Below are positions 1 to 38,095 of a stretch of 38,095 bases of DNA, in pieces. Position numbers and translations under genes: made by a program. The notes under the pieces are model-generated. The model had not been told where the DNA came from. It worked only from the letters and a program-made list of their open reading frames with translations, and ran no database searches. This stretch comes from a virus (lineage: Duplodnaviria > Caudoviricetes): IMG/VR virus record IMGVR_UViG_3300050331_000090, positions 1 through 38,095 of that record; one strand, 5' to 3'. Position 1 is the first letter of the stretch. Each line of letters begins with the position of its first letter.

Positions 1-273
1 GATGATAGTGTTGCGGGGATTCGATCCATCTGCCGTGATGCCCGCGACGTTCTTGATCGCGTCCGTCCAAACCGGATAGTGATAGCTGAGGCCTGAATCG
101 AGCAATGCCGCGCCAACCGCTACATCGATCGACATGTTGGCACCAGCGGCACGTTGGCTGGGTGCAAATGATCCACTGGATAAGATTCCATCGGTGTGTG
201 TGTAGTAGAGGGCTTTTCCGAGTCCTTCAGCACCAGTTTTTGCACCATCGCGCCAGGCAGTTAATTCAGACAT
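1..273 (-). CDS. Minor tail/fibre protein, N-terminal part only (runs off the left edge)
   Basis: Not in ORF track; ATG at 273 opens MSELTAWRDGAKTGAEG...GANMSIDVAVG...ADGSNPRNTII with no stop to position 1; follows tail genes. Confidence 0.75.
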   Translation of the reverse strand, partial: MSELTAWRDGAKTGAEGLGKALYYTHTDGILSSGSFAPSQRAAGANMSIDVAVGAALLDSGLSYHYPVWTDAIKNVAGITADGSNPRNTII

Positions 274-276
274 ATA

Positions 277-447
277 TTACAAATTATTAGGATCATTATT
301 TGTTTCGAGTGTAACATATTCATTTGTGTTTTCGTCCAATATGGCAATGGGTTCAATGTTGCCCTTGGAGTCACCTCGAACGATCACTTTATGCTCTTCT
401 TGCTGCGCTTCTTCGGAGAGTGATTCAAATGCTTCGGTATTGGTCAT
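277..447 (-). CDS. Small acidic hypothetical protein (56 aa, MTNTEAFES...)
   Basis: TAAGGAGG Shine-Dalgarno at 451-458 precedes ATG 447; the longer track start (582) overlaps the upstream gene. Confidence 0.7.
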   Translation of the reverse strand: MTNTEAFESLSEEAQQEEHKVIVRGDSKGNIEPIAILDENTNEYVTLETNNDPNNL

Positions 448-455
448 AATCCTCC

Positions 456-905
456 TTATGAGACGGTTGATAGAATCGCCCGTAGTTCCCATCGAAAAAT
501 CACGGTTTGGGGTGAGCCCGTCGTGTTTCTCACCCATGCGTTGACGATCACATTGCTGTGGTCTGGATCGGCCTCGCCCCAATCCAGCCTGCCTTCCCAG
601 CGGTAGTCGGCATCCCTGGCATTGCCATAGCCGATTTCGCTGCCGGCACTCACCCCGGTTTCATAAAAGGTGAAGTTGAGCGAGGCGTGCAGAATGGAGC
701 CATTGAGCGCGGTCACGGCGATGGCGGTGCGTTCCTGGCCATTGTTGGGGGGAAACATGGTGAACGATCCAGCCACCCAGTTGAGCTCGACCGAATCCGG
801 CCCGATCTTCTGGGTGACCTTGATGTTTTCAGCGTCCCGCTTCGAGCCGGCGATCAGGCGGACGGCCAGAGAGTCGTTCATGAATTCAGCGCGATTGATA
901 CTCAT
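456..905 (-). CDS. Putative tail structural protein
   Basis: 149 aa, TAATG coupling to upstream tail gene, beta-rich composition. Confidence 0.7.
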   Translation of the reverse strand: MSINRAEFMNDSLAVRLIAGSKRDAENIKVTQKIGPDSVELNWVAGSFTMFPPNNGQERTAIAVTALNGSILHASLNFTFYETGVSAGSEIGYGNARDADYRWEGRLDWGEADPDHSNVIVNAWVRNTTGSPQTVIFRWELRAILSTVS

Positions 906-1971
906 TAGATACCCAGGTACAGCTGTACCTTCTCCGAATCCTGCTCATCGATGGTGATGACCCGCTTGTAGATGCGGTATTGCCCAGCCTGGGCGATAAA
1001 CGGCTCGCTCTGGATGATCAGTTGCACGGTGTCACCAACTTCGTAGTCGGTGACGTAGGGTGCCTTGTTGCCGTTGACGGTGATCGTCGGAATTTCAAAG
1101 GGTGTGGCGAAAATGGCGAGCTCGGTGTCGCCCTTCGACTCCAAGGTGTCGGTTTCTGACACATCGCTCGGGGTGATCTTCTTGGCGCGAACCAGATAGT
1201 TGCCCTGGCTGGCGGTGTCATTGCGAATGACGGGTGGAGCGGCGTCGGTTGAGATTCCAGCGCCGAAGACCAGGATGCGGTTAGCGAGTTCGCCGCCTTC
1301 GGAAGGAATGTCGTAGTCGAGGATATTGCCCGGATGCCGGAAGACGATCGAGGGCTTGACTGAGCCCTTGTGCACATAGGCGTTGAAGACCTTCTCCGGT
1401 GTGATTTCGATATCGAACGGCCCGTTGACCCGCCTGGTCAGTGCCTGCAGGGCGTCCTTGATGTTGGTGTAGTGGTAGGTGATGTCGTGGTCACCCGTAG
1501 TTGGGATCGAGCCTTGTGTCACACCAAAATCGAAGTTGGCGCCTTGCGTTTGCCAGTGGTCGATTAGGTCCCAGGCGATATCGGCGCCATTCTCGGCGGT
1601 ATACGTTTGCGGATCGTCAGTAAAGGCATCTTTGAAAAAGTTGAGGAAGCCGGTCGCCCGGACTTTGAGCATAGCCTCCTGAGCCGTCGAGACGACGTTG
1701 TAGTGATAGACCTCGCCTCCGGCAACATAGTTCTGGCCGCGCTTGACCCGCACCTCGGTCGATCGGTTCTGCAGTAGCACTTTGGGATCGACCTTGCGCT
1801 TGCGGGCATAGGCCTGAAACAGTTTGAGCGGCATCGTCCAAGTGATGTCATCAGCTTCGTTTATGGACTGCGTGATTCTGGCGGTCCTTTGGCAATCGGC
1901 TGTGAGTGAGGCGGTGCGTAATCCGGCTTGCTCCACAGCTCGAAGGCGTACTTGCTGATCGGGTTGGCCAT
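905..1971 (-). CDS. Minor tail/hub protein (siphovirus gp37-like), with a 1-nt deletion near 1928
   Basis: ATG 1971 (MANPISKYAFELWSK) lies 3 nt after the previous stop; one added base joins it to track ORF 905..1936 (~355 aa); C-terminal YEVGDTVQL motif and position after Dit. Confidence 0.75.
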
Positions 1972-1974
1972 AGC

Positions 1975-2844
1975 TCAGAGTCCTAGCCAGGCGTACCTCT
2001 GCGCCATGCTCATCGTGCCAGTGTCAGACGTTGACCCGGAAGAAAAGTTGATGATATTGGTGCCCGGCTCTAACCACCACCAGACGGATGTGGCGTCTAC
2101 CTGATCGAACAGGCTCTGGGTTTGGTTGAGGATGACGGTCTGCTGGTCTGGCCGCATGTCGATGACGATCGTGTCATTGACCGTCGAGGTGTAGGCCAGC
2201 TGCCAGGCCTTGCCCGTGGTGGCGTTATAGATATACGGGTTGGTCAGCATGCCGGTCAGGGTGATGACTGGCCAGGTGTAGAACGTGCCCTGGTTATCGA
2301 CGGCCACCGTTCCGCCTCCAAGTTCTCCCAAGGTCACCGGCAGCTCGAAGGGCAGCTCTGCCCCGCCGCCAGTTGGTCCCGTGATCGAGGAGGTAGTGAC
2401 TTCCGATTGTGAGTAAATCTGTGGATCAGGAGCAATGAGCGGCAAAAAGAAGCTTGCGCCCATGAGGCCGATGTCTCGAATCATCGGTTCTTTGGAGAGG
2501 GTCACATCGAGCTGGTACTGCGCGTCATCGTCATCAGTGAACTTCAGCGTGTAGCGGGTTGGATCGCCATTGGCATCCCGGATAGCGGCGAAGAGCGAGG
2601 CAAACTCACGGCGGCGGCTTTTGAACGTCGCTATATCGCTGGCCTCGATCCAGCCTTCTATGGGAATCAGCCGCTCGCCCCAAAGACTCGAGATCGGGTC
2701 GTAGCCATCGGTGCCTGAGCGAACTTGCCCGTTGTGACGTAGCTTGGGGAAGTCTAGGCCCTCGTACGAGCTGAAGTAGATGCCGTTGACGTTGGCGCCC
2801 TGGAAGTCGTGAATCTGGAAATCGTTGATCGAGGCAGTTTTCAT
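1975..2844 (-). CDS. Distal tail protein (Dit-like)
   Basis: Directly after tape measure; APDPQIYS, NQGTFYTWPVITLTG and WWWLEPGTNII motifs typical of siphovirus Dit. Confidence 0.85.
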   Translation of the reverse strand: MKTASINDFQIHDFQGANVNGIYFSSYEGLDFPKLRHNGQVRSGTDGYDPISSLWGERLIPIEGWIEASDIATFKSRRREFASLFAAIRDANGDPTRYTLKFTDDDDAQYQLDVTLSKEPMIRDIGLMGASFFLPLIAPDPQIYSQSEVTTSSITGPTGGGAELPFELPVTLGELGGGTVAVDNQGTFYTWPVITLTGMLTNPYIYNATTGKAWQLAYTSTVNDTIVIDMRPDQQTVILNQTQSLFDQVDATSVWWWLEPGTNIINFSSGSTSDTGTMSMAQRYAWLGL

Positions 2845-4438
2845 TAGATACGCATGGCTAACTCAAAGCCAAGCTCCTTTGCTGCCATTGATGTGTCGAT
2901 GTCGTTATAGATGTGATTGGTCTGGGTGACGTTGACTCCTGCCATGCCGCGCGAGTCGCTATTTGAATAGACGTTGGCCCTCTCGGAAGGGAAACCAGCT
3001 CAGGACCGCGCTCACCGACTACCGCCAGACCGCCTGAAAAGTTCCGGACGCCTTCGGCAAAACCTGGGATCTTCAGTGCCTTGCCAATCTCGTTACCAAA
3101 TGGCAAGTTCTTGAGTGCCCCCTGCATCGCCCCAATCAACGCGCTTCCCAAGACGGCAAACACTGAGCTCCAGTTGATGTTCCGGACGAAGTTGATCATC
3201 CGATTCCATCCATCCACCCAGGCATTAAATAGCGTCGGGATGATCATCGAGGCCATAGCTGCGAGCGCCTGCATCATGATGATCGGTAATCGGATTGGTA
3301 GCGTCAGCTTGAAGCCGATGATCTGACCGATCGCCTGTGCCCAATTGTTTTTGAACCCTTCGATATAAGCATTGATGGCATTGAAAGCGTTCAGAACCGT
3401 GGTACGAATACCCGCCCAGTCGGAGTCCCACAGCTTGACCAGCTGAGCCACAACCAATCCCAGCGCCACCAGGGCGGCAGTTAGAGCGATCACTGGCCAG
3501 GTAGCCAACACCACTTGAATGGCAATGATGCCCAGGAGCACGGATAGGGCAGTTAAAAATCCAATGACATTTTCGCGCTGTGAGAAAAAGTCTTTGAGTG
3601 CCGGAACTGCTGTGCCAGAAATCCAACCGCCAAATTGTTCGATCAGCGGGATAACCTGCTTCATCCCCTCTTTCAGCGCGTCGAATGCGCCACTGGTTGT
3701 CAGGATCTGTGACAGTTGCGACTGAAACGCTTCCGTCATGCGTTGCTTTAGGGCATTCCAAGTATTCGACTGGCGCTCGGCCGCGCCATTGTATTTCTCG
3801 GCGGCCCTAAGAATGTCGTCGTAGCCGACTTTGCCTTCGGACACCATGTCTTGAAACGCAGACATGGAAACGCCCATCGCCTCGGCCACATCGCGCTGCA
3901 CGGATGTCCAACCAGAGTTCACCAGCTCTCTGAAGTCGATAATGTCCGCACGGCCCTTACCAATGACCTGAGCGATGGTATTGCCCATGCGGTTGAGTTC
4001 TTCGTTCCCTCGACCAAAGGCCGCGGCGACGTCGCCAAACCGCAGGGCAGAGGAAACAGCCTTGTTGATCTCCTGGCCTGCTCCGGCCATGCGTTGTGTG
4101 AATTCAGCTAGGGTGCGGGTGTCGAAAAATGGAGAATCCTGAGCCGTCTTCTTGATGACGGCCATCGCTTGCTCTGCCTTCTTGGTGTCCTTGGTGAAGG
4201 TGGTGAGAGCAATCGTCATGCTCTCTAGATCGCCGGTGTAGTTCGCACCGACGATAGACAGCCCAGCCGTTGCGGCACCCAAGGCCAAGAGGCCACCTGT
4301 CAGCTTGGTGGCAGCAGAGCCAACGCCTTTGGCGACGCCTTCGAGGTTGCCTAGCTTGGATTCGGCTTCTTTGGTTCCCTTGTCATCGAAGGTGGAGGCA
4401 ATCTTTAGGAGGATGTCGTTGTTTCCGAGTATGGGCAT
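2844..4438 (-). CDS. Tape measure protein, with a 1-nt deletion at ~2978-2980
   Basis: Ala/Gly-rich helical TMP core, hydrophobic segments, GFAEG...VGERGPELV motif; the -1 frame continues ANVYSNSDSRG...ELAMRI and its TAA overlaps the next ATG (2844). Confidence 0.9.
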
Positions 4439-4453
4439 ACAAATAGATACAAA

Positions 4454-5004
4454 TTACTTAGCCTTACTAACTGATTGTAGCACTTGGGACTCGATTGACA
4501 GAATGGCTAAATCCCGCTGTAACACGTCTAGCGGTGTCTCCATCAGTTGTTGATGGGTGAGGTGAAATCGCTCACGGTAGCGCAACAGCAGAAGTTCAAA
4601 CGGAATAGGAGGGACGCGAACCTTTAGGCCGTTGGATCGATCGGCTTCGGCTTTGAGGTAAGCGATGAGTCGCTTTTTTTTTCGGTGGATAGCTCGGTAG
4701 ATACCGCCTTCATGGCTTCAGCGATGTCATTGAGGTCAGACATTTCAAGGCGGCGAACACTCTCAAGGGTGATTGGAACTGAACTCCCATCGGACTCGGT
4801 GAAATTCCAATCCTTAATGAGAGATGTCACTAGCATCAGATCTTCGGTGATCTTGCCGATCTCTTGTCCGGATGCCAGATTGCCGACTGCCTCGACATCA
4901 CCAACCTGGGCTCGGTCGTAAATCTCGATCCAACCAGGATCAGATTCGGGAAAGCGGCTCAGGTTGATGCGTTTGGTCGTTCGTTCGGATGCTAGGACGG
5001 GCAT
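4454..5004 (-). CDS. Frameshifted tail assembly chaperone (gpGT-like, ~183 aa)
   Basis: A9 run (GAA AAA AAA AGC, 4674-4682); the -1 frame is open (KRLIAYLKAE...YRERFHLTHQQLMETP...) to TAA 4454, just before TMP. Confidence 0.8.
4624..5004 (-). CDS. Tail assembly chaperone (gpG-like)
   Basis: Between tail tube and TMP; LIKDWNF...PITLESV motif. Confidence 0.85.
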   Translation of the reverse strand: MPVLASERTTKRINLSRFPESDPGWIEIYDRAQVGDVEAVGNLASGQEIGKITEDLMLVTSLIKDWNFTESDGSSVPITLESVRRLEMSDLNDIAEAMKAVSTELSTEKKSDSSLTSKPKPIDPTA

Positions 5005-5007
5005 AGG

Positions 5008-6173
5008 TTAGATGGTTGAAACACCGTTGATGACAGTCAGCCCCATGATGGCCCCGTCAGATGAGTCGTATTCAGGCCGGAACGTCATTTCGTCGTAGAT
5101 GATGCCGTCGACCTCAATATTGTTCGGCTTAGCGGTCATTTTCAGGTTGTTGGCCGTGGCACGAATTTCATGACTGGCTCCGGCAAAGTGGCGAACCACC
5201 AGCGCACGCTTCTTCATCAGATCAAGAACCCGATGGGATGCAGGACCATCGAAGAATTGCTTGGTGGCAATCTCGAAGTCGCCAATCGTGCGAGCTGGGA
5301 AGGCGCGATCCCATGAGCCTGAGCGGTCTTTGCGTCATCCGTCTCAAAGGCATGCGTAATTGTCCAGGCACCAGAATCAGCTTCCAGTGGTGTACCGGAA
5401 CCTGACAGGGCAGTGGAGGCGTCTGTGTAGGAGTAGCGGTAGTCGGTTCGAGCCCAGGTGATGGTGTCGGAAAGCGATAGGCTGGCCGTCAAGGCCCGCA
5501 GGCTCAAGAAGTCGCCCGATGCGGCGCCACTCGCTGAGGCTACGGTGACGGTAGTGTCGTCCAACGATGAAACGGTCGTGTTGACCACGCTGCCATTTGC
5601 CAGGTGAATGCGGACGACATCGGTGGCGACTAAACCCTTGGTCGGCGTTGATGAATAGGTGGTGGCAAGGGTCAGGGTATCACTATTGACGTTGGTGATT
5701 TCAGCAGCGGCGAAAACGCCACGGGCATGCAGCTGGGTCGTGAAGATGCCGTGGTTGCCGTCAAAGCTCATTCCCAATGACGATGACTCAACACCGAAGT
5801 AGCGATAGGGGATCTGACCCTTCATGACTTCGACGGTGTAGGAGTTCGGATCAGTGGTGGCTGAGAGAGTGAATGGATGGGTGTAGGTGCCTGATCCCGT
5901 GGTTGAACCTTTGGTCAGGATCATGTCGGCCAGGTAGCCGGCAGTGTTTGGTTCAGCTAAAAAGGTTGCCTCGCCAGCGGTGTAGCGCTGACCCATCAAA
6001 TTGCGGAATCGAGCCGCCTTGTTGCCGGCGATGATCTTGATTTCATCCAAATTCGGGTTGAAGGAGACAGATTCAGAAATGAGCGGCATTCCGATGGTCG
6101 GAATGACGGGAGTGCCCTTGGCGGACTCCTTTTTGATCATGCAGTAGCCGAGATTGGCAAGGCGTTCAGCCAT
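5008..6173 (-). CDS. Major tail tube protein, split by a 1-nt deletion near 5330
   Basis: Track ORFs 5217..6173 and 5008..5217 join via an open -1 frame (DRSGSWD...KQFFDG...DLMKKRALV), ~388 aa; position before the chaperone. Confidence 0.8.
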
Positions 6174-6176
6174 AGG

Positions 6177-6326
6177 TTAAGAATCCTTCTTAGGTTTGTT
6201 CTCCTTCACGAGTTCGAGAAACGGGTTGTGCAACGGGTGATCAGCGCTGATGGTGTTATCAGGCTCAACCACGCCGACATTTGGGATTTCTAAAGGCAAA
6301 AGGGACGTATTGCGGTAGGTATACAT
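6177..6326 (-). CDS. Small hypothetical protein (49 aa, MYTYRNTSLLPLEIPNVGVVEP...)
   Basis: Fills the gap, below track cutoff; stop 3 nt before the tail tube ATG. Confidence 0.7.
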   Translation of the reverse strand: MYTYRNTSLLPLEIPNVGVVEPDNTISADHPLHNPFLELVKENKPKKDS

Positions 6327-6337
6327 AAACTGTTTGC

Positions 6338-6367
6338 ATTGTAGGCAGATTGACAACTGCGAGTCAA
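6338..6367 (-). promoter_or_regulatory. Sigma70-like promoter with inverted repeat
   Basis: TTGACT-18 nt-TACAAT on minus; ATTGAC-N8-GTCAAT palindrome over the -35. Confidence 0.55.
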
Positions 6368-6865
6368 TTAGGTTCTCGTGCCGATGATCTGTAAATCTTC
6401 AAAGACGCCGGTGACGGTGACCCCTTGTGTCAACACATCTTTCCCTCGGGGAAACAGGCCGTAATCAACCGTGAGCTGCTGGCCGGTGGAGAGGTTGCCC
6501 AGGGTGTAGTTGCGTTGCAGGACACCAACTATCGTTTGCTCGCCGAGTTGGCCGGTGTCAGGGTCGATGCCTTCAGCGATCCTCTCCAGCCGTGCTTTGA
6601 CGAACGTCTTGTCGGGCGCCTTGTTGAAGTCTTCCTTCTTATTGAATTCGGCCTGGATTGAAACTGTGTGCTCCATACGGACCATGCCGGTTGGGGCACG
6701 GCCAGCAACTGGGGAGGATTGGACATCCACAATCAGGCAAGGTAGGTACATTTCAGGGATATGGACCGGGTCGCCGTCGTAGTAGAAGAAAATATTGCCG
6801 AAGGTGACTTTCATCAGTTCGAGACTCTTGGCTGGAAATGGTCGGGTGTAGGAATCTACAGTCAT
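6368..6865 (-). CDS. Putative tail terminator/completion protein
   Basis: Position upstream of tail tube; P-C-L-I-V-D type core. Confidence 0.6.
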   Translation of the reverse strand: MTVDSYTRPFPAKSLELMKVTFGNIFFYYDGDPVHIPEMYLPCLIVDVQSSPVAGRAPTGMVRMEHTVSIQAEFNKKEDFNKAPDKTFVKARLERIAEGIDPDTGQLGEQTIVGVLQRNYTLGNLSTGQQLTVDYGLFPRGKDVLTQGVTVTGVFEDLQIIGTRT

Positions 6866-7311
6866 ACAGCTCGTCTGACGCGACTCATCACATCATCGCG
6901 CAGAATATCTTCAACGCGCAGTTTCATCTGCTGGGTGAGGTCAACAATGATGCGTTGGGGCACGCCTTCGCCTTTTTGGTGCTTCTGCAGGTAAGGCACG
7001 CCGTTTTTGATTAAGAGGTAATCGCGAGTCGTTACCGATTTGAATCCGCGCCGCATGTTGCCAGAGCGCTCCAGGATGCCCCTGCCGGGGTAGCGGGTCG
7101 ATTTCCAGGCGGCGTATTCAGGATTGAGTGGCGTCCATCTGCGGCCATACACAGCCCCTTCAGACTCAAATACGTCGACCGTGAAGACCTTCAGCAGGTA
7201 CTCGGCGGTCGAATCAAAGCCGGACTTCATGTCTGTCATGACCTTGCTCACGCGCCGCAACATGTCCTGGGTGGCCTTACCGCCTTCGATGCGTACTGTC
7301 ATCTGCACCAT
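6862..7311 (-). CDS. Phage virion morphogenesis protein (Mu gpG-like)
   Basis: FESEG...WTPLNPEY...GILERSGNMRR...YLQKHQKG..VPQR motifs. Confidence 0.85.
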   Translation of the reverse strand: MVQMTVRIEGGKATQDMLRRVSKVMTDMKSGFDSTAEYLLKVFTVDVFESEGAVYGRRWTPLNPEYAAWKSTRYPGRGILERSGNMRRGFKSVTTRDYLLIKNGVPYLQKHQKGEGVPQRIIVDLTQQMKLRVEDILRDDVMSRVRRAV

Positions 7312-8252
7312 TAGAAGCGATCCTCGATACCAAACGTGGCCGGACGGTAGCCGCCTTCGTAGTTCACGTCAGTCGGCATGTCGCCGGTGGAGGTGGGAAG
7401 TTGGTTGCCTTGAGCGTCGACCAACATCAGCTCGCCCTTCTGAATACTCGTCAGCGTCTTGCGGGCATCGTTTTTGGCGATGATGCCGTCCTTGTTGGTA
7501 CCTTCCGCGCCTGAGCCATAAGCACGAGTCAGGAGGAATCCAGCGGCCAGTAGGGTTGCAACCGAGTAGAGCAGGGGCACGTCTACTTCAAACGGAAGCG
7601 TGTAGCCAGCGATCGAGCACGCGCTGTTGATTTCCGCCTCAGCTTTGATCCTGGCGTTGTTAACCTGCACATCTGTCACACGGTCGAACTCGCTGAATCC
7701 AGCCTCGTCCCGGATGTCGTCCAAGGTGGTGTAGTGGCCGAAGTCGCCGCCACGCACCGCCAGAGACTGGGAGAGTGAGGTTCCTGTCGAGGCAGCCGAG
7801 TTCCAGAAGATGGCCTTGTACCAATAGTCTGATCCGCCGTCAGGGTCAGTGATCTGGGTAGCCGACTGGTCGGGTTGGATGGTGACGGGATTCGTAGGGG
7901 CCGTCGAAGTGTAGGCAGCAAAGTCAGTGTCGGCTGGTTGAGTGCCATCGACGTTCGCAGCACGGTAGAGCTTGAGCTGATTTCCCACCAACTGCCAGAC
8001 CTGGGCGCCAGGTAAGTGATCGAAGGTCAGGTTGGACTTGAGCGTGAGCACTTGGCCGGCGATCGAGTCGATTTGGCCGAGCTCAGCATTTTCAGTCAGC
8101 GGGTCAATGACGACCCAGGATTCATCGGTAAATCCGGAGATCGATTCGAGATCAACGTCCTTCTGGCCAGCGTCGGACAAAGCATCCGTTTTGGTTTTGG
8201 CGACAAGATTTACAGAATCGAAGTTGGAAAGGCTAAGAACCTCAGCGGGCAT
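7311..8252 (-). CDS. Head-tail adaptor (Mu gp36-like C-terminal domain) with extra N-terminal domain
   Basis: YTTLDDIR...AEAEINS...GYTLPF...LTSIQKGELML in the last ~140 aa. Confidence 0.7.
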   Translation of the reverse strand: MPAEVLSLSNFDSVNLVAKTKTDALSDAGQKDVDLESISGFTDESWVVIDPLTENAELGQIDSIAGQVLTLKSNLTFDHLPGAQVWQLVGNQLKLYRAANVDGTQPADTDFAAYTSTAPTNPVTIQPDQSATQITDPDGGSDYWYKAIFWNSAASTGTSLSQSLAVRGGDFGHYTTLDDIRDEAGFSEFDRVTDVQVNNARIKAEAEINSACSIAGYTLPFEVDVPLLYSVATLLAAGFLLTRAYGSGAEGTNKDGIIAKNDARKTLTSIQKGELMLVDAQGNQLPTSTGDMPTDVNYEGGYRPATFGIEDRF

Positions 8253-8258
8253 ATTGTA

Positions 8259-8272
8259 GACATAATATCATG
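8259..8272 (-). promoter_or_regulatory. Extended -10 promoter motif CATGATATTATGTC (copy 2)
   Basis: Exact 14-mer also at 20670-20683; TGnTATTAT just upstream of ATG 8252. Confidence 0.55.
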
Positions 8273-8282
8273 CCTCATCTTG

Positions 8283-9097
8283 TCACTGCCTTGCACAGAT
8301 ATCGTGCAGCCAGAATAGACTCGTATTCACTTCTAAGGGATGCACTAACAGGTCAGGATTTTCCCTATAGTATCTCTCCACACTTTCGAGACTGTTTTCT
8401 TCCATTTTTTGATAATACTTGACCACAATCCCCCTAACCTGCTCCAAGGTCTCGGAGTCGATGGAAGCGGTGCCCGACTTGGTAATGAATTTGCCTTGCT
8501 CATCAATCGGGAACGAAATCACGACGTGGCCGGTTGTTTCGGTCATATGGCTAGAGAGCACTGAAATACTAGGATCGTCTTCGTCCAGAATTTGACTGAT
8601 TGGATGCTCAAAGAAATTGCGGAGGTCGTTAAACTGACTCAGTACCGCTCGATCCTCTGGCTCAAGTTTCGTCTTGGCACCACGGGTCGCTGATTGAAGC
8701 AGTTCGTAAACTCGGTCTCCAAAGAGTGCAAACTTGTGGAACTCTGTTTCCTGTTGAGCCGCCAAGTGATTAATTTCCCACAACAATTTCTGCCGATCGA
8801 GGCTGTCCTCATCTGGCAATGAATGCAGTTGATCGCAGACGTCAAAGATTGCCTTCCCTAACCGAATCCGCTCGTTGTAGCGTCGGTCATCGCTTGAAGG
8901 GCGTAGATCAGTTTATACGCGCTGTAGCCGGAAGCCACGTTGTCATTGCGCCGCTTTTCGTTGGTTTCCCAATCCGGGCATCGGAGTCGATTTGACTCGA
9001 TGATGAGATCTGGCGGGGGCAAGGTCGCAAGCACTTTCAGCACAAAGTCTAGCTGATCATCAAAGGTCAGCTCTCGATTTGGATCATCCCCATCCAT
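8283..9097 (-). CDS. Moron, unknown function (~271 aa), probably one gene split by a 1-nt deletion near 8895-8900
   Basis: The frame of 8283..8819 stays open upstream into 8858..9097; total length 815+1 is divisible by 3; SD-like AGGAGA before 9097. Confidence 0.6.
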
Positions 9098-9145
9098 TGT
9101 TGGTTGTCTCCTGACGACGAATCTCCGCCCGTTGATGCTTGGATA

Positions 9146-12073
9146 CTAGCCTGAGTTCCGTAGCTGCGTTGTCGACCGTTTTCCAGACAAGCTCGTTACA
9201 CCACCCAAGGTGGATGCTGATGAGTTCCTTCTGCTGTTCAGCGATGTGGAACCCCTCGACCCACCTAGCAGGGTTCTGGAGGGCCTTGTTGCAAAGGGAT
9301 TAAGGTATTGAAAGTCAAGCAACGCACTTTCAGCCAGATGCGAGTGAAGGGCGTCAGCAACGATCAAAAGCAATTCGTAGCCCAGCAATACGTTTCCCTC
9401 GGCGGTGTGCTCATGAAGGGCGTCAGCGGCCGCCAAGGCAAGACTGAGGGATAAGGTCGGGCTTTGGGCAGAATGGGAATGTACCGCATCAGCAACCGCC
9501 AAAAAGTGCAGTTGCTCTAATGCCACCACTTCGGCGGAGTGGCCATGAATCGCGTCAGCCACTTGCAAAATAGTCGACAACGACAAGGTAGGCGACTCAC
9601 TCGTATGGCCATGGGCTGCATCCTCGGCTGCCATTGTATGAGCCTGGGTCAAAGCCGGCGATTCGGCCAGGTGAGCGTGAAGGGCATCAAGGACGGCCAA
9701 AAGCTGCGCTTGGGTCAAGTTTGGGCTTTCGGCGCTGTGGTTGTGCAGCGCGTCTTGAACGGCCAGTATCTGAGATTGATCAAGCGTTGGCGCCTCGGTC
9801 ACATGACTGTGACTCGCATCCGCCGCGGCTAAATTGTGCAGCTGCGCCAGGACAGCGCTTTCCGAGAGGTGAGCGTGTGTCGCATCGGCTGCAACGATCG
9901 AATGTGCTTGAGTCAATGAGACTGCCTCGGCCGCGTGTGCATGCGCGGCGTCGGCCACGCTCAGTTGGTGCTCCTGAGTCAAAGCGGTGCTGTCAGCGGA
10001 GTGGCTATGGGTAGCATCGGCAGCCTCTAACTGGTGCGCCTGGGACAACGCAGGACTTTCCGCCGAGTGGCTATGTGTGGCACCAGCGACAACTAGGGTA
10101 TGGGCTTGAGTGAGAGCCGGCGATTCGGCCACATGGGAATGGCTGGCATCAACCACGGCTAGAGTGATGTCAACGACCAGTGTCGGACTTTCGGCTGTGT
10201 GAGTATGGGCAGCGTCGGCCACAGCTAGTGTGTGCGCCTGGGTGAGGGCCACATTCTCTGCCACGTGGGCATGAGTAGCGTAGGCTGCCGTCAGGCTATG
10301 GGCTTGAGTCAGAGCTGGACTTTCACTGGAGTGGGCATGTGCGCTGTTGGCAGCCACCAACTCGGTATCGGTAATCGAGGGCTCGAGATTAAAGTTGTCA
10401 AACAGGGCCGTGTCGGTCGATCCGTTGGCCGAGTCGGTGCCGATGAAGAGTGAAACGTAGACATCTGACACATCAAAGGCCGTCGAGGAAGCCAGCTGAG
10501 TCCAATTCTCCCCGTCCGCCGAGTACTCCCAGTAGATAGTGCCCCCTGACTCCCTGATCTGCCACCAGCGATGGGTCGAGGCGTTGTAGGTGTCGGTGTC
10601 AACAGTGGTATAGCTCGTTGCTACCTGCTTTTCAGCGGTCAGGGTGCCGTTATAGACGAACATCGTCAGGGTGTTGCTGGAATCCTTGACGACTTGTAGG
10701 AAGGTGCCGGCGTCAGTGAGGCCTGTCAGAACGTGCGGCACCTCAACATGCACGGATGATCCGACCAGGGTGCCGTGTGGCACCAGGTCCATGCCCTTGT
10801 AAGAGGCACTGGTCGTTGATGTGATTTGTAGTTGCTGACTGGTTTCAGAGACATCGCCGCCTGCCCACTCGGACCACTTGGCCCCATCCAGTGAGTTGTC
10901 GTCAAAGTCGTCCGTGAGTGTTTCTGTGGGCGGCAGGCAGGTGATGAGAATTCCAAACTTCGTTCCGGTGCCGGCTGGTGTACTCGTCGGCACCTGCCTG
11001 ATCGCGGCCTTATTCCCCCGCACTAGCCTGACATTAAGCCCAGTGACACTGCCCGTGGTATTGGTGTTGGAAATAGTTACGGCGACAGTGGTGTCTGCCG
11101 CATTTGATCGTAGGGTGAATGCACGACTCTTACCTGAGCCAGGAGCAGTAGTCAAGTAGATATATATGGCCTTCACGATAATCGGGGGAAGCGCCAAAGA
11201 CACCGAACTTTCGGTGGATTTCCAGTTAGTGGCAGTTCGGCCGCTGGCGGCGGGATTGATGTAATAGGTGCCAGTGGTGGGCAAATCGACGCCGTCAGTA
11301 GTCATCAGGAAACTCTCGCCGTCCGTATCGGGATCAAAGCTGAGCGACAGGAAGTTGGCACTCGAGGCCGGAGTGCCACTTGGAACACAGCGCAGGGTGA
11401 GGGTGTCGCCGGCGGACACGGAAACGGTGTTGCTGGTATCTGATGCCGTGGTACTAGTGTTGGAGACTGTGGCGGTGAGCGCAGTGGCCACGCCATTTTT
11501 CATCAGCGTGTAGGCATAGCTCTTCCCCGAACCTGGTGCAGTTGACAGACGGATAGTTAGATTCTTGAAAACACCACTGGTTGGCGCAATGTGGTACGTG
11601 AAGCTTTCGGTGGCGTTGGGCTGACCGCCTCCCATCAGGCCTTGATACTGGGTCGCCGTGGTGCTGGTGTTTTGAGTTCCACCGATGACAGCGAAAAGAC
11701 TGGTGTCAGATTGCCGAATCTGAGAGTTAAACGATGACCCAGTGGGAGTGCCGGAGCCTGTCATGCTGACCGAAATCAAATCCCCTGCCGCGAATGAGAC
11801 GGTATTGGTCTCGTCAAAGCCGCTGGTAGCAGTTCCAGAAATGACAACGGAAAGACTTGTGTCCACTCCGTTCTTGCGGACCTTGAACGTCCAACTCTTA
11901 CCAGCTCCTGGGGCGGCAGAAAGTTGAATGTGAAACTGGTCAAGGGAGAGTGCGTGCGGTATGACCTGTTGGCGGGTCGATTCCGTAGCACTGGCGCTTT
12001 GGGAGTCCACATTGGGCATGTAGTACGAGCCAGAGAATGTCAAGATGTTTCCAGCAATGAGATATGAGTACAT
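9146..12073 (-). CDS. Large fibre/appendage protein (975 aa): 3 beta-sandwich repeats, lectin-like domain, 16 x 22-aa HxH repeats
   Basis: Translation; start moved to ATG 12073 because the TTG start at 12103 lies inside a hairpin. Confidence 0.75.
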   Translation of the reverse strand: MYSYLIAGNILTFSGSYYMPNVDSQSASATESTRQQVIPHALSLDQFHIQLSAAPGAGKSWTFKVRKNGVDTSLSVVISGTATSGFDETNTVSFAAGDLISVSMTGSGTPTGSSFNSQIRQSDTSLFAVIGGTQNTSTTATQYQGLMGGGQPNATESFTYHIAPTSGVFKNLTIRLSTAPGSGKSYAYTLMKNGVATALTATVSNTSTTASDTSNTVSVSAGDTLTLRCVPSGTPASSANFLSLSFDPDTDGESFLMTTDGVDLPTTGTYYINPAASGRTATNWKSTESSVSLALPPIIVKAIYIYLTTAPGSGKSRAFTLRSNAADTTVAVTISNTNTTGSVTGLNVRLVRGNKAAIRQVPTSTPAGTGTKFGILITCLPPTETLTDDFDDNSLDGAKWSEWAGGDVSETSQQLQITSTTSASYKGMDLVPHGTLVGSSVHVEVPHVLTGLTDAGTFLQVVKDSSNTLTMFVYNGTLTAEKQVATSYTTVDTDTYNASTHRWWQIRESGGTIYWEYSADGENWTQLASSTAFDVSDVYVSLFIGTDSANGSTDTALFDNFNLEPSITDTELVAANSAHAHSSESPALTQAHSLTAAYATHAHVAENVALTQAHTLAVADAAHTHTAESPTLVVDITLAVVDASHSHVAESPALTQAHTLVVAGATHSHSAESPALSQAHQLEAADATHSHSADSTALTQEHQLSVADAAHAHAAEAVSLTQAHSIVAADATHAHLSESAVLAQLHNLAAADASHSHVTEAPTLDQSQILAVQDALHNHSAESPNLTQAQLLAVLDALHAHLAESPALTQAHTMAAEDAAHGHTSESPTLSLSTILQVADAIHGHSAEVVALEQLHFLAVADAVHSHSAQSPTLSLSLALAAADALHEHTAEGNVLLGYELLLIVADALHSHLAESALLDFQYLNPFATRPSRTLLGGSRGSTSLNSRRNSSASTLGGVTSLSGKRSTTQLRNSG
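9311..10364 (-). repeat. 16 degenerate 66-bp tandem repeats (consensus xLxVADAxHxHxAESPxLxQxH)
   Basis: Counted from the translation. Confidence 0.9.
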
Positions 12074-12108
12074 AAAGCAAAACGGGCGGCTAGCTTGAGC
12101 CAACCGCC
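12074..12108 (-). terminator. Hairpin/terminator-like attenuator before the fibre gene
   Basis: GGCGGTTGGC-TCAA-GCTAGCCGCC followed by CGTTTTGCTTT. Confidence 0.55.
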
Positions 12109-12139
12109 ATCCAAAGAGTCATAGATTTCCGCTATTTCA

Positions 12140-12529
12140 TTAGCTCGGATCCAACACCTCGGCGATGTCCACCTCTGGAATCGTGACCGTATTTCCTGAA
12201 GTCAGAGCCTGCGATGTACACGTGGTGACATAGAGCAGCTTGGAGTTGTCCACATCCAAAAATGCGATGTGGGTCGCTGTGCCGCTGGTGTCGACCGGGA
12301 TTGACGCCTGGGAGGCCACGGTGAGCATCCGACCGCTTGTGTTGCCATTGGCAACCGTGAAGTCGCCGTTGCCTGAACCTTCTGTGGTCGTCACATCGGC
12401 CAGGGCGTACGTGGCATTACCTTCGGCATAGGTCGTTGGCTGGTCTGAGCAGATCGTAATGCGCTTGCAGTTGTCAGCCACATAGGCGGGGACCGCTGAT
12501 AACACATCATCGTGGGCAAATTTAGCCAT
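12140..12529 (-). CDS. Virion structural protein (fibre-associated)
   Basis: QPTTYAE...ANGNTSGRMLTVA...SGTATHIA...QALTSGNTVTIP, a pattern seen in small phage structural proteins upstream of fibres. Confidence 0.7.
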   Translation of the reverse strand: MAKFAHDDVLSAVPAYVADNCKRITICSDQPTTYAEGNATYALADVTTTEGSGNGDFTVANGNTSGRMLTVASQASIPVDTSGTATHIAFLDVDNSKLLYVTTCTSQALTSGNTVTIPEVDIAEVLDPS

Positions 12530-12794
12530 TGGTGACCTCCCTTGCTTCGATGATGGCGTTGATTAAGTCGCCTCGAGCTGGGTAGTTGGCAAAGTTCAGG
12601 TCAAGCCCCAAATGATCAGCGTAGGCTTCCAAATTGGCTCGGTGGACTGGCTTCATGTCCTCGGCGGTTGCGTCCTGGCTCAATGTGACCTTGGTAACGA
12701 CGGTGGTCGTGATGACCAGGTCATCGCCTTCGACAGCCACGTCAATGGATCGATCTTCATTTGGATTAGAAGGTTGTAGTTGAATGTCTGGCAT
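12522..12794 (-). CDS. Small head-region protein with Rho_N/HeH-like C-terminus
   Basis: LEAYADHLGLD...RGDLINAII pattern. Confidence 0.55.
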   Translation of the reverse strand: MPDIQLQPSNPNEDRSIDVAVEGDDLVITTTVVTKVTLSQDATAEDMKPVHRANLEAYADHLGLDLNFANYPARGDLINAIIEAREVTNG

Positions 12795-12811
12795 ACAAAT
12801 TCCTCAAATAG

Positions 12812-13123
12812 TTAGCTCCAACTTATCGTGACGCCTGGGTTGTCAGCGTGCCCATCGACCACAATGCCGTTTTCGGCTGGCATCATGAAGGTGTAACTCG
12901 ACCCCACTGCCGGGTTGGCAGGCAATGCGCCGATCACCTTGCCCGTGCCCTCTGTTGCGTGGTCGTAAATCATCATCGGGTTCGAGTCAGTGGCAGTGAC
13001 CACGATCCGACAGAGCAAGCCTTTTTCAGCCTTGATGACGGTATCGGTGGCAGTACCCGCGGCGACGGCGGTCGTTTCCTTGCCATTCTGGTTGAACTGG
13101 CCAAAGGCCTTATCTGCCGCCAT
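12812..13123 (-). CDS. Putative structural protein
   Basis: 103 aa, beta-rich, within the head operon. Confidence 0.65.
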   Translation of the reverse strand: MAADKAFGQFNQNGKETTAVAAGTATDTVIKAEKGLLCRIVVTATDSNPMMIYDHATEGTGKVIGALPANPAVGSSYTFMMPAENGIVVDGHADNPGVTISWS

Positions 13124-13325
13124 CCGCCTTCGTCTCCTTTGCAGGTTCTGGCTTCTTCTCCGATTCCTGCTTTGGAGCCTTCGTCTCCTTTGCAGGTTCT
13201 GGATCTGCCTTTACAGATTCAACCAGGGATTGGCCTTCAAAGTCGTTTCCGACTTCAAACACGTCGCCGGGGTTGTATTGGTGATGTCGGTAATAGACAC
13301 CTTCAGTTGCTTTGACAGTTGGCAT
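13110..13325 (-). CDS. Small post-capsid protein (71 aa)
   Basis: ATG 13325 with GGAAAGGA upstream; YNPGDVFEV motif plus low-complexity tail. Confidence 0.65.
   Translation of the reverse strand: MPTVKATEGVYYRHHQYNPGDVFEVGNDFEGQSLVESVKADPEPAKETKAPKQESEKKPEPAKETKADGGR
13126..13202. repeat. Exact 26-bp direct repeat (13126-13151, 13177-13202) encoding PEPAKETKA twice
   Basis: gccttcgtctcctttgcaggttctgg twice, 51 bp apart. Confidence 0.9.
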
Positions 13326-13370
13326 AGTTCCTTTCCAGGGACGGGGAGCCTTTCGACTCCCCCGCATCCC

Positions 13371-13766
13371 TTACCGTGTGATGTATTCGAGTGTCACCAG
13401 TGTCTTGCCGCCCGCGGTGGACTTGGCAGAGGTCAACTGGTAGTAGCTTCCAGCGGCAACCGTGTTGTTGGTTGTCGGAACGACGGGGCCATCCCCATCG
13501 GTGCCGATAGCATCTGAGGCGGTGTGAGTCACCACTCCGCCAGTCGAACTGCCATCAGCGTTGGCGCCCGTGATGGTGCCGTCGTTGGTGGATGCGATCG
13601 CCTTGGTCACTTGAGAGGCAATGGCAGTGATCTTCACACTCATTGGGAAGAAGACCTTGACAGCGCCTTGCTCATTGGACTCGAAGGACATCGGAACCGT
13701 CACCAACCCCTTTTGACCCTTGGGGCTCCCTCGGAATGCTCGTCGTGCTAAGTCTTTAACAGCCAT
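13371..13766 (-). CDS. Putative capsid decoration protein
   Basis: AAGGAGG SD, directly after the capsid gene, Thr/Gly-rich beta sandwich. Confidence 0.65.
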   Translation of the reverse strand: MAVKDLARRAFRGSPKGQKGLVTVPMSFESNEQGAVKVFFPMSVKITAIASQVTKAIASTNDGTITGANADGSSTGGVVTHTASDAIGTDGDGPVVPTTNNTVAAGSYYQLTSAKSTAGGKTLVTLEYITR

Positions 13767-13775
13767 AGATCCTCC

Positions 13776-14699
13776 TTAGTTCACCACCGACAGCAGTTTG
13801 TAGATGCCGTCCTGGCAGGTGATCTTGTGCTCGTACTCGCGAGAAATCCGCACGTAGGTGGACTTCAGGTCCTCATTCCACCAGCGGGACACTTCGTAGT
13901 TGTCCGACAGCTCCAATCCGTAACCGGCTGAAACGTCTTCTAGGCTCGGATTCGGGTTGATGTACATGATGTAGGCGTTCTTGCCCCAGATGTACGAAAT
14001 GGCATCAGCTGCACCCTCTAAACCAGTGTTACGGGCAGCGTCACCCACGACCACGCGTTTGACACCAATCAACTCAGCAATGATGTCCAGTCGTGCAATC
14101 CGGGTCTGGGTGTCACCAAGTCGTGCCAACACGTCTGGGTGGTTCAACAACGGGCGTACGGTCTGTTCACCCAAGACCAAGGTGTTTGGGGTCTTCAGGG
14201 CGTTCAGTTTGGCGGCGTCAACTGCGTCTTGCAGCATGCCGATCGGGTCGGAATTGTCGACATCATCCCAGCGATCGGTAGCGGTTGCGATGGTCGTGCC
14301 CTTGCTGGCAGCGGCCAACTTGGTGGCAGCATCGATTTCCTTCGAGATCTTGGACTTTTCAGTCAAGATTCGGGTTGCGGTGCGGAACGGAGCCAAAGGC
14401 GATTCTGAGCGCTCGACCTCTTCCTTGGTGACCTTCTTCTTCAGCTCGTGCTGGAGCAAAGGACCAAAGGATTTGGTGGTTGGCGCGTAGTCGATCTCGT
14501 TGGCAGGTGTACCTGGAGCCCGCAGATCGTGCTCGGCTCGTAGGTTCGACTTATCCCATTCGTAGTAGACGCCCGTATTCCGGTTGACTTTCAACGTTGG
14601 GAACACAACGTCGGCGATGAAGGTCATGTCCGCATTGGTGTAAGCGAGCGATAGGTTCGTTAGTAATTGATCTCGTTGATATTGTTGTCGTTGTGGCAT
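13776..14699 (-). CDS. Major capsid protein (HK97 fold, E-like)
   Basis: LTNLSLAY...FIADVVFP...WDDVDNSDPI...PNTLVLG...LLNHPDVL; 307 aa after the protease. Confidence 0.9.
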   Translation of the reverse strand: MPQRQQYQRDQLLTNLSLAYTNADMTFIADVVFPTLKVNRNTGVYYEWDKSNLRAEHDLRAPGTPANEIDYAPTTKSFGPLLQHELKKKVTKEEVERSESPLAPFRTATRILTEKSKISKEIDAATKLAAASKGTTIATATDRWDDVDNSDPIGMLQDAVDAAKLNALKTPNTLVLGEQTVRPLLNHPDVLARLGDTQTRIARLDIIAELIGVKRVVVGDAARNTGLEGAADAISYIWGKNAYIMYINPNPSLEDVSAGYGLELSDNYEVSRWWNEDLKSTYVRISREYEHKITCQDGIYKLLSVVN

Positions 14700-14713
14700 A
14701 GTTCAGTATCCCC

Positions 14714-15086
14714 TTAAGCAGGAACCCTATTACTCGTAATAAGTACATCCATGATTTCGTCGTTGTTGGCGACTGTGGTTAGCCCGATGGCTGCGACCCA
14801 GTGACCGCAGTCGGATGTGGTGACGCCCTCTCCACCTGCGCGGAGGTAATCAATGCACCAATCAGCAATACCAGCGCTCACTCGAAGTTTCGAGCGACCG
14901 CGATGGCGACTTCAGCAACTTCCCAGCAACCGGCGTGTTTTGTAGGATGCCGAGAATGGCTTCTGTGCCAGCCGTAGCGACGACGACGGTATTTTCGTCA
15001 CTGACCTTGACGAAACAGTATTGAGCGCCGGAAAGATCTGCACCGGCCTTCATTGGAATAGTTTGTAGGCTATTTGCAACAGACAT
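14714..15086 (-). CDS. Capsid cement/decoration protein with at least two indels (~14923, ~14898)
   Basis: AGADLSGAQYCFVK...ILGILQNTP then in shifted frames EVAEVAIA / RSKLRVSAGI...EIMDVLITSNRVPA*; ~124 aa when repaired. Confidence 0.7.
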
Positions 15087-16297
15087 TATTTTGTACCTCC
15101 GAAGCCATACTCATCTGCGACCAGTTCGCTGTTGTCAGCGAGAACCTGATCCAGTGCCTGGCTAAATTCCAAGGTCTGACCGGCTTTTGCAGCCTCGGCA
15201 ACCTTGGCCTGAGCCAACTGAGTCAACTTGTCGTCAGCTGAGGTGCTCAGGTTTTGACCGTGTCCGGTCTCCTGGGTGAGCTGATGTAAGCCTTTAGGCA
15301 TGTCTGCCATCAGAGCACCAAACGCCTTCTTCTGGTCGGCACTCAAGCCGAAAATGAAGTCGGCCAGCTTGTCCGTGGACTTGGCTAGGAAGACTCCATC
15401 AGGATTGCCCTGGGAGAAGGTGAAGCTCTTGGCCACCTCTTTGGCATCCGCCTTTTCCAAGCGAGTCATCGCCTGAGCGCCGGCGTTTGCCATCTTCTTC
15501 AGAGAGTCCACTTCGGCTTGACTCATCTGGACGGTCTTGCCGCCCTTCTGAGCTAGCTCGGCTTTACCAGCATCCGAGTCCGCGTTTTCTGCGTTCTCAT
15601 CGCTGTCATCCTCGCCTTCGCCGTCTTTGGCATCATCATCACCGGCATCTCCAGCGTCTTCGGCTTCTAAGCCGAACTTGGTTCGTTCGTCTTCGTTCAA
15701 ATCTGCGAAATGCTCTTGAAGGAACGCTTTTTCCTCCGCGGACAAGTCGGCAGCAGCTTTAGCTCGAATGTCTTCGAGATTCATAGATGCTCCTTCCTGG
15801 GCAAATAAAATGGTGAATGGATTTGTCTTGTCCTGGTGCTGGCTAAACAACGCTGGGATGTTCTGCAGCATGGGGTAGTTGGTTAACGCCGCACCGGACA
15901 GCACGTTGCCATGCTCTCCCCCAAAGGTGGGGTCTTCGTAGTCAGTAGAAAATTCAGCGGAGATGTAGCGGTACTCTTTGTCTTCGAGCGCCTGGATGCC
16001 AGCCTTGGTCCAATCGACAGCGGCGAAGAGACCTTCTCCGGCTTTGTGAATCAGGCCAGATACCCATGCGGCAGCCTTGCCGTAGGTGTGATCAAAGTTG
16101 ATCGGCACGCCATTAGGCACTCCTGAATCAAAGTTCTTGACCATCTCGGCGAGCATGGAATCGGTAATATCGATTTTGCCGGAATAGGTATCGTATTTGC
16201 CGACTGGCAGTACCAAGATCTCAGTGGGCAGAGATCCATCCTGATTCAGTTGTATGAAGGTTGGCTCATTCAACCTCGCTCGTAAGAGTGTGGACAT
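15086..16297 (-). CDS. Prohead protease/scaffold (Mu gpI-like)
   Basis: PINFDH...AAAWV...VDWT...EYRYISAEF...GAALTNYP, followed by an acidic scaffold region. Confidence 0.92.
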   Translation of the reverse strand: MSTLLRARLNEPTFIQLNQDGSLPTEILVLPVGKYDTYSGKIDITDSMLAEMVKNFDSGVPNGVPINFDHTYGKAAAWVSGLIHKAGEGLFAAVDWTKAGIQALEDKEYRYISAEFSTDYEDPTFGGEHGNVLSGAALTNYPMLQNIPALFSQHQDKTNPFTILFAQEGASMNLEDIRAKAAADLSAEEKAFLQEHFADLNEDERTKFGLEAEDAGDAGDDDAKDGEGEDDSDENAENADSDAGKAELAQKGGKTVQMSQAEVDSLKKMANAGAQAMTRLEKADAKEVAKSFTFSQGNPDGVFLAKSTDKLADFIFGLSADQKKAFGALMADMPKGLHQLTQETGHGQNLSTSADDKLTQLAQAKVAEAAKAGQTLEFSQALDQVLADNSELVADEYGFGGTK

Positions 16298-16305
16298 TAC
16301 CTCTC

Positions 16306-16335
16306 ACGATATAGAAAAGTAATTGGGCCTGTCAA
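16306..16335 (-). promoter_or_regulatory. Putative promoter for the protease-capsid operon
   Basis: TTGACA followed at 16-18 nt by TATATC/TATCGT in the intergenic gap. Confidence 0.45.
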
Positions 16336-16342
16336 TGGGAAA

Positions 16343-17203
16343 TTAGAACCGCTCCCGCAGCGACTTCAGGTAGTCGGCTCGGTACTGCTCGATGTTGGAT
16401 GTGTCTTGCTTCGCTCCGAATGACAGTTCAATTCCGCATCGACACGAAACATGTAAGGGCGGGGAGTATCCGCCTGGGAATGAGTCGGTGATTTTCACGG
16501 TCACGCCATGCAGCGACTGACATAGTGGACACGCCCCAATTTGCGCTCTCCACCGCTTCTCGGTAGCGCCCATCTCAATCCCCGCCTGGACTCTGCCTTC
16601 TGAGAATGCCTGGACGCTTTCGGTTTGGGCAATCGCACGTCGCCTGGCTGGATTGTCAAAGATGGATTCGAGCCGTTTCTCTAGGCCCGATCGATCCTCA
16701 CCAGCCAGCAGCGACTGCCTCACAGCATTCTTCACCCGATTTTTGGTAGTGACATTGATGTCACCCGCAAGTTTAGGAATGTGCCGCTCTAGGAACTTCT
16801 GCGCTGGTTGGTCCATCGGCGAGTAGTCGATGGTGAATCCCAGCTCGGATTGACTCATCAAAGCACCAGCGGATAGGTCGCTGGGCAGATTGGCAGCGAA
16901 GATTTGGTTCAGCCAGTCCTCGTCCTGATCCCAGGCGAAATCGATGAAGATGCCTAGGTCATCGAACTGGTCGAGTTGGATGGAGTGGATGGCTGCGAGA
17001 TTGAAGTGCTCATCGAGCGTTTCGACCTGGCGACGGTTGAACTCCTTCAGATCGAGTTCCAGCCTGGCTGTGGATTTAAGCAGCAGGGCTAGGGCGTCGG
17101 GGTACTTGTAGTAGATGGGCGCGTAGCCACCGTCATCCGTGGCGAGCTCAAAGACGATGCCGGCGATATCTCGTTGTTGGGCCAGGAAGTGCTCAAGTGG
17201 CAT
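16343..17203 (-). CDS. Head morphogenesis protein (Mu gpF/SPP1 gp7)
   Basis: RRAIAQTES...KRW...CPLCQSLHG...PPLHVSCRC. Confidence 0.92.
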   Translation of the reverse strand: MPLEHFLAQQRDIAGIVFELATDDGGYAPIYYKYPDALALLLKSTARLELDLKEFNRRQVETLDEHFNLAAIHSIQLDQFDDLGIFIDFAWDQDEDWLNQIFAANLPSDLSAGALMSQSELGFTIDYSPMDQPAQKFLERHIPKLAGDINVTTKNRVKNAVRQSLLAGEDRSGLEKRLESIFDNPARRRAIAQTESVQAFSEGRVQAGIEMGATEKRWRAQIGACPLCQSLHGVTVKITDSFPGGYSPPLHVSCRCGIELSFGAKQDTSNIEQYRADYLKSLRERF

Positions 17204-18548
17204 GCTCCTCCCGAATGGCGAGTCGGATCGCTTCAGCCTCCCGCTTGACGTAGTGTTCGAGAAAGTCGGCCTGACTCATCTGCTTGCCTTCTTCCTTCTT
17301 ATCTGGCTCACCAGTTGGCAGCACGATTGGCTCGGGTTTTTCAGACGGCTCTGGGTAGTAGCTGTCCTCTGGCGCTTCCGGAAGATTTAATAGGCTGCGG
17401 AGGTGGTTTTCGATCGGTAGCTCAGGCGTGTAGGTGTTGAATCCCTTCATCAGGTTGAGGGTTTCGGCGATCTGCTTCACATCGACCTTGCCGATGCCAT
17501 CCGGCTTGATGGTCGGGTATTCCTTCACCGTGAAGTTGAGATCGACCAGGCGGCGAATCACATACTTGTTGATCGGGTCGGCCAGCTCGTTAACGGCAAT
17601 GAACTCCAGCGACATTTCAAAGAAGTCCGACAGGTCCTCAGCCACGGCGCGGGCACCAGTCTCGGTTGAACCGAGCGCCAGGAACGAGGCCAGGACAGAA
17701 AGTAGGATCTGGAACTGGTGGTACTGGATGGACTTCAAGGGCTCACGGGTGGTATTGGCCTTCATGTCCATGAACTCGATTTCCCAACCCAGCGGCTCGT
17801 AGAGCACGTCGTCCTCATTCGCTCGCAGGTTCTTCAACCGCTCCAGCAGCTGCGCCTTGTCGTCATCAGAGGGTTTGGAGGTGGACTTGGCCTTGGGAAT
17901 GCCTAAGCCCTGGCGCTCATGAGCCATCACGTCGATCTTTTCCAGCGCGTCCTTCATCTTCCAGTGCTTGTAGGCCGAGCGCAGGAGCGAGATGCCTTCC
18001 CAGTTGTCGCCTTCTTTTTCATTGGTGAAGATGACCAGCCGCTCGATCGGGATATCCACTTTGGTGCCGTCCATCTTCATCTGCTGGATGCCTGGCTGTC
18101 CGCTGCTGGTTTCCCAGGCCCAGACGGTGGAGGGCAGGCGGGGAGACAGCTTCTTCAAGCCAACCTGGCCCTCGCTGGTGAGCTGATAGACGATTTCAAA
18201 CAGGTAACGGCCATAGTCGAGCATGTTCAGGCCCTCGCGGATGACATCCTTAAAGGGACGATCCATGCCGTTGAGTTGACCGTCCACCCACTCGGCAATT
18301 GCTTTGTCTTCCGCAGATTCTGAGGCGGGTTCGACATTCCAGTCAGCCGCCAGGATCGGCAGCTTCACGGCTCGCAGGGCAGCCTTGACGGTGGCATCCC
18401 CCAGGCGCATCTGGTCGTAGACCTTGAGGCCCTTGTCACCCACCAGATCGGTGTTGTAGTCGGGGTTGAAGAGTTGGCCGGCCAGAATGACGGTGCCGGT
18501 GTCACCAAGTTCTTTGAGCGATTTTGAAGGCTTTGGCTTGTCAGCCAT
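17193..18548 (-). CDS. Portal protein (Mu gp29/DUF935-like)
   Basis: YDQMRLGDATV...GISLLRSAYKHW...ERQGLGIP; between terminase and gpF. Confidence 0.9.
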   Translation of the reverse strand: MADKPKPSKSLKELGDTGTVILAGQLFNPDYNTDLVGDKGLKVYDQMRLGDATVKAALRAVKLPILAADWNVEPASESAEDKAIAEWVDGQLNGMDRPFKDVIREGLNMLDYGRYLFEIVYQLTSEGQVGLKKLSPRLPSTVWAWETSSGQPGIQQMKMDGTKVDIPIERLVIFTNEKEGDNWEGISLLRSAYKHWKMKDALEKIDVMAHERQGLGIPKAKSTSKPSDDDKAQLLERLKNLRANEDDVLYEPLGWEIEFMDMKANTTREPLKSIQYHQFQILLSVLASFLALGSTETGARAVAEDLSDFFEMSLEFIAVNELADPINKYVIRRLVDLNFTVKEYPTIKPDGIGKVDVKQIAETLNLMKGFNTYTPELPIENHLRSLLNLPEAPEDSYYPEPSEKPEPIVLPTGEPDKKEEGKQMSQADFLEHYVKREAEAIRLAIREEHAT

Positions 18549-18551
18549 AGA

Positions 18552-20168
18552 TTAGAAGCGGCGGTTCATCAGCCCGGCGGTGAGTGGTCTTGATTCTTGC
18601 GTGGTCGGTGCTTCCGGCTCTAGGTGCTCTTGCGCCAAGACCGGAAAGAGAATCAGGGTGCCATACCCAAGGGCGTCAGGACCGTGGTCGTCCTTTTTGA
18701 CTGGCGTGTCGGTGTACTTGCCATCAAGATCTTTCTTGTAGCGGTACGCCAGCAATTCATCTATCAAGTTAGTACATTTTGCTGACACTTGTAAACTACG
18801 ATCCGCGATCTTCTTCCGCACCAGCGGCAGTCGATTCTCCAGGCGGTAATACTCTCGCTCCAAGACCGGGTCGAGGACGGTGATCCCGGCCTGGCGCCGT
18901 TCCTCGATCTCGGTCAGTCCGGCCGGGTCGGGGATGTAGAGCACCTGCTGCTGATGGGTGGAGTAGCGAATGAGGCCAGTTGCATCGGACGTGCGCTGTA
19001 CTTCCACGCCATGTTCCGACTCAAGCCGATCAAAGGCGTCTGAGACATTCTCCCGACTGATCTTGCCTCGGTTGTAGATCTCATCGAAGATGATTAGGTC
19101 CTCACCGTCCACTTGGCAGAATAGGTTGACGTTGGGATTTTCGGGACCAAAGCCAAAGTCCTCAAAGATATAGATCGGCTTCCAGGCGTTGACTTCATAA
19201 TCCTTCTGATACTTGGGATTCGGATTTTGCGGACCGATGACATTTTCTTCGAGCGAGAACTGCGGAAACACCAGTCCTGAGCGCTCTGGCTGGTTGCAGA
19301 CCCACTGCACCGACCAGACCTCCGGATCGAGCGTCAGCTTCTTATTGATCAGGTCTTCCCAGTGGTAATAGCCGTCGGCCTGCTCTAAGCCCGCTGGCAG
19401 CTCGTCGCCAAACACTTCCTGGATCTTAGCCATCAGCTCGGGATCATCAACCGGCAGCGGCTTCATGACCTCCCAGCAGCACCAGGAGTAGACTGGCAAA
19501 CCGCGCTCTTTAAACTCATTGATGGTGCGGATCATCAGTCCGACCGCATACTTGACGGTCGAGGTGATGATGGTGCGAGCTGGCACGTCGCCCTTGGACT
19601 GCGCCATGGACAGCGCTTCCTGGTAGACGGCGTAGGCCATCAGCTCCACTTCATCGAGTACGTTCAGCTGCGGGTGAGGGCCATTGACCGCGGTGGGTGT
19701 GCCGGCCAAGATCTGCAGCACCGAGCCGTTTTCAAAGGTGCCTTTGGTGGCCGTCAGCTTGCGAGGGTCGGAGTTCGAGGAGAAGGGGTTGTAGCCGTTG
19801 ACTTCTTTGATGTAGCCGTAGCAGCGGTCGGCCTGCTGTTGGATGGCACCGACGTTGGCAGCTTCGAGCCCAGCGTGCCGATAGGTCTCGATCGCTTCGA
19901 TCAGTGCGACATTCTGTGTCTTGCCGCCTGAGCGGTTGGCGTAGGCGATGGCTTGGCGAAATGAGCCAAACAGCGCGTCGGACACGAAATCGAACGGGGC
20001 ACAGTGGTTGCTGCAGATGGCGACCCGTGGAATGTGGTACCCGGTGGTGGCCTGAATCCAGAGGTGGAGCTTGTGCTTATCCTGCTCGCTTATCGCTTGG
20101 TCCAGTAACAGGCGCAAAGCCTGCGGCGGCAAGGAGTTGACTGAGGGCTGATCCGTCTTTGACATCAT
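18552..20168 (-). CDS. terL: Terminase large subunit
   Basis: Walker A ANRSGGKT, Walker B VLDEVE, nuclease EDFGF and DDHGPDALGY; exact start uncertain. Confidence 0.9.
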   Translation of the reverse strand: MMSKTDQPSVNSLPPQALRLLLDQAISEQDKHKLHLWIQATTGYHIPRVAICSNHCAPFDFVSDALFGSFRQAIAYANRSGGKTQNVALIEAIETYRHAGLEAANVGAIQQQADRCYGYIKEVNGYNPFSSNSDPRKLTATKGTFENGSVLQILAGTPTAVNGPHPQLNVLDEVELMAYAVYQEALSMAQSKGDVPARTIITSTVKYAVGLMIRTINEFKERGLPVYSWCCWEVMKPLPVDDPELMAKIQEVFGDELPAGLEQADGYYHWEDLINKKLTLDPEVWSVQWVCNQPERSGLVFPQFSLEENVIGPQNPNPKYQKDYEVNAWKPIYIFEDFGFGPENPNVNLFCQVDGEDLIIFDEIYNRGKISRENVSDAFDRLESEHGVEVQRTSDATGLIRYSTHQQQVLYIPDPAGLTEIEERRQAGITVLDPVLEREYYRLENRLPLVRKKIADRSLQVSAKCTNLIDELLAYRYKKDLDGKYTDTPVKKDDHGPDALGYGTLILFPVLAQEHLEPEAPTTQESRPLTAGLMNRRF

Positions 20169-20466
20169 GGGCTACGTCGACCGGCACAGGTACCGGCGAG
20201 AATTCTTCGTACAGCTTGGGGAGGAGATTGTCAGGACGACCTTTGCCGTGCTTACGGGCATACTCGGCCTTCGCCCTGATTACGCGCTCCGCAAACTCAG
20301 GATCATCTTTCTCCCAATTGTTGATGGTGTCGATCGAGCGGCCAATGAAATCTGCGCCAGCCTTTTTGATCGGGAGCTCGCGGTAGTAGCTGAGGAAATC
20401 CTCTTTGAGCAGGGCTATTTCTTGCTTTTGGGTTAGTTTGGGATTGGCTTTGGCTCTGCCTGGCAT
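20077..20466 (-). CDS. terS: Terminase small subunit (HTH)
   Basis: IKKAGADFIGRSIDTINNWEKDDPEF; GGAGG SD; directly upstream of terL. Confidence 0.75.
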   Translation of the reverse strand: MPGRAKANPKLTQKQEIALLKEDFLSYYRELPIKKAGADFIGRSIDTINNWEKDDPEFAERVIRAKAEYARKHGKGRPDNLLPKLYEEFSPVPVPVDVAHDVKDGSALSQLLAAAGFAPVTGPSDKRAG

Positions 20467-20468
20467 AC

Positions 20469-20666
20469 TCAAGCCTCCTGCATGGTGACGATCAGCTCTT
20501 TACCGCGCAGTTCGAGCATCTGCTGAACTTCGTCGCCTGTGGCAAAATGTTCGAGCTTGAGAAAACCCGCGTCTCCCTCGCCACCGGAAAAGCCAATGGG
20601 CGTACCCGTAGCAGGAATAGCAGCCTTGAAGGCAAGGACTGCCGGTTCGTTCGATCGTTTGGTCAT
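20469..20666 (-). CDS. Hypothetical protein, first gene of the late operon
   Basis: 65 aa, abuts terS, preceded by the extended -10 motif. Confidence 0.6.
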   Translation of the reverse strand: MTKRSNEPAVLAFKAAIPATGTPIGFSGGEGDAGFLKLEHFATGDEVQQMLELRGKELIVTMQEA

Positions 20667-20669
20667 GTC

Positions 20670-20685
20670 GACATAATATCATGTC
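20670..20685. promoter_or_regulatory. Extended -10/palindromic motif GACAT-AATATC-ATGTC (copy 1) between divergent genes
   Basis: 14/14 identity with 8259-8272. Confidence 0.55.
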
Positions 20686-20709
20686 TAGGTCGAAGGGGGC
20701 TTCTCTACT

Positions 20710-21195
20710 GTGCCAGACGACAAATCTTACGAATACCTAGCCAATGTTGCCCTCGACAGGCAAGCCTATGTTATCGACCAAGCTGACAAGATCGATATAA
20801 AAGTCGGCACCGTTCTGAGCAGCGGGACCCTAATCCTGCCGATCACGGCGGCACTAATTGTGGATTGGCAAAATCCGGAACCCATTCCGTGTGAGGTGAA
20901 AACTCTGATAACTCTGGCCGCGGCAGCATACGCAGTGCTGTTTTATTTCTTCTTCCGGGCGTTTAGGACTAAAGTGTGGAAGTTGTTCCCGCCAATGTCG
21001 CAATTGAACGAGCTAGCGTTTCATAAAACGATACAAGAGGTACACGATGAAATTATCCAGGGCTGCTCCGTCGGTCACCTGGATAATTTTGAAGCGCTGA
21101 AGTTCAAAGGCGCTGCGCTTAAGACCGCCGTAGTTTGCCTGGGCGCGGAGGTAGCATGTCTTACTGTCGCTGTGCTCTGGCTGCTATTTATCTGA
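20710..21195 (+). CDS. Three-TM membrane protein (moron; loosely Pycsar-effector-like)
   Basis: Three hydrophobic segments; ADKIDIK before TM1 and KGAALK before TM3; opposite strand to phage genes. Confidence 0.7.
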   Translation: MPDDKSYEYLANVALDRQAYVIDQADKIDIKVGTVLSSGTLILPITAALIVDWQNPEPIPCEVKTLITLAAAAYAVLFYFFFRAFRTKVWKLFPPMSQLNELAFHKTIQEVHDEIIQGCSVGHLDNFEALKFKGAALKTAVVCLGAEVACLTVAVLWLLFI

Positions 21196-21378
21196 TTTAA
21201 CGACTTTTTGGACGGTGTTTGGTTCCACCACCGGTCGTGCCGGATATCGACCACTCTCGTCGGTACCGTGGCCGCGCTCGAATTCGTCGAATTGGAAGCT
21301 GCTGACTGGTTTTAGAGGTGGAGCAGGCGGTGGAGGAGGGGGAGGGGGCGGTAGCTTCTCGTCGTTGTCTGGTGCCAT
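21184..21378 (-). CDS. Small polyproline peptide
   Basis: P9 run with mixed codons; GGGGGA SD-like sequence. Confidence 0.5.
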   Translation of the reverse strand: MAPDNDEKLPPPPPPPPPAPPLKPVSSFQFDEFERGHGTDESGRYPARPVVEPNTVQKVVKSDK

Positions 21379-21467
21379 CGAGTTCCCCCAAAATTGATCG
21401 CGTTACGCCCGCTAGAGCAGTGTTGAGTAAAGCATAAATCTTCAGGCCAACATCCTCAACCCAAGAG

Positions 21468-21782
21468 CTACGAGTTGTGGGTGTCTCGAAGGTGATGCGC
21501 CAACACCGGATACTGGCTGACCGACTTCTCGATCACCCGGCCACAGGCTAGGCACTTGTCGTCAGCATCCACCACCACGCCCTTCACATATTTGGGATTG
21601 CATTCAAAGCACTCGTTGGAGACCACCTGGTCACCCTTGCCGATCTTGCGCTTGTAGGCTTGTCGGCAGGGATAGCAGCGCTTGGGATCAGCGAGCTCGC
21701 GGGCACGATAAAAATCTTGTTCTTCCTGGGAAAATACGAAGGACTTGTGGCAGTCCACGCAAGGTTTGGTAATGGCGGGCAT
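21468..21782 (-). CDS. Zinc-ribbon protein (CxxC...EEQDFY...PKRCxxC) with a second Cys cluster
   Basis: CVDCHKSFVFSQEEQDFY...PKRCYPCR. Confidence 0.8.
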   Translation of the reverse strand: MPAITKPCVDCHKSFVFSQEEQDFYRARELADPKRCYPCRQAYKRKIGKGDQVVSNECFECNPKYVKGVVVDADDKCLACGRVIEKSVSQYPVLAHHLRDTHNS

Positions 21783-21829
21783 AGGTCGGTACGTCTTACC
21801 ACCATCCTACGCATTTACATAAACCGATG

Positions 21830-22258
21830 TCAACGAGGGTTTATTGGGATCTCGCGGCAGACCTCGATACGTGAGGCTCCCTTAGAGCAGGTAACCAGCA
21901 CGTTGGGATTGCTCGGGTTCAGTGCTTCAGCCTCAGTGTTGGTGCGGGGACTAGAGTTTGGTGTTGGCGAGGGAGTAGGGGTAGCAGTCGGCTCGATCGT
22001 AGGCTCGGCTGTTGGAGCCGGTGTTGGTTCCTGACTTGGCTCTACGGTTGGGGTTGGCGTCGATGTGACACTTGGCGCCTGACTTGGTTCTGTCAACTCA
22101 GACTCGATCACTGGTGTAGGAGTGACGACCGGCTCCGTTTGTTCAACCTGTGAAGCAGGGGCAACGCTTTCTGTATTGGTCGCAGCTTGCACCGTGCCAA
22201 AGATGACGACAGGCAGGGAGACGAGTGCCACAGCGATGATCGGTTTCGTTATAGTCAT
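21830..22258 (-). CDS. Exported Pro/Thr-rich protein
   Basis: Signal peptide ending VQA, PT repeats, short C-terminal Cys pair. Confidence 0.7.
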   Translation of the reverse strand: MTITKPIIAVALVSLPVVIFGTVQAATNTESVAPASQVEQTEPVVTPTPVIESELTEPSQAPSVTSTPTPTVEPSQEPTPAPTAEPTIEPTATPTPSPTPNSSPRTNTEAEALNPSNPNVLVTCSKGASRIEVCREIPINPR

Positions 22259-22266
22259 TTGAGTAT

Positions 22267-22295
22267 TTTATATCAGAAAATAATATAACTGTCAA
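22267..22295 (-). promoter_or_regulatory. Strong sigma70-like promoter, probably near-leaderless transcript
   Basis: TTGACA-17 nt-TATAAA, ATG 8 nt downstream. Confidence 0.7.
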
Positions 22296-22299
22296 GCAT

Positions 22300-22656
22300 C
22301 TAGTCTCGATCCAACCCATTTGATCGCGGCGCCCGACCATGACAGTCTTTGCATAGGCAGATCAGATCCCCTACTCGGCCATGATCGGATACGACTTCAT
22401 GACCAAGATGAGTATAGGTTCGATGGTGGGCTTCTAGGTTCAGCGGTGAATTGCACCAAGCGCAGCGCCAGTTGAACAGCTCGAAGCACTGCTTACGAAG
22501 TTCCTGCCACTCCTTCGAGTCAATGTGCTCCTGCCAGATCTGCTGCCGCGTCTTGTTGGCGGTCTTCAGGGTGGTTTGCCGCTGATTGATGGTGTAGAGG
22601 ATGGCGGCGCCGAGAAAAATGACGCCGGCAAGTAGTAGAGCAGGGCCGTAATCCAC
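22300..22656 (-). CDS. HNH endonuclease with N-terminal TM helix
   Basis: SKEWQELR...CAWC...LEAHHRTY...LICLCKDCH; hydrophobic residues 6-22. Confidence 0.8.
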   Translation of the reverse strand: MDYGPALLLAGVIFLGAAILYTINQRQTTLKTANKTRQQIWQEHIDSKEWQELRKQCFELFNWRCAWCNSPLNLEAHHRTYTHLGHEVVSDHGRVGDLICLCKDCHGRAPRSNGLDRD

Positions 22657-22680
22657 CCTTCCACATTACCAAATGTGCGG

Positions 22681-23907
22681 TTAGTTTATGACAGCCTTTT
22701 GACGGGCCGACACCAGTTCACAAAAGCCGTCTACCGACATCAGCCAAGCTTGCTGATCCGGCGAATAGGTAGCACGAATTGCGTCTGGCACTACCAGTTG
22801 CAGCTTGTTTTCATGCATTTCGTCGGTCTGGTTTGTCGAGATGGCTGTCTCAAGGGTGAGCAAATGCTTGTATTCGATCCTCTTCGCTTCCGAGAGAACT
22901 TGCCGCCATCTGTCTTTACAGGTGGACTTGGCACCCAGCATGGTCAGGCGCTGGCAGTCGAATTCCGGATCATGGTACTGGGTGACGCCCGGAAAGAGAA
23001 AGTCTGGCTTCGCTTTGACTTCGGTAACCTTGCCTCTGGAGAATGTCAGGCCACGTCTGGTGAATAACTCCTGCAAATGGTTCTCCAGTGCAAAGCCTAC
23101 TCTCGATTTCCGGCGGTTTTGCACTGAGAGCGAGTAATCAATGAAGCTCTCCACGTCCGATTCAAAACCCTGCTGAAGCCGGTCGGCCACCAGATGCTTT
23201 TCAAACGTTCTGAACAGTACCTCCTCTTTTGTCATCCATGCCATCAGGGTGCCGTCTGCATCGTGCTCGGCATCGACTTCACCAACCTGTTGTCTGGCGA
23301 AGGCAGAGAAGACTTTGGTCGTGGGAAACCTGTCTCCAAACTTGTGGATCATTTGATCCAGTGCCGGCTCCTGCTCAACTTCAACTTCGATCCCCAAACT
23401 TTCCAGAATCAGATTCCTGGCAAATCCCAGCCGATCCTGCTCCAGCTCAACTTCTTCCCGAAGTGAGATGCCCGGATGTTCGAGGGGCCCAATGCCAAAC
23501 AGCCACAGCATCTGGTTGGCAATGGTAGAGCCGCCCTCCGCGATAATGACCAGAAGTGACCGGTCTTGCAGCAGGGCGATGATCAGCACATCACCTGGCG
23601 CCGCACAGTCCACAACTTGAGAGTTGGGAAAATAGAGACGCCATTCCGGTCCACGGTGATCAACATGTTTTCGAGAGTCGTACCAGCTCATGATTGCGGA
23701 ATCCATGACTGGCTCCGGGTCAAAGTCGCTGAGATAAATGAGGCGTGCAGGGTAGGGAACGGTTTCGTCGGGAGTTCCCAGGAGTGTCCTGAGTTGCAGT
23801 CCACCGTTGAATTCATGCTGATTCGAAATGTGCCGGTTTACTTCCACAGCGGTCAGGGTTTTAGCAGCAACACCGACAAAGTAGTCAGCCAGCATTCCGC
23901 GCTTCAT
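22681..23907 (-). CDS. Type II restriction endonuclease, EcoRII-like
   Basis: SNQHEFNG, SVQNRRKSRVG, KPDFLFPG, KSTCKDRWRQV; ATG 23907 has a GGGGAG SD. Confidence 0.88.
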   Translation of the reverse strand: MKRGMLADYFVGVAAKTLTAVEVNRHISNQHEFNGGLQLRTLLGTPDETVPYPARLIYLSDFDPEPVMDSAIMSWYDSRKHVDHRGPEWRLYFPNSQVVDCAAPGDVLIIALLQDRSLLVIIAEGGSTIANQMLWLFGIGPLEHPGISLREEVELEQDRLGFARNLILESLGIEVEVEQEPALDQMIHKFGDRFPTTKVFSAFARQQVGEVDAEHDADGTLMAWMTKEEVLFRTFEKHLVADRLQQGFESDVESFIDYSLSVQNRRKSRVGFALENHLQELFTRRGLTFSRGKVTEVKAKPDFLFPGVTQYHDPEFDCQRLTMLGAKSTCKDRWRQVLSEAKRIEYKHLLTLETAISTNQTDEMHENKLQLVVPDAIRATYSPDQQAWLMSVDGFCELVSARQKAVIN

Positions 23908-24364
23908 GTAACTCTCCCCGAATCTCAATCTGCCGATCGTGACTGTCTCGAATCCAGTCTTCGAGCCGGTCGGCCAAATCTGCCTCGTTCAGCCGCTCGC
24001 GGCCTTTCAGTGAGCATTCCCAGACCACAGCCACTCGCCAGTCCAATGCCAGTAACGCTTCGCGTGCCCGCTGGTCGTTGGCCTTGTTACGTTCAATTTT
24101 GGATTTCCACCAGTCTACACGGGTGCCGGGCCACTTGAACAAGCTGCAATCGTGACCATGCCAGAAGCAGCCATTGACCAGTACGACCGTCCGGTATCGG
24201 GGCAGGGCAATGTCAGGCTTGCCTGGCAGTTTTGTGTCATGCAGTCGGAACCGGAAACCGCGTCGATGAAGCAGGGTTCGGATAATCAGCTCTGGTTTGG
24301 TGTTTTTGGAGCGGATACCGGACATCATGCGACTGCGCACAGCCGCATTCACAACATCCGGCAT
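23885..24364 (-). CDS. vsr: Very short patch repair endonuclease
   Basis: RSRMMSGIRSKNTKPE, LPGKPDI, GCFWHGH, VWECSLK. Confidence 0.96.
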   Translation of the reverse strand: MPDVVNAAVRSRMMSGIRSKNTKPELIIRTLLHRRGFRFRLHDTKLPGKPDIALPRYRTVVLVNGCFWHGHDCSLFKWPGTRVDWWKSKIERNKANDQRAREALLALDWRVAVVWECSLKGRERLNEADLADRLEDWIRDSHDRQIEIRGELHEARNAG

Positions 24365-24367
24365 GGG

Positions 24368-25630
24368 TCAGACGGCGATTGGGAGCGCGGGTTGTCCTGC
24401 CGCCAATGCCCGGTCGAGCATTTGCCGGGAAATCAAATGCGGTCGCATGGCTTCAGCTACTGCTGCCATGACTGGAACAACCACGCTGTTTCCAAACTGG
24501 CGATAGGCCTGTGTGTCTGAGACGGGGATCTTGAAGGTATCCGGAAAGCCCATCAGGCGGGCACACTCACGGGGTGTAAGTCTGCGCGGATTGTGCCCTG
24601 GCCCGCGGGAAACAAGAATTTCTGATCCATCCTTGTAGTAACGGGCAGACAGGGTACGGGCGACTGAGTCAGGTGTGACCAATCCATATCCAAATCCATT
24701 CCCGGCAGCGCGGTGCTTGGCTGCATAGTCTTGGAGGTATCGCCACAGCTTGTTGCTCAACGTGTACTTGCTGTGTACCTGAGCTGAAGGGCCAAATGTG
24801 TACGGTGGCTCAGCTGACTCAGTCCCATCTTCGGGGTGGAGGATTGACTTCAGCACCGGCACAGAATCAGGAATTCTGACCGTGTCCCAGTCAAAAGCCG
24901 TCTTCTCCCGAAATCCGACAATAAGAATGCGCTCCCGATGCTGTGGAACAAAGGCACCGCCGTCGATCACCTTGTAATGCACGTCATACCCAAGCTCTTC
25001 GGTGAGCGTCTGGAGAATCACCCTGAAGGTATTGCCCTTGTCATGGCTAATTAAGTTCTTGACATTTTCAAGCAGAAAGGCGCGGGGACGCTTGTCAGCA
25101 ATGATCCGTTGCACGTCGAAGAAGAGCGTTCCCTGTGTGGTGCACTCAAAACCATGCGGACGACCCAGAGCATTCTTCTTTGACACACCAGCAATACTGA
25201 ACGGCTGACAGGGAAATCCCGCCAGCAGGACGTCATGGTCTGGTATGTCTCTGGAAGCGTAGGGCACGATGTCACCAATGAACGGGTGATCGGAGCCAAA
25301 ATTCTCGATGTACGTTTTCTTGGCCCAGTCATTCCATTCGCTGGTAAATACACATGCCCCACCTGCGGACTCGAATCCCAGTCTGATTCCGCCAATTCCG
25401 GCAAACAGGTCGATGAAGGTGAAGGCGCTTTCGGAGCTATGGAAGCCGGAGAGGGCTGCCGGAACTGTCACGAGCTCTCTCAACGCTGCCTTGGCGATGG
25501 ACGGGCACACAGTCTCCTGTCGTTCCCAGCGGGCGACAGTTTTTTGGCTGACACCCAATCGCTCTGCCAGTGCTTTTTGGGAATAGCGCTGCCGGGCCTG
25601 CGTCAGCAAATCGTATGCATTGTCGTCCAT
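24368..25630 (-). CDS. dcm: DNA cytosine-5 methyltransferase (Dcm/M.EcoRII-like) with N-terminal HTH
   Basis: FAGIGG, GFPCQPFS, ENVKNL, QHRER, RTLSARYYKDGSEIL, QFGNSV; N-terminal SQKALAERLGVSQKTVARWE. Confidence 0.95.
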   Translation of the reverse strand: MDDNAYDLLTQARQRYSQKALAERLGVSQKTVARWERQETVCPSIAKAALRELVTVPAALSGFHSSESAFTFIDLFAGIGGIRLGFESAGGACVFTSEWNDWAKKTYIENFGSDHPFIGDIVPYASRDIPDHDVLLAGFPCQPFSIAGVSKKNALGRPHGFECTTQGTLFFDVQRIIADKRPRAFLLENVKNLISHDKGNTFRVILQTLTEELGYDVHYKVIDGGAFVPQHRERILIVGFREKTAFDWDTVRIPDSVPVLKSILHPEDGTESAEPPYTFGPSAQVHSKYTLSNKLWRYLQDYAAKHRAAGNGFGYGLVTPDSVARTLSARYYKDGSEILVSRGPGHNPRRLTPRECARLMGFPDTFKIPVSDTQAYRQFGNSVVVPVMAAVAEAMRPHLISRQMLDRALAAGQPALPIAV

Positions 25631-25675
25631 CGCTGCCTCCCCGAAGCTGCCCCGCCATGGGGAAATATTGAGGAC

Positions 25676-25708
25676 ATTTTGGCCTTTGACGTTCCCAGTG
25701 TCAAGGGC
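25676..25708 (-). promoter_or_regulatory. Promoter of the R-M operon with overlapping operator-like inverted repeat
   Basis: TTGACA-17 nt-CAAAAT; GCCTTTGAC-N9-GTCAAGGGC inverted repeat (1 mismatch). Confidence 0.65.
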
Positions 25709-25796
25709 GTATTTTGCAAGGGGGCACGATTAAGCGAATTCGTCCAAACAGCGTGGAAATAGCACCGCGTTCCGCCGTGTCATGCGGTGTGTGGAA

Positions 25797-26045
25797 TCAG
25801 GCCAGCTTGACATAGAGCACTTGGTCAACGTCCCATGTCTGGATCTTGACGCCATTGGTCTTGGCAGCCCTGGACAGATTGGCTCTTAGGCCTCGGATGG
25901 TTTGGCCTTCGTCGGGCTCAATCCGCGCAACGCTCCCCTTCTTCAGCTGACTGACGATCGATTGAGCTTCGGCTTGAGACTTGCTGACTTTTCCTGGCGC
26001 CTGAGGTGCTTCCTTTTCTGAGATGATCGTGTACGAAAGTGCCAC
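25797..26045 (-). CDS. Small basic hypothetical protein (possibly DNA-binding)
   Basis: AGGAG SD, 82 aa, Lys/Arg-rich. Confidence 0.7.
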   Translation of the reverse strand: MALSYTIISEKEAPQAPGKVSKSQAEAQSIVSQLKKGSVARIEPDEGQTIRGLRANLSRAAKTNGVKIQTWDVDQVLYVKLA

Positions 26046-26080
26046 CTGTTACTCCTGTCACGAAAAATCAAACGCTTGAG

Positions 26081-26116
26081 AAAAAAGAGCCTGGGGTAAC
26101 GTACCACGCAGGCTCT
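26081..26116 (-). terminator. Intrinsic terminator
   Basis: AGAGCCTG/CAGGCTCT stem followed by a T run. Confidence 0.75.
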
Positions 26117-26224
26117 ATGAAAATGGGTGACTGCGCTCAACCGATCGGAATTGAGTATCTAGTTCACCCGTCTTGCTAGCAGTGGAGCCCAAGCTGGCGT
26201 TCGCCAACAACCATTCCAGCGTTA

Positions 26225-26440
26225 CTAGCGTCTCTTTCTGCGATACCGCCTAAACGGCGTCAGCTCGCATTGCGAGGTCGCGGCGGCTGGCGGGATACGG
26301 CGTGGCGGGTCTTCGTGCCGCTGCCGCAATATCTCGAAGTCCAGCGCTACCAGCTCCTGGCCGGTCACCAGGTTGCGTATCCGCTTGAATGGGATGCCCT
26401 CCCTGGTTTTCCCGCTCTCGACGCACTTCCAGCGGACCAT
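26225..26440 (-). CDS. Hypothetical protein overlapping the ArdC-like C-terminus
   Basis: GGGGG SD-like before ATG; more protein-like than the overlapping ArdC tail. Confidence 0.4.
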   Translation of the reverse strand: MVRWKCVESGKTREGIPFKRIRNLVTGQELVALDFEILRQRHEDPPRRIPPAAATSQCELTPFRRYRRKRR

Positions 26441-27269
26441 TGAGCACCCCCAGCACTTGCTTGACCAGCCTGGAGACGATCTCCAGATCTCCCTTCAGTT
26501 CTCCCTCTTCGACGCGGTAGGACAACAGGTAGTCCCGGCTGCCGGCGTTGGTGACGCCAAAGCGTTGGCAGACGACGTAGCTGACGGTCTCAGCGTGCCT
26601 TTCCTGTACTTTGTGTTGGCCGCCGTAATGACCCGCCATCAGATGACAGAGTTCATGCACCAAAACCGCTACCTTCTGCGCCTCGTTGAGCTGGGCGTTG
26701 ATCTTGATGCTCGACTTACCGATCGCTACGCCATAGGCTCGGCCCAAGGGATGCTCGGACACTTGGAAGCCATACTTGCGTACCGCTGCCAGGAAGCCCG
26801 TGTAGAGTTCCGGCCAGTCGACCTCGCCATAGGGATCTTCCAATTCCCTGGGCACACCGAGGGTGTAGTACTCCGCCGTCTGAGTGATATCCCAGACATA
26901 GGTTGGGAAGAAGCCGATCAGCTTCTTGCCCAGGATCTCGCCCGTCACCTTGTCGGCGTCATTGACCAGCCACGGGGCGCGAATGGCAATCCCCCGCTCG
27001 CTGACCTTGATGTGGTAGCCCAGGGCTTCGAGCCGCTTGCGTCCAGCCACGGCGGTGGCGTTTGGGTTTTGCCACCGGATCAGCCGCTGGTTGCCATAGG
27101 AGTACTGGTAGAACTTGCTCCAGAAATCCATAGCTTCCAGAAACACATCGGTGTGCCCCTGGCGCATTTGCTCTTCGAGTCTGGCGATGTCCTGATCCAG
27201 GTACTCGGTGATTTCCTCCAGCTTGCGCTGGGCACGATCACTCTTGAGCCTTGGTTGTGTCGCAACCAC
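26250..27269 (-). CDS. ArdC-like ssDNA-binding antirestriction protein with HExxH metallopeptidase domain
   Basis: FYQYSYGNQRLIRWQNPNATAVAG...GIAIRAP...VWDITQT; VLVHELCH; AETVSYVVC. Confidence 0.85.
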   Translation of the reverse strand: MVATQPRLKSDRAQRKLEEITEYLDQDIARLEEQMRQGHTDVFLEAMDFWSKFYQYSYGNQRLIRWQNPNATAVAGRKRLEALGYHIKVSERGIAIRAPWLVNDADKVTGEILGKKLIGFFPTYVWDITQTAEYYTLGVPRELEDPYGEVDWPELYTGFLAAVRKYGFQVSEHPLGRAYGVAIGKSSIKINAQLNEAQKVAVLVHELCHLMAGHYGGQHKVQERHAETVSYVVCQRFGVTNAGSRDYLLSYRVEEGELKGDLEIVSRLVKQVLGVLNGPLEVRRERENQGGHPIQADTQPGDRPGAGSAGLRDIAAAARRPATPYPASRRDLAMRADAV

Positions 27270-27348
27270 TGTCTTTCTCCCTACTGTGAGCTATGCAGAA
27301 AAGGGTCTGCACACCTGTCAGTAGGAAGCCAGCTAGGTTGTTTCGCTC

Positions 27349-27708
27349 CTAGAGTCCACCAGTCTTGTTCAGCTCCAACCAGAGCAAGGCCGCTGCCTCG
27401 ACTGGGTTTTCATCAATGGGGCCATCAACTGACCCGAAGCCAATTTCGTATCCCACCTGATCACGGATAAGTCCCTTAGTGAGTTGGAGGTGGTCATTGG
27501 AGGCATCTCGAACCGGCAACAGCTCCATAATTTCAGTCAGGAGGGGGGCGGCTACAGAAAGGCTATCACCGGAATCGCTGGTGACTCCGTAGTCAGTAAC
27601 GTCCCACTGACCAGGGATATCCTCGTTCCAGTGAAAGAGTGTCTCTTGCGGAAACCCAGCCTTTTTCAGCTTCTGGCAGGTTTCTAAAGGTGGTACGTGG
27701 TTAGTCAT
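27349..27708 (-). CDS. Phage hypothetical protein (MTNHVPPLETCQKLKKAGFPQ...)
   Basis: LETCQKLKKAGFPQ and APLLTEIMELLP motifs resemble a common small phage family; start ATG 27708 is preferred but uncertain. Confidence 0.65.
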   Translation of the reverse strand: MTNHVPPLETCQKLKKAGFPQETLFHWNEDIPGQWDVTDYGVTSDSGDSLSVAAPLLTEIMELLPVRDASNDHLQLTKGLIRDQVGYEIGFGSVDGPIDENPVEAAALLWLELNKTGGL

Positions 27709-27772
27709 AAAATAATTGGCGGGTTTCTGGCCCCGCCGTGCCATTACTATTTCAACCGTTTGGTTGAAATGG

Positions 27773-28000
27773 TCAAATTCTGTCCTCGACATCCACCTGA
27801 TCCATGATACTGATGCCGATACCTAAATCCTGACTCACCAGGCTGACCACCTCGTTCAACCGATCATCCGCATCTTCGAGGCAGTTGGCCTCGATGCTGA
27901 TATCAGCGGTGAACACATAGACCTGGGTGCGCTCCTCGGCATCACGGTTCAGCTCTGCCAGGATCTCTCGATCTCCGTCCGTTAAGATCTTCGGTGCCAT
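27773..28000 (-). CDS. Small acidic hypothetical protein (LTDGDREILAE N-terminus)
   Basis: GGAG SD; shares its N-terminus with 29621..29797. Confidence 0.6.
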   Translation of the reverse strand: MAPKILTDGDREILAELNRDAEERTQVYVFTADISIEANCLEDADDRLNEVVSLVSQDLGIGISIMDQVDVEDRI

Positions 28001-28050
28001 CTCAGCTCCACTCGCTCCAGGCCAGAACATCCGGCCTCGATGGAATGGGA

Positions 28051-28323
28051 CTAACCTTTTAACTCCGAAGCTATGCGATATACCTTTCTGGCCTCGTCAA
28101 CTGAGCGCATCTCAGCACTGTGATATTGGTATCCCAGACGATGGCTGATATAGGCGTACTGGTAGAACTTGCTCCAGAAATCCATGGCTTCCAAGAAGGC
28201 TTCGGTGTGCCCCTGACGCATCTGCTCTTCTAGTGAGGCGATGTCCTGCTCCAGGTACGCTGTGATCTCCTCCAGCTTGCGCTGGCTCCGGTCTGACTTG
28301 AGCCTCGGTTGTGTCGCAACCAA
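28051..28323 (-). pseudogene. Truncated/chimeric second ArdC-like copy
   Basis: First ~58 aa nearly identical to 26250..27269, followed by an unrelated tail. Confidence 0.8.
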
Positions 28324-28375
28324 TGCCTTTCCCTTTCGTTAGCGACCCCCGACCCGATGTCAGAAGTCCCTTCCG

Positions 28376-29560
28376 TCAGGGAAGCAGCTGTGGTGGCTGG
28401 CTTATAGAGTCCGTCAGACTTTCGGCAATGGCTTCGACCACATTGACCGTCACAGCATTACCCAAAGCCTTGTATCGCCTAGTGTCTGACATCGACCCAT
28501 TACTACCTTGAGCTGTCCAGCCGTCGGGGAAGCCTTGGAGTCGTTCACATTCGGTAGGAGTCAGGCGCCGGATTAGGTCTACTAGCTGGTAATTTCTGCT
28601 TGCTCCAGATCTAATGGCAGCAGAGGTGTCTCTGGCTGTGACGTTGCCTCCCATGTTCTGGTGATACACCATCGGCTCATGACCATGGCTCTGAGCCTTG
28701 AGGGTTGGAGCTTGATCCATCACATCAGGAGACTTGTCTCGGTGGCCGTAGTGGGTCAGAATCTTGGGGATAGCAGCACCGCCCGCTTGTGCACCAGGGC
28801 TGATTGTGGGACTGATGCCCTCGTCTTCATAGATTCGGTGATCTTGAGCGGCACCAGGATTGATTTGAAGGATGTTATACCGGCCCTGTACCTCTTGAGA
28901 TGACAGGGTAGGGCTTATGCCGCTGGGGTCGAACACTCGGGCTGGTTGCTTATGTCCTCGACTGAGGTGCGCTTGGTCTTCCCAGCGGGGTGTACCGATC
29001 GATCCGACATATTCTTGACCAACTTGGCTGTTGCTTCCGGCGAGAGGAAATACTTGGGGTCGGGGTTCTCCTCTAAGATGTCCGATAATGAACACCCGTT
29101 CCCGATTTTGTGGGACACCGAAATCCTTGCTGTTAAGCACTTGCCATTGGAGGTCATACCCCAGGCCATCAAGCGTTTCGATGATGATGTGGAAGGTTTG
29201 CCCGCCGTCGTGGCTGAGGAGTCCTTTGACGTTCTCAAGGACAAAACAACGGGGCCGTCTTTGATCGAGAATCCGTGCGATGTCAAAAAAGAGCGTACCC
29301 CTGGTATCGAGAAATCCCAGTCGCTTTCCGGCAACAGAGAAGGCTTGGCAGGGGAATCCTCCGACAAGACAGTCGAACTCAGGAAGCTCGTCTGCTCCAA
29401 CGGTGGTGATGTCTCGTCTGTCGATGGTGTGTTCAAAGTGGTAGTCATAAATATCAGCGGCGTAGCTATCCCATTCATTCGCATAGACAACCTCATGCCC
29501 TAGACGGGTGAACGCCAGATCAAATCCTCCAATACCAGCAAATAAGCTTGCAATCCTCAT
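28376..29560 (-). CDS. Orphan DNA cytosine-5 methyltransferase with repeated TRD-like segments
   Basis: FAGIGG, GFPCQAFS, ENVKGL, QNRERVF, LTPTECERLQGFPD, ALGNAV. Confidence 0.95.
   Translation of the reverse strand: MRIASLFAGIGGFDLAFTRLGHEVVYANEWDSYAADIYDYHFEHTIDRRDITTVGADELPEFDCLVGGFPCQAFSVAGKRLGFLDTRGTLFFDIARILDQRRPRCFVLENVKGLLSHDGGQTFHIIIETLDGLGYDLQWQVLNSKDFGVPQNRERVFIIGHLRGEPRPQVFPLAGSNSQVGQEYVGSIGTPRWEDQAHLSRGHKQPARVFDPSGISPTLSSQEVQGRYNILQINPGAAQDHRIYEDEGISPTISPGAQAGGAAIPKILTHYGHRDKSPDVMDQAPTLKAQSHGHEPMVYHQNMGGNVTARDTSAAIRSGASRNYQLVDLIRRLTPTECERLQGFPDGWTAQGSNGSMSDTRRYKALGNAVTVNVVEAIAESLTDSISQPPQLLP
28915..29448 (-). CDS. Overlapping alternative-frame MTase beta-subunit-like ORF
   Basis: +1 frame open >=177 codons with WGMTSNG...CSLSDILEENPDPKYFLSPE; start uncertain. 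Confidence 0.65.
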   Translation of the reverse strand: MTTTLNTPSTDETSPPLEQTSFLSSTVLSEDSPAKPSLLPESDWDFSIPGVRSFLTSHGFSIKDGPVVLSLRTSKDSSATTAGKPSTSSSKRLMAWGMTSNGKCLTARISVSHKIGNGCSLSDILEENPDPKYFLSPEATAKLVKNMSDRSVHPAGKTKRTSVEDISNQPECSTPAA

Positions 29561-29587
29561 ACACCTCCACTAAAAGCCAATTAGGTT

Positions 29588-29615
29588 GGCAGGTCCAGAG
29601 TCTCCCAGACCTGCC
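29588..29615. terminator. Hairpin between the early ORFs and the MTase
   Basis: GGCAGGTC/GACCTGCC stem; no clear U tract. Confidence 0.4.
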
Positions 29616-29620
29616 TTGAT

Positions 29621-29797
29621 TTAATACGTCGCCATTCTCATCGCCTGGTCATAGCAGTCCGCTACGTCCTCCTCCCACTCCATCGTTCGGTAGAAGGCGT
29701 CATCCTGTTCCCAGGCTCTCAGCTCCTCCTCGGTTGGTTGGCAATCTCGCTCGATTTCAGCCAGGATCTCTCGCTCTCCATCGGTGAGTTGTCTCAT
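29621..29797 (-). CDS. Small acidic protein (58 aa, MRQLTDGEREILAE...)
   Basis: ATGA coupling; paralogous N-terminus. Confidence 0.65.
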   Translation of the reverse strand: MRQLTDGEREILAEIERDCQPTEEELRAWEQDDAFYRTMEWEEDVADCYDQAMRMATY

Positions 29798-29895
29798 TCG
29801 ACCGTCGCCTTGGTGTGGGCGTCGAACTCCGGCTTCGGCGGGAGCTGTCCGAGTGGATGGCTCAGGAACCTCAGAAGGCGTCTCAGTCGTTTCAT
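29794..29895 (-). CDS. 33-aa peptide (MKRLRRLLRFLSHP...)
   Basis: ATGA overlaps at both ends. Confidence 0.5.
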   Translation of the reverse strand: MKRLRRLLRFLSHPLGQLPPKPEFDAHTKATVE

Positions 29896-30125
29896 CTCGG
29901 AACCTCCAGAACTGGTTGACCTTTGACGATGGTGGCCTCTGAGGTGTACTCCAGGCCCGTGACGCTATATCCACCAACAACCAATGCCAGCGGAATGTAT
30001 TTGCCCAGCTTGGCGGTATCCTCGATGAGCGATGGCAGAAGCCGCTGCTCAAGTTGGATTTCCAAAAAGGGCTGGCTCAGCTCCGTCTCGCCTTTGAGTA
30101 GGCGAAACTCCACCCCGACTTTCAC
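29892..30125 (-). CDS. Hypothetical protein (~77 aa)
   Basis: GTG start after the structured spacer; stop coupled to the next ORF. Confidence 0.5.
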   Translation of the reverse strand: MKVGVEFRLLKGETELSQPFLEIQLEQRLLPSLIEDTAKLGKYIPLALVVGGYSVTGLEYTSEATIVKGQPVLEVPR

Positions 30126-30216
30126 TTGTGCTCTCTGCCGTTCTAGGAGGGGGTTGTGGCCTCCCGCCTGCCGCTGGCACGTTTCTAGTGGAACTCCGTG
30201 TGGGGCAGGGGGCAAG

Positions 30217-30314
30217 CAACAAACACTCCGCCCACAGAGCGATCAGTGGGAGTCAATCGCTCTGGAGCGCTCGTAGTCGCTCCAGCATTTCTGCTGAAGG
30301 CGGAACGTTCGTTG
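30217..30314 (-). ncRNA. Candidate structured RNA/ssDNA element: four-way junction
   Basis: 16-bp closing stem with G-U pairs on minus, three internal hairpins, GAAA tetraloop. Confidence 0.55.
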
Positions 30315-30388
30315 TGGGTTGTCAGGGTGCTATTTACGCGCGAGCCGGGGGGCGGCGCCAATTGATTCCAACTTGGTCGTGATGCGTC

Positions 30389-30568
30389 CTATCGAAACAA
30401 GCGACCCTCAGCGTGGGCGTGGAACCTTACCCTTGTCCGGCTCGAACTGAAGCCCCTTGGTGGGGAGGCGCCAATTCCAACCGGCTCGTTGAGAATGCAG
30501 GTATCTATCAGCTCCACCAGATCCCCAGCGAGAATCTCTAACCGATCCTTGGACTCTTGCTCATTCAT
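30389..30568 (-). CDS. Hypothetical protein (59 aa, MNEQESKDRLEILAG...)
   Basis: ATGA coupling; below track cutoff. Confidence 0.5.
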   Translation of the reverse strand: MNEQESKDRLEILAGDLVELIDTCILNEPVGIGASPPRGFSSSRTRVRFHAHAEGRLFR

Positions 30569-30735
30569 TCTACACCCGCCTGTTTCTCTAACTCCTGTAT
30601 GGTAATTGCTACATTCTCCGCCAACAGGTCAACATCGAGTGTTTCCCCATCCATATCACAGGAGTCTTGCCAGACCTTATTGAACGCTTCTACCTGAACC
30701 TGAATGTCGTGTTTCTTGAGTTCTTCTGGGGTCAT
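30565..30735 (-). CDS. Hypothetical protein (56 aa, MTPEELKKHDIQ...)
   Basis: GGAGG SD; ATGA coupling at both ends. Confidence 0.65.
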   Translation of the reverse strand: MTPEELKKHDIQVQVEAFNKVWQDSCDMDGETLDVDLLAENVAITIQELEKQAGVE

Positions 30736-31034
30736 GTTTGTTCCTCCTGCTCCGGCTGACCGAAGGCTTTGCGGATGTCCGCTATACGGTCATCTAATGA
30801 GGGAATCAAAATAAAGTCCCTGGAAGATCCAGGTGGCAGGAACTTCAGGTAATCTTCTTTGAGCTGGGTCAACTCATCGACTCGTGCCTGTTGCTTAGCC
30901 TGCTCGATCAGCTCTCGGAGTTGGGCTTTGGCTTGGTCAAAGGTGAAATCCCGGTCTGGATCGAACTTCAATCCGTTAGCGGTCCAATAGGTCAGTTTGC
31001 TCAAGATTTCGTCAATCGTCTTAGGGTTTTCCAT
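30732..31034 (-). CDS. Phage hypothetical protein
   Basis: GGAGG SD; DQAKAQLRELIE...ARVDEL pattern. Confidence 0.7.
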   Translation of the reverse strand: MENPKTIDEILSKLTYWTANGLKFDPDRDFTFDQAKAQLRELIEQAKQQARVDELTQLKEDYLKFLPPGSSRDFILIPSLDDRIADIRKAFGQPEQEEQT

Positions 31035-31239
31035 TATCCTCCGTTTCTATCAAGACCGGATTGATTGCTTGACCATTCCTGATGTCATATTGATAAATAA
31101 GTGGCTTCAAAGTGTGCCAGCCTGGGGCGAGTGCTGCCCGAGTAGTCTCTAATTCAGCTGATCGAGCTTCATCGAGTGTCCAGTGCTTGCTGACAGCGGC
31201 TCCGCTGATTGGATCGTGATTCACATAAAGGTGCTTCAT
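31021..31239 (-). CDS. Hypothetical protein
   Basis: GGAGG SD, part of a coupled operon. Confidence 0.65.
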   Translation of the reverse strand: MKHLYVNHDPISGAAVSKHWTLDEARSAELETTRAALAPGWHTLKPLIYQYDIRNGQAINPVLIETEDNGKP

Positions 31240-31409
31240 TTTTCCTCCCTATACTGGTCATCTGGCTCTTGCTCCCAGCAATGCTCGTGGTAGGTATGAT
31301 CACCATCTGCATCCACTTGGTAGGCATTGGGATGTTCTGGGTGGGCTTCGATCATTTCACCACAGGCGGCACACTCAACTGGTTCAGCTAGTCGGATGAA
31401 CTCGGCCAT
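31236..31409 (-). CDS. Small zinc-finger protein (57 aa, CxxC...HxxC)
   Basis: MAEFIRLAEPVECAACGE...YHEHCWEQ; TAATG and ATGA coupling. Confidence 0.7.
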   Translation of the reverse strand: MAEFIRLAEPVECAACGEMIEAHPEHPNAYQVDADGDHTYHEHCWEQEPDDQYREEK

Positions 31410-31795
31410 TACTTAACCTCCTTCACCTGCACGTAGCTGGTGGTTACTTCTTCGACTCCGGCCAGTGGCTGGGTCTTGTACTCCCGCTTGACGGCGTAGG
31501 TGTCCAGCTTCAGACACTTGTCTAGCGTCTTGCGCTCACGTAGGGCGGCTACAACCGCTTCCTCATCGGTGATCTTCAAATCGGTTCGCTCAACCAGCGT
31601 TGCAACCGTATTGCTGTCTTCATCGATCTGAGTCTTGATACCCCGACTCTTCATCGACTGCTCAAGTGTTGCCCGTAGCTCGGTCTCTTCCAATTGGAGA
31701 GGTGCCAGCTTTTCGGCATACTCAGTATTCAGCGCTTCGATGGCTGTCGTTACTTTGGCTAATTCGCTTAATGTGGATTGACTCTTAATTGTCAT
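31409..31795 (-). CDS. Mu Gam/gp157-like host-nuclease inhibitor
   Basis: N-terminal coiled coil, ITDEEAVVAAL...KLDTYAVK...LAGVEEV pattern. Confidence 0.6.
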   Translation of the reverse strand: MTIKSQSTLSELAKVTTAIEALNTEYAEKLAPLQLEETELRATLEQSMKSRGIKTQIDEDSNTVATLVERTDLKITDEEAVVAALRERKTLDKCLKLDTYAVKREYKTQPLAGVEEVTTSYVQVKEVK

Positions 31796-31816
31796 AAATG
31801 ATTACCTCCTATAACT

Positions 31817-31845
31817 ATTAAAACAAACAATCATGTTCAAGTCAA
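31817..31845 (-). promoter_or_regulatory. Sigma70-like promoter
   Basis: TTGACT-17 nt-TTTAAT in an AT-rich gap, followed by AGGAGG. Confidence 0.65.
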
Positions 31846-31855
31846 TATAGATGGT

Positions 31856-32080
31856 TTACCTGAGTTGATGCTCTAAATCGTGGATCAGTGCGCTTGCTTC
31901 TCTTTGCGTTAGGTGATGATGCTGGTATTTCCAGATGACTCCATGTGTTCGTGCGTTGATCTTGCGGTTGTGCTTGAGCTTTTCCTCATCAGGTGCTCTG
32001 CTCGCTTGTAAGTGTTTGATGATAGCGGCTTGCCGTTTGGCGTCTTCCATGATGTAGTTGACATTAATTTCTCCGTGCAT
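31856..32080 (-). CDS. Hypothetical protein
   Basis: AAGGAGGT SD; C-terminal LTQREASALIHDL helix. Confidence 0.65.
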   Translation of the reverse strand: MHGEINVNYIMEDAKRQAAIIKHLQASRAPDEEKLKHNRKINARTHGVIWKYQHHHLTQREASALIHDLEHQLR

Positions 32081-32109
32081 GGTTACCTCCTTCGTTGGGG
32101 GGCTGCCTG

Positions 32110-32200
32110 CCCCTGATTACTTGCTCCTTGGTGCAAGTGAGTGCAAGAGCAGTAGCGCAGCGACTCTTGCGCCACTTGCGACAATGGGAGCAATCAGGGG
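32110..32200. other. ~90-nt imperfect long hairpin
   Basis: Four nested stems: CCCCTGATT, TTGCTCC, GCAAGTG and GCAAGAG, each with its reverse complement. Confidence 0.8.
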
Positions 32201-32333
32201 ATAGCTGTCCCTTGGATGTGTGCTGACTGATATGGGCAGGAGGCGCCGTAGCGATGTGACGCGGCTTTGCCGGGTCAGCTCGCAAGGCGCCTTAGTAAGC
32301 GGTGGGCTTTACGAAGTCTCTCTCCTGACTTCG

Positions 32334-32840
32334 TTACCGCTTGGGTTTGCGGTCGCCAACCTGCTGGCGCTGCTTGAGCGATGCGATCTGCTCAGCTACC
32401 TCGCCTGGGTAGTCCTCAGAGCCCGTTGTTACTCGCAGCTGCTGTACCAGTTCGGCTGCTGCCTTGTTCTCTGGGAAGAGCCCTTCCATCAGCTGGGCAA
32501 CGACTAGTATCCCGAGTCGGTTGAGCTTGACCTGCATCGACGTGTTGCTGAGTTGCTGTAACAGCTCGGCATTGGTGGCTGGCCGGCAGTCCTCGTTGGC
32601 CATAACCCGGCGTAGCAGTTCGCGGATGTGCTGGCGGTAGAGTGGATCTGACACCATCCCCGCTGGGCGCCGTAACAGGATGAACGAATCCCAGATGGCT
32701 TGAGCGTGGTCTGGGTAGGCTGCCTGGTATTGAGCGATTTCGTCCTCGGCGAGCTTCATGTCGTCGAAGACGGTTTGTAGGCCGCTTAGGCCAGTGAGTG
32801 CTTCTACCTGATTGATCAGTGTAGGCATGCATTGCTTCAC
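32334..32840 (-). CDS. Hypothetical protein
   Basis: 168 aa helical protein; start could be ATG 32828 after GGAGG. Confidence 0.7.
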   Translation of the reverse strand: MKQCMPTLINQVEALTGLSGLQTVFDDMKLAEDEIAQYQAAYPDHAQAIWDSFILLRRPAGMVSDPLYRQHIRELLRRVMANEDCRPATNAELLQQLSNTSMQVKLNRLGILVVAQLMEGLFPENKAAAELVQQLRVTTGSEDYPGEVAEQIASLKQRQQVGDRKPKR

Positions 32841-32849
32841 CTCCAGTTC

Positions 32850-33242
32850 TGGCAGTGATCTGCCATCACCTCATGGCCACATGAGGTCAAGCCCTTTAGC
32901 GGCTTGAGCCATGTGAGCACAATGAGGAGAGCAGGACGCTGCTTCCCCTCGGGAGCGAGCCTTCCTGGAAGGTTGAGGGCTGGCTTTGCCAGTCCGGGCG
33001 GGTTATGGGTGTCCCAGCCTGTTAGGCCGGGTTCCACTGTGGTTGGAAGTGAAGGGGTAGCTTTGCTGCCCCGTTGTACCCCGGTTGGGTAGACCAGGTT
33101 TATGGGTGGCCGGCAGCGGTTATCGGGAGCCGGCCCGATGCGCCAGCATCATCGAATGCAGTTCGTTTGACTGACTCGTCAGTTTGGAGATTTCTCTTAG
33201 ATAGTTCGCTAAATCGGACCTTTGACAACGAAGTTTGACAAC
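32850..33242. other. Hairpin-dense non-coding region, candidate oriT/ssi
   Basis: At least seven short inverted repeats plus tandem TTTGACAAC, adjacent to the relaxase. Confidence 0.45.
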
Positions 33243-33253
33243 CCCAGCGACAG

Positions 33254-34081
33254 CTAGGAGGCCAGCTTGGCGCGAATCGTGCGCGGTTTGGCGGTCGCCA
33301 CCAGAAACTCGTAGTCGAAAAACTCGGTCGGATTGGCCAGCATATCGATAGTGCCGAACCAGAAATTGGATCGGCCACCCACTCGCTCGTCCTGGGTTTC
33401 GGTTCGCAGACTTTCGGCCCGTGCCCAGGTGGTGCAGAAGGTGAAGACAATCGGCTGAGTCGGAAACTGGCCGCGCTGGTGCATCAGCTCGATGTAGCGG
33501 GGCACCTTCTTGACGAAGGCCGCAGGCGAGAGGCCTTTGACCTTGCTGGTGCGCTCGACCTCGATCAAGGCACAGAGTTCTGTGTAGCCATCCGTCAGGT
33601 GGATATATCCGTCAGGCAGCAGGCCAGTCCATTCCGACCGAATCCAGTCTTCGTCCTTGAAGTCGGCCACATCCAGGCCAGCAAAGTAGCCAGCCGCTTC
33701 AAAGGCAATCAAGGCATCATGGGTGGCGATGTAGTGGGGAGCGAAGTAGGGACTGCGCTGGTGAGAGAGCTTGCGAATGACGCCAGCTATTTCCTCTGAA
33801 TCCCAATAATCCCGCAGAACCTTGGCCCCAGCTTTGGTCAGTTTCTTGGTTGCGAACCTGCCAACCTGTTCGGTAATGATGAGCCCCATATGCTCCAAGG
33901 GGGTAACACAGTTGCGGTAGCAATCGCGCAGCGCATGGTCACGACTCCGCGGCTGGCCGCCGAGCGGAGCGGGTAGACCCTCGAATAAAAGTCGGGCGAT
34001 CTGGGCCGTCGTCAGCCTGCCGTACAGGTTCAGCGCTGCCAGCGTTTCGATTGGGTTTTCCAGTTGATCCAAGGACTTCAT
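33254..34081 (-). CDS. Replication-relaxation (Replic_Relax/MOB_C-like) protein
   Basis: N-terminal winged HTH (LTTAQIARLLF), PHYIATHD, LPDG...LIEVERTSK...KVPRY. Confidence 0.85.
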   Translation of the reverse strand: MKSLDQLENPIETLAALNLYGRLTTAQIARLLFEGLPAPLGGQPRSRDHALRDCYRNCVTPLEHMGLIITEQVGRFATKKLTKAGAKVLRDYWDSEEIAGVIRKLSHQRSPYFAPHYIATHDALIAFEAAGYFAGLDVADFKDEDWIRSEWTGLLPDGYIHLTDGYTELCALIEVERTSKVKGLSPAAFVKKVPRYIELMHQRGQFPTQPIVFTFCTTWARAESLRTETQDERVGGRSNFWFGTIDMLANPTEFFDYEFLVATAKPRTIRAKLAS

Positions 34082-35372
34082 ATGTAGCTATTTTCTCACG
34101 CAAGATAGTCTCCGCAGTCAAGCCCGGTCGTTGACGTTCGACCGCTCGTGCTAGCTGCGTTGGGTCGGCTTCGACCAACCAGTCATTTAGACCAATCTTG
34201 GCGAAGGGGGCAGGGTCTAGCAGACCTGGGACTTCATCGTGCATCGACAGCACCGCCTCATATTTTTTGAGGCTCCTGATGAGCTCGATGACCTCTGGGT
34301 CGATGATGTCCTTGGAAGCTTTGATATCGGCGGCGGTCATCTTGAGAAAGAATGAAATGGGAATACCCGTAGTGGAGTTGGCGACCGTATTTTTCTTGCC
34401 GCTGGTGACTTCGAGCTGTCCCAAATTTTGATGGGCCATCATCGGGTAGACCCCGGATACCTGGCCTTGATCAAGCATGGCCGAGAAGTTGGCACCAGCG
34501 TATTTATGGAACTCGTCGCAGACCAGTCGGATCGTCCGCATGCCGGGCTGGTGACGCCGGGAAAAGAGGTAGTTCATGGCAATGGCCAGAATTAGCGAAG
34601 CGTAGTCTTCGCGCTGATCCCACACGATGTCGGTAGCGCAATCCACCACCACCAGCTTGCCGTCCTCCAGCCACTCTTCCAAGTGGATTGAGGTCTTGTT
34701 GATGAGCAGGTATTTGAGCGATTCAGGAGCCAGCATGTTGAACAGCCGGTTCATCACCGAGTTGACTTCAGAGGTTCGGGCAGAGGCTGGATGGTCTTTG
34801 GACTCGAAGCGATCCCATTCTTTGACCAGCTCTTGGTTCATGTGCAGCCGGCCTGAGCGGTAGGGCTCCAAAAACCGCAGTCGATAGACCGGCTCGGTCA
34901 GGATCATCCGCACTTTGACCATGTTGGGATCGTCGTCATACATGATGGTCCGCAGAGCCAGATTGAGGAACCGCCGAAACTGCTGCATGACCTCCAAATC
35001 GGCTTCCGCCAGCCGCTCGAACATCGCCAGGGCGTTGACGACGATGTTCTCCACGCTGACCCGATCCCGGTCATGAATCTCTATCGGGTTAAGGCCCCAG
35101 TGGTACATCCGGCCATCAAAGACATTCTTGCCCAGGCGGATATAGATTAGGCGATCCGGGTCGGCGCGGGCCGCAATGTCCTCGGCCAGCAGGCCGTCCT
35201 TGACATCAATGACTAGCACGCCTTCATCGGCAGCGTTGAGCTGGAGGGCGAGGTTGCCGAGCAGCACCGATTTGCCATGGCGCGGCAGGCCCAGCACCAT
35301 CACCGGGCAGCGCATTTCGTCCTGCTCAAGCTCCAGCTCGATGCCGGTTTCGTACTGCCCAACGGTAATCAT
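33939..35372 (-). CDS. Type IV coupling protein-like ATPase (VirD4/TraG/TrwB)
   Basis: Walker A GLPRHGKS, VIDVKDG, GLNPI, Walker B LVCDEFH, AHQNLGQL. Confidence 0.85.
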   Translation of the reverse strand: MITVGQYETGIELELEQDEMRCPVMVLGLPRHGKSVLLGNLALQLNAADEGVLVIDVKDGLLAEDIAARADPDRLIYIRLGKNVFDGRMYHWGLNPIEIHDRDRVSVENIVVNALAMFERLAEADLEVMQQFRRFLNLALRTIMYDDDPNMVKVRMILTEPVYRLRFLEPYRSGRLHMNQELVKEWDRFESKDHPASARTSEVNSVMNRLFNMLAPESLKYLLINKTSIHLEEWLEDGKLVVVDCATDIVWDQREDYASLILAIAMNYLFSRRHQPGMRTIRLVCDEFHKYAGANFSAMLDQGQVSGVYPMMAHQNLGQLEVTSGKKNTVANSTTGIPISFFLKMTAADIKASKDIIDPEVIELIRSLKKYEAVLSMHDEVPGLLDPAPFAKIGLNDWLVEADPTQLARAVERQRPGLTAETILREKIATYEVLGSTGKPNRNAGSAEPVRQADDGPDRPTFIRGSTRSARRPAAES

Positions 35373-35944
35373 TTTCGTTTGCGTAGCCGCTCCAGCAGCA
35401 GGGACATGTTCTGATTCTTCGCACGGGAATCCAACTTCCCACCCATGGCTTTTTCCAAGAGCCGTTGCGTCTCTTCCAATTCTCTGGCCAGGTCCTCGTA
35501 GGACTTCTCCTGCGGGGCGATCAATTCGGCCTGCAGCCGCAGGATTTTCTCCTCCTGAATTCGATTGAGTGCCGCCTCAGAAGCATCGTGCTTCCGGATC
35601 TGTTCTTTCTCCTTGGCGTCCAATGCCAGGCCAAGGACATCCCGCAGGAAGGTCAGCTGTGCCGTCGTCAGCAGTCCCTGCAGGCGTAAGAATTCGATCT
35701 GGTAGTTGCTCATCGACTGCAAAGTCTGGATCTGGGTCTGTTGCCAGGCTTGAATCGTCGCGAGATTCTCCGCCTTGCGGGTGTCCTCTTTGGAAAGCTT
35801 GAGCAGTCGATTGGTTTCCATGTTGTGCATATAGCGCTCTCGGAAGAAACCACCGGGACCGAACATCCCTCGCTGGATGGCAGCACCAAGGACCACCGCG
35901 CCAATCATGACCACAAGTACAAAAGCAGCGATGAGGTCATCCAC
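35369..35944 (-). CDS. Single-TM coiled-coil protein
   Basis: N-terminal hydrophobic helix, Q/E/L-rich remainder; ATGA-coupled to the ATPase. Confidence 0.75.
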   Translation of the reverse strand: MDDLIAAFVLVVMIGAVVLGAAIQRGMFGPGGFFRERYMHNMETNRLLKLSKEDTRKAENLATIQAWQQTQIQTLQSMSNYQIEFLRLQGLLTTAQLTFLRDVLGLALDAKEKEQIRKHDASEAALNRIQEEKILRLQAELIAPQEKSYEDLARELEETQRLLEKAMGGKLDSRAKNQNMSLLLERLRKRK

Positions 35945-36335
35945 GTTCGGCCTCGCTTTGTTTCATCAGATCGTGATAGTCGATGGGGTTCTCCGGTTCA
36001 GGAGACAGGTCAATGATTTCATCCACCACGCTCTTTTTGTGTTCGACCACTCGGTGCCATTGCACCTCTCGGACGACGACATAGGCGTACCGTAAGGCAA
36101 TGACTTTCGCAGACTCGATCAAAATCCAGCTGCCAATCACAACCATGACGACCGTAATCACATATTTAGACCACTGGGGTCGATCCGCACTCCACACGAT
36201 AAGCGTCGCCACTGTCAACGCGGCCATGCATAACAGCGCCACTGCAAGCGTTTTGCGATGCTCCCAGGTCGCCTCATCTAGCGCGTCTTGCAGGTAGTCC
36301 AGGCGCTCCATACCGGAAATCGGGTCCCGCTCCAC
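35937..36335 (-). CDS. Two-TM membrane protein
   Basis: Two hydrophobic helices; GGGAGG SD before GTG. Confidence 0.75.
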   Translation of the reverse strand: MERDPISGMERLDYLQDALDEATWEHRKTLAVALLCMAALTVATLIVWSADRPQWSKYVITVVMVVIGSWILIESAKVIALRYAYVVVREVQWHRVVEHKKSVVDEIIDLSPEPENPIDYHDLMKQSEAERG

Positions 36336-36520
36336 AGGCAGTCCTCCCTATAGGAATAGTTTGTTGGTTTGGAACGGCAGTATATCTGAAGTAAAAGATG
36401 TCGAAGGTGTATTGACGCGAAAGTTTGACAACTCATTGACGTAATAGAATGAAGCTGCCAGTTGGCGGGCACGACCCCCGCAACGCCACCGTCGCTCAGC
36501 GCGTTCCGGCATCACTAGCG

Positions 36521-36548
36521 TTGACACGCCTCTTGTTCCCCGTATGGT
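36521..36548 (+). promoter_or_regulatory. Putative rightward promoter
   Basis: TTGACA-16 nt-TATGGT. Confidence 0.4.
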
Positions 36549-36809
36549 GCAAGAGCAGGACTTATGTTCTTTTGTGGCCACATTGAACCAATGTCTACGG
36601 GGCAGGCCTGGGAGATACAACCAGGAACAGAACCTTCAACCCGTGGCAGGGGGTCCAAATTACCTCGCCAGCTGGCCCAAGGGGTATCATGCGCGTGGGT
36701 ACAGGCTTTGTCATGTTGGCGGGTTCAAAGTCTACCTTTGGCGAGGCTCAGAGTTCTGGTCTGAGTAACAGGAAGACGTGCAAATAGATTCGCTACAACC
36801 CTAACCAAC

Positions 36810-37058
36810 ATGCTCGTGCACCAGAAGTTGTCACCACTCTCCGAGCTTAGCGGCGTTGACGCTGCGTACATTCGGAAGCTGTTGAGCGGCGAGAAACATC
36901 GTCCGTCACCGGAAACGGTAGTGAAGCTGTGGATCGGTCTGATTATGGACCCTGTGTTGGTCGAGGCAGATCCCACCTTCGTTCACGGACTCGATGCGCT
37001 GCTCCGGGCTTGCGCGATGACAGCAACCTCCTTCAAGGTCATGGCCGACGCGGCCTAG
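36810..37058 (+). CDS. XRE-family HTH regulator (candidate repressor)
   Basis: LSELSGVDAAYIRKLLSGEKHRPSPETVVKL; divergent from the early operon. Confidence 0.75.
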   Translation: MLVHQKLSPLSELSGVDAAYIRKLLSGEKHRPSPETVVKLWIGLIMDPVLVEADPTFVHGLDALLRACAMTATSFKVMADAA

Positions 37059-37111
37059 TCATTTCGACTTTTTTCCTGCTTTGTAAGTCCATGGGCCTGT
37101 ACCCGCCCAAT

Positions 37112-37132
37112 AAAAAAGGCCCCGAAGGGCCT
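37112..37132 (-). terminator. Intrinsic terminator of the integrase gene
   Basis: AGGCCC-TTCG-GGGCCT-TTTTT just after the stop. Confidence 0.85.
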
Positions 37133-37135
37133 GTG

Positions 37136-38095
37136 CTATCCAGCTCGTTTTGTTGAATATCGTTGCCGTCGCCGTTGCAGCTCGTCCGGTTGATCTTTGA
37201 TGACCGAGACGAACGGTGATGCAGCGTCATGGGCGGCCAGTAGGTCTTCGTCCGTCAGGTTGACGTAACGCCGGGTCGTGCTATAGTCCTCATGCCCGAG
37301 CAGCATCGACAGATGATCCCCAGTCGTTCCCTTGCGAACCATCTCAGTGGCAAACTGATGCCTGAGCAGGTGCGGGTGAAAATGCTCCAGTCCCGTCTCG
37401 TCCTTGATTCTGCGGAAGGTGGTTCTGATCCCTGCCGAGGAAAGGTGGAACAGCGGCTCGTCATCAATTCCCCTGATGGAGAGGAACTCCCGAAGGTACT
37501 CTCTGACCCGTGGCGAGAAGAATACTCTGCGCTCCTTGTTGCCCTTGCCAATGACCGTCAGGCGTCTGGCTTCCAGGTTGAGACTGCGAAGCGTCAGAGA
37601 TGCCGCCTCCTCTCTGCGGATACCCGTATCGAGCATCAAGGCCACCATCGCCCGGTTGCGGATCGAGCGAGTGGAGTTGCCAGTCAGGTAGGCGCTTGAC
37701 CACATCCGCTCAACTTCCGTCTCATCCAATACCCTAAACAGCCGCTTCGGCATGGTCGGCATCGGACAGAACACTTCCTTTTGAAGATACTCGTTGCGGT
37801 AGAGCCATTTAGTGAAGGCTCGCATATCCCGCAGGTGGCAGTGAATCCCGACTTCGCTCCGGACGGTTGAGCCATGCTGGGGCTTGATCGGCAGATCCCG
37901 AAGCCAGATGGTGAAGGCTTCCATGGTCGCCGTGGTAATGACCGAAGCGTCTGAGGGAAGGCCTGTCTCCTCGACAAACCTGCGGAAATAGGCAAAGGTG
38001 AAGCCGTATCGGTCTTTGGTTCCCTTGGCTCGATTCTTGGAGAGCTGAAACCGCTGGTAGGCTTCGATCAGGTCGTCTAAGGTGTTACTGTCCAT
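37136..38095 (-). CDS. int: Tyrosine recombinase/integrase
   Basis: TGIRREE, GKGNKER, HPHLLRH, LLGH, TTRRY. Confidence 0.95.
   Translation of the reverse strand: MDSNTLDDLIEAYQRFQLSKNRAKGTKDRYGFTFAYFRRFVEETGLPSDASVITTATMEAFTIWLRDLPIKPQHGSTVRSEVGIHCHLRDMRAFTKWLYRNEYLQKEVFCPMPTMPKRLFRVLDETEVERMWSSAYLTGNSTRSIRNRAMVALMLDTGIRREEAASLTLRSLNLEARRLTVIGKGNKERRVFFSPRVREYLREFLSIRGIDDEPLFHLSSAGIRTTFRRIKDETGLEHFHPHLLRHQFATEMVRKGTTGDHLSMLLGHEDYSTTRRYVNLTDEDLLAAHDAASPFVSVIKDQPDELQRRRQRYSTKRAG

Follow-up and report, generated by a model that had tools for sequence, protein, structure and literature searches.

The window (the whole stretch of 38,095 nucleotides analysed here) contains an operon of four minus-strand ORFs, which overlap by 8, 4 and 143 nt and lie divergent from an XRE repressor gene (Table 1). 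The first-pass annotation had described such an operon, and our analysis agreed with it in the ORFs, their overlaps and the numbers of predicted transmembrane (TM) segments.

Table 1. Position and description of the features of the window, from left to right.
Feature	Position	Strand	Description
Neck, tail tube, tape measure, Dit and hub genes	1..8252	-	Cut at left end
Portal, Mu-F-like protein, protease, major capsid	13776..18548	-	Pfam, PHROG matches
Terminase small and large subunits	18552..20472	-	PHROG matches
ArdC-like ssDNA-binding/metallopeptidase-fold protein	26250..27269	-	PF08401 E 0.003, under cut-off
Hairpin-rich non-coding DNA	32841..33253		Behind nuclease gene; candidate nick site or single-strand origin
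21-nt direct repeat, copy 2	33222..33242		Other operon flank
PF13814/MOBC-type wHTH + PD-(D/E)XK nuclease	33254..34081	-	275 aa
Soluble coupling-protein-like ATPase	33939..35372	-	477 aa; Walker A at 28, Walker B at 286
Membrane protein B	35369..35944	-	191 aa; 1 TM (hydropathy), then charged helical tail
Membrane protein A	35937..36335	-	132 aa; 2 predicted TM (hydropathy)
21-nt direct repeat, copy 1	36412..36432		12-nt exact core; flanks operon; candidate operator
XRE repressor	36770..37058	+	PF01381; divergent from operon; start approximate; 5′ end probably mis-assembled
Tyrosine integrase	37136..38095	-	PF00589 9e-34; record stops at its ATG

Membrane protein A belonged to no family above cut-off in Pfam, PHROGs or a further profile search. 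Membrane protein B has counterparts by position in two related prophages, G001 and G002 (308 and 331 aa, each with a TM segment and a charged helical tail), and showed no tblastn similarity to them at 1e-4. Its best ESM Atlas result (0.79, low recognition) was uninformative, and the predicted complex of the ATPase with B scored 0.00, which is evidence neither way.

By its predicted terminase, portal, capsid, tail, integrase and repressor genes, the element is a temperate tailed phage. The record is incomplete, since its left end lies inside a tail gene and its right end at the integrase ATG. The 5′ end of the XRE gene (36757-36836) differs from an independent contig (X2) of the same element in nine single-base insertions, and XRE versions of 95 aa are on record; the ORF of 82 aa in the window therefore probably reflects faulty assembly. 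Searches of the window for tRNAs and Rfam families found none.

Complete relatives and the extent of the element

G001 and G002 are complete divergent proviruses (CheckV 100 and 99, respectively), and with the window they make up the three members known. The linkage of operon and virion genes described in the first-pass annotation recurs in both, with the operon in the same slot. Gene order is common to all three prophages, the operon lying between the repressor and small early genes, and an XRE counterpart is present in both relatives. The window integrase is 60% identical to that of G001 and 36% to that of G002. The head modules differ: that of G001 is HK97-type, while that of G002 resembles the window, with identities of 66% for TerL, 55-60% for the portal, Mu-F-like and capsid proteins, and 44% for the protease. 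Lysis genes were seen in G001 and G002 only. All three prophages have an ArdC-like gene, and the window protein is 34-35% identical to those of G001 and G002, which pass the PF08401 cut-off. Among the taxon names of 10 relatives there was one Chloroflexota, and one integrase relative bears the name Propionibacteriaceae. In the 34 of 64 GTDB parts scanned (79 loci), the only ATPases were distant ones of Patescibacteria/Actinomycetota type, with roughly 20-30% identity.

In G001 we found a perfect 38-bp att repeat (L010:6290-6327 and L164:2364-2401), which is the 5′ half of tRNA-Arg TCG and bounds about 44 kb. This single pair, demonstrated in G001 alone, encloses one integrase, the operon, and the virion and lysis genes. 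It is highly improbable that an IME and a phage are here separate adjacent insertions. The att sites of the window itself lie outside the record, proteins identical to its integrase, XRE, A and B are listed for an 89,155-bp contig for which the portal and ArdC are not, and the 21-nt repeat flanks the operon. Against this reading, besides the G001 att pair, genes of IME type (ArdC) alternate with those of phage type, the order is the same in 3/3 prophages, there is no second integrase inside, and the operon has the GC3 and the read depth of the virion genes, without a step in either (depth from contigs covering 18200-38095, which have no joints and are unable to reveal an excised circle). The operon belongs to the phage and is not a neighbouring insertion, and the earlier view of a single element is upheld.

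The 21-nt repeat was set aside as an att site or oriT. Its 12-nt core has two exact copies and six matches at ≤2 mismatches against 2.2 expected (six is reached in 3 of 100 shuffles), and the repeat is missing at the same places in G001 and G002.

In none of the three prophages (window, G001, G002) did we recognise a replication initiator, helicase, primase or polymerase. The first-pass annotation had pointed to the lack of such genes in the window, which by itself is no evidence because the record is truncated on both sides; the complete relatives bear that point (73 ORFs searched against Pfam, 71 + 39 against PHROGs). The same scan did detect O-like initiators in two non-phage loci, L005 and L007. 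A divergent initiator could escape notice, since each of the three prophages has many ORFs that fall into no family and the post-lysis end of the window is missing. SSB was recognised in G001 and G002 and not in the window, and none of the three phages has a recognisable VirB4 or pilin gene. Judged by their predicted genes, these elements have the integrase and relaxase of an IME and no mating-pair genes, and in G001 an att-bounded unit as well.

The nuclease and the ATPase

The protein at 33254..34081 had been read as a Replic_Relax protein, and it does score above the PF13814 cut-off (31.4 vs 25.3 bits), with motif residues D157, E174, K191/192 and Y196. The G001 nuclease scores 36.4 bits; that of G002 has no PF13814 match at E 0.003, yet is 26% identical to the window nuclease. 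Among eight homologues, D157, E174 and K192 are invariant (8/8) and the Tyr is found in 7/8. We take the hallmark of MOBC to be a wHTH joined to a PD-(D/E)XK fold with a D...ExE...K...Y motif and no HUH motif. By fold and motif the protein is a MOBC-type nuclease, and site-specific nicking is predicted for it. Its best structural matches were gp146 of Bacillus phage G and a phage JL protein (viral matches to 1e-8), and its PDB matches were of weak FokI type alone (E 2e-3). The G001 nuclease matches phrog_9381, "replication initiation by nicking" (2.7e-11), a database label with no test behind it. The window nuclease matched no cultured phage in tblastn, and a single-protein scan of viral contigs also gave no match.

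The ATPase has no Pfam match of its own, including none to PF01580. It matches phrog_5156 at 4e-23 and, weakly and far under cut-off, SXT TraD (5e-6). No TM segment was predicted in it by hydropathy, and the N-terminal membrane anchor of type IV coupling proteins is absent; since TM proteins are encoded upstream, it may represent a split form of coupling protein. Its predicted structure (pLDDT 89.8) gave TrwB as the top Foldseek match (TMq 0.59-0.60, against 0.50 for HerA and VirB4), and in a profile search TrwB was best (5e-8), followed by DotL (4e-7). The VIA Z values were 28.4 for VirB4 (332 residues aligned, rmsd 3.2), 27.1 for DndH, 25.5 for TrwB (360 aligned, rmsd 3.7), 24.2 for HerA and 23.9 for DotL. 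Placement with FtsK was dropped, because its Z was 15.6 (211 residues aligned) against 24-28 for VirB4, TrwB and HerA. The model indicates a RecA-like core with an all-alpha insertion, closer to TrwB than to FtsK. The coupling-protein assignment of the first-pass annotation therefore holds as against FtsK and is less distinct as against HerA and VirB4, whose folds are near. All three prophage ATPases also match PADLOC mad8 weakly; a MADS defence reading was dropped, as the match spans the ATPase fold alone and no other MADS gene was seen.

The window ATPase is 26% identical to those of G001 and G002. In a quick tree, where the reference proteins sit on long branches, non-phage loci were among its nearest relatives, and its end branch measured 1.24 against 0.14-0.45 in clade neighbours. 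The Arg after Walker B, the arginine finger, is present in TrwB and G002 and in 54 of the 56 rows of alignment A2. It is replaced by Gln304 in the window and by Asn in G001, whose sister ATPase sequences retain it. From this alignment, the Arg appears to have been lost independently in two of the three prophage ATPases, and this argues against an active conjugative pump. In the window ATPase a Walker A Gly, found in 48 of 56 alignment rows, is changed to Arg. The catalytic residues of the nuclease are retained, in contrast to the ATPase Arg, which the window and G001 have lost.

These changes and the long branch would also suit a decaying relic of the IME that gave the integrase, in a prophage perhaps itself defective, and the tail tube (5008-6173) and a capsid-associated ORF (14714-15086) are split in the window and whole in G002. 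However, the splits may be errors, because the window assembly has indel errors at the XRE gene. All four ORFs of the operon are open, the nuclease motifs are intact, and the module has persisted in three lineages at 26% identity. We regard a relic as improbable.

Possible roles of the operon

The non-coding DNA behind the nuclease gene is structured. DNA folding of 32841-33253 gave z values of -3.5 and -5.1, and the same position gave -11.0/-8.8 in G001 and -7.1/-4.2 in G002, against -1.5 to +0.8 for upstream control regions. The structured DNA thus lies behind the operon rather than before it in 3/3 prophages. The hairpins have no sequence in common, no Rfam match was found for those of the window, and they could instead be RNA structures.

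Our preferred interpretation, to which we give a probability of roughly 0.4, is that an IME-derived backbone has become fixed as the early module of a small group of temperate phages, with the MOBC-type nuclease as the likely rolling-circle initiator. Once the prophage is excised, the nuclease would introduce a nick within or close to 32841-33253, from which one strand would be displaced by the helicase and polymerase of the host. Synthesis of the second strand would be primed at the hairpins, while ArdC, together with SSB (recognised only in G001 and G002), would shield the single-stranded DNA. For the ATPase we propose the role of a nuclease partner and, via proteins A and B, of a membrane tether; its pumping is likely dispensable, because two of the three copies are without the conserved Arg. 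If the module also serves transfer by way of a helper mating channel, that use would be secondary or inherited from the ancestor. A relaxase serving as initiator had been suggested before, and the proposal now draws on two complete relatives without recognisable replication genes.

Against this, the ATPase and PF13814 pair is found elsewhere in genomes that have replication genes besides. SPO1-like phages, which encode a replisome of their own, carry the pair nonetheless. ParA and an O-like initiator adjoin it in the same-family locus L005, RBClin15 has a repA-like gene, and the Thrax phages encode the replication initiator gp22 (PMC9703825, in excerpt). Little is known of MOBC proteins as rolling-circle initiators, according to the excerpted part of a review (PMC5714925).

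Alternatively, the operon may be a working mobilisation module, in which nuclease and ATPase pass the excised prophage to a helper mating channel, so that it moves both by virion and by conjugation, and the initiator is one that we did not recognise. We consider this possible but doubtful. The genes that follow the nuclease are oriented away from the candidate site, and on the usual reasoning about leading regions this is ill-suited to their early expression from a transferred strand nicked there. The independent Arg losses, the long branch of the window ATPase and the lack of any recognised VirB4 or pilin gene likewise tell against it. On the other side, the G002 ATPase keeps the Arg, the membrane genes are retained upstream in all three prophages, and same-family pairs occur in non-phage loci, of which L005 has its own ParA and Rep. 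ArdC, present in 3/3 prophages, is described as an establishment gene of conjugative plasmids in the excerpt of PMC8708921. VirD4, PF13814 and integrase together are the signature of streptococcal IME_Class_8 as far as the excerpt of PMC5357655 goes; like the prophage, these IMEs combine a compact coupling protein, a relaxase and an integrase without mating-pair genes, whereas they have a serine integrase and no virion genes, and the prophage has a tyrosine integrase, head, tail and (in the relatives) lysis genes, and a coupling protein without its own TM segment.

The mobilisation genes of CloDF13 and pAD1 are carried by plasmids, which have separate replicons. They too pair a PD-(D/E)XK-type nuclease with a coupling ATPase (MobB/MobC and TraX; PMC5714925 and PMC3424549, both in excerpt). 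CloDF13 is remote from the prophage, as its 532-aa ATPase ORF scored 22.8 bits with our ATPase family profile and no nuclease match was found in its record.

It is rather unlikely that the operon has an accessory job like that of SPO1 gp27.3-27.7, with no part in initiation or classical conjugation. The job might be to hold phage DNA at the septum or membrane, to move it there, or to attack the DNA of the host or of competitors. The Goe9 order of membrane, membrane, P-loop ATPase and replication-relaxation gene is the same as here, and the SPO1-like cluster is homologous to the prophage operon by profile: the ATPase family profile scored 101.9 bits on Goe9 gp27.4 against 35.0 on TrwB and 10.9 on R388 VirB4, and the nuclease profile matches gp27.3 at 1.4e-12. 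Matches to gp27.3 are found in 65 cultured Bacillus phage records. The CloDF13 score and the weak mad8 matches may be counted on the same side, although the latter are limited to the ATPase fold, with no further MADS gene. Such a job would leave unexplained both the missing replication genes and the order integrase-XRE-operon-ArdC, and the nearest ATPase relatives include non-phage loci.

On sequence grounds, the pairing is not new in kind. The same set, with membrane genes, a coupling-protein-like ATPase and an overlapping PF13814 gene, is annotated in gp27.3-gp27.9 of SPO1-like phages (Goe9, SPO1, CP-51, JL) and in gp11-18 of Tyroviruses (PMC9703825). There the ATPase is about 900 aa long, has an extra N-terminal region, follows an actin/ParM gene and occurs together with other replication genes, whereas here a soluble core of 477 aa is encoded in the early slot of a phage that integrates, carries ArdC and has no replication gene that we recognised. 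RBClin15 (PMC11526630) is a temperate Bacillus phage with an ATPase and PF13814 operon as here, but its motor is FtsK-type.

Dozens of cultured Bacillus phages, the model phage SPO1 among them, carry the pair of ATPase and PF13814 protein, and we found no functional test of it in the literature. The prophages offer a natural contrast, with the pair in the replication slot, a motor that seems to lose a key residue, and a nuclease that is retained. Should the nuclease prove to be the initiator, a tailed dsDNA phage would have a rolling-circle initiator of PD-(D/E)XK type, and a mobilisable element would have turned into a phage backbone. If transfer also works, conjugation on a signal of their own could take the prophages past receptor barriers. 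They may even be phage-IME hybrids without their own replisome, in which one MOBC nuclease initiates rolling-circle replication for packaging into virions and also feeds the prophage, all 44-47 kb of it, into a mating channel borrowed from elsewhere; we think this unlikely, and if true it would give two independent cell-to-cell routes from a single nick site.

Window layout and the four-gene operon

The window is the entire virus record (38,095 bases), beginning inside a tail gene and ending at the integrase ATG. On the minus strand the order is integrase, divergent XRE gene, four-gene operon, small early genes, C5 methylase and ArdC-like gene, followed by an EcoRII-type restriction-modification set, HNH, terminase, portal, head, neck and tail genes. 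The four operon ORFs were recovered as the first-pass annotation had described them, with overlaps of 8, 4 and 143 nt. GC3 of the operon (0.65–0.71) matched that of the virion genes (0.65–0.75). Contigs from two runs of one study, possibly the source of the record, filled 30 of 30 bins of 18200–38095 at depth 2–8, and no step or joint was seen in this coverage.

The XRE 5′-end differences probably reflect an assembly error concealing a 95-aa repressor, and the two split genes reflect either assembly error or decay. The ArdC duplicate amounts to a second, truncated copy, separated from the first by two small ORFs. The EcoRII-type set consists of an HTH-fused C5 methylase, Vsr and an endonuclease, and its slot holds different cargo in the related proviruses G001 and G002. 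The 21-nt repeat, not conserved in the relatives, is a possible candidate for a repressor or nuclease binding site. An 89,155-bp contig also lists identical integrase, membrane proteins A and B, and 95-aa XRE (window 35369–38095). Portal and ArdC are absent from its protein listing, and it may represent either the end of a contig or a copy lacking virion genes.

Features of the window, the two proviruses (G001, G002) and related loci
Feature	Location	Remark
Split tail-tube gene	window:5008-6173	two ORFs matching one G002 ORF
Split small capsid-associated gene	window:14714-15086	two ORFs matching one G002 ORF
EcoRII-type restriction-modification set and second C5 methylase	window:22681-25630 and 28376-29560	
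ArdC 5′-end duplicate	window:28135-28331 vs 27081-27277	197 bp, 84% identical
AT-rich promoter-like stretch	window:31796-31855	opens block of small, low-GC early genes
21-nt direct repeat	window:33222-33242 and 36412-36432	12-nt exact core; both sides of operon
XRE 5′ end	window:36757-36836	nine single-base insertions and three substitutions vs independent contig
G001 att region	L164:2326-2401 and L010:6290-6327 (host-contig stretches)	5′ half of tRNA-Arg(TCG) duplicated
Degenerate copy of phage transglycosylase gene	L010:3253-3485	other G001 flank
tRNA-like Rfam match	L004:12171-12281	G002 early region; 42.5 bits; not called by ARAGORN
ATPase and nuclease behind ParA and O-like initiator	L005:2423-12976	same-family pair
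Distant ATPase of clostridial prophages	L002:6779-11206 and L001:2-1426	no nuclease match adjacent

Two complete relatives and the unity of the element

A family profile search of viral contigs gave 126 candidate stretches, two of which were confirmed, the proviruses G001 and G002 (46.3 and 46.8 kb; CheckV 100 and 99). Linkage of virion genes to the operon, which the first-pass annotation had proposed to look for, was found in both. Their order is integrase, divergent XRE, TM and helical protein, ATPase, nuclease and small genes, then ArdC, SSB, methylase and terminase. G002 resembles the window in its head genes (TerL 66%, portal 55%, capsid 60%); in G001 the head is of HK97 type, yet the integrase is closer (60% to the window). 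Each of their ATPases is 26% identical to that of the window.

Profile scans based on alignments of terminase, integrase and ArdC found no close relatives beyond these two. Among the 101 loci from those scans, ATPase and nuclease occurred together only in the G001 and G002 loci (two others carry a distant ATPase), and the module is therefore present in 3/3 known members. The G001 host contig contains two copies of a perfect 38-bp repeat that corresponds to the 5′ half of tRNA-Arg(TCG): one precedes the integrase by about 220 bp and the other follows the lysis module. Since G001 duplicates this half, the intact tRNA begins within the phage end. Separate adjacent insertions of an IME and a phage are highly improbable, because in G001 this repeat pair bounds about 44 kb that includes the operon and the virion genes, and all known members carry the module. 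The operon and the virion genes are one element, and the operon is part of the phage.

Just outside G001 lie a second XRE gene and a split integrase. A Chloroflexota host is possible, going by one named relative.

In the metagenome scan, 27 of 64 parts were searched and 80 of 93 loci retained. In a rapid tree of 65 rows, with SH-aLRT support only, G001 and G002 shared one starred clade, the window fell in another, and the non-phage loci L005, L007, L008 and L009 in further ones, a pattern that fits exchange of the module within a pool of IMEs and plasmids. IME_Class_8 is defined in a passage of PMC5357655.

ATPase and nuclease

The ATPase family consists of soluble proteins, mostly of 450–600 aa (30 clusters at E ≤ 1e-30, 109 at 1e-10). 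The window model (pLDDT 89.8) was nearest to TrwB in Foldseek (TMq 0.59–0.60 vs 0.50 for HerA and VirB4), as it was in the profile search (TrwB 5e-8, DotL 4e-7), while VIA-align gave VirB4 28.4, DndH 27.1, TrwB 25.5, HerA 24.2, DotL 23.9 and FtsK 15.6. From these ranks, the ATPase is coupling-protein-like, as first annotated, is not FtsK, and is not cleanly separated from VirB4 and HerA. A family member, P0030, has an intein-like insertion before Walker A. The nuclease gene overlaps the ATPase end in 9/9 distinct loci scoring above 260 bits, seven of which were in the search model, leaving L009 and L012 as independent cases. Proteins A and B have two and one predicted TM, respectively, and matched no family.

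The Arg after Walker B, which we take to be the arginine finger, is shared by TrwB, G002 and 54 of the 56 rows in alignment A2. In the window it is replaced by Gln, and an independent contig spanning the codon has no other letters; G001 has Asn, and both of its sister sequences (P0064, L012) retain Arg. The distant clostridial ATPase (L002) also appears to lack it. Active conjugative mobilisation of the phage is doubtful, as the Arg loss in the window and G001 would count against an active pump (a post hoc observation, n = 3, with most family contexts undefined). One Walker A residue is also unusual in the window ATPase, whose branch in the tree is long; a module in decay seems to us rather improbable.

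The 275-aa protein passed the PF13814 profile check, as had been proposed. D157, E174 and K192 are invariant (8 homologues). Its model (pLDDT 81.7) best matched Bacillus phage G gp146 and a phage JL protein, and FokI-type nucleases matched weakly in the PDB. Published passages group PF13814 among PD-(D/E)XK nucleases (PMC3424549) and report its motif in HTH proteins of the Stx-phage replication region (PMC8951638); others deal with MOBC (PMC5714925) and ArdC (PMC8708921).

The place of the replication genes

G001 and G002 ORFs (longest non-overlapping, chosen by script and hand) were compared with Pfam (73) and PHROGs (71 + 39). No initiator, helicase, loader, primase or polymerase was found among them, many being without a family; the same scan did find O-like initiators in L005 and L007. 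L005 has a second PF13814-like gene 2 kb beyond its ATPase/nuclease pair.

In 3/3 phages, and for either strand, the non-coding region that follows the nuclease gene folds far better than shuffles (z −3.5 to −11.0), and the DNA before the operon has no excess folding (z −1.5 to +0.8; 15–30 shuffles each). Behind the nuclease gene, a long near-perfect stem is present in G001 and an inverted repeat of 151 bp (73.5%) in G002; no sequence is shared among the three regions, which may represent RNA structure.

Our main reading, at a probability of about 0.4, is that the phage has a backbone derived from an IME, where the nuclease would start rolling-circle replication and the ATPase would serve as its partner and tether. 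A coupling protein can reportedly be required for MOBC nicking, going by the title of a CloDF13 paper.

Goe9, a lytic phage of the SPO1-like group, has consecutive genes annotated as actin-like, membrane (two), P-loop ATPase and replication-relaxation, and such phages carry the window's combination of membrane, ATPase and PF13814-type genes. With the family profiles, Goe9 gp27.4 scored 101.9 bits against 35.0 for TrwB, which favours an accessory role of the SPO1 type, a reading we consider unlikely; gp27.3 matched the nuclease profile at 1.4e-12. The Goe9 nuclease matches 65 of 50,697 phage records; among the matches listed (best 40 of 65) all are Bacillus, including SPO1, CP-51, Tsamsa, Thrax and G. 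The L002 ATPase, preceded by a ParM-like gene and by two small hydrophobic ORFs, matches 95 phage records. No relaxase is annotated next to this type in three inspected neighbourhoods that have small upstream genes (TP-84, phiCp-D, 000TH010), nor in SP-10.

Passages of earlier papers note a T4SS protein and replication-relaxation pair in Tyroviruses, with a plasmid origin suggested (PMC9703825), and describe an FtsK and replication-relaxation operon (PMC11526630); 12 of the 49 passages of PMC11389934 contain no phage/mobilisable-element hybrid of this kind. Our literature search, with subscription journals largely outside its coverage, found neither a functional study of the ATPase and nuclease pair in phage nor a description of this phage group. 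The operon is real, recurrent and known in kind; it is unusual in occupying the place of the replication genes.
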